Of a stretch of 64,000 nt of DNA, positions 1-64,000 are shown piece after piece. Both the position numbers and the translations under genes were made by a program. How positions within the stretch are numbered: position 1 is the first letter of the stretch; each line of letters opens with the position of its first letter. Below the pieces are notes generated by a model. That model was given only the letters and a program-made list of their open reading frames with translations, searched no databases and was not told the origin of the DNA. This DNA is from an uncultured delta proteobacterium (GTDB taxonomy: Bacteria; Desulfobacterota; Binatia; UBA9968). Where the stretch lies: assembly GCA_963745035.1 (NCBI GenBank), contig CAVUVW010000014.1, forward strand, positions 1 to 64,000, given 5' to 3'.

Positions 1-47
1 AGCAGCAAAACCACGCAAACAAACGCCACCGTTAGAAAAACGATCAT
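1..47 (-). CDS. 5' end of a probable secreted/membrane protein running off the left edge
   Basis: ATG at 47-45 reads MIVFLTVAFVCVVLL (hydrophobic, signal-like); only 15 codons visible. Confidence 0.3.
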   Translation of the reverse strand, partial: MIVFLTVAFVCVVLL

Positions 48-293
48 CGTCTCTACTTTATGAGGCCGATTGTCAGCGGAACAAGGCATCGACGGCTAAA
101 GGTGGCCGGCGGATTGCTCGCTGCTTTGATAGCGGTGCGGGCGAACGTTAGTACTTTCAAATAGAGTGATCGCCAAGCCGTTGGCCAGTCGGTGAGTTCA
201 ACGATCGAACCCTCGATCTTGCTCAGGGCCGGCTCCGCGTAGCGTTGGAAGGCTGGAACAAGTTGGAAGTGTCTTCAGACAGGAGCCTATCCC

Positions 294-683
294 ATGAAGC
301 TCAAGGTAGTGCTGACAGTCTCAGCGATTTACCTGGCCGTCCTTGGCGTCGGGTTCATGTTCGCCCCACGGCAAATAGGTATCGATGCCGTTCCAGCGGA
401 TGCCTCCCCGGCACTGATCGCCTATCTCCGGATTTTCGGCGGTCCCATTCTCGGGATTGCAGTGTTGAACTGGATGGCTCGGAATGCGGAGCCCTCCGCG
501 GCGCTTAACGCCATTGCTCTTGGCAATGTCGTTGGGTTTGGTTGCGTAACGCTAATGGACGTATGGGGCGTGTTCGGCGGTGGCGCACGCCCGGTCATGA
601 AACTGTTCCTTGTGATTCATCTGCTGATGACTGTCGCCTTCGTCGTGGCAGGGCGCGCCAGCATGCGAGCCGGACGACATTAG
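294..683 (+). CDS. small integral membrane protein (about 4 TM), function unknown
   Basis: 129 aa ORF with four hydrophobic segments; AGGAG RBS at 281-285. Confidence 0.75.
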   Translation: MKLKVVLTVSAIYLAVLGVGFMFAPRQIGIDAVPADASPALIAYLRIFGGPILGIAVLNWMARNAEPSAALNAIALGNVVGFGCVTLMDVWGVFGGGARPVMKLFLVIHLLMTVAFVVAGRASMRAGRH

Positions 684-742
684 ACGAGGCAATTCCGCCG
701 AGGCGACGCAGTTTAAGAGCGCTGGAGCTTCGATTTAGTTTT

Positions 743-773
743 TCTGTTGCCTGTTGCCCGTTGCCTGATGCCT
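743..773. repeat. short heptamer tandem repeat (CTGTTGC-type) between convergent genes
   Basis: ctgttgc ctgttgc ccgttgc ctgatgc; a reverse-complement relative lies at 56802-56832. Confidence 0.6.
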
Positions 774-841
774 TTAGAAATAGAGTCAACGCGACGATCT
801 CTCGTCTCGAGCCAAGCTTGACCTTCGCTTCTTAGTGGAGC

Positions 842-2134
842 TCATGTCGATTTCGCGAACACCCGGTAGACAGCCTTGGCCCCTTCCAGGAGACGATGAT
901 CCTGATTGCGGTGACCGATGAGCTGAATGCCGACGGGCAGACCGGTCGGTCCGGTGAACACGGGCAAGGTGACGCAAGGAGTATAGGTCCACGTCGAGAG
1001 AATATTGAACGAGGTATCGCCCGTGCTGGCCAGTCCTGCCGGAGCCTCTCCGAGAGCGCTCGGCGTAAGCAGCAGGTCGATATCCTTCATCGAGTCGGCG
1101 AGAACTCCGCGGCACTGACCGAGCACGGCTTCGGCTTCTCGGTATTGGTCGTAGGAGAGATTGAGCCAGCCGGTAAGTTTGTCGCGCTGGAACTCGCTCA
1201 AAAGGTCCCAATGATGACTGCGTTCCCAGGTGAGGCCGCGGGAGAACTCGTAATCATTGATGCGCCGGCCCATGGCCTCGAACTGTTCGAACGGCTTGCC
1301 GAGATCGAAATCGGTGACCTTCGCTCCGGCTTTCGCCAGCGTGCGTGCCGCTTCTTCGAGTAACGTTTTCGTGTACTTCTCCGCGCGGTCCCAGAACATG
1401 GTCCGGCAAAAGCCGATCTTGAGCTCATTCACCGGAATGGCGGCCAGAGGTTTCGCGGCGAATCCTGTAACGGCGGCGCGAAACAGAGCGAGGTCCTCGA
1501 CCGCCCGGGCGAAAAGCCCCACAGTGTCGAAGGACGCGGTATTCTGCTTGACGCCCTGCGTGCTCACTTCGCCGAAGCTCGGTTTGTAGCCGACGCAGCC
1601 GCAGAACGCTGCGGGACGAATCACCGATCCGACCGTCTGGGTGCCAAACGCCAACGGCACCATCGAATCGCCGACTGCGGCGGCGGAGCCGCTGGACGAA
1701 CCGCCGGGCGTATGCGCGGGGTTGTGCGGATTCGTCGTCTTTCCCAATGGAGCTCGACTGGCAAACTCGGTCGTCACCGTCTTGCCCAATAGCACCCCGC
1801 CGGCCGCGCGGCTCAATGCCACACACGCGGCGTCCGCTGCGGGACGGTAGCCTTTGTAGATCGGCGATCCGTACTCGGTCGGCAAATCGGCCGTGTCCAT
1901 GATGTCCTTGGCCGCGAATGGAATTCCGTGAATCGGACCGCGGCTCGCGCTCCGGTCGCATTCCCGCGCCTGCGCCAGGGCAAACTCGCGGTCCAAATGG
2001 ACCCACGCTTTGACTTGCGATTCCCGCGAATCGATCCGCTCGAGACAGGAGCGTACCAAAGCTTCCGACGTGAGTTTGCCTTCGCGTATGCGCGCCGCCG
2101 CTTCACTCGCCGACAACTGAAATAAATCTGCCAT
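842..2134 (-). CDS. amidase signature family protein
   Basis: KD..GGSSSGS..GTQTVGSVIRPA amidase signature; probable start MADLFQL at 2134 preceded by GGGAG. Confidence 0.9.
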   Translation of the reverse strand: MADLFQLSASEAAARIREGKLTSEALVRSCLERIDSRESQVKAWVHLDREFALAQARECDRSASRGPIHGIPFAAKDIMDTADLPTEYGSPIYKGYRPAADAACVALSRAAGGVLLGKTVTTEFASRAPLGKTTNPHNPAHTPGGSSSGSAAAVGDSMVPLAFGTQTVGSVIRPAAFCGCVGYKPSFGEVSTQGVKQNTASFDTVGLFARAVEDLALFRAAVTGFAAKPLAAIPVNELKIGFCRTMFWDRAEKYTKTLLEEAARTLAKAGAKVTDFDLGKPFEQFEAMGRRINDYEFSRGLTWERSHHWDLLSEFQRDKLTGWLNLSYDQYREAEAVLGQCRGVLADSMKDIDLLLTPSALGEAPAGLASTGDTSFNILSTWTYTPCVTLPVFTGPTGLPVGIQLIGHRNQDHRLLEGAKAVYRVFAKST

Positions 2135-2272
2135 GTGCTTCTCCCTCAAACTCAGGTCGAATCCGAACAACGTCTGCGAACATAACCGAGCAGGCGCTGC
2201 TACTGCAAGAATAGACTGATCCTGCGAGACGGTCGATCTGTGCCCGGCCTCACCGAGCGGCGGTGTACTCGG

Positions 2273-2324
2273 ATATGAATTATAATTCATATATAAATTA
2301 GCAATATGTTGATTTATAGTTCAT
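2273..2324. promoter_or_regulatory. palindromic operator (BzdR/BoxR-box-like) in the divergent promoter region
   Basis: perfect 20-bp palindrome ATATGAATTATAATTCATAT at 2273-2292; second box TTGATTTATAGTTCAT at 2309-2324 matches the core at 13/16. Confidence 0.6.
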
Positions 2325-2343
2325 CAATGGTTAAGCTTATTTC

Positions 2344-3087
2344 ATGGCAATAAAAGCGGAGGTAATCATGTTTACGGACAAAGTTGGCTTGAAGGACTTT
2401 TCCAAGATGGATCCTGAATATCAGGAATTGTTGAAGCGCGTGCTGGCGATTCAGGCGGACTGTGAAATCGGCGGACCGCACCTCTACTTGAAAGACATCA
2501 TGACGGGCGCACCGACCAAGGCCGACCAGCTTATGGTCGCCAAGACGGCGGCGGAAGAATTGGATCACTATCGAAAAATCGCCCGGTTGGCCGGTGATAT
2601 CGGCGAGGATGTATCTTACGTTCTCAGCTGGCCCAACCAGAAACGCTATGTCGAAGCGTTTCGCGGCCAGATCACGACCTGGGAGGATTTCGCGATTTTC
2701 GGGTTCTTGATCGATCGGGTCGGACGCTACCAGCTCGAAGAGTTCATGAACTGCAGCTATCAGCCGTTGGCTGAGATCCTGCCCGTCATTCTCAAGGAAG
2801 AGATCGGCCATGTGGGTTTCGGCGGCAGCAAGGCGGCGGAGCTGATGGCGAAGGGCGACGAGAGCAGGGAACGTTTGCAGAACGCGCTAAATTATTGGTA
2901 CGTGAAGGCGCTGGATATGTTCGGTCGCGCCGAATCGAAACGGTCGGAACGATACCGCTTCTGGGGACTCAAGCGCCGCAGCAACGAACAAGCGCGCAAG
3001 GAATTTATCGCCGAGGTCAATCCCTTGATCGTGAAGCTGGGGTTGCAAGTGCCCGACGCTCATCAGGAGGAACGCCTGTACCATTGA
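2344..3087 (+). CDS. ferritin-like di-iron protein, PaaA/PaaC/BoxB (aryl-CoA epoxidase) family
   Basis: E..EELDH and D..EEIGH di-iron motifs; W..ALDMFG and 'GLKRRSNEQAR' resemble PaaA; alternative start 2368. Confidence 0.8.
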   Translation: MAIKAEVIMFTDKVGLKDFSKMDPEYQELLKRVLAIQADCEIGGPHLYLKDIMTGAPTKADQLMVAKTAAEELDHYRKIARLAGDIGEDVSYVLSWPNQKRYVEAFRGQITTWEDFAIFGFLIDRVGRYQLEEFMNCSYQPLAEILPVILKEEIGHVGFGGSKAAELMAKGDESRERLQNALNYWYVKALDMFGRAESKRSERYRFWGLKRRSNEQARKEFIAEVNPLIVKLGLQVPDAHQEERLYH

Positions 3088-4014
3088 CGCCGAAGCGAAA
3101 GGATGATGACCGGGATCCGAAGGCGGCCAGTCGCGCCTACCTGGCAAGCTTCGGAGAACGGGTCCGGACGCTGCGCGAGAGGCAGGGCGTTACCTTGAAG
3201 CAGCTCGCGCAGCTCTCCGGGCTGAGCGACCGCTACATCATCCAGGTCGAGCAAGGCGCGGCAAATCCTTCCCTCGAAAGCGTCTTGCGCCTGGCGCTTG
3301 CGCTGCAAACCTCCGTGACGGGCCTTCTGCCGGAAGACGCGAAAAACGCGACGGCTAGCGCGTCCGGCGCGGAAAATCTTACAGCTCCTCGAAGGCCGCT
3401 CGAGCGAGCAGATCGCGCGGATTGCCGATGCCGTTTCTGCTTTCCTCGAGCCCGGCAAGGGACGGCATATCGCCCTCGTCGGCATGCGCGGGGCGGGCAA
3501 GACCACTCTCGGCCAGCTTCTGGCCCGGCGCATGACGGTGCCCTTTTATGAGCTCGACCAGTTGATCGAGAACGACACCGGTCTATCCCTGGCGGAGATT
3601 TTCGATCTCGAGGGAGAAGAGTACTACCGGGCCGTGGAAGAGAAGACGCTCACGAAAGTTTTGAAGCGGAAACGCGGCATCATCGCCGCCGGGGGCGGTC
3701 TCGTGATGAACCCGACCGCGCTTTTTTTGCTCAAGCTCAACGCGTCGATCGTCTGGCTGCAGGCCGCTCCGGAAGCCCTGCTCGCCCGGGTCCGGAGCAG
3801 CAAGGACCAGACGCGGTTGGGCGCCTATCCTCAAGCCAGCAAACAATTGAAGGCCATTCTGGATCGACGAACTCCTTACTATGCGCAGGCGGACCTGGTC
3901 ATCGACACCACGCACAAATCGCCCGAAGCGATCGTCGATGCCATCGTGCACGCCTTCACTGATCAATCGGTGGCAGGACGGCAGAGAACGCCACCACCCT
4001 TGGCAGGCCGATAA
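3084..4014 (+). CDS. BzdR/BoxR-type regulator (XRE HTH + shikimate-kinase-like domain), one frameshift near 3342-3346
   Basis: HTH 'FGERVRTLRERQGVTLKQLAQLSGLSDRYIIQVEQGAANPSL' in one frame; 'HIALVGMRGAGKTTLG' P-loop in another; A5 run at the switch; TTG start overlaps the upstream TGA, AGGAGG RBS. Confidence 0.8.
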
Positions 4015-4029
4015 CAAGTCGCGGTAGAG

Positions 4030-5007
4030 TCAATCGTCGCGGGCGACGCGAAAGCCTCGGCTGTAGAGGCGGACGACGATAGGGCTGCCGACGCGGTACG
4101 CCGAGCGCACGCCGAGCGGGTTGTCATCCCATGAGCCGCCGCGCACGGCACGCATGAAACATTCGCCGCTGGCCCGCGCACTGCCGTCGGTGGGCGCGCC
4201 TTTATAGTCGCCGTTCCAGCAGTCCTGTGTCCACTCGCCTACGTTGCCCAGCATGTCGTGCAGGCCAAACCCGTTGGCGCGATAACTGCCTACCGGGGCG
4301 GTGAAAGCATAGCGATCGCGGCAATTGGCGACATGGGAACCGATAGCGTCCGGAATTTGCGTCTGTGCGGTCTGATCGGCGCCGTTTGCATATTCGCAGG
4401 ACCCGTCGCCATCGTTACCCCAATAACGTGCTGTCACGGCGCCCGCTCGGGCGGCATATTCCCATTCGGCTTCGGACAGCAGGCGATAGTTTTTGCCGGT
4501 TGTCTGGCTGAGCCACCTCGCATAAGCGTTGGCATCCTCCCAGCTGACACACGCCGCCGGGTGAGCATCGTCCTGGCTAAAGCCGGTATTGCGCCAGCTC
4601 TTCGTGGGGTCGATCGCGAAATCGTTCCCGGTCCAGACAAAGCATCCGTCGCCGCCGCGTTTCGTTGCCTCGGCGAACACTCGGTACTGGCCTCGTGTGA
4701 TCTCATATTTGCCGGCAGCGAAACTTCGCACGGTCACCTCACGCTGCGGCTGGCTGCGATAGCGAAACGGTTCGCTTAGTTGTTCGCGCTCTTCCTCTCC
4801 CGGCGCTGCGCCCATTACGAACCGTCCACCCGGAATCGACGCCATCTCCGGGCAATCCGGACAGTCCCTGAACGAAAACCCGGGTGCATGTATCGGAGAC
4901 GGCTGTGTAGCGGTATCGGCGGCGTGGGCCGGGAAAACCGGCACGCCGCAGGCACCGAACTGCAGCAACGCGAGCGCGCAGCTACCCGCTATCGTCGCCC
5001 GCATCAT
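4030..5007 (-). CDS. formylglycine-generating-enzyme (FGE-sulfatase) domain protein, secreted
   Basis: RLLSEAEWEYAARAG, NGFGLHDMLGNVGEW, RGGSW, GFRVAR; N-terminal signal-like segment. Confidence 0.9.
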   Translation of the reverse strand: MMRATIAGSCALALLQFGACGVPVFPAHAADTATQPSPIHAPGFSFRDCPDCPEMASIPGGRFVMGAAPGEEEREQLSEPFRYRSQPQREVTVRSFAAGKYEITRGQYRVFAEATKRGGDGCFVWTGNDFAIDPTKSWRNTGFSQDDAHPAACVSWEDANAYARWLSQTTGKNYRLLSEAEWEYAARAGAVTARYWGNDGDGSCEYANGADQTAQTQIPDAIGSHVANCRDRYAFTAPVGSYRANGFGLHDMLGNVGEWTQDCWNGDYKGAPTDGSARASGECFMRAVRGGSWDDNPLGVRSAYRVGSPIVVRLYSRGFRVARDD

Positions 5008-5202
5008 TGAGAGTTTGTTGCATGGGCACCTTCAGGGGGTTGCGCCAAAACTTTATCCGCTTACAATCGATAACGTCACGAATGAAAGCCTCTGCGGTTC
5101 GAACTGAGCCGCTAAGTCCATTTGTGACCGATTCCTGACCGCGTAATCAACACTAAAGAATCAATAGGTCAGCCCTGACAGCAACAATTCAGGAGAATTT
5201 TC

Positions 5203-5416
5203 ATGCGACGATTTCTTTTCGCCTGCCATGTTTCTGCTGCTCGTCGGCTGCGGCGATAAAGCGAAGGATTTATTCGACACCGCGCAGCTCGAAGAGAAGC
5301 AGAACAACAGGCCGCACGCTACGAAACTTTATCGGCAGCTCGTAGAAGAATATCCCGACTCGCCTTACGCGAATCAAGCGAAGACTCGCTTGGCGGAATT
5401 GGAGAAAGCGCGTTAG
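5203..5416 (+). CDS. small TPR-like lipoprotein (probable frameshift in the signal peptide, or start at 5228)
   Basis: lipobox LVGC; 'ATKLYRQLVEEYPDSPYANQAK' TPR-like; AGGAG RBS precedes ATG 5203, which is out of frame with 5228. Confidence 0.65.
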
Positions 5417-5738
5417 ATATTCATGGCGAGGAGACGTGCGGTCACCGATCCGACCAACGGCGATGTTTACGTGGCGGACGTGAAGACACGAACACCACTG
5501 ATGATCGAAATAATTCAATAACTGCCTGACCCCACAATTTGGGTACCCGCCTGATACTGTTTCTGCGCTTGTGCCCGTCTCTTGCCGAATTGCGCGAGTT
5601 ATCCAGCCGGTGCTCTGAAATTCCCGCGTCAGGCGGCCTGGGCAAACCAGGTGCCGATGGCTCATACGACTATTTACTCGCCATTCGTACGTAATACACT
5701 GAGGGTGGTCGATTCCAACTCGCAAGAGGATAAAACCG

Positions 5739-6887
5739 ATGAATCCCCTTCCACAGCCAGATTCAGAATCGGAACAGCGAGCGTCGTCCCCGCTGCTGGA
5801 TGTATTGATTCGCGCTAGTTTGATTGGCGTACTGGCGGTGCTGTGCTACCAAATCTTTTCGCCATTTTTGACGCTGATGGTCTGGTCAATCATCTTAGCG
5901 GTCACGTTGTATCCGTTGCATCAATGGCTCGCCCACAAGGTCGGCGGGAAGCAATGGCTCGCCTCGACTATTCTGGTGATCGTCGGCCTTTTGTTGATCA
6001 TCACTCCGACGGCGTTGCTGATGAACTCGTTTGCCGACTCGCTCCGTCATTTCATCGACGCCGTGCAACAAAACACGCTGGCAGTACCCGCCCCGCCAGA
6101 GGGCGTTGAGAAATGGCCGCTAGTCGGCAAGCAGATCCACGATGTGTGGTCGAAAGCTCATAGTGACCTGCCCGCGTTCGTGCAGAGTATGCAACCGAAG
6201 ATCGGCGAATTGGCCCAGAAAGCAGTTGCTACGATCGCCAGCATTGGCAGCGGCCTGTTGCTGTTTCTAATCTCATTGCTCGTCGCCAGCATCCTGATGG
6301 CATACGGTGAATCAGGCGCGCGCGCCAGTCGGGCGATTTTCGTTCGGGTTGCTGGTGCCGCGGCAGGCGAGGCCCTCGCCAAACTCTCCACGGCAACCAT
6401 CCGCGCCGTCGCGCTAGGCGTCGTCGGCGTCGCCTTCATTCAGGCAACCCTCATCGGATTGGCGCTGCTGCTCGCCGGCGTACCGGCGGCGGGCGTGTTG
6501 GCGGCCATCGCGCTCGTATTGGGTATTGCCCAAGTGCCAGCCCTCATCGTCACCGTTCCAGTCATCGTTTACATCTGGTGGAGTGGTGATCACGGCACCG
6601 CGGCGGCGATCACACATACCATCATCCTGCTGGTGACCGGCATGGCGGACAACGTTCTGAAGCCGCTGATGCTGGGTCGCGGCGTCGACGCACCCATGCC
6701 GGTGGTCCTGCTCGGCGCATTGGGCGGTATGGCGACCGGCGGAATTTTAGGAATGTTTGTCGGTGCGACGTTGTTGGCGCTTGGGTATCAAATCTTCATG
6801 GGTTGGATCGCCACCAGTCCGAACTCGGATCCGGCAGTGTCACACAACCAAGAGACTGGACTGGGCAATATCGGGCCAAAAACTTAA
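5739..6887 (+). CDS. AI-2E family transporter
   Basis: multiple TMs; DNVLKP.LMGRG and GGILGMFVG motifs. Confidence 0.9.
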   Translation: MNPLPQPDSESEQRASSPLLDVLIRASLIGVLAVLCYQIFSPFLTLMVWSIILAVTLYPLHQWLAHKVGGKQWLASTILVIVGLLLIITPTALLMNSFADSLRHFIDAVQQNTLAVPAPPEGVEKWPLVGKQIHDVWSKAHSDLPAFVQSMQPKIGELAQKAVATIASIGSGLLLFLISLLVASILMAYGESGARASRAIFVRVAGAAAGEALAKLSTATIRAVALGVVGVAFIQATLIGLALLLAGVPAAGVLAAIALVLGIAQVPALIVTVPVIVYIWWSGDHGTAAAITHTIILLVTGMADNVLKPLMLGRGVDAPMPVVLLGALGGMATGGILGMFVGATLLALGYQIFMGWIATSPNSDPAVSHNQETGLGNIGPKT

Positions 6888-7214
6888 AGCTGTGCCGGAT
6901 GTTCGGACCAGTTCGATCTGTGGTGTGCTGGGTAGGACCAGCACAAGTCGTTAAAGATAGAGAAATCTTGCCGTACTACCCCGTCGGAGACTTACGTGGT
7001 TTGAATCCAGCATGGTCCAATACGCGCAGACCGAACCGCTTCTTGGCCTGGAAAACTCAGTGCAAATTCCGCCGAGATTTCGCGGAAAGTTCAGTGAAAT
7101 GGCTTCTCGTAAGAGCGATGAGTGATATGGCGATATAAAGTGCGGGAAAAACCGTCCGAGAGTTCAAGCGGGAGCAGACGTGGACTTTTCTTTCGCATTG
7201 GAGTACTCGGGGTC

Positions 7215-8267
7215 ATGGCGATGCGCAGAAACAGCAGATTAGGATTCCATTTTGAGCCGGCGCAATGGCGCGCCGCAAACGCTCGATTCAGCTCGATGGT
7301 TATCGCGCTGATTTTTCTCGCCGCTACCGCTGCGGCGGCACGTGGCGCCGATCAGGTGACGACTGCCTATCAATCCGTCACGATCGGGAGCTCCACCCCG
7401 CTATGGATCGCCAAGGACGCGGGTTTTTTTGAGCGGCAAGGACTCGACGTGAAGATCGTGTTTGTCGAGGGAAGCCCGCGTACCATGCAGACGCTCATCG
7501 CGGGAGAATCGCAGATCGTCGAATCCACAGGCCCGGCAGTGCTCAACGCCCGTGCGGCCGGGTCTCCCGTGGTGATCGTCGCCGGTTACGTCAACGTGAT
7601 GCCGTACTACCTGATCGTCGACAACTCGATCAATTCTCCGGCCGACCTGAAAGGCAAAGTGGGCGCCAATCATATGCCCGGAACCGCGGCCGACACCGTT
7701 ATTCGCATCGGTCTGAAAGCGCTCGGGCTGGATCCGGATCGGGACGTGTCGCTCCGCGCGATCGGCAACACGCCGATGCGTTTGCAGGCGATGTCGGCGG
7801 GCGCCGCTCAGTTTATGGTCGCTCAGGATCTCGAGCTTGTGCAGGCGAAACGCCTCGGTTTCAAGCTTCTCGTGGACTACGTGGCCAACAAAACTCCCTT
7901 CCCCATGGGCGGTGCCGTGACAACTCAGCGCTACGCGAAGGAGCAGCGTGACACCGTGCTGCGCTACGTAAAAGCCATGGCTCAGGCGTTGCACTATTTG
8001 AAGACCAACAGAGAAGGCTCGCTGAAGATTATCTCCCGCTACGCGCGTTTCCAGAATCCCGAGCTGATGGGAGCCGCGTTCGATGCCGCCCGGCGTCTGT
8101 ACAGCGAGATCCCTATGCCGCCGACCGAAGGATTCGATCTCGTTGCCAAGGAACTTGCCCAGCGCAATCCGAAGCTACGCGATGTCGACACGAAATCTGT
8201 GGTCGACTTGCAGTTTGTCAGAGAGCTCGAGCAAAGCGGCTTTCTGAAAAGCCTGAAGGGGAATTAG
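7215..8267 (+). CDS. ABC-type substrate-binding protein, NMT1/THI5/SsuA-like (no partner genes adjacent)
   Basis: PLWIAKDAGFFERQGLDV and DLKGK motifs; signal peptide; start uncertain (7215/7296). Confidence 0.85.
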   Translation: MAMRRNSRLGFHFEPAQWRAANARFSSMVIALIFLAATAAAARGADQVTTAYQSVTIGSSTPLWIAKDAGFFERQGLDVKIVFVEGSPRTMQTLIAGESQIVESTGPAVLNARAAGSPVVIVAGYVNVMPYYLIVDNSINSPADLKGKVGANHMPGTAADTVIRIGLKALGLDPDRDVSLRAIGNTPMRLQAMSAGAAQFMVAQDLELVQAKRLGFKLLVDYVANKTPFPMGGAVTTQRYAKEQRDTVLRYVKAMAQALHYLKTNREGSLKIISRYARFQNPELMGAAFDAARRLYSEIPMPPTEGFDLVAKELAQRNPKLRDVDTKSVVDLQFVRELEQSGFLKSLKGN

Positions 8268-8379
8268 TCCGGCGAACAGACACGGCTTTCCTCTGTCGCG
8301 CTACACCGTTCTCCAAGACTGTAGACGTACCTTGGAATCAACGATAAAAATAAATCTTACAAGCCAGACCGCCGCAACC

Positions 8380-9231
8380 ATGCGTTGTCTGCTCGCCCTG
8401 GCCTGTTTGTTGATTCTTCCCGCCGAGACTCCCGCAGAACTAGTAAGTTTTCCTGGCGCGGTGGCCGAAGGGTATTCGGCGGCTTCAGAGGTGAAGGGCG
8501 ATCTAGAACTTCCCGAAGCAAAGGCGGGAGGCAAGCTCCCGGTCGTGCTCGTTCTGCATGGAAGCGCGGGCATCGACGGGCGCGGTGCGTTTCATGGAAA
8601 AGCACTCAATGCGGCGGGGATCGGTACACTGGAGATCTTCATGTTTTCTCGCGGCAACCGACCGCGCGCTGGGCGGAACGAAAACTTAACGCACATGTAT
8701 GGCGCATTGAAGTATCTGGCTTGCCGACCAGAAATCGACCAGGGGCGCATTGGCGTAATGGGTTTTTCGTGGGGAGGCGGGCTCTCTCTGAGTGCAGCCT
8801 CTGCAACTCTTACGCAGCTATTCACGGGCGGGCAGGTCCGCTTTGCCGCCCATGCACCATTCTATCCCGTTTGCTGGTCCCACCTTCGGATGACTTCTGA
8901 CCTCAAGTCATCCGGCTATGGTCGGTACAAAACGCTTACAGGCGCTCCCGTCCTGATGTTCGCGGGCGGGGAGGACGATTATGACGAGCCAGACACTTGC
9001 CAGAAATTCATTGCTTCGCTTGGTGAAGAAGCGCGGAGCCATGTTTCTCTCAAATACTATCCGAGCGCCACGCATGGTTGGGACATTCAGGAGCGGGCGA
9101 GAGTGTTCTATGAGAACTCGGCTGCGCTCGGTAAAGGAGCCAAGGTCCGCATGACTCCCAATCGCGAAGTTGCCGAGGATTCGCGTCGGACCGTTGTGGA
9201 GTTTTTCGTCCAGCACATGAGAGCGCCGTGA
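8380..9231 (+). CDS. dienelactone hydrolase family alpha/beta hydrolase
   Basis: HGSAG, GFSWGG nucleophile elbow, YP.ATHGWD catalytic His. Confidence 0.85.
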   Translation: MRCLLALACLLILPAETPAELVSFPGAVAEGYSAASEVKGDLELPEAKAGGKLPVVLVLHGSAGIDGRGAFHGKALNAAGIGTLEIFMFSRGNRPRAGRNENLTHMYGALKYLACRPEIDQGRIGVMGFSWGGGLSLSAASATLTQLFTGGQVRFAAHAPFYPVCWSHLRMTSDLKSSGYGRYKTLTGAPVLMFAGGEDDYDEPDTCQKFIASLGEEARSHVSLKYYPSATHGWDIQERARVFYENSAALGKGAKVRMTPNREVAEDSRRTVVEFFVQHMRAP

Positions 9232-9270
9232 ATGCTGGGGTATCCCGAACAGCAGAAGCCGTTCAATCAA

Positions 9271-9347
9271 GCCGCACGCGACGAAACTTTATCGGCAGGC
9301 GTGAACAATATCCCGACTCACCTTACGCGCATCAGGCGAAGACTCGC
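9271..9347 (+). pseudogene. degenerate copy of the 3' part of the TPR-like lipoprotein gene (5311-5389)
   Basis: gccgcacgcgacgaaactttatcggcag...tatcccgactcaccttacgcg...aagactcgc aligns with 5311-5389. Confidence 0.8.
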
Positions 9348-9389
9348 CAGTACCTCACACGCGGCATTTGGGATCGATAACGCTCTGAA

Positions 9390-10601
9390 CTAAGGCCGAA
9401 GATTCTGCGTGCGGACAACGCCGGCCTTTTCGAGTGCGCCGATTTCGTTCTCGCTATAGCCAATGCCTTTCAGTACTTCGACGCTGTGTTCGCCCAGCGC
9501 GGGCGCAAAGCGGCGAAAGGTCGGCGGCGTGTCGGACAAACGGAAGGGCGATGCCAGTTGGCGCACTTTTCCTTCCAGCGGGTGATCCAGCTCCAGCACC
9601 ATACCACGCTCCTTGGCGTACGGGCCTTCGAGCACTTCGTCGAACTCGAGCATAGGCACCACTGAAATTTCTTTGGGTATGATCGCGAGCCAATCGTCGC
9701 GTGTTTTGGTCAGCATGTGCGCTTTCACTTTGCGAATCATTTCCGCATTACCCGCCGGAACCGTGTCGCGCATTTCCGGCAACCCGACGGCGTCGCAGAA
9801 CGGCGCCCAGAAATGCGCCTGCGCGAATGCCGCGCTGCTCAAGTACTTGCCGTCTTTGCATCGCAGGTTGCCGATGCTTGGGAAGCCGCGCTTGCGCACT
9901 TTCTTATTGCGGAAGTAGTCGGGCACGTTGGAATTCACGAACGCCGTGCCGCCTTCCACAAGAGCGATGTCGACCTGCTGTCCGCGCCCGGTTTGCTCAC
10001 GGGCAAAAAGCGCCGATTGAATCGCGATCACGGCCAACGCCGCCGAATAGCTATCCACCGGCTGGCAGAGCATATCCGCCGGCTCACCGTCCTGCCCGGT
10101 CATGAGCGCGCCCACCCCGGACATCCCTTGCGCATTGCGCTCGTTGCCGGGCCATTCCGTAAAACTGTTGCCGAAGCCGTAGCCGCTAATGGTCGCGTAG
10201 ATCAAGCGCGGGTTGATCTTGCTCAACCTCTCGTAGTCCGCGCCCAGCCGCTTATAAACTCCGAGACGAAACGAGCCGAAAAAAACATCTGCGTCTTTGA
10301 CCAGCCGATGAAAGATCGCCTGGCCTTCCGGCTTCTGCAGATTGATGGCAATGCTCCGCTTGTTCCGGTGCGTATGATCCCAAGCATTCGCCCGCACCTC
10401 TTTTTCGCGCGCCTCCTGACTGGCGGTGAAATTTTCCCTCGACCGACGCGCCGCCTGTTGATCGCGGTAGGCGCTCCGATCAGCGACGTCTTCAATCTTC
10501 AGCACATCCATTCCAAGGTCGGCCAGCATCCAGGTCGCCATCGGCCCTGGTACTAAGCGGGTCAGATCGAGCATGCGAAAACGTTCTAAAGGCAGCGTCA
10601 T
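9390..10601 (-). CDS. family III CoA-transferase (CaiB/BaiF)
   Basis: LDLTRLVPGP..LADLG.DVLKIE, RNKRSIAINL, ISGYG, APALGEH; start MTLPLERF with AGGAG RBS. Confidence 0.9.
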   Translation of the reverse strand: MTLPLERFRMLDLTRLVPGPMATWMLADLGMDVLKIEDVADRSAYRDQQAARRSRENFTASQEAREKEVRANAWDHTHRNKRSIAINLQKPEGQAIFHRLVKDADVFFGSFRLGVYKRLGADYERLSKINPRLIYATISGYGFGNSFTEWPGNERNAQGMSGVGALMTGQDGEPADMLCQPVDSYSAALAVIAIQSALFAREQTGRGQQVDIALVEGGTAFVNSNVPDYFRNKKVRKRGFPSIGNLRCKDGKYLSSAAFAQAHFWAPFCDAVGLPEMRDTVPAGNAEMIRKVKAHMLTKTRDDWLAIIPKEISVVPMLEFDEVLEGPYAKERGMVLELDHPLEGKVRQLASPFRLSDTPPTFRRFAPALGEHSVEVLKGIGYSENEIGALEKAGVVRTQNLRP

Positions 10602-10825
10602 TTCATGGACTCCTTTTGTTTCATCACGGGTACCACAACACACTGTCCCGATGCACGAGAAACTGCCAACGCCCAGATTGGTTGGATAGTGCGCGCAACG
10701 GTGCGGTGTCTGTCTGCGAACGGTGTCCCGCTGGTGAGTTTCGCTCTCGACTTGCAGAGCCGACTCGGTTCTTGTAATAGCTGGGCCACGACACGTCATG
10801 ATTCCGCGCGGTTTTGGAGCAAAAT

Positions 10826-11761
10826 ATGAGACGACGATGGCTCTTTAATCTTGTGTTGATCACCTTGGCCGTTCTCTCCGGTTTAAATGGCATTGCCAAC
10901 GTTGCGGCGCAGACGCGGGAAACGGTCGAAGTAAAAACGCTCACCTTGGGAATGGTTTCGGAAACCCACCGGAAAGAAATCGAAGAACACTTCCGGGACT
11001 TTGTGCGGTATGTGGCGCGCAAGCTTTCTTCCGGCCGTGAGATCGAGGGGAAGGTCGTCACGGCGGCGACGCCCTTCGAGCTCTCCAAGATTCTCGAGCA
11101 ACGCAGAGTCGATTTCTATATGGAAAGCGCCTATCCCACCTACGTGATCAATTCCGTGCACGGGGCAGGTAAGCTACTGTTGCGCCGGTGGAAAAGCGGC
11201 ATGGCCGAGTATTACAGCGTGATTTTTACGAGAAAGAATGGCGAAATAAAACGCCTGGAAGACTTGAAAGGCAAAACCATCGTTTTCGAAGATCCCGGTT
11301 CGACTTCCGGTTACTTGATGCCAAAGTTATTTCTCCAGCGGCGCGGATTCAAGCTCACGGAAAAGGCGGGTTTCAATCCCAATAGCGCGGCAACCGACGT
11401 CGGTTATATTTTTGCCCGCTCTCAGCAGCGACTCGTCGAGGCGGTTCTTACCCAACCATCAGCCGCCGGCGCTTTCAGCAGCGACGATTTTGCCGCGCTC
11501 GATGACAAGAAAAAGAATGAAATCACAGAGCTTGCGCTCACCGACCGGTTACCGCGGCACTTGGTCTCTGTGCGGAGCGATCTCGCGCCGGCCTTGGTCG
11601 CAAGCCTCGAAAAGATTCTGCTCTCGATGGATGACGACGTGGAAGGACAAAAAATCCTGCAAAAAACCGACGGCACCACCAAGTTCGACATTCTCCCGGG
11701 CGGAGAAGAGGCCATGCGCCGGAGACTTTTGGACAGCTTTTACTCTCCACCCGCCAAGTAA
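10826..11761 (+). CDS. phosphate/phosphite/phosphonate ABC substrate-binding protein (PhnD-like)
   Basis: DLKGKTIVFEDPGSTSGYLMP motif; signal peptide. Confidence 0.85.
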   Translation: MRRRWLFNLVLITLAVLSGLNGIANVAAQTRETVEVKTLTLGMVSETHRKEIEEHFRDFVRYVARKLSSGREIEGKVVTAATPFELSKILEQRRVDFYMESAYPTYVINSVHGAGKLLLRRWKSGMAEYYSVIFTRKNGEIKRLEDLKGKTIVFEDPGSTSGYLMPKLFLQRRGFKLTEKAGFNPNSAATDVGYIFARSQQRLVEAVLTQPSAAGAFSSDDFAALDDKKKNEITELALTDRLPRHLVSVRSDLAPALVASLEKILLSMDDDVEGQKILQKTDGTTKFDILPGGEEAMRRRLLDSFYSPPAK

Positions 11762-11896
11762 AAGTAGGCGTGAGGCGGTAGGCGTGAGACGAGAGGAGCG
11801 GGACGAGCACACCGCGCCATCTTCGCCTTCGGGCCACCGAAAGAACTGTTAAGATGCCTAGGTGCGCCAAACGCTCACCCGGAGAAGGGAGAACCC

Positions 11897-13228
11897 GTGA
11901 TCGTCCGAAACCGCGTTGGGAACAGGATCCTGCTTTCACTTTGCGTCTTCGCCGCGGCGAGTTTGATTTCGCCAAAGAGCCACGCCAACCTACAAAGATA
12001 CGTAGACAAGCCTGAGTCCGCTTTCGAGTGGCAAGTGAAAACCAAGATCGAGCGCGAGCAGACCCGCGATCGGATTTACGATCTGCAGTTCGTGTCGCAG
12101 ACTTGGCGGGGCGAGAAGTGGCGCCACCAACTGCAGGTTTATCAGCCCGCGGACGCGACACCAGGCGCCAAGATGTTTCTCTGGGTGACCGGCGGCTCGG
12201 CGTCGGCGCAAACGAACGCCCTAGGGCTCGAGCTGGCGCGCAAGATCAAGGCGCCGGTCGCCTTCGTTTATCACATTCCCAATCAGCCGTTGCTCGAAGG
12301 CGACCTGCGCGAAGACGACCTGATCGCGGAAACTTTTGTCCGTTACCTGAAGTCCGAGGACGACAGCTGGCCGCTGCTGTTGCCGATGGTGAAGAGCGTC
12401 GTCAAAGCGATGGACGTTTTGCAGGCGTTCAGCAAGAAAGAATGGAGCGCGCCCGTCGACCAGTTTATCGTCGCCGGCGCTTCGAAGCGCGGTTGGACCA
12501 CCTGGCTAACAGCCGCGGTCGATCCCCGCGTCGGCGCCATCGCGCCGGTGGTCATCGACGTGCTCAACATGCGCGCGCAGATGTCACGCCAGATCGAAGC
12601 TTTCGGCGCCTATAGCGCGCGTCTCATCGCGTACAGCAGCCGCGGTCTTCTGCCAATCCCCGAGACGCCCGCCGGTAAAAGACTTTTGGATATGGTCGAT
12701 CCCTGGGCATATCGTGCCCGGCTGACGATGCCCAAGTTGATCGTCAATGGCACCAATGATTTTTACTGGGCCACCGACGCATTGAACTTATATTGGGACG
12801 GCATCCCGAACGACAAATGGGTGCTGTACCTTCCCAACGCCGGACATAATCTGCGACGCCAAGACCGCCCGCCGAGCGAGCAATTGAACGACCTGATCAC
12901 CGGCCTCGCCGCCTTCACGCGCCATCAGATCAACGGTACGGCGATGCCGAGCTTACGCTGGCGGCACGAAAACGCCGACGGCAAACTGCGCTTGATCATC
13001 GACGCGACGCCTGCGCCGCGTAGCGCGAGACTATGGGTCGCCCGATCACCCAGCAGCGATTTCCGCACGACCGAATGGCGGCAGGAAAATCTGCGCGTTG
13101 CAGACGGCAGGGTCATCGGCGAAGTCGCGCGGCCGGACCAAGGCCGTCTGGCCTTTTTCGGCGAGCTGGAATACGAAGTCGACGGCTTGAGCTACACCTT
13201 GTCGACGCAAATGCGTATGACGCAATAA
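11897..13228 (+). CDS. PhoPQ-activated pathogenicity-related (PqaA) family alpha/beta hydrolase
   Basis: PNQP, EDDLIA, GASKRGWTTW, VDPWAY, PNAGH motifs; signal peptide. Confidence 0.85.
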   Translation: MIVRNRVGNRILLSLCVFAAASLISPKSHANLQRYVDKPESAFEWQVKTKIEREQTRDRIYDLQFVSQTWRGEKWRHQLQVYQPADATPGAKMFLWVTGGSASAQTNALGLELARKIKAPVAFVYHIPNQPLLEGDLREDDLIAETFVRYLKSEDDSWPLLLPMVKSVVKAMDVLQAFSKKEWSAPVDQFIVAGASKRGWTTWLTAAVDPRVGAIAPVVIDVLNMRAQMSRQIEAFGAYSARLIAYSSRGLLPIPETPAGKRLLDMVDPWAYRARLTMPKLIVNGTNDFYWATDALNLYWDGIPNDKWVLYLPNAGHNLRRQDRPPSEQLNDLITGLAAFTRHQINGTAMPSLRWRHENADGKLRLIIDATPAPRSARLWVARSPSSDFRTTEWRQENLRVADGRVIGEVARPDQGRLAFFGELEYEVDGLSYTLSTQMRMTQ

Positions 13229-13483
13229 GCGGGCTGTGCGTACTCGTGTTGCGAAAACAAAGGCTGAATCCCGAAGAACGAAGTATCTTAAGAGAGGTCC
13301 GAGCCCACTCGCCGCGGTTTCGCCAAAACCATAGCTAACGCTCCGGGCCCGGACACTTCGCCCGGCCATCCATGCCAGCCTAAACCTCGGTACCCTCGCC
13401 GTGAGCCTCGGTATCGCGAAGCATAGTGACCCGACCCGGCAAATTCGTTGCATCCGCGGCGGACGAGAAATAAGGTGGCGTCC

Positions 13484-14114
13484 ATGAGCGTGAAAGAAGT
13501 GCCGAGCGACCACGATTTCTTCGATCCGGCCTACGTCAAGCACTGGACCGAAAGCATTAGCAGATATCGGCCGGAGCGGAAGCGATTGTTCGAGGTATTT
13601 GCCGCCGAAGCCGCGCGGATCAAGAAAGGCGCATTATCGGTCTTCGAGCTCGGATGCGGACCGGGATTTCTCGCCGAAGCATTGCTGAAAAATTGCGACA
13701 TCGCGCGCTACACGCTGGTCGACTTCTCGCCGCAGATGCTGGACCTTAGCCGCAGTCGCCTGGCAAAGTTTCAAGACCGGACGGTTTTCATTCAGGCGGA
13801 TTTCAAAAAAGCCGATTGGGCAGCGGGGATTGGCGCCGGCTTCGATCTCATCGTCTCGCTCCAGGCCGTGCACGAGCTTCGCCACGCGAGCCGCATCCCG
13901 AAGCTTTATGCTCAGCTCTACGGCCTGCTGGTTCCCGGAGGAACCATTTTGATCTGCGATCACGTCAATTCTTCCTCGCCTTCCGGTCATCGAGCCGCCC
14001 ATTTCATGACGGTCGAAGAGCATTTGTCGACTTTCAAGAAAGTTGGTTTCATCAACGCCAAGAGAAATCTGCCCCGCCGCCGACCTGAGCCTGATGGCGG
14101 CAGAGAAGCCTTAA
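13484..14114 (+). CDS. class I SAM-dependent methyltransferase (+1 frameshift near 14058)
   Basis: ELGCGPG motif I, VDFS, ADF; the duplicate at 16746 shows the uninterrupted C-terminus INAREICPAADLSLMAAEKP*. Confidence 0.85.
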
Positions 14115-14447
14115 GAAAAAACTGATTCAAAAAGTCCGCGTAAGACTAGAGATCTGATCGCGTGGAACTCGCGGTCGCGAGTGGAAAAGTGCTGCTTACT
14201 TGAGTATGCGGGGATAATTTATCGTGCCAGCAATGCAGGGCCTCGAAATACGAGTCGCGCTGTGCCACTTGTAAGAACTTACGTCCGCCCCATTACTTTG
14301 TTCGCCAGCCAGATCATCTATAGTGCTGCAGAGTTCATGTGTCGCTTACCGACAAAGCATCGGCCGCGGGGAGCAGCGGAAGTCCACACCACACCCCATA
14401 TCTGGCGTAGCGAAACCATCGAGCGTGCCATTGCAGGAACTGATGCG

Positions 14448-15419
14448 GTGAGTCTGCTCGTACTTATCGCGGGCGTGGTGGCATGCGCCGTGGCGGGATG
14501 CTCGGCCACGGCGTGGAAATCACCGCTGGGTCGGGATCATCCTCTCACCGACCGAGTTTGGGAGGTCTCCTCCGACCGATTCATCGATCGTCAGAGTCTG
14601 GTCGAACGTTTGGCTCGCGCTGACTTCCTCCTTCTCGGCGAGCGCCATGACAACCGCGACCATCATCTGCTGCAAGCCGGAGTGGTGCGGAGTCTGGTTG
14701 CCGCTGGGCGGCGTCCCGCAGTGGGTTTCGAAATGTTTGGCCTCGACGACGCCGGCGCGATTGCCGATCATCTCGCCGCCGCTCCGAACGATGCCGCCGG
14801 ACTCGGCAGGGCAGTGAATTGGAACCGGCGTGGTTGGCCGGATTGGGCAATGTACCAACCCATCGCCGAGGCAGCCCTGCAAGCAAAGCTACGGATCGTG
14901 GCGACAAATCTGCCGCTCGCCACTGCGAGAAAGATGACCAGGGACGGCCTCGCCGCCCTCGAGCCGAGAGTCGCGCGCGACCTGGGCCTCGACCGGCGGC
15001 CGCCCGAACCTGTGTTTGCAAGGATCGCGGCTGATATCGGCGCTGCCCATTGCGGCTACGCATCCGAGCAAAGCGTCAAAGCGATGGTGGATGTGCAGCG
15101 GGCCAGAGACGCTCAGATGGCGCAGAGCTTGATCGCGGCAGCCGATACCGGCGGTGTGATCCTAGTGGCGGGAGCGGGTCATGTCCGCAACGATTACGGC
15201 ATTCCCGTTTATCTCAAGGCGAAGGCGCCAGGCAAGCGGGTGGTCAGCATGGCTTTCATCGAAGTCGATAAGCAGAAGACCGATCCGCAGGACTACGCGC
15301 GCTCTTACCCCGACGGCCGATGGCCTTTCGATTACATCTGGTTCACGCCGCGCGCCGACGACGAGGACCCTTGCGAAAAGTTCGAGTCCCAGTTGGAACG
15401 AATGAAGAAAACCCGGTGA
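14448..15419 (+). CDS. ChaN-family (Tiki superfamily) lipoprotein
   Basis: LLGERHDN..HH, GFEM, AHCG, QRARDAQMA, AGAGH; lipobox VAGC. Confidence 0.85.
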   Translation: MSLLVLIAGVVACAVAGCSATAWKSPLGRDHPLTDRVWEVSSDRFIDRQSLVERLARADFLLLGERHDNRDHHLLQAGVVRSLVAAGRRPAVGFEMFGLDDAGAIADHLAAAPNDAAGLGRAVNWNRRGWPDWAMYQPIAEAALQAKLRIVATNLPLATARKMTRDGLAALEPRVARDLGLDRRPPEPVFARIAADIGAAHCGYASEQSVKAMVDVQRARDAQMAQSLIAAADTGGVILVAGAGHVRNDYGIPVYLKAKAPGKRVVSMAFIEVDKQKTDPQDYARSYPDGRWPFDYIWFTPRADDEDPCEKFESQLERMKKTR

Positions 15420-15577
15420 GCGGACAACGGGTCGAACGGATATCGCGGCAGGCTGCTCGCACTGACTTGTTTCTTGGCTCATTCGAATGGCTTTTCATAA
15501 TCCCTCGCTTCCATCGGCACGGCACGGTGCTAAGCTGTTTGGGAAGAACCGCTGTAGCAGCGAAGGGTCAGCCCGTA

Positions 15578-15898
15578 ATGTGGGAAAAGTTCAAGCAAAC
15601 CTGGCAACGGATCAAAGCGGGTAAAGCCGGGCAGCGTTTTCAGCAAGAGTTCAGGCGCCGTCACGGCGCCGGCCGTAGTCCGATCCGAAAGGCATTGCTG
15701 ATAGGCGGCGGCCTCTTGTTTATGGCCGCTGGGTTCGTTCTCCTTTTCATTCCCGGACCGGGTCTGGTCTTTCTCTTCGTCGGCGCATTCCTGATCGCGC
15801 AACAGTCATTACTCGCGGCTCGGGCGCTCGACTGGAGCGAGCTGCGCTTGAGAAAACTGCTCGCCGGAGTTAGCGGCGCCGCTTCTCGGCAACCCTGA
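15578..15898 (+). CDS. PGPGW-domain small membrane protein
   Basis: 'LLFIPGPGLVF' motif within two hydrophobic segments. Confidence 0.7.
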   Translation: MWEKFKQTWQRIKAGKAGQRFQQEFRRRHGAGRSPIRKALLIGGGLLFMAAGFVLLFIPGPGLVFLFVGAFLIAQQSLLAARALDWSELRLRKLLAGVSGAASRQP

Positions 15899-16037
15899 AG
15901 CTCGTTGGCGCCGCCTGGATTGTACCGGGGAATGATAAGGTTCCGATCGATCGAGCTCTCACCGATATTAAATTTCAAGCAAGAGGCGGACGCGTCGAGT
16001 TTGAAAGCTGGTCACCAGACCCCGCAGCTACCCCTCC

Positions 16038-16625
16038 ATGACTGACAAACCATTAGTCGAAATAGCGGGCCGACCAATCCAGCTCTTCAATGGTGTCAAT
16101 CTCGATGGCTGGCGGCAGGCTGGCCCTGGCGGGTTCAGGATCGACAATCGAGTGCTCGTGACGGAAGGCGGCTTGGGTCTGCTATGGTATTCGGCCCGAC
16201 AGTTCGGGAACTTCGAGCTTAGCGTAGACTGGAAGGTATCGAAGAAGAGCGACAATTCGGGGGTTTTTGTCCGCTTCCCCGCGCCGACCGTTGCTGATGA
16301 ACCAGACGGCGATCCACGGATTGCCATCGATCAGGGATACGAAATACAAATCGACGATGAGGGTGCGCCGGACGGCAAAATGCTTCACAAGACAGGTGCT
16401 ATCTATGGCTTCCAGCCACCGACGAAGGTCGCTTCCAGGCAGCCGGGCGAGTGGAACACTTTTCTGATCCGTATTGAAGGACACATTTATAACGTGACGC
16501 TAAACGGCGAACCCGTGATCTCCAACTTCAAGGGCAATCGTTCGATGCGCGGTCACATCGGATTGCAGAACCATTCACCCGAGGACCGAGTCTTTTTCCG
16601 CAGTATCATCGCCACGCCGTTCTGA
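16038..16625 (+). CDS. DUF1080 / 3-keto-disaccharide hydrolase-like protein
   Basis: LFNG.NLDGW, NSGVFVR, GYEIQI, TGAIY, GEWN, GHIGLQNH. Confidence 0.9.
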   Translation: MTDKPLVEIAGRPIQLFNGVNLDGWRQAGPGGFRIDNRVLVTEGGLGLLWYSARQFGNFELSVDWKVSKKSDNSGVFVRFPAPTVADEPDGDPRIAIDQGYEIQIDDEGAPDGKMLHKTGAIYGFQPPTKVASRQPGEWNTFLIRIEGHIYNVTLNGEPVISNFKGNRSMRGHIGLQNHSPEDRVFFRSIIATPF

Positions 16626-16745
16626 AGCGGAACGGAGCGGACCGATGGATCCGCTGGAGCGTACGCTAGTTAATTTTTTTGGTAGGAGGAATTCCGATGA
16701 GCAGCGTCCATTTTTTCCTCTTGTCCACGAATCATGGACATTGCA

Positions 16746-16994
16746 GAGCCGCATCCCGAAGCTTTACGCTCAGCTCTACGGCCTGCTCGCTCCCGGAGGA
16801 ACCATTTTGATTTGCGATCACGTCAATTCTTCCTCGCCTTCCGGTCACCGAGCCGCCCATTTCATGACGGTCGAAGAGCATTTGTCGACCTTCAAGAAAG
16901 CCGGTTTCATCAACGCAAGAGAAATCTGCCCCGCCGCCGACTTGAGCCTGATGGCGGCAGAGAAGCCTTAAGAAAAAGCTGATTCGAAAAGCCG
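16746..16994 (+). pseudogene. duplicate of the 3' end and downstream flank of the methyltransferase gene (13888-14137)
   Basis: near-identical DNA encoding SRIPKLYAQLYGLL...AAEKP*. Confidence 0.9.
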
Positions 16995-17160
16995 CCGCGG
17001 TCGTGTTTTGGTAACGGTCAACGAGAAATCCGCGTCCCCTTAGAGCTGAATATCTAGTAGACTACAGAATTGTGAAGAATCTCGAAAAAAGACGGCCGAT
17101 TCCAGTGCTCTTCCAGAAGAGAATCCAATAATCCTAAGATGGAGAACGCCGCAGGAGGCA

Positions 17161-20128
<2,968 letters not shown>

Positions 20129-20647
20129 CTTCAAAGAATCGCCCGCGAAGGCCGCGATTGCCTCATGCGAAAGAGATGGAAACAGCGATCTGGGAAATCC
20201 CGCGCGACGCCGAGGTGATCGCGCTGCTAAAAAAAGTTTCCGAGGAAGGTCCGCTTCCCGCGCGATAGACCGCAAAGGCCGGTTAGGCTATCAACAGAAA
20301 GATTTTACCCCTGCAATCTCGACGGATGCGATTTCCGATTTCGACAATTTAATCAAAAATCGGAGATAATCAGATTTCATTCCATGGAACGGCTGGAACC
20401 CTTCAAAAATCAGGAAAATTTCGCGAGGCGATAAACAATCGAAGTCCGAACCGCTTGAACGCAGTTGATACGAGCGGCAACCATTTTCAGTCCAAAGGAA
20501 GCCGGGTAATTTCAGCGACGGAAGCCGCGCGCAGCTTCGCCCCTAACTGAGCTGACCTGGAAATTTGCGGGACCGCGTTGACTGAAACCTCCGAGGGCGA
20601 TATAGGGCAGCCACCGCGAAAAACCACAAATCCGGGAGGGCTTTGAA

Positions 20648-21695
20648 GATGAAAGTTGTCGCACTGATCCTTTTCGCCCTTTTCGTTTCCCGTCTCCGGC
20701 CTGGGTGCAGACGCGCAAGCCGGCAAGCCTGAACGAGCTGGTGAGCTATATGGGCGCGGACCGCGAACAGATACTTTACGCCGGCGCCAAGACCCAGGAA
20801 AGTTGATGTGGTACACCTCACTGGCGGGCGGCTCTTACAAGGCGCTCATCGCAGCCTTCGAGGCGAAATACCCCGGGGTCCGAGTCGATGTCTACCGCGC
20901 CGGCGGCGCCGATTTGTATGTTCGGATAACCGAAGAGTACAAGGCCGGGCGAAATCTCGTGGACGCGATCGAAACCACCGAGGGCAATCTCATGTTCATG
21001 CGCGACTCTCGGCTGCTCCAGCCCTACAATTCGCCGCTGCTCAAAGCTTATCCCGACGACGCCAAGGAGGCGGCGGGAAAAGGGCTCTACTATTGGGCCC
21101 TCGCCCGTGAGTCGTACATCGGCTTTACTTACAACAAAAATCTTCTGCCGGCCGCGGCGGTGCCCAAGAATTTCGATGGTCTGCTCCACCCGGATCTCAA
21201 AGGCAAGATGGGGCTGCCGTTGGGAGGAACGTCGGGCGCCAAGGCCATCGGCGCGATGATCAAGGCCAAAGGGGAAGAGTTCGTCAGCAAACTGAAGGAG
21301 CAGCAGATCAAGCTTTACAGTCTCGACGCGCCGGCGCTGGTCAACGTGATCGCCTCGGGCGAAGTCACGGCGTCGCCGGCGATCTTTCAGAGCCATACCT
21401 GGCTCGCGGCGTAGAAAGGCGCGGCGTCGAATGGCTGCCGATGGATTTTGTCCCCAACAACGTCGGCAGCGCGGCCATCGCGCTCAGGCCACCCAATCCC
21501 CATGGCGCGGTTCTCATGGCTGATTTTCTCCTGAGTCCGGACGGCCAAAAGGTCCTGGAAAAGTTTCACTATGGCAGCGCAACGAAAGAGCAGCCGTTCA
21601 AACGCTGGCGGCCGGAGCACGGGGTCCCCACGGAGAAGTACGAAAAGGAGCTCGAGCACTGGGAGAAGCTGCTGAAGCAGATCGGCTACAAATAG
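20648..21695 (+). pseudogene. extracellular solute-binding protein (iron/thiamine-type), disrupted by frameshifts and an in-frame TAG at 21412
   Basis: segments MKVVALILF, WYTSL..AFEAKYPGV and ..PNPHGAVLMADFLLSPDGQKV lie in different frames. Confidence 0.75.
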
Positions 21696-22018
21696 GCTTG
21701 CGGCTAAAGAAGCCGGAGAATTCACCGCAGAGGCGCGGAGAACGCAGAGTCAGGAATTTCTTGGATATGATAAAAACCTTCTCTGCGAACTCTGCGTCTC
21801 CGCGGTAAAAATTGTTTTTGACATCCGCCGCGTGCGAGCGGGATCGGCGCCGTTGCAGCAAATTTCGAAAGCGTTACACATGCGGCAAGGCTTGCGGCTA
21901 AAGAAGCGGAGAATTCACCGCAGAGGCGCGGAGAACGCAGAGTCAGGAATTTCTTGGATATGATAAAAACCTTCTCTGCGAACTCTGCGTCTCCGCGGTA
22001 AAAATTGTTTTTGACATC
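21694..22018. repeat. tandem duplication of a ~132-bp unit, each with a 26-bp imperfect inverted repeat (REP-like hairpin)
   Basis: copies 21694-21825 and 21888-22018 differ by one base; arms ACCGCAGAGGCGCGGAGAACGCAGAG / CTCTGCGAACTCTGCGTCTCCGCGGT. Confidence 0.9.
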
Positions 22019-22095
22019 ATGCGGTAATTGACAATCAGCTTTACGTGAAGGCAGACTGCCGGTAGAAGGTTCCGCGCCTTGCAAAGGGAGAGGCT

Positions 22096-23454
22096 ATGAC
22101 CGATCACGCCGATGCATTCATCACCGCCATCGACCTGCGCGTGCGCGATATTCTTGACCGCTGCACCCGCTGCGCGAAATGCGTCGAGGTTTGTCCCACG
22201 GCGGCGCCGGCGGGGATCGATACCAGCGAGCCGTCGGCGATCGTCGGCGATGTGCTGGATATTTTGCGCGGCGGCGGTGATCCATCGAGCCGAGGCGCCC
22301 GCTGGGCCAACGCGTGCACCGGCTCCGGTCGTTGTCTCACGGCCTGCGATGACGGCGTCAATCCGCGTTTCATGTTGGCGGCGACCCGCCTGAGGCTCAA
22401 CGAGCGGCGCGAGGCGGGCGAACGGCGCGGCACCGGCCGAGCCGGCTTCAAAAAAATGTCCAGCGCGGTGAAGGTGCTGTCGCGCCTGCAGCTGCCGGCC
22501 GATCTCCTTGCCGGTTTCACCCAACCGGCCGCCGCGGGGTCGGATCCGGCGCCGGACATCGTGATGTATCTCGGTTGCAACGTCCTCAAGACGCCGCATA
22601 TCGCGCTGCTCTGCCTCGAAGTCCTGGACCGTCTCGGCGCGCGCTACAAAGTTTTCGCCGGCCCGGCGTATTGCTGCGGCGTGATTCAGTACCGCGCCGG
22701 CGACGCCAAAACGTCGGGGCGAATCGGCGGCAACACGGTGGCCGGATTCGCCGGCACGGGCGCGCCGCGCGTGCTCACGTGGTGTCCGACCTGCAACATC
22801 CAGCTGAGCGAGATCGTCATGCCGAGCACCGACGCCGGCTTCAATCTGCAGCACGTCGTGCCGTACATCGCCGAGCGCATCGACCTGCTTCGCCCGCATT
22901 TTATCCATCCGGTGAATAAACGAATCGCCCTGCACGAACATCCCGGCGTGGCCGGCGTGACCGAAGGCGCGATGAAAATCCTCGCGGCGATTCCGGGTTT
23001 GGAGCTGGTCGATCTCGAACAGCCGCGCGTCGGCTACATGTGCAACTCGCTCGCGCCCGTGCCGGCGTACAAACGCGAGCTGCACGCCCGCGAGCTGGAG
23101 GCCGCGGCTGCGGCCGGAGTCGATTATCTCGTCGGCATCTATCACGCCTGCCATCGCGAGCTGTGCGCCCACGAAGCCACGTCACCGTTCAAAGTCGTCA
23201 ATTTTCTCGAGCTGGTCGGCGAGGCGATGGGCGTCGAGAAACCCGATCTCTTCAAGCAGTGGAAAATGATGCAGGACATCGACCGCATTTTAGCGGAAGT
23301 CGCCACGCATGCGGCTGCTGCAGGGTTGGACTTGGAAAGCGTCCGCGAAGTGCTCCTCGCCAATATGCTGGGCGAACAACCTCTGCCCATCGATTTTCGC
23401 GGCAAGCCGCCGCCTGAACCCAAAGCCGCGCCGGTGCGCGTCATCGCAGAGTAG
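22096..23454 (+). CDS. Fe-S oxidoreductase, HdrD/GlpC-like (ferredoxin-type motifs + CCG domains)
   Basis: CTRCAKCVEVCP, CTGSGRCLTAC, YLGC, YCCG, WCPTC, YHAC. Confidence 0.85.
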   Translation: MTDHADAFITAIDLRVRDILDRCTRCAKCVEVCPTAAPAGIDTSEPSAIVGDVLDILRGGGDPSSRGARWANACTGSGRCLTACDDGVNPRFMLAATRLRLNERREAGERRGTGRAGFKKMSSAVKVLSRLQLPADLLAGFTQPAAAGSDPAPDIVMYLGCNVLKTPHIALLCLEVLDRLGARYKVFAGPAYCCGVIQYRAGDAKTSGRIGGNTVAGFAGTGAPRVLTWCPTCNIQLSEIVMPSTDAGFNLQHVVPYIAERIDLLRPHFIHPVNKRIALHEHPGVAGVTEGAMKILAAIPGLELVDLEQPRVGYMCNSLAPVPAYKRELHARELEAAAAAGVDYLVGIYHACHRELCAHEATSPFKVVNFLELVGEAMGVEKPDLFKQWKMMQDIDRILAEVATHAAAAGLDLESVREVLLANMLGEQPLPIDFRGKPPPEPKAAPVRVIAE

Positions 23455-23583
23455 ACTTGCGCAGTTCCAACTTACATTGCAATTGACGCCAAGTCAGGTT
23501 ACTGGCGTTAGGAATCTACCCGCGCAGGAAACAATTTTAGATCGCTCGGCAGACTCAATGAGAAATGCTCGTCGGAGGATGAC

Positions 23584-24513
23584 ATGACCGTTCTCAAGAC
23601 CGCGATCGCGAACTACCCGCACACGAAAGGCCTGAAAGATGGCACCGTGTCGGTGCCCGGCGTCCAGTTCGAGGATGTCGAGGTTTCGCCGATCATCGGC
23701 GCTTTCCGCCGCATGTGCCGCACGCTCGAATTCGACGTCTGCGAGATGGCGATTACAACGTACCTGACGGGCAAAGCTCACGACAAACCGTTCACGGCGC
23801 TGCCCGTCTTCGTCGTGCGCCAGTTTCACCACTCCCCCATCGTCTATAACATAAAGTCCGGTGTGCAATCGCCGAAGGATCTCGAGGGCAAGAAGGTTGG
23901 CGTGCGCGCGTACACCGTCACCACCGGCGTCTGGGCGAGGGGTATTCTCGCCACGGAGTACGGCGTCGACCTCGACAAGATCACCTGGGTCGTGGTCGAC
24001 GAAGAACACGTTCAGGAGTACCGCAAGCCAGCCAACGTGACGGAACGACCTGGGGCGAACCTGGCCGAGATGCTCGTGGCGGGCGAGCTTGCGGCCGCCA
24101 TCGGCGTCGGCAAGGTCGACTCTCCGGACATCAAGCCGCTTATCCCCGACGCAGCAGCGGCCGAAGCGGCCTGGTACCGGAAGACAGGCATCTATCCCAT
24201 CAACCACACGGTCGTGGTCAAGGACACGCTGCTCCAGTCCGATCCCTCTCTAGCGCCGCGGCTGTTCACCGGCTTCGAGGCCGCCAAGGCGCAGTTCCTG
24301 CAGCAGCTTAGCTCAGCCTCCGAGCTGTCGGCCGAAGCACAGATCCTGGCCAAGCGCCGGAGCATCGTGGGTGATGATCCGCTCCCCAATGGTCTGGCGC
24401 GCAATCGCAAGGCGCTGGAGACAATCATCCGGTTCGCGCACGAACAGAAGATCCTGCCGCGCGCCGTCAAGCCGGAGGAGATGTTCGCTGCCAACACGCT
24501 GGACCTGGGCTAG
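23584..24513 (+). CDS. binding-protein-fold protein, 4,5-dihydroxyphthalate decarboxylase-like
   Basis: FDVCEMA, LPVF..RQFHH, DLEGKKVG..YTVTTGVWARG, GIYPINHTVV; no signal peptide. Confidence 0.75.
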   Translation: MTVLKTAIANYPHTKGLKDGTVSVPGVQFEDVEVSPIIGAFRRMCRTLEFDVCEMAITTYLTGKAHDKPFTALPVFVVRQFHHSPIVYNIKSGVQSPKDLEGKKVGVRAYTVTTGVWARGILATEYGVDLDKITWVVVDEEHVQEYRKPANVTERPGANLAEMLVAGELAAAIGVGKVDSPDIKPLIPDAAAAEAAWYRKTGIYPINHTVVVKDTLLQSDPSLAPRLFTGFEAAKAQFLQQLSSASELSAEAQILAKRRSIVGDDPLPNGLARNRKALETIIRFAHEQKILPRAVKPEEMFAANTLDLG

Positions 24514-24942
24514 CGGAGACCGGCTGTTAAGGCTGTCTAGAAATAAAAGCTGACCCTAGCGACGGCGATTTCGCTGGAACGGCGAGTTTCCGAAAAACCT
24601 CAAGTACCTGTGGAATCATCCCGATCTTTCACGGACGACCGAGGAAAAGATCGCCTATCACAACGACAAGGAGTATTTCCAACTGGATCGTAAAGCTCGG
24701 CACCGCTGCCCGGAAAGCGATCTGAGAATAAAAAATTCTATTCGGTAACCGCGGGCAGCAAAAGCCGCGCGATAAAGGAGAGACTCTCTGAATTTTTGGT
24801 CGCCGCCGCATCAATTTAGTTAAAAGCGGATTGGAGCTAGCATCCTTTTGTTCTGGTTTTGCGCAAGCACCATTGGAAGACGGGGCGGGTAACAGGTAAT
24901 GCGAGCTGCGGCCTTGGCCAATAAGGAATGAGGAGTGGAAAC

Positions 24943-25491
24943 ATGCCGAGAATACGGGCGTTGAGCCGAGACGAAATGGACGCGGAACAGCAGAAGGTTT
25001 ACGACGAGACCGTGGCAACGACGGGGCGGGTCGGCAAGGGACCATCGGTCGGCTACGCGTATTCGCCGGGCCTCTGGCGGCTGCACAACGCATCGAGCGC
25101 CCATCTCCTTGTTTGTTCCTTGACACAGGCGCAGGTTCGGATCGTGTCGCTGATGACGGCGCGACACTGGAATGCCGCTTATCCCTGGAGCGCGCAAGCT
25201 GAGACGGCGCTGCCCGCAGGCGTCGAGCGGACCGTGATCGAGGCCATCAACGCGAGGGAACAGCCGAAATTCACGGACCGCGCCGACGAGATAGTGCACG
25301 CGGTGACGCGGGAGCTGCTGGCGACCGGATCGCTGGCAGACGAGACCTTCAAGGCCGCCGAATCGACGCTTGGCTATAAACGCCTTGCCGACGTGGTCGG
25401 CGTCATCGGCCATTTCACGACCACGGCGATGATGGCGAATGTCGTGGGCGCCGAACCGCGGGCTGACGCGCCATCGCTCCTCAAGCGTTGA
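24943..25491 (+). CDS. carboxymuconolactone decarboxylase / AhpD-like family protein
   Basis: EQQKVYDE..GRV.KGP, L.TARHWNA.Y.W motifs. Confidence 0.75.
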   Translation: MPRIRALSRDEMDAEQQKVYDETVATTGRVGKGPSVGYAYSPGLWRLHNASSAHLLVCSLTQAQVRIVSLMTARHWNAAYPWSAQAETALPAGVERTVIEAINAREQPKFTDRADEIVHAVTRELLATGSLADETFKAAESTLGYKRLADVVGVIGHFTTTAMMANVVGAEPRADAPSLLKR

Positions 25492-25568
25492 ACGCGGAGG
25501 TCCTTGGAAATATTACCGCTCCGGTGTCGGATCGTAGTTTATCAAGATCGACTTAGGGAGGAAGCGTA

Positions 25569-26189
25569 ATGGAAAAACGCACGATCGATTTGAGCAAGGT
25601 CGATTTGGGTGGGCTGCACGATCCCGAAATAGAGGCGTTGAAAAAAGTTCAGCCGCCGGCCGACATGCCTTTCAAGATCGGCAAGATGGGACATGCCGTG
25701 CTGGTCGTGCACGACATCGATGCCTCCGTGAGGTTCTACACGCAGGTGCTGGGGTTCAAGGTCTCGGACGTGTATCCCGACAGCATGGTCAAAGGCCGGA
25801 TGGTTTTCATGCGTTTCAACGACGACCATCACGGCCTCGGTATGGTGGGCCAGGGCGGAGAAATCTCCAGGCAGCGTGAATTGCATCATATCGCGTTCGA
25901 AGTCCCGACCATCGACGACGTGTTTCGCGCCCGGGATTATCTCGAGAAAAACGGCGTGACGATCGATTTTCACGGCCGGCGACGCGCCGGCTCCCAGGTG
26001 TCGGTCGAGTTTCGCGATCCCGACGGCCATGCCCTCGAAATCTTCTGGGGGCTCGACAAAGTGGATTGGAATGGCGAAGCGCGCCCGCCCGAAGAATGGG
26101 CGCCGAAACACACCCTCGAAGAAGCTGTCGACCAAGCCCCGCCCGGCCAGGACACCACGCTCGCCGATCCGAGCCTGCGCAGGGACTAG
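25569..26189 (+). CDS. VOC family protein (glyoxalase / extradiol dioxygenase-like)
   Basis: GHAVL.V, FYTQVLGFKVSD, DHH, LHHIAFEV, FRDPDGHALEI. Confidence 0.9.
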   Translation: MEKRTIDLSKVDLGGLHDPEIEALKKVQPPADMPFKIGKMGHAVLVVHDIDASVRFYTQVLGFKVSDVYPDSMVKGRMVFMRFNDDHHGLGMVGQGGEISRQRELHHIAFEVPTIDDVFRARDYLEKNGVTIDFHGRRRAGSQVSVEFRDPDGHALEIFWGLDKVDWNGEARPPEEWAPKHTLEEAVDQAPPGQDTTLADPSLRRD

Positions 26190-26193
26190 ACTA

Positions 26194-26396
26194 GCAGGCT
26201 GCTGAAAAAATCCTCTTGCAGGCTGCTCAAAAAGATCCAGAGGCGAGGCGCGTACTTCGTGATCGTGTCCGTGAACGTGTCTGAAATTCACGAGCAGGCG
26301 AACACGAACACGATTCCGTGTGAGGCGATTGAGCGCACCCTTCGGCAAAGCTCAGGGCAATCGGCGTTAGCAGGTGGGTCTTTTTCAGCAGCCTGC
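26194..26396. mobile_element. MITE-like non-autonomous element with 16-bp terminal inverted repeats
   Basis: GCAGGCTGCTGAAAAA at 26194 and TTTTTCAGCAGCCTGC ending 26396; internal palindromes; a further end-like remnant near 27094-27110. Confidence 0.65.
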
Positions 26397-26420
26397 GCCG
26401 GCGCCGCAAATGCGCTGCGA

Positions 26421-26822
26421 CTACTCTTTTGCGGAAGCGAGCGCGGGAAGGATATTCCGATAAAATTCCCGGTCGCCCTCGAAGGTGCCGTCCATGCGAC
26501 AAATCTCGTCCACGGTGAGCCAGCGGGCGTCGCTCACTTCCGCAAGGTTGGGCGTCAGCTCACCGCTGACATACTCCGCCATCCACCAGTGCAGTTTAAA
26601 AGTGCCCCGCGTCGAGACGTTCTCCCAAACCTTCCGAATCGGCCGCACCGTCAAGCCCACTTCCTCCATCGCCTCGCGCGCCACCGCCGCTTCCTGGCTC
26701 TCACCGGCCTCCACTTCGCCGCTCACCGGCGCCCAATGCCCTCCGCCCCGGATGTTCGGCGCCCTTTGAATGAACAGAACCTTTTCCCCATTCGTAATCA
26801 CGGCGATGACAGCGTCGAGCAT
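26421..26822 (-). CDS. NUDIX hydrolase
   Basis: Nudix box GEVEAGESQEAAVAREAMEEVGL. Confidence 0.9.
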   Translation of the reverse strand: MLDAVIAVITNGEKVLFIQRAPNIRGGGHWAPVSGEVEAGESQEAAVAREAMEEVGLTVRPIRKVWENVSTRGTFKLHWWMAEYVSGELTPNLAEVSDARWLTVDEICRMDGTFEGDREFYRNILPALASAKE

Positions 26823-26872
26823 GAGTTTGACGGGTTCTTGTCGGCGTCAGGTTTACTGGAGTGACAGTTCAA

Positions 26873-27002
26873 ATTGCTTGTTGCGAGCGACACCATGAGC
26901 AGCTTGTCGTGACCGACAGCAAGAAATTCGGGATACAATTCACATTGCTTGTTGCGAGCGACATCATAGCAGCTTGTCGTGACCAGGCAGCAAGAAATTC
27001 GG
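26873..27002. repeat. two imperfect direct repeats of ~59 bp (period 71)
   Basis: attgcttgttgcgagcgaca..gcagcttgtcgtgacc..cagcaagaaattcgg at 26873-26931 and 26944-27002. Confidence 0.85.
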
Positions 27003-27192
27003 AAATTCCTTACGTCTCTTGCCAAGAATTTGAGGTCGTCGTCAGCGGTACGGTTGTAGCGAGTCAAATCGAACGCTAACAAAGCAGTGGGCCTTTTTCA
27101 GCCGCCTGCTTCGGCCCGCTCACGCTTCTGGACACCGCGATCGCGATTTGTTGCAATACCGTAGCCCCACTTAGCGCAGAGGAGCTTACCCG

Positions 27193-28035
27193 ATGGCGAT
27201 CATCGATTCCCAGGTCCACATCTACGAGGCCAACACGCCGAAACGGCCCTGGCACAGTGTGCCGAATTGGCCGGATCATGTGACGGGTGACGAGATGGTG
27301 GCGGCAATGGACAAGGTCGGCGTCGACGGCGCGATCTTCATCTCCGCTTTTACCATGTACCGCTACGACGCGAGCTACGCGATGGAAGTGCAACGGGCCC
27401 ACCCCGGGCGGTTTGCGCTCGTGAAACCGGTCGACCCGGACGATCCGGCAGCGGCTGACGTCATCGCCGACTGGAAGCAGACGCCGGGCGCGGTCGGGAT
27501 CCGCATCATGATGACGAAAGAGGCAGGGCGTGATCCGACCGACCCGGGGCTCGACCGTATTCTTCGCGCAGCCGTTTGGCACGATTTCCCGGTCAACATG
27601 CTGTGCTGGGGCAATGTGGAAGCGGGCACGGCGCTGATCGATCACCATCCCGAGACGCGATTCATCATCGACCATCTGGCCATCCTGCAGCCGCGCACGC
27701 CCCCTGCGCCGCCCCAGCCCTGGGCTGACCTGCCGAAGGTGCTGGAGTTGGCAAAGCGCCCGAACGTGGTGATCAAGGTCAGCGGCGCCTGTACGCTGTC
27801 CAAGGAACCCTATCCCTTTCCAGACATCTGGGACCCGCTCGCCCGCGTGTTCGACGCCTGGGGCTTCGACCGTTGTTTGTGGGGCACCGACTGGACCCGC
27901 GCATTCGCGGTCGTCAACTACGAACAGGCCGTCGAGCCCTTCCGTCTCACCGACCGCCTGAGCGAGAGTGAGCGTGCAATGCTAATGGGCGGTACCTGCG
28001 CCAAGGTTTACGGCTGGTCGCCGAAGAAAGACTAG
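27193..28035 (+). CDS. amidohydrolase family 2 protein (LigI / L-fuconolactonase-like)
   Basis: IIDSQVH, IIDHL, VIKVSG, WGTDW. Confidence 0.9.
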   Translation: MAIIDSQVHIYEANTPKRPWHSVPNWPDHVTGDEMVAAMDKVGVDGAIFISAFTMYRYDASYAMEVQRAHPGRFALVKPVDPDDPAAADVIADWKQTPGAVGIRIMMTKEAGRDPTDPGLDRILRAAVWHDFPVNMLCWGNVEAGTALIDHHPETRFIIDHLAILQPRTPPAPPQPWADLPKVLELAKRPNVVIKVSGACTLSKEPYPFPDIWDPLARVFDAWGFDRCLWGTDWTRAFAVVNYEQAVEPFRLTDRLSESERAMLMGGTCAKVYGWSPKKD

Positions 28036-28418
28036 ATTCACGATCGCGCTCATATAGTAAACTTCCAGGGTCAAACTGACCCCAACGCCGGCTTTCAAGG
28101 GCATAAGACGAATCTTATGACCAGGTTGTTGGGTTTCTTATTAGATACGGGCCGGCATTCGGCGCTAAAATCACCCCGCAACCTTACCGGACATCGAATC
28201 ACCAAATGGCACTCGGCACCGATACTTTGCCGGTGAGCCTGCGAGCAGGATTAACGAAAATTACGGTGGAACAACTTCGGTTGAAGTTTCTTTCGAGGCT
28301 CCGAATATCAAAGTCCAAGACTCGACGCTAATACTTTGCCAGAAAGTCGAGACGTAAAAGTCACCGCTAGCTTTCTGACACGTCTTCTCCCTCTGATAGA
28401 TATGCCAGGACGATCGAC

Positions 28419-29387
28419 CTATCTTTCCTTCAGCACTTCATCCAGAACCGAGTAATCAAGAACCGATCTCACATCCGCCCGCTGCGGAATCTCGCTGTTT
28501 CTATGGGCTTGATCGAGATAATCTTGCACCGCCTCCAGACTAATTTTTCCATCCATTGGAATCGACGGAAGAAACTCTCTGTAAGTTTGCTCCGCCACAT
28601 CGGGGCTGAGCTTCCAAGTGCGCTGTATGTAATCGCTTACCCGGTCTTTCTCATTCGCGATGTACTTCAGGCTATCGAGGAAAGCACGGACCATGCGTTT
28701 TACCTGCGCTCGGTTCTTGTCGAGCTTTGCCCTGGGCACTTGCAACCCGGTATTCGGAAACACTCCGACGTTGCTCGTGGACACGAGTTGGTTAAAACCT
28801 TTTTGTTTCATGAGCACATTGAATGGGATCGACAGCGTCGCCGCGTCCACGGACCCTGCGGTCAGAGCGGAATAGCTATTCGATGTGGATCCGGTTTGAA
28901 TGTAAGTGACCGCGTCGGGATTGATTCCCGCCTGCTTGATCATCGATCGGGTAAGCGCGTGGCTCTGGCTCCCGACCCTTGATACGGCTACCTTCTTGCC
29001 GGCGAGATTCGCTTTGCTGATATCGGGCCGCGCCATGATGTAGAAAAGCGGCGTCTTGGTGGTCGCCATAACGACGGTAAAGGGCAGACCTTTCGCCGCC
29101 AGGAGCAAGCCAGGAACGAAACTGGAGTTGTAATCAATCTCACCGGCCGCAAGAGCGGCAGCTTGCGCCGGTCCTGCGACAAGGATCGTTTCGACATCAA
29201 GACCGTGCTTCTTGAAAATCCCCGCGTCTCGCGCGATCAGGTTGACCAAGAAAGTGAAACTCACGGTCGATATGGCGACGCGGATTTTCTCTCGCTCTTG
29301 CGCATGCGGATTGCGAGTAGTTCCCAGGGGAGCCAGTAAAGCAAAACACGTGAATCCAAGCACGAGAGCAAACTTTCGGATAGGCAT
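28419..29387 (-). CDS. ABC-type substrate-binding protein, NMT1/THI5/SsuA-like
   Basis: IARDAGIFKKHGLDVE, LAGKKVAVS; signal peptide. Confidence 0.85.
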   Translation of the reverse strand: MPIRKFALVLGFTCFALLAPLGTTRNPHAQEREKIRVAISTVSFTFLVNLIARDAGIFKKHGLDVETILVAGPAQAAALAAGEIDYNSSFVPGLLLAAKGLPFTVVMATTKTPLFYIMARPDISKANLAGKKVAVSRVGSQSHALTRSMIKQAGINPDAVTYIQTGSTSNSYSALTAGSVDAATLSIPFNVLMKQKGFNQLVSTSNVGVFPNTGLQVPRAKLDKNRAQVKRMVRAFLDSLKYIANEKDRVSDYIQRTWKLSPDVAEQTYREFLPSIPMDGKISLEAVQDYLDQAHRNSEIPQRADVRSVLDYSVLDEVLKER

Positions 29388-29540
29388 AGAGACCCCCGCG
29401 TTCGCAAATGTTATCCGCCATCACGCATACCGCTGACGGGCCGGTTATACTGGCAAGCTTCTCATGAAACAAGCCGATTCGGCCCCGTCTCGATCATGGA
29501 TGACCTGAGAATGACAACTGCCCAGCGCTTCCCCGGTATT

Positions 29541-29582
29541 TGTTATATTGCAAGACCTGATCCTCGGGCCTGACCTGACCCC
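29541..29582 (-). repeat. GGGTCAGGTCTTGCA-type REP-like motif (reverse orientation)
   Basis: tgttatattgcaagacctgatcc...cctgacctgacccc; related copies at 38487, 55031, 60123, 60177 and 63800. Confidence 0.65.
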
Positions 29583-29815
29583 GATGGGCGTCGGGAAGCC
29601 CGAACTCTTCAAGCAGTGGAAAATGATGCAGGACGTCGACCGCATTTTAGCGGAAGTCGCCACGCATGCGGCTGCTGCAGGGTTGGACTTGGAAAGCGTC
29701 CGCGAAGTGCTCCTCGCCAATATGCTGGGTGAACAACCTCTGCCCATCGATTTTCGCGGCAAGCCGCCGCCCGAACCCAAAGCCGCGCCGGTGCGCGTCA
29801 TCGCAGAGTAGACTT
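29582..29815 (+). pseudogene. duplicate of the 3' end of the Fe-S oxidoreductase gene (23225-23458)
   Basis: near-identical DNA encoding MGV.KP.LFKQWKMMQD...PVRVIAE*. Confidence 0.9.
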
Positions 29816-29973
29816 CGAGCTCGGCTGCGGACCGGGATTTCTCGCCGAAGCATTGCTGGAAAATTGCCAGATCGTGCGCTACACGCTGGTCGACTTCTCG
29901 CCGCAGATGCTGGAGCGCGGCCGCAGTCGCGTGGCAAAGTTTCAAGATCGGACGGTTTTTCTCCAAGCGGATT
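29813..29973 (+). pseudogene. degenerate internal fragment of the methyltransferase gene (13642-13802)
   Basis: cttcgagctcgg.tgcggaccgggatttctcgccgaagcattgctg...gactttctcgccgcagatgctgga-like sequence matches 13642 onward, with indels. Confidence 0.85.
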
Positions 29974-30088
29974 CAGGAGAATGATGCCAAGCCCCTAGCG
30001 ATCTTACTCAGATGGTAGTCATCCGAAGTTCTTTCTCGTAATGCTGCGAGCATGCCTCCTAGCATCAGAAGTATGGAAGTAACGGGGT

Positions 30089-32110
30089 TTATGAGAGTGT
30101 GGGAATACCAAGTCCGGTAAGATACTTGAACGTTGAATCGTAAAACGCAGGAGATCGCGTAGGATCACTTAAGTCACCGGGCGGCACGAAGATTACCATT
30201 CCCTGCCGAGCGCGGGTGAGCAGGACCCTGTACGCGTTGCAGAGGTAGCGTTGGTTGTCGAGATTCGCGATATTGCACCACCGGTCACCGCGAAAGTCGT
30301 GATAGCTCCATCGGGATCCTGTAAAACGCAGGTCTCCATCCCAAGTCACACAGGCCCAATCCAACTCTAGGCCTTGCACCTGAAACTCCGTGGCAGCATC
30401 TTCGAGATAGTAGCTCGACCGTGTATCCTCCTTCTCGTTGAGAAACCAATGCACTGGGTTGACGTCCACGCGAATATCAACTGCGTGAGGCTTGAGGCGT
30501 TGGGCTTTCGACGAGGCGACTACACCAAAGCGCTCAGTTCCTCTCGCATGGGCGCGAATCCATTGCTTCGCCCGAGCCAAATCGCGGGTGACAGCGATAG
30601 GATACCGATCGGCTAGTCGCGTGAAAGCCTCACGTGCTTCTAGCTTTTGGCAGTCGAGCAGCGCCTTGACGAAGGCCGAAACATTTTCAGCTCGAAACGA
30701 TCTCATCGAGACAGCGAGATGCAGGCAGTCGTCAAAGTGAGTATTCTGGCGTTGACGTACAGCGTCTAACGCTTTGCCCGCCGCATATTCGGTGTCAGTG
30801 AGTCTCGATGAAATATACATCTGCCAATGGGAAAATTTCGAATTCACCGCAGCAAGCCACTCATCGATTCCGGCTTCGCCCGTGTGTATTTCCTGCCCGC
30901 CGCCGACGAGGCAAACAACGACAGCCCACTCCGAATGGCGGTCCATGCATGATATCAAGAACTCAGGCTCGGAGTCGGAGAAGCCGGGTCGATTCTTTTT
31001 TCGCCGCATGAAGTTGGCCGTTTGTCGCAAGTTCCACGCGCGTTGCGCCTCGTCGAAGATCACAACGTGTTCCGCCGGCGCGCCAGAATGATCCAATGCC
31101 TCGTCGCGAAAATTATGAACGTTCTGGATGAAAGCCTTGACACTCTCGCCAACTTTTCCTTTTCGAACTCGAATACCCCTGCTCCTCTGACGCACGACCT
31201 CGTCTCGAGTAAGTGCTTCGCGGAGCACAGCAACAAGCGGGCCGTTACCCGAAAGAAAGACAGCGTGAGTCGGTTGGTCTACGTCGCGGCGCCGAGTGGC
31301 AAGGTTAAGACCGACCAGAGTTTTGCCAGCCCCAGGCACACCCGTGACGAAGCAAATAAGTTTGTGTTTCTGTGCTCTAGCTTGGTCCACCAATTCTTCG
31401 ATTCGAGACGACGTAACGCGGAGGTTTTGCGCGCCTGCATCGTAACGGGCGATAGCTTCAACCGAGTGCTGAGCATAAAGGGCGCGAGCAGCTTCGATAA
31501 TGGTAGGTGTCGGGCGATACGGAGCGCCTGCCCATTTGTCCTGATCAAGCGATTCACCCGAAATCGTCCGCAAAATTGAGTCTACGGCGTCGCGAAACCC
31601 TGCGGGATGCACGCGAATCGGGTGATATACGTTGTCCCCATCGGCTCGGATGTTCAACGATGGCGATTTCGCGGTTTCCGTTGCGATAAGAATTGGAACA
31701 ATTGAAGCAGAATGGCTGGCCTCGTGAAAATTTTTCAGATCCAAAGCATAATCCCAAACTTGGTCCACCGCCGCCCGCTCGAACGCGCTCTCGCCCACTT
31801 TGAATTCGATCACAAAAATCACAGGGCCAAGCAAAAGAACCGCGTCAATTCGTCGACCCATGCGTGGAATGTTAAATTCCATAAACAAAGCGCCAGTGAG
31901 ACCGACTAGGTGCTCTTGCAGAAAACCAATCTGCGCCAACCAAGCTTCCGTCTGCGTCGCAAGCAGAGAGAAGTCACAGTTTGTGGCCAATCGCCCGATA
32001 ATCGTGTCTGGTTGCGAGTCTAAAAAATCAGCAATGGGAGCGGAGTACCACGCCCGGGAGGATGCGGTTGTAACGGCGGAAAGCTGGGCTGCCGTTTCCA
32101 TTCGCGGCAT
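30089..32110 (-). CDS. DUF2075 / Schlafen-group-3-like SF1 helicase with N-terminal PD-(D/E)xK-like domain
   Basis: RRIDAVLL..VIEFK; Walker A GVPGAGKT; DEAQR; QGLELD; YRVLLTRAR. Confidence 0.85.
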   Translation of the reverse strand: MPRMETAAQLSAVTTASSRAWYSAPIADFLDSQPDTIIGRLATNCDFSLLATQTEAWLAQIGFLQEHLVGLTGALFMEFNIPRMGRRIDAVLLLGPVIFVIEFKVGESAFERAAVDQVWDYALDLKNFHEASHSASIVPILIATETAKSPSLNIRADGDNVYHPIRVHPAGFRDAVDSILRTISGESLDQDKWAGAPYRPTPTIIEAARALYAQHSVEAIARYDAGAQNLRVTSSRIEELVDQARAQKHKLICFVTGVPGAGKTLVGLNLATRRRDVDQPTHAVFLSGNGPLVAVLREALTRDEVVRQRSRGIRVRKGKVGESVKAFIQNVHNFRDEALDHSGAPAEHVVIFDEAQRAWNLRQTANFMRRKKNRPGFSDSEPEFLISCMDRHSEWAVVVCLVGGGQEIHTGEAGIDEWLAAVNSKFSHWQMYISSRLTDTEYAAGKALDAVRQRQNTHFDDCLHLAVSMRSFRAENVSAFVKALLDCQKLEAREAFTRLADRYPIAVTRDLARAKQWIRAHARGTERFGVVASSKAQRLKPHAVDIRVDVNPVHWFLNEKEDTRSSYYLEDAATEFQVQGLELDWACVTWDGDLRFTGSRWSYHDFRGDRWCNIANLDNQRYLCNAYRVLLTRARQGMVIFVPPGDLSDPTRSPAFYDSTFKYLTGLGIPTLS

Positions 32111-32652
32111 GATGCCAAGAAAGGGTTCCGAAGTGAAGCGGCAATTGTTAATGACGATTTGTTTAAATGTGTAGGCACGACCTCACACGTAATTGAACCC
32201 CAAGCTTTCGTCTTTTAGCGGCTTTGAGTCGGAGTTGGTCCGAGCAGTACCATTTGTCAGGCGACAATAAGTCAATAACTCATGCCTGACGCTCCCAGTG
32301 GGTCCATCTTATGGCGTATTGGGGCACTGTAGCTGATCTGACCCAACGTCAGGAACACGGTGGTCAAAAAGACGGTCAACCATTAGTCCTAGAAGATGCT
32401 CGATGCGTCGTATTTCAAACTTTGTTGGTCATGTACGAGATAGATCGAGCGATTCCGAACAAATAAGCGAAGCGTTTGCCGGAGAGGGGGCAAGGGCCTC
32501 GGCGGTAGATAAGAGAGATAGCTCTTAAACTAACCCGAGCCTACGTCGATATTTATTTTTGCATGTTGACCTATTGCAGGAAACCTTGACCTTCCGGATT
32601 TGAAGCAAAACCCTGATTAATGCACGGTTCTCAATTCCCGCCGAATGCCGCG

Positions 32653-32979
32653 CTATTCGCCAAGAAACTTCAGCCCTAGAATTCCCGTAACGATCAGCCC
32701 CAGGCAAGCCAGCCTGCTCAAAGCCGCAGAATCTCCAAACAGCACAATGCCCAGCCCCACTGTACCCACCGCGCCAATCCCGGTCCATACCGCATACGCA
32801 GTGCCCAGCGGCAGACTCCGCGTCGCAACCCCCACCAGGCCCAAGCTCAGCACAATCATGATCGCCGTCGCTACCGACGGCCACAGCCGCGTAAACCCTT
32901 CCGAGTACTTCAGCCCGATCGAAAACCCTGTCTCAAACACACCGGCAACCACAAGGATCGCCCAAGCATACTGTCTCAT
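32653..32979 (-). CDS. sugE: SMR-family exporter, SugE/Gdx subtype
   Basis: 4 TM; AGVFE, GLKYSEGFTRL, GTAYAVWTGIG. Confidence 0.85.
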   Translation of the reverse strand: MRQYAWAILVVAGVFETGFSIGLKYSEGFTRLWPSVATAIMIVLSLGLVGVATRSLPLGTAYAVWTGIGAVGTVGLGIVLFGDSAALSRLACLGLIVTGILGLKFLGE

Positions 32980-33103
32980 AGTGTTTCTCCTTGAAACTTT
33001 TATTGAAACTCCGCGACACTCTTCTGGCTCCGGTGTTGATGACGAGTTTCAGGTGTGGAATTTGTTGAGGTGATAGCGCACCTGCCTGGCCTTCAGCCTG
33101 TCT

Positions 33104-33961
33104 TTACTGCGTCCGCAAAGCGCTTCTTACCGCGTCGGAAAGCGTTGTCGTAGGCCTGCTTATTAATCCGCTGAGATCGCAGGACGTGCTATCCAGGTCT
33201 CCCCGAATCGCCTTTGTATCAGCATCGATAATCACATCGATGCTCATCTGTGGCAGTCCGAAACCGAGCAGGATGGCCGCATAATCCGCGCCGGAGAGGT
33301 TCCGGTAGGGAATATCTCGACCAATTTGCCTGGACACCTCGGCAGCGAGCTCAGCCATCGAAAAGGATTGGTCTCCAGCCAGCTCGTAGGTCTTGCTTGC
33401 CGAAACGGGCTGCGTGAGGACGACAACCGCCGCTGCTGCATAGTCGGCGCGCGATGCCGATGCGAACCTCCCGTCGTTGGAGCTTCCGATTAGTGCACCG
33501 TGCTCTACAGCGTTGCCGAGAGCTGATGTGTGATTTTCCAGGTACCAGCCGTTTCGAAGAATCACGAAGGGCAGACCGGAAGCCCGAATGTACTCTTCCG
33601 TTTGTTTATGTTCTCGAGCGAGGAACATCTCCGAACTGTCGGCGTGAAGCAGGCTGGTATACACAAACAGTTCCACTCCCGCTTCCTTCGCCGCGTCAAT
33701 CACTTCTTTGTGCAGCTTGAATCTCTGATCGACTTCGGCTGCTGAAATGAGCAGGACCCTCTTCACACCATGAAGCGCGGTGCTTAGGGTTTCCGGGCGG
33801 GTGTAGTCAGCTTCACGCACCTGCACGCCAAGCGTTGCAAGGCGGGAAGCTTTCTCGGGATTACGTACGGCTGCAATTATCTGATTCGCGGACACTCGCT
33901 CTAATAGTCCCTCGATTACGAGTTGCCCTAGATGTCCATTCGCGCCAGTGACTGCGATCAT
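33104..33961 (-). CDS. atypical SDR, NAD(P)H:quinone oxidoreductase (QorB/YtfG-like)
   Basis: MIAVTGANGHLG, ADY, YTSLLHAD, LRNGWYLEN, YELAGD. Confidence 0.85.
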   Translation of the reverse strand: MIAVTGANGHLGQLVIEGLLERVSANQIIAAVRNPEKASRLATLGVQVREADYTRPETLSTALHGVKRVLLISAAEVDQRFKLHKEVIDAAKEAGVELFVYTSLLHADSSEMFLAREHKQTEEYIRASGLPFVILRNGWYLENHTSALGNAVEHGALIGSSNDGRFASASRADYAAAAVVVLTQPVSASKTYELAGDQSFSMAELAAEVSRQIGRDIPYRNLSGADYAAILLGFGLPQMSIDVIIDADTKAIRGDLDSTSCDLSGLISRPTTTLSDAVRSALRTQ

Positions 33962-34018
33962 TGTGTCCTCTCAGAACCGTGAAGAAATTGCCTATCGGTT
34001 GGGATGGCTACATTTCAC

Positions 34019-34792
34019 TTAAAGGCGCGTCTCAGTGTGCCGCGCTATGACTGGCGCCTGCCGGCTTTTCAGGCGAAAGCTGGGATCAAACTTAAGCTCG
34101 CGGAGTGCCTTTGCGATCGAGACAAAGCCATCGTCCTCGGCGATGTTGAATATGCCTGGTTTGCCTCGGTCGATCGCGAGCAAGGCCGCATGGGCCGCTG
34201 CGTCGACGTGCAGAGGCGCCGGTCGGTTCGGCTCATCGCTGCCGGTTCCCGGTCCGTATATTTGACCGTAACGCAGCACCAAGCCTTCAAGGGGAGGCGA
34301 CATGGTTGTCAATTGTTCGAGCGTCGCAACGCCTTCCACAACGATCGCGTTAGGTGCTTCGGCGCGGAGATCCAGCGGAGCATTTTCAGAATAGGGTTGA
34401 GGCCCATCCGCGTAGACCCAACAAGCCAAGCTTTGGGCGATAATTCGGCGGACACCGGCTTCAAGAGCCGCCGCAACCAGATTGCGCGTTCCCTCGATGC
34501 GGATACGCGTAGTGCGCGCAATGCCTTCTGCCATGCCGCTCGGTTCAAGATTAGCGGGAAGATCCGTGAGTTGATTTATGACGATTTCCGGGCGAACCGC
34601 AGTCATTGCTCGGGACAACGCCGGCGCATCGAACACGTCGACGACGATGGGTGTGACGCCGGCGGTCTTAAGCTCGGCGACTTTTCTCTCTGAGCGAGTC
34701 GTTCCGAAAACTTCACAACCCGCGTCGAGCAACTGCGGCACAAGCCGCTTGCCGATCGCTCCGGTTGCACCGGCGAGAAATACCTTTGCCAT
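34019..34792 (-). CDS. NAD-dependent epimerase/dehydratase family protein
   Basis: VFLAGATGAIG, INQLT.L, LRYG.IYGPG, HVDAAA. Confidence 0.85.
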   Translation of the reverse strand: MAKVFLAGATGAIGKRLVPQLLDAGCEVFGTTRSERKVAELKTAGVTPIVVDVFDAPALSRAMTAVRPEIVINQLTDLPANLEPSGMAEGIARTTRIRIEGTRNLVAAALEAGVRRIIAQSLACWVYADGPQPYSENAPLDLRAEAPNAIVVEGVATLEQLTTMSPPLEGLVLRYGQIYGPGTGSDEPNRPAPLHVDAAAHAALLAIDRGKPGIFNIAEDDGFVSIAKALRELKFDPSFRLKSRQAPVIARHTETRL

Positions 34793-34886
34793 GTTTGTTT
34801 CTCCTGTGTGTTGGTTCGCTGGTTGAGCCAGCGCTCTATGTTTATTGCGCCTTCACGGCGCGCAATTGCAGTTCGGCCAAAAACTC

Positions 34887-35862
34887 TCAGTCTGCTTCAG
34901 CGAACTCCTCGGGTGCGATCGACAAAGGGCGCGCGCTACGCTCATGCACATGTGAAGTAGGCGTGCGGTCAATCAACAGGCTGAGCAGTTCCGGGCGACT
35001 GTAGTGGCCGCGCGAATCCATCTTCCGTTTACGCTTGTCGATCAAAGAGAAATCAAGATCGGCAATCACCACGCCTTCACCGGAGCGCAGAGGCTCACCC
35101 ATCAATTCGCCTTGTCGGCGAGACAATCGCGGTAAAGCAGCCACTGGAGATCGGGCCGATGGGGCATCCCGTGTCCTGCATGATCTGAGCCTGCTGATCG
35201 GCATTCAGCCAAGCGGTGGCGTTGACGACGAAGCAACCGGACTCCAGTGCGTGTTGGCGGATGTTGACCTGGGTCTGCTCGGAGAAAAGGTCGCCCCCAA
35301 ACGATCCGGGATACATCGCCGAATGAATCTGCTCGCCATCAGCCATCAATGCGTAACGGGCCAGCGGGTTGTAATGCTCCCAGCACGCCAACTGACCGAT
35401 GCGCCCGACTGCGCTGTCGACAGCCTGCAGTCCGGAACCGTCGCCCTGCCCCCAGATCATGCGTTCATGGTAGGTCGGGGAAATCTTGCGGCGACGCTGA
35501 ATCAAGGTGCCGTCAGCATCGAACAGCAACTGCGTGTTATAGAGCGTGCCACCATCGCGCTCGTTGACGCCAATGGACACCACCATCCCGGCTTGCTTGC
35601 AGGCTTCGCCGATGGCGTGAGTGGCGGCCGACGGTACGGTCACTGCTTGTTCAAGTAACCTGAGGTGTTGCGCGCCCATCTCGAAAGGCCGCTGTACAAA
35701 GGAGAAATAGGGGTAGTAGGGCACTACCGTCTCCGGAAAAGTGGCGAACTGCACGCCCTGGCGACCAAGCTCAATGATTTTCTGAACAACCTTGTCCACT
35801 GTGCCTTCGCGGCTGTAAAGCACAGGGCTGATTTGTACGGCGGCGGCTTTTATGATGGTCAT
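34887..35862 (-). CDS. nitrilase (carbon-nitrogen hydrolase), frameshift near 35110
   Basis: [21 protein letters not shown] (Glu-Lys-Cys triad); C-terminus [13 protein letters not shown] in another frame. Confidence 0.85.
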
Positions 35863-35952
35863 GTGAAAATCCTTTCTTGCTTGATTGTTGAAAACTGAGA
35901 TATTCGGTAATACCCCAATGATTATTTCAGGTTCAGTTGCTCTCAGACTCAT

Positions 35953-36441
35953 TTAGCCGCCGCGGCCAACAAAGCTTCCACTTTGGCGTCTAATTCCTGC
36001 GCCACTTTCAAGGAGTCGGCGTTTCCGTAGGAAGCCGAAAACTGGCCATCCGATCGTAAGAAAGATGCACACCGTCCGTGCGTTCGTCGATCAAAATTGT
36101 GACCGGCGCATAGGAACCTGCATCCGGTACGTGCTCGACCATTTGCTTCATGATGAGCGGATTGCCGATGACCAGACGCAGACTCCGCGGCGCCTGCTTC
36201 CCGCGATCCTTTCGCAAGATCTCACCGAGATCGAAACGGATGAACTCCATAAAATCCGACGGGCCGATCGCGTTGTGCACCAGCGCTTCTATTCCGCAAA
36301 GGACTTTGCCGACTCGACATTCTTCAGAAACACCCTCACATCGGGATGGCTGATAGTGGCATCGATGGCTTTGACAACGTCGCCAAACGACTTTGAAGAA
36401 GTGATACTGAACCGCTGCACGTGAAATTGCGTTATTACCAT
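35953..36441 (-). pseudogene. DUF302-domain protein with several frameshifts
   Basis: IGNPLIMKQM..HVPDAGSYAPVTILIDE..DGVHLSYD; ATG at 36441 with GAGG RBS; segments in different frames. Confidence 0.65.
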
Positions 36442-36495
36442 TTGTTACCTCGTTAGCGCTTGGTTCATTTCTCTAACCGCACGACTGCTATAGAG

Positions 36496-36511
36496 AGCAA
36501 CGCATGTGCCA
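36496..36511 (-). promoter_or_regulatory. sigma54 -24/-12 promoter for the DUF302-nitrilase operon
   Basis: minus strand TGGCACATGCGTTGCT matches TGGCAC-N5-TTGC[AT]; divergent sigma54 activator adjacent. Confidence 0.8.
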
Positions 36512-36702
36512 GAACAGATCAATGTCGAAAATTCTAATCGGAGTCGGCGCCTGCGTGGCGTTTTGGCGGGCAACCAGTTCGTATTTCTAGAGCAATAGTT
36601 ACGAACCGAACCTTCAGAAAAAAACTATTTAAAGCCCGTCGTCGAAGAAACGATTGTGCTCGATGGATTGCGCATGCTCGTCCCGCAATTCGTAGACGAT
36701 AA

Positions 36703-36760
36703 ACCACAAAGTTTCGTGGTGACCTCAAGATTTCGTTGAACGACAAACAAAATTCGTTGT
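36703..36760. promoter_or_regulatory. candidate upstream activator sequences for the sigma54 activator
   Basis: imperfect palindrome ACCACAAAGTTTCGTGGT plus two further CAA-N2-3-TTCGTTG repeats about 200 bp upstream of the promoter. Confidence 0.4.
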
Positions 36761-36784
36761 AAGGTTGTTTAGGGGAGTGACTGA

Positions 36785-38388
36785 ATGATCGCTGAGCCCA
36801 TACTTTCCCTAGCTGCTTCCGTCGCTGCCGAGCACAGCGTTCAAGGCGTCCTTGACTCGATAGTACGCGGCCTTGCCGCACAGCCTCATGTCGCCTTGGC
36901 GCGAATATGGCTTCTATCTCCTGGGGATATTTGTGATTCGTGCTTCATGCGCGCCGAGTGCGCTGATCAGACCCAGTGCCTTCAACTAATGGCGAGTGCT
37001 GGAAATCCCGCCAATTCACCCGGGGAGGATTGGACTTTTCTGCAGGGTCACTTTCGCCGCATGCCTCTCAACGCGACGAAGGTCGGAGAAGTCGGGACCA
37101 CCGAAAATCCCATTTTGATCAAAGACTTCGCTCCCGAGAACCATTGGATCAGTCGAACTGATTGGGCGAGACGCGAAGGTATCCGCAGCTTCGTCGGACA
37201 TCCGTTAGTGTTCCAGGGGAAAATCCTCGGCGTTCTTGCGCTATTCAGCCGTGAACCTCTCGTTGAACAAGAATCGACTTGGATCGGTGTCTTCGCCAAA
37301 CAAGCAGCCGTTGCTATCGCCAATGCCCGTGCTTTTGAAGAAATTGCCCAGCTCCGAAAGCAGTTGGAGATCGAGAATGACTATCTGCACGAGCAGGTCA
37401 AGGAAACTTTCGCATTTGGTGAAATCGTCGGTAAAGAGGCCGCGCTTCAAAAAGTGCTTCAACAAGTTCGGATGGTGGCGCGCACTAGTGCCACTGTAAT
37501 GATCGGGGGTGAATCGGGCACGGGTAAGGAACTCATTGCCCGCGCGATCCATGACGGAAGTCCGAGGCGCGATCGTCCTATGGTTACCGTTAACTGCGCC
37601 TCTGTGCCGAGGGAGCTGTTCGAAAGCGAATTCTTCGGTCACGTGAAGGGCGCCTTCACAGGCGCCTTACGCGATCGCACCGGCCGATTTCAGCTGGCCG
37701 ATAAGGGAACCATTTTTCTCGACGAGGTGGGGAAATCCCAATCGAGCTGCAGAGCAAGCTGCTCCGCGTATTGCAAGAAGGACAGTTCGAGCGTGTGGGT
37801 GATGATCAGACGCGCCATATAGACGTGCGCATCATCTCGGCGACAAATCGGGACCTCAGTCACGAAGTAGAAGCTGGCCACTTTCGCCGGGATATTTACT
37901 ACCGGCTCTGCATGTTCCCTATCCATATGCCTCCCTTGCGCGACCGGCGTCAGGACATCGGACCGTTGGCCGTTCATTTTCTCAAACTCAGCTGCCGCCG
38001 ATTGAATTGTCCCGACGTGCGGCTCACCGAACACGCCATTGAGCTTCTTTTCCGCCTACGATTGGCCTGGCAACGTGCGTGAATTGCAGAATGTGATCGA
38101 GCGCGCCGTGATTCTTTCGCAGTCCGGCCCCTTACGGATCGACCTAGTGCTGGGTGATACGGCATCGACGCCGGGCATTGCGCCTTCGCATTTCCAGACT
38201 AACACGTCAGCGCGGATAGTAGTGTCGAAGCAGGAAATAGATCGCCGGGAGCACGAGAACATAATCGCTGCTTCGAAAAAACTGGGGGAAGGGTTTATGG
38301 ATCTGGTGGCGCCGCTGAAATTTTAGGAATGAAGCCGACTACGCTCGCTTACCGGCTCAAGAAGATGGGCATCAAAAGACCGCTGTAA
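36785..38388 (+). CDS. sigma54-dependent activator (GAF + AAA+ + Fis HTH, FhlA-like), frameshifts near 37730, 38048 and 38270-38290
   Basis: [38 protein letters not shown], terminal HTH '[17 protein letters not shown]' spread over different frames. Confidence 0.85.
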
Positions 38389-38486
38389 GCAGTCCGCAAA
38401 TCCCCTTTTATTATTCCAGAGGGGACTTTAAGATTGCAAGCTTTCGCAAACTCAGATCAGCGATAACGAGCGCAGCAGGCAATCGC

Positions 38487-38527
38487 GGGGTCAGGTCTTG
38501 CAGTGACACACACTAGTGTCCAAGACT
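38487..38527 (+). repeat. GGGTCAGGTCTTGCA-type REP-like hairpin
   Basis: ggggtcagGTCTTGcagtGACACacactaGTGTCCAAGAC. Confidence 0.65.
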
Positions 38528-38827
38528 CAGCTCTAGTTCGGGTCGGACCGCTGAGAGGCGATGGGCGATCGGTTACGTGATTCAACCTGCCGGTTCCAAT
38601 CGGACGAGTTGTCTCCGCGCTAGGTGCGCCTCAAGCTGGGCTTTTTCGCGGAGGCGCGATGTACTTGACGGTGATCGGCGAGAGGTCTCTCGGACGATCA
38701 TGACCTCGATGATTGTGCACGGCCGCCCACAGACGCGCCAGCGGGACAGAGTAAAGAACTCTCGTCCGATCACGGAACCAGGCATCTTCTGCCTGAGATG
38801 CGGCTGCATAACAGAAGGGATGCGAAC

Positions 38828-40234
38828 ATGGGACACGCGCACATCGGGGTATGCTTGGGATTGGTTATCGCCGTCGTGGCGGCGGGCTATGGTCGAGTTC
38901 TCGTCGCGGGCGAGGCGGTCGCGACCGTCGGCGGACGCGGCTATCTGATTCAGAACGCCTCGCTCGTGCTCACGATGGATCCGAACCTCGGAGACAGGAG
39001 CATCCTCGGACAGCTCGAGAATGGCGACGTCCTCATCGTCGGCGACCAGATTGCCGCTGTGGGGGTTAAGCTCTCGGCACCATCTGGGGTGAAGGTGATC
39101 GACGGCCGTGGGATGGTCGTCATGCCCGGCTTCGTCGATACCCATGACCACCTCTGGCAGTCGCTCATCCGCGGATGCGCTGCCGATGACGATCTCAATG
39201 GCTGGCTCAACCGCTGCGTGTTCCCGTTCAACACCAGCCCGTTCAGCGAGACCGATGCCTATGCCGGTGTGCGTCTCAGCGCCACAGGCCTGATCGATAC
39301 GGGCGTGACCACCGCGGTTGACTGGTCGCACGCGTTCAATCCCGGCTTCGTGCGCGGCAACCTGCGCGCTCTCACCGACTCGAAGATGCGGTTCGTGTTT
39401 GCGATGTTCGGCGCCCAGAGCGACGGCTCGGACATCATCGCGGCCAAGAAGGAGTTCATCGATGACAACCCGCTTGCTACGCTCCAGGTCGCCACTCACC
39501 CCGCTCCCTTCCTCGCGACCCACGTCGAAGACATGACGGCGGTCGCTCAGTTGCTCGGGGTCAAGCTCCACGTCCACCTGCTCGAGGACATCAGCCAGGT
39601 GGGCGAAGATCCGCTGGGAGTGTTGCAGGCTGCCGGCGCGTTGGCCCTCGGCCGTGACCTGTACACCGCCCACAGCATCCACCTGGGCGACGGCAACATC
39701 GAGACCCTCAAGACCCTCAACGCTGCGGTGTCCCACCAGCCGCTCAGCAACATGCGGCTCGCCTCGGGCATCATGCGCTATCCGGACATTCAGGAGGCTG
39801 GGCTCCGCATCGGCCTCGGGCTCGATGGCGGCACCAACGACACTACCGACGCGTTCAACAACATGCGCGCCGCGGTCGGCCTCCAGCGCGCCACGTCGCG
39901 CGACGCCGACCAGTCGCCCACCGTGGCCGAGGTGCTTCGCGCGGCCACCCTGGGCGGCGCCGAAGCGCTGGACATGCAGCACAAGATCGGCTCGCTGACC
40001 CGGGGCAAGCAGGCCGACCTTATCGTGATCGAACAACGCGCGCTCAACTTCGCTCCGCTGCTCCACCCCGTCAACCAGATCGTCTTCAACGGCCAGCCGC
40101 AGAACGTCAAGTGGGTGTTCGTGGCCGGCCGCGCACTCAAGGAGAAAGGCAGGGTAATGGGCGTGAACCACGGCGCGTTGCTCAAGGCTGCCCAGGCCGC
40201 GAGCAGCCACATCAAGCCGTTCATCCAGCCGTGA
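38828..40234 (+). CDS. metal-dependent amidohydrolase (Atz/Trz/SAH-deaminase-like) with N-terminal hydrophobic segment
   Basis: PGFVDTHDH, HVHLLE, AHSIH, GLDG, ATLGGAEAL, GSL..GKQAD. Confidence 0.9.
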   Translation: MGHAHIGVCLGLVIAVVAAGYGRVLVAGEAVATVGGRGYLIQNASLVLTMDPNLGDRSILGQLENGDVLIVGDQIAAVGVKLSAPSGVKVIDGRGMVVMPGFVDTHDHLWQSLIRGCAADDDLNGWLNRCVFPFNTSPFSETDAYAGVRLSATGLIDTGVTTAVDWSHAFNPGFVRGNLRALTDSKMRFVFAMFGAQSDGSDIIAAKKEFIDDNPLATLQVATHPAPFLATHVEDMTAVAQLLGVKLHVHLLEDISQVGEDPLGVLQAAGALALGRDLYTAHSIHLGDGNIETLKTLNAAVSHQPLSNMRLASGIMRYPDIQEAGLRIGLGLDGGTNDTTDAFNNMRAAVGLQRATSRDADQSPTVAEVLRAATLGGAEALDMQHKIGSLTRGKQADLIVIEQRALNFAPLLHPVNQIVFNGQPQNVKWVFVAGRALKEKGRVMGVNHGALLKAAQAASSHIKPFIQP

Positions 40235-40528
40235 CCACTTCTAAAATTCCCTTGATATTACTCTTTAGCGGACTTAGGAATACAACGCGTGATTGACCGC
40301 CGAGCGAGAAGCATTTTGTTCGATACGTATTGGTCAGCGTCTGGATGGAAGGGCTCCTCTGAAGGAACCGAGCCCAGACGATTTAGCGAAAATGGTAACG
40401 GAGTCTTTGCTAGCAGCGAGACCTTGAACGGCGGCTTTGGCGAGAGTGAAATTGGTCTCGGGTTGCATGGCCAATCGCATCAAATCTTGCGTCCGGAGAA
40501 TGAGATCCCTCTAGAGGATGATGCAACA

Positions 40529-41452
40529 ATGCCAAACAAGAACTTTAGTAGAATTCTATTAGCATTCAGTATGGTTTTATTCCTTTGCCTCGCGTGTTCT
40601 CGTGCTTTCGCTGTATTCAGAGGTGAACCTGACGCGGGAGAACATCCTTTCGCAGGACTCGCTTATATATTTATTCCCGCCAGTAACAACTATACCACTT
40701 GTAGTGGCTCGCTGGTGAATGCACCGAATCTCCCAGATCGCCAAGTCTTCTTGACGGCGGGGCATTGCATCTTTTTTGCAGAAGTATTGGGCGGTGGAAC
40801 TCGCTGGAATGTCACGTTTGATGAAACGCCAGAAATGGACTTTGCCGATCCGACCTCTCGGTTTCCAACATCACTCTCACCCGACCACACATACGCTGGT
40901 ACTGGTTATACGGATTTTTCTACGAAGAGCAGTGGTCTTGGGGTTGGGAGTGGAAAAGGGGATTACGGCATTATCCTCCTTGATCGCCCAGTCGATAAAA
41001 GCATTGTTCCACAACCTGCGGAACTTCCGGCAATTGGCCTGGTGGATGATTTATTCGGGCCACATGGTACGGCAGATACACGTGAAATTACTATGGTTGG
41101 ATATGGTATTGAAATGTGGAGTACAGGTGGTGGTGGTCCAGCAGTAGTCGTCAATGGGCCTCGTGAAAAATCTGTCATTACTTTGGATATTTTAAGCATT
41201 CAAAATTGGAACATACTGGAGCAAATGGGACTTCAACAGGGAGATATGACGGCTTGTAATGGAGATTCAGGTGCACCTGGTATTGTTACTCAAGAGGACA
41301 TTGACATAGTGGTCGCCATCACTGCCAATGGCGATTCGCACTGTCGTGCGACTAATACCATGACTCGCGTTGACACACAGGATTTTCGTAATTTCCTGAG
41401 CAAGTTAGGTACAACACGACGACATAAACCGGTAAAACAAACTCGGTGGTGA
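40529..41452 (+). CDS. secreted trypsin-like (S1) serine protease
   Basis: CSGSL, LTAGHC (His), DYGII (Asp), CNGDSGAP (Ser); signal peptide; visibly AT-richer than the flanks. Confidence 0.85.
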   Translation: MPNKNFSRILLAFSMVLFLCLACSRAFAVFRGEPDAGEHPFAGLAYIFIPASNNYTTCSGSLVNAPNLPDRQVFLTAGHCIFFAEVLGGGTRWNVTFDETPEMDFADPTSRFPTSLSPDHTYAGTGYTDFSTKSSGLGVGSGKGDYGIILLDRPVDKSIVPQPAELPAIGLVDDLFGPHGTADTREITMVGYGIEMWSTGGGGPAVVVNGPREKSVITLDILSIQNWNILEQMGLQQGDMTACNGDSGAPGIVTQEDIDIVVAITANGDSHCRATNTMTRVDTQDFRNFLSKLGTTRRHKPVKQTRW

Positions 41453-41641
41453 GCACAACGATTTGAAAGCCCTACGTTCTACGTGCTCTTCGCGATCTTC
41501 GTGGTGAAAGGTTTGTCGCGTCTTTTGGTTGTGGCTTTGCCGCGGCTGTAGCTCCATCGATGACATCGCCGTGATCGAAGGCCGCGCCCGCCGGAGATTT
41601 ACGAGAACGTAAAGAGACACAAGGCAGAATAAATTGTTCTT

Positions 41642-42523
41642 TTATCCTTCGACCTTTCTGATGCTCTTGTACCACTCCAGAATTTCTTCGCCTGTCCAAA
41701 AGAGAACGCCGCGCTGCTTTTTCAAATAAGCCAGGGTCTTGTCGAGGTACTTGATCCGGTGTGGCACGCCGCTGATATAGGGATGGACCACGATCGCCAT
41801 CACGCGGGCGCTCTTCGCGCCTTCGGCATAAAGCGTCTCGAACTGATCCTTGGCGCGGCGAAAAAACTCCTCAGGCTCATGGTGCTGCAGAATCATCATC
41901 GCGATATCATTCAGCTCCACGCTGTACGGCAGCGAGACGAGCGGTCCATGGGCGGTCTTGATCTCGTAAGGTTGCTCGTCGTTGACCCAGTCCGCGACAT
42001 ACTGAAATCCGGCCTCCGCCAGATAATCGAGGGTTTCCGGCGTCTCAACGAGGCCCGGGCCTTCCCATCCTGAGGGCGTTTTTCCGGTAAATTTGCGGAT
42101 CTCCTCAACGGATTTGCGAATGATCTCCCGTTGGTTCTCTGCCTGACTCAAAGATTGCTGGATGAATCCGTGACCCAGGAACTCCCAGCCGGCTTCTCGC
42201 GAAGCTTCAGCGATTCTAGGATAGGTGGAGCAAACGGCGCCATTGATTCCCATGGTGACTTTGATCTTGTGTTTGTCGAACACCGACTTCAGGCGCCAGA
42301 ATCCAACGCGCATGCCGTATTCGAACCAGCCAAAGTTAGCCACGTCAGGAATGGCCTGAGCCCCGCCTGGCGGCGGCAGGACCGTGCGCGGCATCGGTGC
42401 TTGGATATCCCACACCTCGACATTGACAATAGTCCACACCACCACTCGAGCAGATTTCGGGAGACGCAGTGGCGGCCGATCGATGATCGCCGAATAAGGA
42501 ATCTGGTCGCGCGGAAATGCCAT
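41642..42523 (-). CDS. polysaccharide-deacetylase family protein (PuuE / allantoinase-like)
   Basis: VNVEVW, EYGMRVGFWRL, EFLGHG, GWEGPG, DEQPY, HPYISGVPHR. Confidence 0.85.
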   Translation of the reverse strand: MAFPRDQIPYSAIIDRPPLRLPKSARVVVWTIVNVEVWDIQAPMPRTVLPPPGGAQAIPDVANFGWFEYGMRVGFWRLKSVFDKHKIKVTMGINGAVCSTYPRIAEASREAGWEFLGHGFIQQSLSQAENQREIIRKSVEEIRKFTGKTPSGWEGPGLVETPETLDYLAEAGFQYVADWVNDEQPYEIKTAHGPLVSLPYSVELNDIAMMILQHHEPEEFFRRAKDQFETLYAEGAKSARVMAIVVHPYISGVPHRIKYLDKTLAYLKKQRGVLFWTGEEILEWYKSIRKVEG

Positions 42524-42669
42524 GATAGCCCTCGTTGGTGACGCGATTACGTTGTCTTCAATGAACGCGGTTTGATTCGCCTAAAAGCTATTCCCACACT
42601 GCCTAGAGTCCGTGGTTCCCGAATGATTCTATCGCGAATCCGAGACCGGAGTCGGCGACTCTCGGCGTC

Positions 42670-44380
42670 TCAATGCTCGAGATGAAACTGAACACGAGAG
42701 CGACCATCGATTCGGTCGGACTTGATCCGGTCAACGTAGTTCCTTATCAGAAAACCCGCCAGCTTCACGACCGCTCGCTCATCCCCCAACAGGTCCGTTT
42801 CCGTAGGCCGCGCGCTCGGAAATTCCATCGGCTCCCCCTCGTAGCGCATGTCGATATCGAGACTGAACTCATCAAAACTCACGTCAGCGTCGATCCTGCC
42901 GATGTTCGGCTCGAGCAGGCTTACGGCTTCGATGAATTCGTTCATCGCAGACTTGGCGCGGTCGATCACTTCCCTGCGCGCACCCCACCCTCCGCCCTGC
43001 TTTTCCATAAACACGAATATCTGATCTGAAGAATCCGCGCGCGGGTCGATTTGCAGCTTCGCATGTTGCGCGATGCCGATGCGAAACAAGAGGTTCAAGA
43101 ACATTGCCGACAACGTGGCCACCGAAAGCGAGGAAGTAAAGGCGGGCAGAAAAATGGCTAGGGACACTTTGGTAGGCGCCGGGCATCAGGTCCACGCTTA
43201 ACCCCAAGGCGACTGACGCGCCGACCACGAGTGTCTTGCGGGCATCCATCATGCGCGAGCTAAGAATCTGAACTCCGGCAACGATCATGAAGCTAGCCGC
43301 GAAAAACAGAAGAGCTCCGATCACCGGACTCGGCATGATGGCAAACAATACCGTCAGCTTAGGCACAAAGGCCAAAACTATCAGAATTGCGCCGCAAGCA
43401 AACCCAATCCGGCGGCTTGTCGCACCGGTCGCAATGGAGAGACCGACGTTGGCGCTGGAGGTCGACTGTCCCATGGTTCCTACTCCTCCGGACAACATCA
43501 CACCGCAAGCATCCGCAAGGATGCCGCCACTGATAGACTTCATATCCGGCCTCTTCCACTCAGCATCGTTTACTTTTTGACATGTCGTCAAGTCACCCAC
43601 GGCCTTAAGCGATGAGGCCAACGCCGTCACCATAAAGGGGACCAGCAATGCGCCGCTAAAGGACCAGCCTTCTCCTGGAAAAGACGGCAGAGCGAGAAGA
43701 GAGGCCTGCTCTAAACGCCGTAAGTGTTCATCGGTCACTAGACCACTGGCATAAGCGCAGAGCGAGCCAGCACCGATTCCGATCAAAACGCCATACAACC
43801 GCAGCCTCGATGAGCCCCACACGGTCACGCCAACCATGACGAAGAAAGTGATGGAAGCTATACTCACCGAGAGCGGATCAATAACCATGCGCGACTTTTC
43901 GATTCCTAAAAACCTCGAGACCGCTACAGGAATGAGCGCGAGACCGACCATCATCACGATCGTGCCGGTAACCTCGGCAGGAAAAAAGGGCCGGAGACGG
44001 CCCATGAGACGAGAGAGCACCACGCCGAAGAGACCGCTCACCAGAGTCATTCCCGCCAACAGCGGAAGGCCGCCAGTCTTGACCGCCAGAATAGAGACCG
44101 GGATATATGCGGGGCCCACCTGCTCGGGACAGAGATAACCGGATCCTATACGTTCATACCGGAGCGTTTGCAGAATCGTCGCAATCCCCATGACGATCAT
44201 CGATGCGTGGATCATCCGTTCCGCCTGCGCGGCAAGCATTCCGGTCTCCTGCAGAAGGATCACAGGATAAACGAAGGCACTGGACAGGGCGAGAATATGC
44301 TGTAGACCGAGCAAAACTGTGGTTGCTAGTGACGGACTTTCATCGACGCCATAAATCAAATTGGCCGGCTTCTTGGCCAT
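42670..44380 (-). CDS. NCS2 (xanthine/uracil-type) permease with C-terminal HATPase-like domain, copy 2; frameshift near 43155
   Basis: LIYGVDE.P, LQH, ANVG...TG NAT motif, MPSPVIG; colinear with copy 1 once the frame is restored. Confidence 0.85.
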
Positions 44381-44501
44381 GGCAGATTGTTAGTTTATGG
44401 AGCGAGCACTCCATACTGGCTGGCAGTTTTCTCCTAAACGACTTCGAATCGCCGCTGAGATTTTGGTCGCAAGTCGGTTGGAGTCAGCAGACCTCGGCGT
44501 C

Positions 44502-46211
44502 TCAATGCTCGAGATGAAACTGAACACGAGAGCGACCGTTGATTCGGTCGGACTTGACCCGGTCAACGTAATTCCTTATCAGAAAACCCGCCAGCTTCGC
44601 GACCGCCCGCTCATCCCCCAACAGGTCCGTTTCCGTAGGCCGCGCGCTCGGAAATTCCATCGGCTCCCCCTCGTAGCGCATGTCGATATCGAGACTGAAC
44701 TCATCAAAACTCACGTCAGCGTCGATCCTGCCGATGTTCGGCTCTAGCAAGCTTACGGCTTCGATGAATTCGTTCATCGCAGACTTGGCGCGGTCGATCA
44801 CTTCCCTGCGCGCACCCCACCCTCCGCCCTGTTTTTCCATAAACACGAATATCTGATCTGAAGAATCCGCGCGCGGGTCGATTTGCAGCTTCGCATGCTG
44901 CGCGATGCCGATGCGAAACAAGAGGTTCAAGAGCAGCGCAGACAACGTCGCCACCGAAAGCGAGGAGGTAAAGGCAGGCAGAAGCACGGCGGGAACGCTC
45001 CGGTAGGCGCCGGGCATCAGGTCCACGCTTAACCCCAAAGCGACTGACGCGCCGACCACGAAGGTCTTGCGCGCATCCATCATGCGCGAGGCAAGAATCT
45101 GAACTCCGGCAACGATGATGAAGCACACCGTGAAAAACACCAGGGCTCCGATCACCGGGCCCGGCATGATCGCAAACAACACCGCCAGCTTGGGTACGAA
45201 AGCCAAAGCAATGAGCATTCCCCCGCATGCGAGGCCGATCCGGCGGCTGGTCGCACCGGTCGCAATGCACAGACCGACATTGGCGCTGGAGATCGTCAGT
45301 CCCATAGTTCCTGCTCCGCCGGACAACATCACACCGCACGATTCGGCAAGGATGCCGCCGCGAATAGACTGCATGTCCGGGCGTTTCCACTCGGTATCGT
45401 TGATCTTCTGGCAGGTGGTCAGGTCGCCCACTGCCTTGAGCACCGAGGCCAACACCGTCACCAGGAAGGGGAAGATCAGCGCGCTGCTAAAGGACCATCC
45501 CTCATGGAAGAAAGACGGCAGAGAGATGAGCGGGGCCTGCTCCAAACGGCGGAGGTGTTCATGAGTCAGCATGCCGCTGCCGTAAGCGCAGAGATAACCG
45601 GTTACTACACCGATCAAAACGCCGTGCAGCCGCCACTTCGACGAGCCCCACACGGTCACGCCCGCCATGACGAAGAAAGTGATGGAAGCGATGCTCACCG
45701 AGAGCGGATCGATGACCGCGCGTGGCTCTTCGATTCCTAAAAATCTCGAGACCGCCACGGGAATAAGGGCGAGACCGACCATCATCACGATCGTGCCCGT
45801 GACCTCGGCGGGAAAAAAGGGACGGAGACGATTCATGAAGCGAGAGAGCACTACCCCGAGGAGACCGCTCGCCAGAGTCATTCCCGCCAGCAGCGGCAGG
45901 CCGCCCGTCTTGACCGCCAGAATCGACGCCGGGATATAGGCAGGGCTCAGGCGCTCCGGACAGAGATAGCCGGATCCTATACCGCCATACCGCAGCGTCT
46001 GCAGAATCGTCGCGATCCCCATGACGATCATCGACGTATAGATCATCCGCTCCGCCTGCTCGGGGAGTATGCCGGTCTCCTGCAGAAGGATCACCGGAAA
46101 AACGAAGGCACTGGACAAGGCGAGAATATGCTGCAGGCCGAGCAGAAGCGTGGTTCCTAGTGCCGGACTTTCATCCAGGCCGTAAATCAAATCGGCCGGC
46201 TTTTTGGCCAC
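44502..46211 (-). CDS. NCS2 permease with C-terminal HATPase-like domain, copy 1
   Basis: same motifs as copy 2; probable GTG start at 46211 by alignment to copy 2. Confidence 0.9.
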   Translation of the reverse strand: MAKKPADLIYGLDESPALGTTLLLGLQHILALSSAFVFPVILLQETGILPEQAERMIYTSMIVMGIATILQTLRYGGIGSGYLCPERLSPAYIPASILAVKTGGLPLLAGMTLASGLLGVVLSRFMNRLRPFFPAEVTGTIVMMVGLALIPVAVSRFLGIEEPRAVIDPLSVSIASITFFVMAGVTVWGSSKWRLHGVLIGVVTGYLCAYGSGMLTHEHLRRLEQAPLISLPSFFHEGWSFSSALIFPFLVTVLASVLKAVGDLTTCQKINDTEWKRPDMQSIRGGILAESCGVMLSGGAGTMGLTISSANVGLCIATGATSRRIGLACGGMLIALAFVPKLAVLFAIMPGPVIGALVFFTVCFIIVAGVQILASRMMDARKTFVVGASVALGLSVDLMPGAYRSVPAVLLPAFTSSLSVATLSALLLNLLFRIGIAQHAKLQIDPRADSSDQIFVFMEKQGGGWGARREVIDRAKSAMNEFIEAVSLLEPNIGRIDADVSFDEFSLDIDMRYEGEPMEFPSARPTETDLLGDERAVAKLAGFLIRNYVDRVKSDRINGRSRVQFHLEH

Positions 46212-46651
46212 GATTCGAAGCTCTTGGTTGCGCAGAAGTTGTTGTGTCACCCGATAAGATACTAACTGGTAAGGAAATTCAACTCATTTTCTCGTAGGCG
46301 TACGGCGTGATCAGATGAAATGCATTCTTGGCGCGCCGATGCCCTATTGTCCGCAACCGACTATGCGTGAGCCAGCGTAGAGGATCGGTGGGCACATGGA
46401 ACTTTTGAAGACCGCGCAGCGGCGGCTTGAACGCAGCCTCAACGGTTGAACGGCTGGAACTGTTGGAAATCTTTTAGCGATCAAAAACGACCGTGCACAA
46501 GCAAACCGAATGGCGAATGTGACACAATCGTGCCAGACGACGGCTAATGTAAATAAACGCAGACTGACCAAGCAGAACAGCGGTCAAATCTGGAGTCATG
46601 CACCATGGCCTGGTAACCGTTGAAACGCCTTTCGCCTGATTGTTGTTATGC

Positions 46652-48346
46652 CTAAAGTTTTTTTTTCATGATCAGCAGATTTCCATCTTCCAGCCTTTGA
46701 TACTCGATCCCGTCCATCAACTTTCGCATGAGATGGATTCCCAATCCGCCTGCCGTCTTTTCATCGAGGGGCGTGGTGACGTCCGCTTCGGGCGCCGTGA
46801 GCGGGTTGAAAGCCCGTGCGTCATCTTTCAATTCCGCGATAACTTCTCCCGATTCAACCCTAATACGGACTAGGATCTCGTGCTCGCGATGATCGGAATA
46901 ACCATGAGAGATAATGTTGTTGACCGCTTCTTCCAAGGCGAGGTTAAGATCGTATAGGACACTCGGCGTAAGCTGGTGGCCCGCGGCAAATTCGCCTAGC
47001 CGCTCGCCTAATCTCGTGATTTCCGCGACTCTGTTTTTAAGAGTGAACTGCAGCTCTCCGTTGTTGCTTCCGGCTGGCCCCAAGTAGCGTATTGCCAGAG
47101 CCGTGATGTCGTCTGATTGCTCTGCGCCCGCGGCGAAAAGTGTTACCTGGCTGGTCAGGTGGTCAATCTGTTCCCGGGCGGAGGCGAACTTGGTTTGAGT
47201 CAAAATCGATTCCAGCCGCCGCTCCGAGAAGAACTGCCCCGCCGGATCCAAGGCCTCCGTGACTCCATCCGTGTAAAGGAAAATCGTTTCGCCGGAACCA
47301 AGTACCAAACGACCCCAACCGTAGCTACTGTCCTCGACCAGGCCGAGCACTCTTCCGCCCGTTTGCGGCACCTGTTGAACACCACCGCGAGAGATATGGT
47401 AAGGAGGATTGTGTCCACCGCTGCTATACTTGATCTCGCCGGTACGAGTATTGAGAATGCCGCAAAACAGGGTGGTAAACATTTGCGAGTCGTTATCGCG
47501 GCAGATCTGCCGGTTTACAGTCGACAGAATGTCGGACGGATTCTGAACTCGGGCAGCGATAGCTTTGAAAAGCGTCTTGATCACGGCCATAAATAGCGCC
47601 GCGGCCACCCCTTTGCCCGAGACATCGCCGATTGCAAAGCACAGGCGATCTTCGTCCAGAAAGAAAAAATCATAGAAGTCTCCGCCAACTTTTTTTGCCG
47701 GCGCAATGGCGGCGAAAATGTCCAACTCGCGGCGCTCCGGGAATGGCGGAAAGGTCTTAGGCAACATGCTCATCTGTATGTCGTGCGCGAGCTTTAGCCC
47801 CTCCTCCAGACGCTCCTTCTCGATATAGGCTTCGATCAGACGCCCGCGCTCCAGCGCCACGGTGATGTGATCGCTCAGCCCGGCCAACAGGGATTCGTCG
47901 ATTTCGTCAAACGTTTGGCGGTTTTTTTTATTCAGTACCTGAATCACGCCGACCAGGCTGTCGCCGTTGCCGATCAACGGCAAGCAGAGAATGGAGCGGG
48001 TGCGGTAACCGGTCTGTTTGTCGAAGGTCGGATCAAACCGCGGGTCCGCATGGGCGTCGGAAATGTTGATCAGCGCGCGTGTTTTGGCGACGGTTCCGGC
48101 GATGCCAACCCCAACCGGAATGCGAATTTCATTGATCTCGAGCTTCTGCGTGGTTTTGCTCCATAGCTCGTTGCGGGGTTGGTCGTAGAGAAAGAGCGTG
48201 GCGCGCTCCGCGTCCATGACCTCCGCGGCCTTGGCCACGATGACTTGTAAGAGGTTGTCGAGCTTAATTTCGCTGGCGAGGGCTTTGGCCACCCCCAATA
48301 ACGCTTTCAGGTTTCGCGCTTGGCGTTCGCTATCGACGGCCGTCAT
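46652..48346 (-). CDS. GAF + SpoIIE/PP2C phosphatase + RsbW-type kinase (HATPase_c_2) multidomain protein
   Basis: GAF (GIAG.VA..DPRFD..TGYRTRSILC.P..NK); GGDFYD, GDVSGKG, YTDGVTE, DDIT; EEAVNNIISHG, GGLGIHLM. Confidence 0.92.
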   Translation of the reverse strand: MTAVDSERQARNLKALLGVAKALASEIKLDNLLQVIVAKAAEVMDAERATLFLYDQPRNELWSKTTQKLEINEIRIPVGVGIAGTVAKTRALINISDAHADPRFDPTFDKQTGYRTRSILCLPLIGNGDSLVGVIQVLNKKNRQTFDEIDESLLAGLSDHITVALERGRLIEAYIEKERLEEGLKLAHDIQMSMLPKTFPPFPERRELDIFAAIAPAKKVGGDFYDFFFLDEDRLCFAIGDVSGKGVAAALFMAVIKTLFKAIAARVQNPSDILSTVNRQICRDNDSQMFTTLFCGILNTRTGEIKYSSGGHNPPYHISRGGVQQVPQTGGRVLGLVEDSSYGWGRLVLGSGETIFLYTDGVTEALDPAGQFFSERRLESILTQTKFASAREQIDHLTSQVTLFAAGAEQSDDITALAIRYLGPAGSNNGELQFTLKNRVAEITRLGERLGEFAAGHQLTPSVLYDLNLALEEAVNNIISHGYSDHREHEILVRIRVESGEVIAELKDDARAFNPLTAPEADVTTPLDEKTAGGLGIHLMRKLMDGIEYQRLEDGNLLIMKKKL

Positions 48347-48468
48347 TGAACTTGGAAAAAATACCGTAGATCAGTTTGCAGGTTTTTTCGATGGCGTTGC
48401 AACAAGGGGCCTTTGAACACAGCGCGGAAGGACAAGTATGTTCCTCTTGAAAACCGCGCCGGCCGATT

Positions 48469-49281
48469 TCAGATGTAAGCGTGCCTCAGCATCTCCGCCG
48501 CGGTTTCATCCAGTTGATCGGCACGCCGGACTTCTTCAAAACGCGCCAGCAAATCATTCACTCGCAGCCGGCGCTTATCCGCACCGCGAAAATCATGAAT
48601 GATCCGTCCCCGGTGCATCATGATCAGCCGATCGCCGAGATTAGCTCCCTGATGCATGGAATGCGTGACCATCAGCGTGGTTAGCTTTTCCCGGCAGACG
48701 ATTTCGTCGGTCATTTGAATGACTTGATCAGCGCTCTTAGGATCCAATGCGGCCGTGTGTTCGTCGAGAAGAAGCAATTTCGGCTTCAGCCAAGTGGCCA
48801 TGAGCAGCGTAAGCGCCTGCCGTTGCCCGCCCGAGAGGCTGCCTATAATGTTCCCGACTCTGTCTTCAAGGCCGAGATTCAACTGCTTCACGCGCTCGCG
48901 CAAGTCTTTCTTCAGCTCTGCCGATAGCGCCCATCCGAGCCCCCGGGAAAGGCCCCGGCGCGTCGCCATCGCAAAGTTCTCGGCGATGGACATGGAGGCG
49001 GCGGTGCCGCTGAAAGGGTTTTGGAAAACACGACCGATCATTTTTGCCCTGCGGTGCTCGGCCCATTGCGTCACGTCGTGATCAGCCAAGCGGATGGCGC
49101 CGCCATCCACCGGGAAACTGCCCGCAACTGCGTTGAGCAAGGTCGATTTGCCGGATCCGTTTGTGCCGATCACGATCACCCAGGAACCTTCATCGATGTT
49201 GAGATCGACACCGCAAAGCGCTGTCACTTCATTCGACGTTCCGGGATTGAACGTCTTGCAAACATTTTTGAGCTCAAGCAT
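48469..49281 (-). CDS. ABC transporter ATP-binding protein (putative Trp/Tyr-type family)
   Basis: GTNGSGKS, LSGGQRQ, LLLDEHTAALDP, VTH. Confidence 0.92.
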   Translation of the reverse strand: MLELKNVCKTFNPGTSNEVTALCGVDLNIDEGSWVIVIGTNGSGKSTLLNAVAGSFPVDGGAIRLADHDVTQWAEHRRAKMIGRVFQNPFSGTAASMSIAENFAMATRRGLSRGLGWALSAELKKDLRERVKQLNLGLEDRVGNIIGSLSGGQRQALTLLMATWLKPKLLLLDEHTAALDPKSADQVIQMTDEIVCREKLTTLMVTHSMHQGANLGDRLIMMHRGRIIHDFRGADKRRLRVNDLLARFEEVRRADQLDETAAEMLRHAYI

Positions 49282-50245
49282 TGAGCACCGATTCCGGCTG
49301 CGCTCCGGCTACCGGCTTGAGGGCGCCCGGCCTTTTTTCGAACTTGCTCAAAATCCGCGGCAGGATCAGCGCCACGAAAACAAATGCGGCGGTAATCAGT
49401 TTGAGATCGTTGGGATCGAGCCCCCAACGCAACGCGATGGCGACCAGCAGGCGGAAGAGAACCGATCCCATGACAGCGCCCGTGAAGGCCAGTCCCAAAC
49501 TTCCCGGGCCAACCAACGCTTCGCCTATGATGACGCTTGCGAGTCCCCAGACCACCATGCCGATACCCATCTGGACATCGGCAAATCCCTGGTATTGCGC
49601 CAGCATCGCCCCCGACAGCGCGATCAATCCGTTGGAGATCGCCAGGCCAAGCACGGTCATGCTTTCGACGTTCGCTCCGAGCGCGCGGATCATCTGAGCA
49701 TTGTCGCCGGTCGCTCTCATGGCGGTGCCAAGATTGGTCCGAAAAAAAAGATAGAGCGCCAGCCCGATGAGCGCGACAATGGCAAAGGCCATTAACAACA
49801 TCGAAATGTCGCGCATGCTGACCGGCCATCCGCCGAGGTTGATATCGCCGGTGGAGCCTGACAACAGGACTCCCGCCCGTTCGGCGTAAGTCCCCACGGT
49901 ACTTTCGGAAAGCAAGGGCACGTTGCTCTTGCCCATGACATGAAGATTGACGGAATAAAGCGCCGTCATCACGAGAATGCCGGCAAGCAGCGCCTGGATT
50001 TTGAAGTAAGTATTAAGGATGCCGGTGATCGTACCCGCAAGCACCCCTCCGGCAAAGGCGGCCGCAGTTGCCCAAAACGGATCGACGCCCTGCACCAACA
50101 AAACGGCGCAAAGCGCCGCGCCAAAAGTAATCGATCCGTCGGCCGTAATATCCGGGAAGTGAAAGATGCGAAAGGTAATAAAAACACCGAGCGCCAGCAG
50201 CGATAAAATCAAGCCGATCGTCAAGGCGCCGATCAGTAATGCCAT
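49274..50245 (-). CDS. ABC transporter permease (putative Trp/Tyr-type family)
   Basis: FPDITADGS, LLAGIL, GTAMRATGDN, QYQGFAD..MGIG. Confidence 0.9.
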   Translation of the reverse strand: MALLIGALTIGLILSLLALGVFITFRIFHFPDITADGSITFGAALCAVLLVQGVDPFWATAAAFAGGVLAGTITGILNTYFKIQALLAGILVMTALYSVNLHVMGKSNVPLLSESTVGTYAERAGVLLSGSTGDINLGGWPVSMRDISMLLMAFAIVALIGLALYLFFRTNLGTAMRATGDNAQMIRALGANVESMTVLGLAISNGLIALSGAMLAQYQGFADVQMGIGMVVWGLASVIIGEALVGPGSLGLAFTGAVMGSVLFRLLVAIALRWGLDPNDLKLITAAFVFVALILPRILSKFEKRPGALKPVAGAQPESVLNA

Positions 50246-50248
50246 GGG

Positions 50249-51487
50249 TCACTTCTCCGCGGAAATTTCTGCAATCGAGCCGATCCAGCAGGCGCCGCGA
50301 AAGAATTCACTCTGGCCGGCGCCCGATTCACGTTCGTCGTTGAGCAAGTGCAAGACTCCCTCCAGGTTCTCGACTTCGAACAACCCTCTGGCGGCCTCCT
50401 TGAGATTCGTTTCGCCTTTTTTGAGCGGATGGTATGAAAACGAGGCGGCGTGAAAGTGACCGGCGAGGTCGCAGTCTTTCGCCAACGGTCGGACGATGGG
50501 ATTAAGGCGCGAGCTTTGCTTCGATGTCGCGACGCCGACCACGAGCGCCACGGATCTCGCGTAGGCGCGCTCGGCGGTGAATGAAAGCCATTGGCGAATC
50601 TGCGGGTGCTCGAAAGCGGGCTGCGGCGCGGCTTCGAGCGCGGGCGAACGGCGCAGGGCGGCGCCCATGAGACCCGCCGATTCGGCGATCATGGCGACGG
50701 CAATGGCATCGCTCCCGGCCATTTCCCGGCACGCTTCGACGATCTCGCGCAAGGTCAATTGCAAGGAATTGTCCCTGCTTTCAAAGTAAACGATTTTTGA
50801 AAAATCGCCGTCGCAAGTGAGGCCGTAAAGAACTTGCAACCGGGGCACGAAATCACCGGTGGACAGAACATAATCGGGGACGTTGCTGCCATCGGTCGGC
50901 AGATATGCCGCAACGCCGGCTGCTGCCAAGAACTCGCCAAAACGCGACTGGCAGTCCTCGAAATTTTTGCCGAATGCGCCCAAGCCGATTCCCAGTGCTT
51001 CCTGACCAAACGGCAACTCCTGACAATGCTCCTTGTGGAATTGACATCCCACCAGCAGCTCGGGAGAGCCAATGACGCGCGCGGTCATTTTACTGGGGCG
51101 GCTTTCGAGAATCTCAAAGCGCGCGTTGCCGCGCACAAAAGTCTCCGCTTGCGTAGGCGTGGCGACCTGAACGTCGCCGCTTGGCGCTTTCTCAAACAGC
51201 AGCTCGGCCACGCCGGCCAATTCCAACACGGACTGCACTGCTTCGGAGGGTTCCGATACGACAAATGTCCCGTGGATCTCTTTGAGTTGTTTATAGGTCT
51301 GGAACAATACCCGGATGCCTGCGGAGCTAACGTACTCCACCTCTTTCATATTGAGCCGGATAGAGCGAGCTCCCCCGCGCAACACGTCGGCCACTTCATC
51401 GCCCAAATGCCCGGCCCAATAAGCATCGAGCCTACCTTTCGCTCTTAACTCGAAAGTGTCGTCCAACCGCTGTCGGGTAATTTCCAT
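50249..51487 (-). CDS. STAS (anti-anti-sigma-like) domain fused to a ~300 aa domain resembling alpha-acetolactate decarboxylase
   Basis: GRLDA, YVSSAGIRVL phospho-Ser loop, VLELAG; C-terminal GIGLGAF..GE..G.A...DGS, GHFH, VLHLL. Confidence 0.8.
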   Translation of the reverse strand: MEITRQRLDDTFELRAKGRLDAYWAGHLGDEVADVLRGGARSIRLNMKEVEYVSSAGIRVLFQTYKQLKEIHGTFVVSEPSEAVQSVLELAGVAELLFEKAPSGDVQVATPTQAETFVRGNARFEILESRPSKMTARVIGSPELLVGCQFHKEHCQELPFGQEALGIGLGAFGKNFEDCQSRFGEFLAAAGVAAYLPTDGSNVPDYVLSTGDFVPRLQVLYGLTCDGDFSKIVYFESRDNSLQLTLREIVEACREMAGSDAIAVAMIAESAGLMGAALRRSPALEAAPQPAFEHPQIRQWLSFTAERAYARSVALVVGVATSKQSSRLNPIVRPLAKDCDLAGHFHAASFSYHPLKKGETNLKEAARGLFEVENLEGVLHLLNDERESGAGQSEFFRGACWIGSIAEISAEK

Positions 51488-51489
51488 CG

Positions 51490-53475
51490 CTATTGACCGA
51501 TGACCTCTTCGGCTTTTTTTATGAGGGCGGGTGGAAGCGTCAAGCCGTTGTGCCGCGCCGCTTTGGTATTCAGAACTAATTTCGTTTTGCCGTAGGGAAT
51601 GAACGGAATTTTGGCAGGGTTCTCGCCGCGCATGACGCGAGCGGCCAACAAACCGGCTTCTCTTCCCGCGTCACCGTAGTCGCGTGCCAAGACGACCGCT
51701 GCGCCATAGCGCGCCTGAGAGGATTGAAAAGCAAAGATCGGCAATTTCGCTTTGTTGGCGGCTGCGGCGATACTCGGAAAAGCCGCGGCGGTGAGGTTTC
51801 CCGGAATCTGGCAAATCACATCGATGCGCTGACTCGTCAAAGCCAGCGCAGCGTCTGCCACGTCGGCACTGGTATTGGCTGCCACGGCGACGACCTTGAA
51901 GTCAAGTTTTCGCGCCGCCTCATTCAACTGCTCTCGGTGGTAAACCATGTTGACTTCCGCCGGCACAAATAAAGTTCCGAGCACCCGCACGTCGGGCCGT
52001 ATCTGGCGAATCAGTTCGAGCATCTCGGCATAAGCGGCGGTGTTGTAGACCCCGGTCACGTTGGGCAAATGATCCTCGTCGCTCCGGCCCGCTCCCGCCG
52101 CCACCGCGTTGGCCAGATAGGTAAAGACGATGGGTTTTCCCGCCGCGCGTTTGAGCGCGGCCTGCAGTGTCGGCGTCGACAGCGTGATCAACAAGTCCGC
52201 TCCCTCGGTGATCGCGGCATCCACCAAGCTGTTCACCGTCGCCATGTCGCCTTGCGCATTGCGAACGTCGACGACGTAATCCCGCCCCTCCTTCAAGCCG
52301 GATTCACGTAAGCCCGCGCGCACGCCGGCTTCGGATTCTTCGACATCTTGAACGTTGTTGTATTCGATGATTCGCACTTTCCACTTTTTTGCCAGCGGGC
52401 CTTGACTGTTATCGGCCGCCTGGCGCGGCGCCGCCTTGGTGCGCACTCCGGTTTCATTCACGAGAATATCCGCGCTGGCAGCGATGTCGTCTGGAATACG
52501 CCACGGATCCTTCAAGCCTCTCACGGCGAGTTGGTTGACCACCAATCGCCGCGGCGAGAAATCACGCACGGGTATCTGAGCCGGATCGGCGCCGCGAATG
52601 ATGTCCACCGCCAATTTTCCCGTGAGTTTACCGATTTCGTGAAAATTGGCGCCGAGATCGAGGATCGTACCGCGCTCGGGATCGCCGGGAGAAATACCGA
52701 AAGCCGGAATGCGCGCTTTTTTCGCGGCGCTCAGGACCGAGTTCAAGGCAGAAAGTATCGTATTGTCTCCAGGCACCCACAACGCCTCGGCCCCTCGTGA
52801 AGCGAGCGAACTAGCGGCTTCAAGGACGCCCGATGAATTATCTACATGCGCTTCCAAAAGCTCGATTTGTAATTCCTGCGCAGCCTTGCGCGCCTGGCCG
52901 ACGAACCCTACGGAATTCGACTCTGCGGGATTCCAGGCCACGCCCACCGTTTTGAGGCGCGGAAACATTTTACGTGCGAGCTGAAAAGATTGGTCCACAG
53001 GAAGAGGAATGCCGGTTCCTACGAGATGACGCGGGTGGTCCAACGGAGCATCGCGTCTAAGCCCAACGCCTGCCGCGAAAGGATCGGCCACCAAACCAAA
53101 GACGTGAATGGCCTTGCCCTTCGTGTTCGCCTTGGCCACCGCCTGCATGGCCGGAGTGCTGAAGGTCATGACCATATCGAACTGGCCGTCGGTGACTTGC
53201 CGCGCGATGGCGTTGAGCGTCGCCATGTCGCCTTCGGCGTTGTACTGGCGAAGCGCTATATTTTGCCCGTCGATAAACCCGTTCTCGCGCAACGTCTCGA
53301 GGGCTCCCTCGAGACCTTCGACGAGCACGGGTTGAGAGGACAAGAGGACAATCGCGACCTGGGGAACTCGCTGTGCCGCGGGTCGCCGCTGATGCCAGTC
53401 CGAAGCAAGCAGGAGCACCGCCGTCAGAGCAATGAGAGAGAAACCCAAAGATAATCGCGCAATCACCGAACGCAT
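51490..53475 (-). CDS. ABC substrate-binding protein with two tandem ABC_sub_bind domains
   Basis: NAEGDMATLN/NAQGDMATVN, STPAMQA/STPTLQA, NPAESNS/VPAEVN internal duplication; N-terminal TM. Confidence 0.9.
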   Translation of the reverse strand: MRSVIARLSLGFSLIALTAVLLLASDWHQRRPAAQRVPQVAIVLLSSQPVLVEGLEGALETLRENGFIDGQNIALRQYNAEGDMATLNAIARQVTDGQFDMVMTFSTPAMQAVAKANTKGKAIHVFGLVADPFAAGVGLRRDAPLDHPRHLVGTGIPLPVDQSFQLARKMFPRLKTVGVAWNPAESNSVGFVGQARKAAQELQIELLEAHVDNSSGVLEAASSLASRGAEALWVPGDNTILSALNSVLSAAKKARIPAFGISPGDPERGTILDLGANFHEIGKLTGKLAVDIIRGADPAQIPVRDFSPRRLVVNQLAVRGLKDPWRIPDDIAASADILVNETGVRTKAAPRQAADNSQGPLAKKWKVRIIEYNNVQDVEESEAGVRAGLRESGLKEGRDYVVDVRNAQGDMATVNSLVDAAITEGADLLITLSTPTLQAALKRAAGKPIVFTYLANAVAAGAGRSDEDHLPNVTGVYNTAAYAEMLELIRQIRPDVRVLGTLFVPAEVNMVYHREQLNEAARKLDFKVVAVAANTSADVADAALALTSQRIDVICQIPGNLTAAAFPSIAAAANKAKLPIFAFQSSQARYGAAVVLARDYGDAGREAGLLAARVMRGENPAKIPFIPYGKTKLVLNTKAARHNGLTLPPALIKKAEEVIGQ

Positions 53476-53820
53476 GGAACCTGTATGTCCATGCTACTTT
53501 TTACAGACTCTGTCAACAAAATCGCTAACCAAACGATTTGGCTCCAACCGAGCGCCGACCGATGGGTAGAGTAGAGAACAGGCTCATCATTCTTACTGAC
53601 TTCCCTCGACTATAAAGATCACGACGAATGGATGCGAACATCCAGGACAGCAGCCCTGAGAATTTTTCCGGATGAATACCAGTTATTGCAAAGCGGCCGA
53701 ATAGCGCTAGTCTTTGATTGTCTGAATCTGAATCGACCGATTCTAAAAGTACGCGATCATCGACGGCGTCCGGCGCTGCTCTTTGCCGGATAGGGTCAAA
53801 AATTCAGGAGGGATCTCGAT

Positions 53821-54936
53821 ATGAGCGGAGCGACTCCACAAAGCGCGCAGCAGGAAAGAAATGTAGCACAAGCCAAAGAAGCGTATACGGCGAAGGCATA
53901 TGCGGCTGGAAGTCCTACTTCCGGCGTGGCGCCATCCACCATTCGGCGCCGCATCCCGGGGCCGAAGGATGTGCAGATCGATATTTTGTTCTGCGGGGTG
54001 TGCCATTCGGATCTGCACCAGGTGCGCAACGAGTGGCAGAACGCCATGCCGACAGTTTATCCCTGCGTTCCGGGGCACGAAATCGTCGGTCGAGTGGCCA
54101 AAACGGGGAACGCCGTGTCGAAGTTCAAAACCGGCGACCTCGCCGCGGTCGGCTGCATGGTGGACTCCTGCCGCACGTGCGCGTCGTGCCGCGCCGGCGA
54201 AGAGCAGTACTGCGACAGCTTTCCCACGCTCACCTACAACGGCGAAGACAAACATCTGGGTGGCGTAACCTACGGCGGCTATTCCGAGAGCGTTGTGGTG
54301 GACGAAGCCTTTGTCCTGCGCGTCTCGGATGAATCGGATCTCGCCGGGACGGCGCCGCTGCTATGCGCCGGTATCACCACTTACTCGCCGCTCCGTCACT
54401 GGAAGGTCGGCAAAGGCCAGAAGGTCGGCATCGTGGGACTCGGCGGGCTGGGTCACATGGGCGTGAAATTCGCCAACGCCTTCGGCGCCGAGGTCGTGCT
54501 CTTCACCACCTCCGCCAACAAGATCGCGGACGGGCGGCGCCTTGGCGCGCACGAAGTGGTGGTGTCAAAAAATACCGCCGAAATGAAAAAGCATGCGCTG
54601 AGCTTTGACTTCATCCTGGACACGGTTTCAGCGCAGCACGACTTGAACGCCTATCTCGAGTTGCTGAAGCGGGACGGCACACTCACCATGGTCGGCGCGC
54701 CGGAAAAACCGCTGCCGATCGAAATCTTTGGCCTGTTGCCGAAGCGGCGGCAGATCGCCGGCTCCAGCATCGGGGGCACCCGCGAGACCCAGGAAATGCT
54801 CGATTTTTGCGCCAAGCACAAGATCAGTTCGGACGTGGAAGTGATCGGCGCCCGGCAGATCAACGAAGCCTACGAGCGCCTGCTCAAGAGCGACGTGAAA
54901 TATCGCTTCGTCATCGATGCAGCTTCGTTGAAATAA
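53821..54936 (+). CDS. zinc-binding NADP-dependent alcohol dehydrogenase (YahK/cinnamyl-ADH-like)
   Basis: CGVCHSD, GHEIVG, CxxCxxC-x7-C, PLLCAGITTYSPL, GLGGLG. Confidence 0.95.
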   Translation: MSGATPQSAQQERNVAQAKEAYTAKAYAAGSPTSGVAPSTIRRRIPGPKDVQIDILFCGVCHSDLHQVRNEWQNAMPTVYPCVPGHEIVGRVAKTGNAVSKFKTGDLAAVGCMVDSCRTCASCRAGEEQYCDSFPTLTYNGEDKHLGGVTYGGYSESVVVDEAFVLRVSDESDLAGTAPLLCAGITTYSPLRHWKVGKGQKVGIVGLGGLGHMGVKFANAFGAEVVLFTTSANKIADGRRLGAHEVVVSKNTAEMKKHALSFDFILDTVSAQHDLNAYLELLKRDGTLTMVGAPEKPLPIEIFGLLPKRRQIAGSSIGGTRETQEMLDFCAKHKISSDVEVIGARQINEAYERLLKSDVKYRFVIDAASLK

Positions 54937-55231
54937 CCGGCGAACTCGAAACACTTCGACAAGCCCGGCACTGCGGACTTGTGTTCAAACGGTTTTTTCC
55001 TGCGAGATAAGAAAGGATCCCAGAAGGATCCAGGTAAAGTCTTGCGTTAACACATCGTGACGTGAGTAGACCGTATCTTCGACGGTTAAATTGTCGGTAA
55101 TCACGACGTCACTTTGACAGGTCGAAGGCTTCGTTCGCTTCCGACAGGAACTTTTGGACTTCTTCACGGCTTTTGCGGTCGGCGGAATCTTCGCAGGAGC
55201 ACGGCAGTAGGGCGTGGACGTGAGGTTAACG

Positions 55232-55441
55232 CTTGTGTTGCGACAATAGAATAATTTGACCACCTTAGAACGGTATCTTAATCACTCCGCTCGTTCGTCA
55301 GTGCAACAGGGAGAATCTCACACTAGAGGTTGTAGAATCTCTTGGCGTTGCGCCGAGTATCATGGCTTTGTGCTTTCGTTGATATCCTTCCGTTCGAGAA
55401 TTTCATTGATCTCATGCAATGCGTCTTCCATCGCGATTTCG
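55232..55441 (-). pseudogene. 3'-terminal fragment of an amidohydrolase-2-like gene plus its downstream flank (copy A)
   Basis: EIAMEDALHEINEILERKDI...AMILG.NAKRFYNL* (stop 55323-55325); aligns with 60187-60397. Confidence 0.8.
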
Positions 55442-55671
55442 AATTCGCGGGGTCGGAAAAAGGGACGCGAACCTTTTCTTGACGAATTGGCTTTGATATA
55501 GCGTGCCGCGATGCCTCGACGAGCGCGCATTGCTCCGGGTGAGCTGGAATCGCGCGACCGGACGAGCCGAACTTTTCAAAACCGGCGACGCAACGAATCG
55601 GCATGAAACCCGAACCTGAAAATGAACCGCAAAATGTGTTTGGACGACACGGACAGCCTGCGGAGGTCAAG

Positions 55672-56712
55672 ATGAAACGCCTCAGCCGTTGGCGTGTATT
55701 CGTTTTTGCCGGGCTGGTTCTTTTCCCCAGCGACGGCAGCACGCAGGCCCCTTATTACGCGGGGAAAACCATTACCGTCATCGAAGGAAACAGCGCGGGA
55801 GGTATCGCTGACTTAAGAACCAAATCTATCATGCAGTTTTTGCAAAAGTACATTCCCGGAAATCCGACGATCGTTACCCAATATGTTCCGGGAGGAGGGG
55901 GCCGACAGGCGGCCAATCAGGTCTATCGCGCAGCCGCGGACGGACTGACGATCGGCGCCACCTCGCCGGGCGTGCTCTCGAGCGCCGTGCTCGGCGAAAC
56001 CGGTGTCGAATACGACCCTTACAAGTTCATCTATCTCGGGTCGCCTTTCAGCGAGAACATCAATATGTTCGCGACCCGAAAAGCTCTCGGCATCAACAGC
56101 CTGGAAAAATTGCGCGCTGCTTCGGGGATCCGCATCGGCGCCCAATCGGTGGGACACGTACAGTACATTCGCGGACGGCTGTTCGCCTGGCTCTTGGATA
56201 TCAAAGATCCGCGATTTGTCGTGGGCTACTCAGGAGCCGAGTTGGATATAGCTTTGGAGCGAGGGGAAGTCGACGCGCGAGCGGCAACACTGGACATGCG
56301 GGCGCTGACGGAGTCCTACCAAAATCTCGTCGATTTCCATGTCATTCTGGAGAATCCCAAAGGACAGCGTCCCCCTCAATTTGCCCATTTGCCTGAAATC
56401 GAATCCTTCGTGCGCTCCGGCATCGAGAGTCGACTCATGGCCCTGGCGCGGACTTTTTGGGGCGTCGGAACGCTCAAGTATCTGCCGCCGGGCACACCGA
56501 ACAAACTCGCCGAGATCCTCAGGCAAGCCGTTCGCGATACTTTCAAAGATCGCCAATTTCACGAACAGTATAAAAAAGTTATTGGAGTCTATCCGACGCC
56601 GCTGATGGGTGAGGAGCAGCAGAAACTTGTTGCGGCGCTGCCGCGGGATAACGAGGTCATCAAGGTTTTTAAAACCATCTCTGGAATAGATCCCCTTCCG
56701 CCCCGCAAGTAA
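55672..56712 (+). CDS. TctC/Bug-like extracytoplasmic solute receptor
   Basis: YYAGKTITVI, GG.AD, IPGNPTIV...PGGGG, ADGLTIG, GYSG.E..IALERGEVD; GGAGG RBS. Confidence 0.85.
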   Translation: MKRLSRWRVFVFAGLVLFPSDGSTQAPYYAGKTITVIEGNSAGGIADLRTKSIMQFLQKYIPGNPTIVTQYVPGGGGRQAANQVYRAAADGLTIGATSPGVLSSAVLGETGVEYDPYKFIYLGSPFSENINMFATRKALGINSLEKLRAASGIRIGAQSVGHVQYIRGRLFAWLLDIKDPRFVVGYSGAELDIALERGEVDARAATLDMRALTESYQNLVDFHVILENPKGQRPPQFAHLPEIESFVRSGIESRLMALARTFWGVGTLKYLPPGTPNKLAEILRQAVRDTFKDRQFHEQYKKVIGVYPTPLMGEEQQKLVAALPRDNEVIKVFKTISGIDPLPPRK

Positions 56713-56882
56713 ATGAAATGAACCGTCGTTGCGGGCGGGGGGCCGACGCGAACACGCGCCGCCTTCTTGTCGCTCGTTCAACCGTTCAAACCATTACAAA
56801 TAGGCATCAGGCGTTAGGCAACAGGCAACAGTAGGAGGCGGTCGGCGGCGGGGAGCGGAGGATGCAACTCGCCGGCGGCCAT

Positions 56883-57020
56883 ACTTGCAGCACCTGGTGG
56901 AAGCCTTTCATGTCGATTTCCGCCTGTTTGGGCACGACGCCGCGGTCCGGGTCGAAGTAGAGGGAAAAGTCTGCCGCGCGATCGCTTGGCTCGACCCCGT
57001 GGTATCGACGACCATTTTAC
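56883..57020 (-). pseudogene. probable C-terminal remnant of a solute-binding protein gene
   Basis: VDTTGSSQAIARQT then, after a frame change, LYFDPDRGVVPKQAEIDMKGFHQVL, resembling NMT1-type C-termini. Confidence 0.4.
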
Positions 57021-57079
57021 CCGCGCGATCTTTAACAGCGGAGTCTCGCGTTCGTAGAACGTACCACTGCGGGCAATTA

Positions 57080-57406
57080 TTAGTAGTCGGGCCGGTCATA
57101 TGCGCGGCATGGCCCCAGTACCGTCATCGCGATGATGACGCGCCGCACATCGCGCTTGTTTCTGAACAGTCTATTTCCGCGGTGATGACTCCTCGATCGC
57201 TGGACTGGAGTCGCTGGCGCTTCGGGCAGGCGCTCACGGCTGATGACAGATGGCGGTGCTGGCGGCGCTGCTTGCCGGCGCATGCCCATATCTGGAATGC
57301 GACCGGAACTGGACGGTGGAGGTTGATAGCGCCGGCGCATGCGCTCGAGGGCGTAGTTCGCCAGCGGGATCAAAATGAAAATCAGCAGGAGAATAATCAC
57401 TTCCAT
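57080..57406 (-). CDS. small single-TM protein, third gene of the nfeD-floA operon (YqfB-like position)
   Basis: N-terminal TM, Pro-rich linker, terminal 'RRVIIAMTVLGPCRA'. Confidence 0.7.
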   Translation of the reverse strand: MEVIILLLIFILIPLANYALERMRRRYQPPPSSSGRIPDMGMRRQAAPPAPPSVISRERLPEAPATPVQRSRSHHRGNRLFRNKRDVRRVIIAMTVLGPCRAYDRPDY

Positions 57407-57418
57407 AAAAGAGCGTCC

Positions 57419-58402
57419 TCAGCGTCTTTGCCCGGACGCTGGATCTTCGCCGCTTTCGGCGATGGAATCGCGCATCGAAGTATCGGCCTGTACATTCTTC
57501 ATACGATAATAATCCATGATGCCAAGATTACCTTGCCGAAACGCTTCCGACATCGCTCGCGGCACCTCGGCCTCGGCTTCAACGACGCGAGCCCGCATCT
57601 CCTGTTCCAACGCCACCGCCATCGCGCGGCGTTCCTCCGCCTTGGCTTGGGCAATCTGCTTATCGGCGTTGGCCTGATCGATTTGCAGCTTGGCGCCGAT
57701 GTTCTCGCCCACATCCACATCGGCGATATCGATGGAAAGAATCTCGTAAGCGGTGCCAGCGTCCAACCCTTTGGTCAAAACGTGCTTGGAAATATGGTCG
57801 GGATTCTCGAGCACGTCCTTGTGCGACGCCGAGGAACCGATCGTGCTTACCATGCCTTCGCCGACACGCGCGATGATCGTCTCCTCACCAGCGCCCCCGA
57901 CCAGCCGGTCAATATTGGTGCGCACGGTGACCCGGGAAACTGCGATGAGCTGAATGCCGTCTTTCGCCACAGCGGCGATCTTCGGCGTTTCAATCACCTT
58001 CGGAATAACCGACATTTTAACCGCCTCCAAAACATCGCGACCGGCTAGATCGATGGCAGCGGCGCGCTTGAACGGCAACGGAATGTTCGCTTTATCCGCT
58101 GAGATCATGGCATGGACGAGCCGCACGACGTTGCCGCCCGCCAGGTAATGCGCTTCGAGATCATTGAGCGAAATATCCAAACCCGCCTTGACCGCGCTAA
58201 TGCGCGCGGTGATGACAGTGCCGGGAGGCACCCGTCTGAAGCGCATCCCGATAAGAGTCAACAGTCCGACATAGGCGCCGGATGCCCATGCCGCGATCCA
58301 CAACGGGAGCGGAACCAGGTACAGGACAAACACAAGGCCGACAACGAGCAGCAGCAAGATCGCAATGCCGCCGGCGAGACCGGTTTCAAATCCACCCATC
58401 AT
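57419..58402 (-). CDS. floA: flotillin-like protein FloA (YqfA)
   Basis: [54 protein letters not shown]. Confidence 0.95.
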
Positions 58403-58418
58403 TCAGCTCCTTTCCAGT

Positions 58419-59867
58419 TCATGTGCGCTGGCGGCGCACGACAATTCGATTGCCGTCGACGCGGCTTACCGTGACCGCCACGCCGCTGTCGATGAATTCA
58501 CCGTCGGAAACCACGTCCACGCGTTGGGCCTCGATGTCGGCAATGCCGGCTGGCCGCAACGGCGTTAGCGTCGTGCCGCTCTTGCCGAGCAAATGCCGGT
58601 CTTCCTCGGGCGCCGACGCATACCCGGCACCAGGGGCAAGCCCCGTATCGAGAATCAACCGCCGCCCGAACGGCAGGCGCGGCAAAAATTTCAGCAAGAG
58701 CAGACTCACCGCGACCGCGAACAAAAGCGAAAAAACCACCTGACCCACGGCCCTCAAAATAAACTCCCAGCTCGCGCCGCCGCCAACAAGGCTCAAGCTC
58801 AGGCCCGCCAAGAGCGCGCCGATGCCGAGCACTCCGGCGATGCCGAAGCCCGGAATCACGAAAATTTCCAGAATCAAGAGCACGAGCCCCGAGGTGAAAA
58901 GTAGCAGCTCCTCCCAGCCCGCCAGCTGGACCAGCCAGTGACCCCAGAAAAACAATGCTAGACTGGCGATGCCCAAACCGCCGGGTACGCCGAACCCCGG
59001 CGTACGTATCTCGATGATGATGCCGAGCATGCCGACCGTCATGAGCAAAGAGCCGACAATCGGATGGGTTATAAAACGCACCAACTCTTCGGCCCAATTC
59101 GGCGTGAGTCGTCGCACTTCCGCTCCCTCGAGATCGAGCTGTTTAAGCACGGCCTCGATCGAGTTGCCGCGAAAATCCGCGATCTTGTGCTTGAGAGCTT
59201 CGTCGGTGGTGAGCGTCAGCAGCTTGCCTTTCTGAACGAGACCTTTGATTTCGATGTCCGCATCGACCATCGCCTCGGCAATCAGCGGCGGGCGCTTGCG
59301 CGCTTCCGCCGTGGCGCGAAACTCTTTGCGCACGTAGGAGACCGTTTTCTCGGACACCGCCTCCGGCGCGCCGCCCTGTCCCATCTGCACCGGAGTCGCC
59401 GCGCCAATCGTGCCGCCGTCGGCCATGGCGATTCGTTCAGCCGCGAGGCTGATCAGCGCACCCGCGGAGATGGCTCGTTTGTTGATGAAGGCAGCGGTTT
59501 TTACTTTAGCGTTGAGCAAGGCATCGCGAATCAGCACCGCCGCATCGACCCGGCCGCCGAATGTATTGATTTCTAGAATCACAGCAGCGGCGCCGGTAGC
59601 GACAGCCTCATCCAATACGCGCTGCACGAAAGGCGCGAGGCCGAGGTCGATCATGCCCTCGATGGGTGCGACAAACACCACCTTGGCGGATTGCGCCGAG
59701 AGGATTCGTTCCGGCTGGACGAGCGCAAGAGAACCGAACGTAAGGCTCAACAAGCCAGCACTCAATAACCCGCGGCTGATCTTGGCCCGCGTGCAAGCAA
59801 GCCTTGCAGCCAAGCGACAGCCGAAATCCTGCCGCAGCGCGTCTGTAAAAGATCGATAGTTCACCAT
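58419..59867 (-). CDS. NfeD family membrane-bound serine protease (YqeZ-like)
   Basis: INTFGG.VD, AISAGALI, IGAATPV, TPGFG, LRPAG, VDVVSDGEFI; start uncertain. Confidence 0.9.
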   Translation of the reverse strand: MVNYRSFTDALRQDFGCRLAARLACTRAKISRGLLSAGLLSLTFGSLALVQPERILSAQSAKVVFVAPIEGMIDLGLAPFVQRVLDEAVATGAAAVILEINTFGGRVDAAVLIRDALLNAKVKTAAFINKRAISAGALISLAAERIAMADGGTIGAATPVQMGQGGAPEAVSEKTVSYVRKEFRATAEARKRPPLIAEAMVDADIEIKGLVQKGKLLTLTTDEALKHKIADFRGNSIEAVLKQLDLEGAEVRRLTPNWAEELVRFITHPIVGSLLMTVGMLGIIIEIRTPGFGVPGGLGIASLALFFWGHWLVQLAGWEELLLFTSGLVLLILEIFVIPGFGIAGVLGIGALLAGLSLSLVGGGASWEFILRAVGQVVFSLLFAVAVSLLLLKFLPRLPFGRRLILDTGLAPGAGYASAPEEDRHLLGKSGTTLTPLRPAGIADIEAQRVDVVSDGEFIDSGVAVTVSRVDGNRIVVRRQRT

Positions 59868-60110
59868 GGACTCGCCACGAAGCCGCATCGCGATACTCGA
59901 CAACGTAAGCAGTTGCCTCCCGGCACGGGCTTGAATGCAGTCACATTTATGGCTGCGGCACAGCTAAGCCATTTTTTTTCCGGCGGCAATGGGGCCCGCT
60001 TTAGTGCCGAAAGTCATATAACATTTGGATGCCATGCGATAGAGAGGCAAGTTTTTCTCGACTGATCGGATAGCTGATGAAATTTTGTGAGGCTGTCGTT
60101 TAGCCAGAAA

Positions 60111-60200
60111 GGGGGTCGAACTCGGGTCAGGCTTGCATAGATGAATTAACTGCAGGAACTCGGGTCGACAGCCACAGGGTCAGGTCTTGCGTTGCGACAA
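60111..60200 (+). repeat. cluster of GGGTC/GGGTCAGGTCTTGC REP-like motifs
   Basis: gggggtcgaactcgggtcaggcttgca, gaactcgggtc, gggtcaggtcttgcgttgcgacaa. Confidence 0.65.
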
Positions 60201-60276
60201 CGTACTTATTTGATCGCCTGACAACGGTTTCTAATCGTTCCGCTCGCATCTTCAGTGCAACAGGGAGAACCTCACA

Positions 60277-60460
60277 CTAGAGGTTGTAGAATCTCTTGGC
60301 GTTTTCTCCGAGTATCATGGCTTTGTGCTTATCATTGATATCTTTCCGCTCGAGAATGTCATTGATTTCATGCAATGCGTCTTCCATGGCGATTTCGTGT
60401 GGAAACTCCGACGCAAACACCCAGCCTGCGGACCGATCCGGTCGATGACGGTGAACGCAG
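60277..60460 (-). pseudogene. 3'-terminal fragment of an amidohydrolase-2-like gene (copy B)
   Basis: VIDRIGPQ/WVFASEFPHEIAMEDALHEINDILERKDINDKHKAMILGENAKRFYNL*. Confidence 0.8.
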
Positions 60461-60489
60461 GGACGACGTGATCGTGATCGGCCGTGCTT

Positions 60490-61395
60490 CTAGCGGTGAA
60501 CCGCTTGGTCGAAGGAAACACCCGCTTCCGGCGGGACGTCGAAAAGCTCCCGCGCGTGCATCCAGGCCTGTGTCTTTTCGAACATTTCTCGTGTGTAAGG
60601 CTGCGGCACGACCCGTTCGCCGACCCCGAATCGCCGAACATCGACCTGGTCACGAAACCGCTCGGGAATCTCGTTGATGAAGTAGCGTTTGTACCGCTCC
60701 GGTTCGACGTCGATATCCGCTTGCGCCTTGACGAGGGCGCGCATGTAGCGTTCGACGTCTACCGAATCCACATCGCGATGAAACATGAAGGCCATCATGA
60801 ACGTCGTCGAGACGATTCTCCGAAAGCCGTGCTGTTCCAAAAGGTATAATTGCGGTCCCCAGACGTTTACCGCCGGTATCTTCCGCGCTAAAGCTGCATC
60901 GACGCGCGACCAGGAAGAGCCGACAAATTTGAGAGAGATGTCTTCGCGCGCCAGAAACACCTCGAGCGCCTGCAGCGCGGAGTAATGACTGCCCGAATGG
61001 TATCCGACCGCGACGTCCGTGCGCGCGAGATCAGCGGGCAAGAAAACTCTCGAATCGCCCGGCACGACGATGGCCGCCTCACAGACGCTATAAGCCTTGC
61101 CCCACATAATCCCTTCTTCCACCTTCGCCGACTGGTTTACCGTCCAATGACAGGCACAACTTACATCGCCCGCGTCTTCTCCTTTGCGACCGTGCCCTTC
61201 CGCGTACCGTTCGAACGCGCCAAAGCGATTATCGTCGAGCGCGGCGGGCGAATCCACGGTCGCGAGCCGGGGCGTGTTCTTGCGGCTTCCTTCCACATTG
61301 AGCTCGTAGTCTAGACCTTCCGCGGCAAAATAGCCTTTTTCTTCGGCGACCCAATCGTTGAGCCTGCCGTGCGGCTGAATGATGAATTTCGCCAT
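60490..61395 (-). CDS. binding-protein-fold (NMT1-like) protein lacking a signal peptide, with CxCH motif
   Basis: WVAEEKGYFAAEGLDY, DVSCACHW, VGYHSGSHY; start MAKFIIQ with GGAG RBS. Confidence 0.8.
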   Translation of the reverse strand: MAKFIIQPHGRLNDWVAEEKGYFAAEGLDYELNVEGSRKNTPRLATVDSPAALDDNRFGAFERYAEGHGRKGEDAGDVSCACHWTVNQSAKVEEGIMWGKAYSVCEAAIVVPGDSRVFLPADLARTDVAVGYHSGSHYSALQALEVFLAREDISLKFVGSSWSRVDAALARKIPAVNVWGPQLYLLEQHGFRRIVSTTFMMAFMFHRDVDSVDVERYMRALVKAQADIDVEPERYKRYFINEIPERFRDQVDVRRFGVGERVVPQPYTREMFEKTQAWMHARELFDVPPEAGVSFDQAVHR

Positions 61396-61533
61396 ATATT
61401 TCTCCCCCGTCAGTGTTTTCTCTGCTCCAGTTTTAAAGTTCGTCTCTACCCCATAGAACCTGCGCGGGTTATCGTCGAGGATACTGTGGCCAAAAGAAGG
61501 CACCTTCGGGGTCAAGTTTTCTAATATCGCGAT

Positions 61534-62502
61534 TCAGTACCGTTCCTTGCGTAGCTCATCGATGAACGTGCCGTCATAAAAACTCTCCGGCTTGAACTTG
61601 GCCACGGCGGGGTTTCTCTTGCGTTCGACGTCCAGGATAAACTCGATCGCCGCGCGGTCGGGCGCGAGGGTCTGGCTGAGTCTCGGCAGGATGATTTTCT
61701 TATGATATTCGCGCAGAAAGCCCGTGTCGTTGATCTTGGTGTATCGCGCCAAGATCTTCAGCGTCGCGTCTTCGTTCGCGAACATGAATCTGACCGCGTC
61801 CAGGTGCGCCTTGACGACCCGTTTTACGACCGCGGGGCTTTGGCGGATGTAGGCGCGCGTCGTCGTCAAGCTCGCTAACGGAAACAACAGCTCGTTGGAA
61901 TAATCCAGAACCTGATTGAATCCCAAAGACATGGCTCTGAGGCTCGTCGGCGCCTGCAGCAAGATCGACTCGATGACGCCGGCTTGGAGAGCGGCCAACC
62001 GGCCCGAATCGGGAACCAGCATCTGGACGATGCGCACGTCCTTGTCGGGAATGAGGCCGTGCTTTTCCAAAACGATGCGCGAGGCGAAGTCGGGCCCGCC
62101 GCCGAATTGGCCGATGCCGAGCCGCTTGCCGCGCAGCTGCTTGACGTCGGTGATCTCTTTCGTCGAGAAGAGCGCGTAGTCGGTCTTGCTGCCGAAGTAG
62201 GCTACATAGGTGAGGTCCCCGCCGGCGGCGTTGGCTTGCAACAGCGCCGCCATGCTCGAGAGCCCCATCTGCAGCTCGCCGGCGAACATGGCCTGGCTGA
62301 TGACTCGGCCGCCGACGATGAAGAGAACCTGCGCGTCGATATCGTGCTTCTTGAAAAATCCCGCTTCCTTGGCGACCCAGAGCGGCGCCTGCAGCCCGCT
62401 GAGCGCGCTGTAGGCGAAGTTGACCTTGTCCGCCGCGGCGCAGGGTCGAGAAAGTGCGCCGAGTATGACCATCAGAAGCAAACTCCATCGGATGCGTATC
62501 AT
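61534..62502 (-). CDS. ABC-type substrate-binding protein, NMT1/THI5/SsuA-like
   Basis: PLWVAKEAGFFKKHDID, QLRGKRLGI; signal peptide. Confidence 0.85.
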   Translation of the reverse strand: MIRIRWSLLLMVILGALSRPCAAADKVNFAYSALSGLQAPLWVAKEAGFFKKHDIDAQVLFIVGGRVISQAMFAGELQMGLSSMAALLQANAAGGDLTYVAYFGSKTDYALFSTKEITDVKQLRGKRLGIGQFGGGPDFASRIVLEKHGLIPDKDVRIVQMLVPDSGRLAALQAGVIESILLQAPTSLRAMSLGFNQVLDYSNELLFPLASLTTTRAYIRQSPAVVKRVVKAHLDAVRFMFANEDATLKILARYTKINDTGFLREYHKKIILPRLSQTLAPDRAAIEFILDVERKRNPAVAKFKPESFYDGTFIDELRKERY

Positions 62503-62739
62503 TCTCAGATGCTCCTTAGCGACGTTCTTCGACGTACCCTTATCGACCTTGCGCTCTCCAAAATCAACATTTCTGCTTTCTTCAACGCGTTGCGCCTGCG
62601 GCCTCGCGCCGGTGGGCAGCGGCTATGACGCCGGCGTCCATTTACAGTTAGCTGGCGCTGCTGCTAGTCATCCTGGAACAACAGTTCCCCGTCATGATCG
62701 GCAATCACAATTGAATGCAAGAAAACGAGGTCGCGACGA

Positions 62740-63756
62740 ATGGAGAGTTCTGCTTTAAGCAGCGCGTTGAAATGGACGCGCGTGATGTTCGCAGTGGTTT
62801 TTACGTGCTTTGGTTCTGTCGTTTTTCTTTCTGAGAGCCGGGCGCAGCCGGTGAAGCTCAACGTCAGCTATACCGGCGTGGGGCCGGTCAATCTCCCGGT
62901 GGTTTTAGCGAAGGAGGCCGGGATATTTGCCAGGAACGGTCTCGACGTCACCGTGATTCGCGCTCAGGCCGCGGTGTCGACGATGGCACTCATTTCAGGG
63001 GAAGTGGGATTGATTCAAGCGGCGGCGCCGGCGGTTTTGCAAAGCAATCTCGGCGGCTCGGGAGCGGTCTATGTGGCGGGCGGCTACACCGGGCTCGATT
63101 ACTGGCTGGTGGGTCATCCGAGCATCAAGTCGGCGGAACAGCTCAAGGGCGCGATCATCGGCGCCGCGGGTCTTTCCGGCGGCTCTTACACTGCGACGCA
63201 ATTGGCCGTGAGAAAGCTCGGGCTCAATCCTGCAAAAGATGTTTCCATTCTCGCGGTGGGCGGAACGCCGGAGCGCCTGGCGGCGCTGCGCACCGGGCGG
63301 GTGCAGGCGACGTCGCTCAACCCGCCGACGATCTTTGCCGCTGAGAAGGAGGGCTTCAGGATCTTGGCGGACGTGAGCGCGCTGCCGTTTCAAAACGTCG
63401 CGCCGGTAACGACCCGGCGCTTCATCAAGGAGCATCCAGACATCGTGCGCCGCTACGTGAAGTCGCAAGTGGAAGCGGTGCACATGATGAAGCGGGACAG
63501 AAAAACCGGCATGAAAGTCTTCATGCAGCTCATGGGTGGGTTCAAGGACACCGCCGTGCTCGAGAAAAGCTATGATGTGTCGATCACCGACGATAAGCTG
63601 CAGCGCAATCAATATCCTTCTTTAGAAGGGATTAAAGCGGTTTTGGAGTCGCTCGGCGACAGAGCCAAAGAGGCGCGTCCCACGGACTTCGTCGAGTTGC
63701 GCTTCATCAAGGAGCTCGAAGAAAACGGATTCATCCAAGCGCTTTATAAGCAGTGA
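62740..63756 (+). CDS. ABC-type substrate-binding protein, NMT1/THI5/SsuA-like
   Basis: LAKEAGIFARNGLDV, QLKG, ERLAALRTGRVQA; signal peptide. Confidence 0.85.
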   Translation: MESSALSSALKWTRVMFAVVFTCFGSVVFLSESRAQPVKLNVSYTGVGPVNLPVVLAKEAGIFARNGLDVTVIRAQAAVSTMALISGEVGLIQAAAPAVLQSNLGGSGAVYVAGGYTGLDYWLVGHPSIKSAEQLKGAIIGAAGLSGGSYTATQLAVRKLGLNPAKDVSILAVGGTPERLAALRTGRVQATSLNPPTIFAAEKEGFRILADVSALPFQNVAPVTTRRFIKEHPDIVRRYVKSQVEAVHMMKRDRKTGMKVFMQLMGGFKDTAVLEKSYDVSITDDKLQRNQYPSLEGIKAVLESLGDRAKEARPTDFVELRFIKELEENGFIQALYKQ

Positions 63757-63799
63757 GGGCTCAATCGGCCGTTCCAATCGTTACAGGCAGGGGCGAGCA

Positions 63800-63837
63800 G
63801 GGGCAGGTCTTGCAATGCGACAAAAGGGTCGGGACCA
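63800..63837 (+). repeat. GGGTCAGGTCTTGCA-type REP-like motif
   Basis: ggggcaggtcttgcaatgcgacaa matches 60177-60200. Confidence 0.65.
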
Positions 63838-64000
63838 CGTCCAGAGATTTAGCCCTCGACGGAAATCGGGGGCAGATTTGGCGGATTACAAAGATACCAA
63901 ATCCGCGATTTCCTGATTCGCAGGCCGAGAGCAAACTTCTTCTGCCGGTCCACTCTGGAGCAGCTTACCTCGACTCAAAACCGCGATGTGCTTGGCGAGC

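Follow-up and report, generated by a model that had tools for sequence, protein, structure and literature searches.

A candidate partner-switching locus in which transporter genes accompany a STAS protein and no sigma factor gene

Results

Gene organisation of the locus

The window, that is, the whole 64,000-nucleotide stretch of DNA analysed here, comes from a soil bacterium, an uncultured delta proteobacterium. All eight minus-strand genes of the preliminary description were found where it had placed them, and their co-orientation and domains were confirmed by open reading frames, Pfam and NCBIfam. The features are as follows.

51490..53475, minus strand: ABC_sub_bind binding protein, 661 aa, opening gene of the ABC operon (PF04392 in two stretches, E 1.9e-92)
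50249..51487, minus strand: fusion of STAS with a C-domain of ~310 aa, 412 aa (Pfam STAS, E 7.8e-14)
49274..50245, minus strand: ABC permease, BPD_transp_2 (Pfam PF02653, E 2.5e-26)
48469..49281, minus strand: ABC ATPase (Pfam ABC_tran, E 1.7e-26)
46652..48346, minus strand: GAF, SpoIIE/PP2C and HATPase_c_2 protein (Pfam)
46212..46651: intergenic gap of 440 bp ahead of NCS2 copy 1
44502..46211, minus strand: NCS2 permease copy 1, 569 aa from a GTG at 46211 (ORF to 46250; Xan_ur_permease, E 1.2e-56)
42670..44380, minus strand: NCS2 permease copy 2, frame-interrupted (ORF 44380-42884; Pfam Xan_ur_permease)
41642..42523, minus strand: polysaccharide-deacetylase-family hydrolase, PuuE-like, 293 aa (Polysacc_deac_1 PF01522, E 5.4e-10)

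The first four genes are spaced by 2 nt and 3 nt and then by an 8-nt overlap between permease and ATPase, and the spacings from the fourth to the eighth gene are 122, 440, 121 and 146 nt. The binding protein scored 312.8 bits against the NCBIfam model of TrpX-type SBP, under its cut-off of 390. The hydrolase is PuuE-like as had been proposed but is not a PuuE equivalog (TIGR03212, 129.7 bits vs a cut-off of 424.6); in the orthologous contigs, L132 and L133, its gene likewise lies 3' of the tailed permease.

The 440-bp gap sets the permeases apart from the upstream genes, which is a weakness for reading the locus as one circuit. It gave no Rfam match, no promoter or terminator signals exceeding those of shuffled controls and no STAS remnant, and no RNA contig spanning it was found.

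NCS2 copy 1, whose homologues are nearly all 569 aa long, ends in a tail encoded at 44505-44909. Copy 2 shares 82% identity with it in the membrane part and 98% in the tail. As assembled, copy 2 carries a 1-nt insertion relative to copy 1 near 43159, and the terminal residues of its 498-aa ORF are out of frame; the intact tail lies within ORF 43167-42670 (tail reading frame, 42673-43077). Contigs from related strains have 73 letters, not 74, across 43149-43224. Both permease genes and both tail sequences are thus present as claimed, although the copy 2 tail is off-frame in this assembly, which is a further weakness of the locus.

Kinase-phosphatase protein and STAS fusion

A single polypeptide carries GAF (residues 29-166), PP2C/SpoIIE phosphatase (231-421) and RsbW-type serine kinase (438-562) domains. 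Its kinase domain aligned with RsbW and SpoIIAB chains and retains the N-box and the GGLG box. Two further, paralogous PP2C and kinase modules are encoded elsewhere in the genome.

The STAS domain occupies about residues 1-97 of the fusion, the Pfam match covering 6-97, and aligned with SpoIIAA/RsbV chains at E 3.6e-16 to 1.8e-10. The candidate phospho-serine is Ser54 (codon 51326-51328), within an invariant SSAG motif; S54 and S55 were invariant in 20/20 sequences, and SSxG was present in 78 of 79 aligned rows. The window contains no second STAS gene or remnant, the STAS domain of the fusion being the sole one there. The remainder of the protein is a conserved C-domain of ~310 aa, which gave no match to any family, solved-structure sequence or Atlas cluster, and the suggestion that it is an enzyme found no support.

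At least 1175 homologues of the fusion, of ~415 aa, were found. At other-species loci the binding-protein gene lies upstream of the fusion in 69/73 cases, the ABC permease gene downstream in 76/77, and an ABC ATPase gene accompanies it in 72/75, with the order binding protein, STAS and C-domain, permease and ATPase kept in at least 69/73. The ABC operon is widespread, with the STAS fusion among its fixed members, and this layout is not unique to the source genome. A kinase, phosphatase or extra STAS lies within 6 kb in only 23 of 79 species loci carrying the operon, RsbW-like kinases directly adjoin it in 17/79, and a tailed NCS2 permease occurs in none of the 79. Since most fusion loci have neither a tailed permease nor a switch, the fusion may partner chiefly with its own ABC transporter.

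Permease tails with a degenerate kinase fold

The tails of ~130 aa, described earlier as RsbW-like, are invisible to Pfam, having no match even at E<=10, but their RsbW-like nature was borne out by fold and by profile comparison. The AlphaFold model of the tail (pLDDT 96.6, pTM 0.89) had best Foldseek matches that were all SpoIIAB, RsbW or UsfX (E 4e-6, TM about 0.7). When compared with 48,161 chains by VIA-align, it matched UsfX (Z 14.0; rmsd 2.4 over 118 residues), SpoIIAB (13.5), the RsbW domain of Rv1364c (13.1), RsbW (13.0) and SiaB (10.9), while histidine-kinase ATP domains reached Z <=8.5. Eight of 43 tail relatives matched HATPase_c_2 at E<=1 (best, 2.4e-4), and hhalign aligned the tail profile with the local RsbW-like kinases over 125 columns (probability 91%, E 1.1e-6).

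All three ATP-binding motifs were absent in 74/74 tail relatives examined. The position of the Mg-binding Asn is occupied by A, S, T, G or C (74/74), that of the G1 Asp by Tyr (73/74), and that of the final Gly of GGLG by A or S, with 5 gaps (n=74). Stand-alone kinases encoded beside tailed permeases (n=5) keep N, D and GGLG. Judged from these alignments and the model, the permease tails are a STAS-binding-kinase fold that is catalytically dead, as would be expected of a site that serves docking alone.

The model of the tail with STAS residues 1-105 gave an ipSAE of 0.85, a value reached by 116/157 solved complexes and 2/215 mismatched pairs; the best of three controls gave 0.00. Contacts agreed at >=98% between runs, with partner pLDDT >=84. 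In the predicted interface, STAS 52-59, including Ser54 and Ser55, faces tail residues 46-54 and 102-110, corresponding to the degenerate N-box and G2 positions. Resemblance to solved complexes, SpoIIAA-SpoIIAB and RsbV-RsbW, may account for the score. The proposed docking of STAS on the permease tails is consistent with the model, which puts the serine loop on the degenerate site, but the natural partner may be a single-domain STAS encoded elsewhere and not the fusion, a separate small STAS being present at 5/13 loci that combine the ABC operon with a tailed permease (see below).

Search for a sigma factor

As previously claimed, kinase, phosphatase and STAS form a complete set among transporter genes, and the cluster has no sigma gene: none of the 17 Sigma70_r2 matches of the genome lies in the window, the nearest on the same contig being at about 683 kb. 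We considered whether this is a conventional partner switch, in which a sigma factor from another part of the genome would be sequestered by the fused enzyme's kinase domain or by the tails. The tail fold is that of anti-sigma factors, and those 17 matches, in a genome only 92.6% complete, leave room for such a partner. However, no SigB/F/G-class sigma factor of the genome scored above the cut-off (best, 113.6 bits vs 234.35), none of its three PP2C and kinase loci adjoins a sigma gene, and no sigma gene was annotated in those flanks that were scanned with Pfam (flanks of metagenome loci were screened solely for the components of the cluster). This explanation is accordingly regarded as very improbable.

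Linkage of tailed permeases to switch genes

A second locus in the same genome encodes a tailed NCS2 permease followed by STAS, HAMP-PP2C and an RsbW-like kinase. Among 76 metagenome loci with a tailed NCS2 permease, 43 have STAS, PP2C or RsbW-like kinase genes within 5 kb, as do 16/22 of those with both flanks >=3 kb and 12/18 with >=5 kb, and the link was seen in at least five different gene orders. No switch gene was found within 5 kb at the other 33/76, many on short contigs, nor at 6/22 with both flanks >=3 kb. With 14 STAS matches in the 7.43-Mb genome, one would be expected by arithmetic in about 2% of 12-kb stretches taken at random; tailed NCS2 permeases are linked to STAS/PP2C genes far above chance. 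The expected linkage of NCS2-tail homologues to STAS/SpoIIE genes was thus seen in the metagenome set, but STAS/PP2C genes were not found within 6.5 kb at 10/12 same-phylum tailed-NCS2 loci of other genomes. The commonest minimal unit, seen at >=16 loci, consists of PP2C, STAS and a tailed permease and includes no additional output gene. A kinase is missing from the surroundings of many PP2C-STAS-permease loci, and therefore part of the circuit must be encoded elsewhere.

The STAS-fusion ABC operon directly adjoins a tailed permease in 13/76 metagenome loci, with relatives ranging in identity from 94% down to about 49%. Since the same links recur in the second locus of the genome and in many other genomes and metagenome contigs, the arrangement is not due to chance; the locus is a meeting point of two conserved modules, the ABC operon and the tailed permeases. 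An extra single-domain small STAS gene is present in 5 of these 13 loci, and the tails may prefer such a small STAS.

These data bear on the possibility that two separate systems lie side by side: the STAS fusion would only serve its own ABC importer, as an accessory or regulatory subunit, and be controlled by the GAF-PP2C-kinase protein, and the permease tails would answer to a different, single-domain STAS encoded elsewhere. The conserved operon order, the absence of tailed NCS2 permeases from the 79 species loci, the kinases beside the operon in 17 of them, the extra small STAS genes and the 14 STAS matches in the genome all fit this explanation, and a precedent exists in the STAS protein MlaB, which binds the ATPase MlaF (PMC7367683). 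On the other hand, the window has no other STAS gene or remnant, operon and tailed permease are direct neighbours across the 13 loci despite their divergence, and the complex model accepts the STAS of the fusion on the tail. We consider two separate systems a distinctly less probable alternative, albeit the strongest one.

Discussion

We propose, with a probability of roughly 55%, that the locus encodes a partner-switching circuit without a sigma factor, in which transporters are the receivers. As both carriers terminate in an inactive version of the kinase that normally grips STAS, the switch probably controls uptake directly and not through a sigma factor. The hypothesised circuit would work as follows. 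The GAF domain would read a small molecule and set the balance between kinase and phosphatase, which in turn would set the level of Ser54 phosphorylation on the STAS protein. The earlier suggestion that an imported metabolite governs this phosphorylation found no support. Unphosphorylated STAS would dock on the dead-kinase tails, at the surface where a live kinase would grip it, and phospho-STAS would be released from them. The structurally related SLC26/SulP carriers, with their STAS domain in cis, offer an analogy by which docking may alter carrier activity. As the neighbouring ABC importer operon also has the STAS protein among its fixed components, a single switch could coordinate ATP-driven and secondary uptake of an N-heterocyclic nutrient.

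The permease could instead be the sensor (transceptor), its transport state deciding whether the tail holds or releases STAS, so that the carrier informs the switch. Tail residues strictly conserved outside the predicted STAS interface (W31, G32, D69, E70, Y79, G81, D116 and H132, tail numbering) could couple to the membrane domain or bind a ligand, and kinase-dead anti-sigma factors that merely sequester partners exist, UsfX being the top structural match. However, the commonest minimal unit leaves a sensing permease no output gene to act on, and the PP2C proteins bear their own varied sensor domains (GAF, 5TMR-LYT, HAMP and sCache), which places signal input upstream of STAS. A sensing role is thus unlikely, and we prefer the permeases as receivers.

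Comparison with known systems

Like RsbU/RsbV/RsbW and SpoIIE/SpoIIAA/SpoIIAB of Bacillus, the locus combines a PP2C phosphatase and a GHKL-type serine kinase with a STAS protein that has a phosphorylatable serine. Unlike them, it has no sigma factor, its kinase and phosphatase follow a GAF domain in one fused protein, its STAS is fused to a 310-aa domain and encoded within an ABC operon, and its membrane carriers bear another copy of the kinase fold, a dead one.

UsfX, the anti-sigma-F of Mycobacterium tuberculosis (PDB 8ih8, 8jzt), matches the tail best in structure; this anti-sigma factor of the same fold binds STAS antagonists and is not known to act as a kinase. It is soluble and holds a sigma factor, whereas the tail is attached to a 14-helix carrier as its C-terminal domain and has no evident sigma partner. 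Rv1364c of M. tuberculosis (sensor-PP2C-RsbW-STAS in one protein; PDB 3ke6), whose RsbW domain ranked high among the fold matches to the tail, likewise joins phosphatase and RsbW-type kinase on one polypeptide; here, in contrast, the sensor is GAF, STAS is not fused to it and the presumed targets are transporters. In SiaABCD and other non-sigma partner switches the output is also not a sigma factor, and SiaB (SiaB-SiaC, PDB 6kko) matches the tail in fold. The Sia output is a diguanylate cyclase, whereas the presumed output here is a carrier with a built-in dead kinase.

MlaB is a STAS subunit bound to the ATPase MlaF of the MlaFEDB ABC transporter, a STAS protein likewise encoded in an ABC transporter operon (PMC7367683). 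By this analogy, the STAS gene within the ABC operon suggests post-translational control of the transporter. However, the ABC system here is of the binding-protein-dependent importer type (ABC_sub_bind, BPD_transp_2) and not an Mla/MCE lipid system, and its STAS has a C-domain in addition and a conserved SSxG motif.

The 7+7 inverted repeat membrane architecture is common to the SLC4, SLC23 (NCS2) and SLC26 families (PMC6497670). SLC26/SulP carriers, like the tailed permeases, have a cytoplasmic C-terminal regulatory domain drawn from the partner-switch toolkit. SLC26 carriers bear STAS itself, whereas the NCS2 carriers here bear the STAS-binding fold, so that STAS would act in trans and could be switched by phosphorylation.

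Organisation of the cluster

The eight genes named in the preliminary description were found in tandem, all on the minus strand, from 53475 to 41642, and their domains were assigned by Pfam and NCBIfam.

Genes of the cluster, listed from 53475 to 41642

Binding protein (-): 661 aa, two ABC_sub_bind domains (Pfam, NCBIfam)
50249-51487 (-): STAS fusion, 412 aa, N-terminal STAS domain followed by ca. 310 residues without any match (C-domain)
ABC permease (-): BPD_transp_2 (Pfam)
ABC ATPase (-): assigned by Pfam and NCBIfam
46652-48346 (-): fused enzyme, 564 aa, GAF, SpoIIE/PP2C and HATPase_c_2 domains
Two NCS2 carriers (-): Xan_ur_permease
PuuE-like hydrolase (-): polysaccharide-deacetylase family

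Between the first four genes there are 2 nt, then 3 nt, then an overlap of 8 nt. Upstream of NCS2 copy 1, the 440-bp gap (46212-46651) is real if copy 1 starts at GTG 46211, a start supported by its use in the 569-aa homologues of this protein. The gap held no Rfam family, no degraded STAS gene and no promoter or terminator signals above those of shuffled sequences, and it was unbridged by any RNA-library contig (four sequencing runs, kept as contigs). Several genes were covered by RNA-library contigs of near relatives, which is not proof of transcription.

The NCS2 permease passed the family models Xan_ur_permease (192.6 bits against a cut-off of 27) and NF037981 (57.5 against 40), and it fell below the cut-offs of both the xanthine-permease and the uracil-permease equivalog models. 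Modelling of the full-length protein with 29 close homologues gave low confidence (pLDDT 46). Two tailed permeases had been described, and both tails are indeed present (copy 1, 44505-44909; copy 2, 42673-43077). However, copy 2 is frameshifted in the assembly by a 1-nt insertion near 43159 relative to copy 1; its membrane part finishes out of frame, and its tail lies in a separate open frame (43167-42670, minus strand). The two copies are 98% identical in the tail and 82% in the membrane part. The sequencing run with the largest share of the stretch gave no cover at the frameshift. Since contigs of related strains have 73 letters where this assembly has 74 (43149-43224), and since a sigma-54 activator gene elsewhere in the assembly (36785-38326, plus strand) is also split, into three pieces, the break in copy 2 may be recent or an assembly error.

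Genes surrounding the cluster

Other genes in the window

38798-40234 (+): amidohydrolase of the guanine/8-oxoguanine deaminase and TRZ/ATZ (triazine) hydrolase group, best score 279 bits, under every cut-off; oriented towards the cluster
40289-41452 (+): 387-aa protein adjoining the amidohydrolase gene, weak trypsin-like match only
35095-35952 (-): nitrilase, Nit6803 family, 417 bits against a cut-off of 502.6
36785-38326 (+): GAF-type sigma-54 activator, in three reading frames with two frameshifts
30089-32110 (-): Schlafen-group-3-like helicase (E 1.1e-82), unrelated to the cluster
57419-59903 (-): FloA flotillin/NfeD pair, unrelated to the cluster

The PuuE-like hydrolase, the amidohydrolase and the nitrilase suggest, by their annotation, that the nutrient is N-heterocyclic. 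The hydrolase resembles PuuE, as had been stated, but its score against the equivalog model TIGR03212 was far below the cut-off (129.7 against 424.6 bits), and it does not qualify as a PuuE allantoinase equivalog; its deacetylase family has at least 14 paralogues in the genome. The sigma-54 activator and the nitrilase genes look like a divergent regulator/target pair. A perfect sigma-54 consensus, TGGCAC-N5-TTGC, occurs between them at 36497-36511 (minus strand); the window as a whole contains 57 matches to the sigma-54 pattern against 67 expected.

Components of the partner switch

Residues 438-562 of the fused enzyme matched HATPase_c_2 (Pfam E 6.9e-26), and this kinase domain aligned to RsbW and SpoIIAB. 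The N-box Glu/Asn and the GGLG box are kept in it and are invariant among 16 local kinases. Its PP2C domain matched Pfam SpoIIE over model positions 1-191 of 192 (E 4.2e-50). The STAS domain of the fusion, which is the sole STAS domain in the window, matched SpoIIAA and RsbV chains. S54 and S55 of its SSAG loop, which we take to be the loop bearing the phospho-serine in SpoIIAA, do not vary in any of 20 sequences, and the SSxG motif was present in 78 of 79 aligned rows.

Partner switching is textbook sigma-factor control, with a few non-sigma outputs known. A rival explanation is that the present switch acts on a sigma factor. None of the 17 Sigma70_r2 matches of the genome lies inside the window, which bears out the earlier remark that the cluster has no sigma factor, and no SigB/F/G-class sigma factor scored above the curated cut-off in the whole genome (92.6% complete). 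Besides, the genome has three modules combining PP2C and an RsbW-type kinase; each has transport or binding-protein genes around it, and a sigma gene adjoins none of them. We therefore regard a sigma-factor target as improbable, and transporters are favoured here as the putative switched partners.

The NCS2 tail resembles an anti-sigma kinase with a dead active site

The last ca. 135 residues of the window permease gave no Pfam match even at E <= 10, and 8 of 43 tail relatives matched the HATPase_c_2 profile at E <= 1. An exhaustive search recovered 515 representative clusters of the tail family at E <= 1e-3 and 226 under the stricter limit of E <= 1e-10, the relatives being mostly C-terminal in proteins of ca. 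570 aa. The tail was modelled from a 43-sequence alignment with a pLDDT of 96.6, and the best Foldseek matches of the model were SpoIIAB, RsbW or UsfX throughout. An independent all-against-all alignment (VIA), ranked by Z, gave the following order.

Structures aligned to the tail model (VIA)

UsfX: Z 14.0
SpoIIAB: Z 13.5
RsbW domain of Rv1364c: Z 13.1
RsbW: Z 13.0
LvrC (response regulator): Z 11.9
SiaB: Z 10.9
Histidine-kinase ATP domains: Z 8.5 or lower

By its model and these structural matches, the tail is assigned to the Bergerat (GHKL) fold, of the anti-sigma-kinase type. In hhalign, the tail profile matched 16 genuine RsbW-like kinases of the present and related loci with a probability of 91% over 125 columns; against the sequences of solved structures it gave chance-level matches only. 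In the kinase alignment, the GGLG box reads Ala-Lys-Leu-Ala in the window tail, whose G1 Asp position is Tyr and whose position for the invariant Mg-binding Asn is Ala. In 74 of 74 metagenome tails, too, the N-box Asn, the G1 Asp and the G2 glycines that bind ATP are replaced, while five kinases encoded beside tailed permeases keep all three ATP motifs. The former designation of the tails as RsbW-like was right by fold, by structural ranking and by profile comparison; judged from these residues, they are more precisely kinase-dead RsbW-like domains.

The tail has conserved residues of its own. In tail numbering, W31, G32, E47, D69, E70, Y79 and G81 are invariant in 73 to 74 of 74 relatives, and D116 and H132 are nearly so, which suggests a function under strong selection.

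The kinases adjoining tailed permeases matched the tail profile as well as that of the kinases.

Kinases encoded beside tailed permeases (locus: position)

L147: 9441-9899, stand-alone RsbW-like kinase
L166: 955-1437, stand-alone RsbW-like kinase
L168: 5037-5450, stand-alone RsbW-like kinase
L198: 9483-9902, stand-alone RsbW-like kinase
L162: 3607-5934, PP2C-kinase fusion

Among active kinases, these may be the nearest relatives of the tail, which hints that the tail originated by duplication and fusion of a neighbouring kinase.

Conservation of the STAS-fusion operon and linkage of tailed permeases to the switch

The STAS fusion has at least 1175 homologues of ca. 415 aa. Its relatives were encoded in at least 355 of 597 pattern-matched stretches (one-genome-per-species contigs) and, among the matches listed, belonged mostly to Acidobacteriota, Binatia and Acidimicrobiia. 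Seventy-nine loci were fetched, and gene order was counted only where the contig permits the test. The binding-protein gene lies upstream of the STAS fusion in 69 of 73 testable loci, the permease gene follows it in 76 of 77, and the ATPase gene is present in 72 of 75, the exceptions being mostly split or merged reading frames. A kinase, a phosphatase or an extra STAS gene occurs within 6 kb in 23 of the 79 loci, and a tailed NCS2 gene in none of them. The C-domain had no Pfam match in the window protein or in 20 relatives (E <= 1) and nothing in the ESM Atlas; when the fusion profile was compared with the sequences of solved structures, the STAS part was matched and the C-domain was not. In a Vicinamibacteria contig (L097), the whole unit of binding protein, STAS fusion, permease, ATPase and RsbW-like kinase occurs twice in tandem (546-6034 and 7984-13472) with equal gene lengths.

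The full-length NCS2 alignment was used as the query in a metagenome scan, which yielded 76 loci with tailed permeases. STAS, PP2C or RsbW-like kinase genes lay within 5 kb in 43 of these, in agreement with the predicted linkage; the proportion was 16/22 where both flanks were at least 3 kb and 12/18 where both were at least 5 kb. The gene orders seen were PP2C-STAS-permease, STAS-PP2C-permease, PP2C-kinase-permease, permease followed by PP2C/kinase and STAS, and ABC operon followed by permease, a variety that speaks for a selected link rather than just inherited synteny. The STAS-fusion ABC operon directly adjoined the tailed permease in 13 of the 76 loci, and one locus (L132) is an orthologue of the entire window cluster with one intact permease. 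Within the same phylum, 13 of 401 genomes carry the tail; STAS and PP2C genes adjoin it in just 2 of the 12 foreign loci, the two coming from a single genus, and this counts against the linkage. Two conserved modules, the STAS-fusion ABC operon and the tailed NCS2 permease with its switch, meet at the present locus.

The same genome carries a second, rearranged copy of the system on contig 14 at ca. 806-816 kb (L005, 798000-817900: 8193-17695).

Genes of the second locus

First part: small STAS, tandem binding protein, last 148 aa of an ABC ATPase (78% identical), 26-aa remnant of a permease tail
Second part: intact tailed NCS2 permease, 151-aa gene without assignment, STAS, HAMP-PP2C, separate RsbW-like kinase

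It looks like a deletion scar from which the STAS fusion and the permease gene were removed.

A third sigma-less partner-switch locus was observed on contig 17 (L051, 108000-126000: 5792-14240).

Genes of the third locus

STAS, metallo-beta-lactamase-fold protein, Peripla_BP_6, 651-aa sCache-HAMP-PP2C-kinase fusion
Two more STAS, ferric-reductase-like membrane protein

Predicted docking of the STAS domain on the tail

The proposal that the STAS protein docks on the permease tails was examined by complex prediction with STAS residues 1-105, and the pair passed with an ipSAE of 0.85 against 0.00 for the best of three controls; among reference pairs, 116 of 157 solved complexes reach this mark, as do 2 of 215 mismatched ones. 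At least 98% of contacts were common to the runs, and the pLDDT of the partners was at least 84. In the predicted interface, STAS residues 52-59, including Ser54 and Ser55, face tail residues 46-54 and 102-110, at the sites of the missing N-box and G2 box. SpoIIAA-SpoIIAB and RsbV-RsbW have the same geometry in their solved complexes, so the good score may stem from this resemblance, and the model shows that the partners are compatible, not that they bind. In the predicted complex, the STAS serine lies opposite Glu47 and Glu50 of the tail; given these acidic side chains, a phosphate there should repel the tail. The conserved tail residues fall outside the predicted interface, Glu47 excepted. 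They may form a second interface, with the membrane domain or in a dimer, or a pocket for a ligand in place of the ATP site.

We propose the following as the most likely mechanism. GAF control would set the phosphorylation of Ser54, the state of Ser54 would decide whether the STAS domain docks on the dead-kinase tails, and docking would change carrier activity. A wider and more novel reading goes further: a single phosphorylatable STAS protein in an ABC importer would shuttle among its own transporter, the GAF-controlled kinase/phosphatase and the dead-kinase tails of the NCS2 carriers, switching the uptake of the same N-heterocyclic nutrient between ATP-driven and gradient-driven routes within seconds and without transcription, with the NCS2 tail as a mirror image in trans of the SLC26 STAS domain in cis, which would reveal an ancient, general mode of gating for 7+7 elevator carriers. 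We give this wider reading a probability of roughly one in five.

Significance and comparison with known systems

Neither an NCS2 carrier with an anti-sigma-kinase-like domain nor the STAS-fusion ABC operon was found described in the full-text literature, subscription journals lying outside this search. In a 2021 review of STAS-only proteins, all 11 mentions of a transporter concern SLC26/SulP carriers or fall in the references, and permease, MlaB and non-sigma were not mentioned. If the proposal is true, a large NCS2 clade (the 515 tail clusters at E <= 1e-3) would have a post-translational on/off control, the recurrent pairing of STAS domains and 7+7 carriers would have a functional reason, and a widespread unannotated STAS fusion of Acidobacteriota, Binatia and other soil lineages would gain a testable role. 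The locus is an unusually complete test bed, since a sensor, kinase, phosphatase, STAS protein and two kinds of transporter are all encoded in it.

The cluster differs from partner switches of the RsbV/RsbW/RsbU type in that no Sigma70_r2 match in the window and no SigB/F/G-class match above the cut-off in the 92.6%-complete genome offers a sigma factor as the switched partner; the STAS serine, an intact kinase and a PP2C phosphatase are all present. As with MlaB, a STAS gene is retained inside an ABC operon, here between the binding-protein and permease genes, but the transporter components are of the ABC_sub_bind and BPD_transp_2 families and not those of the Mla transporter. SLC26 carriers have their STAS domain in cis, an arrangement that the NCS2 tail would mirror in trans.
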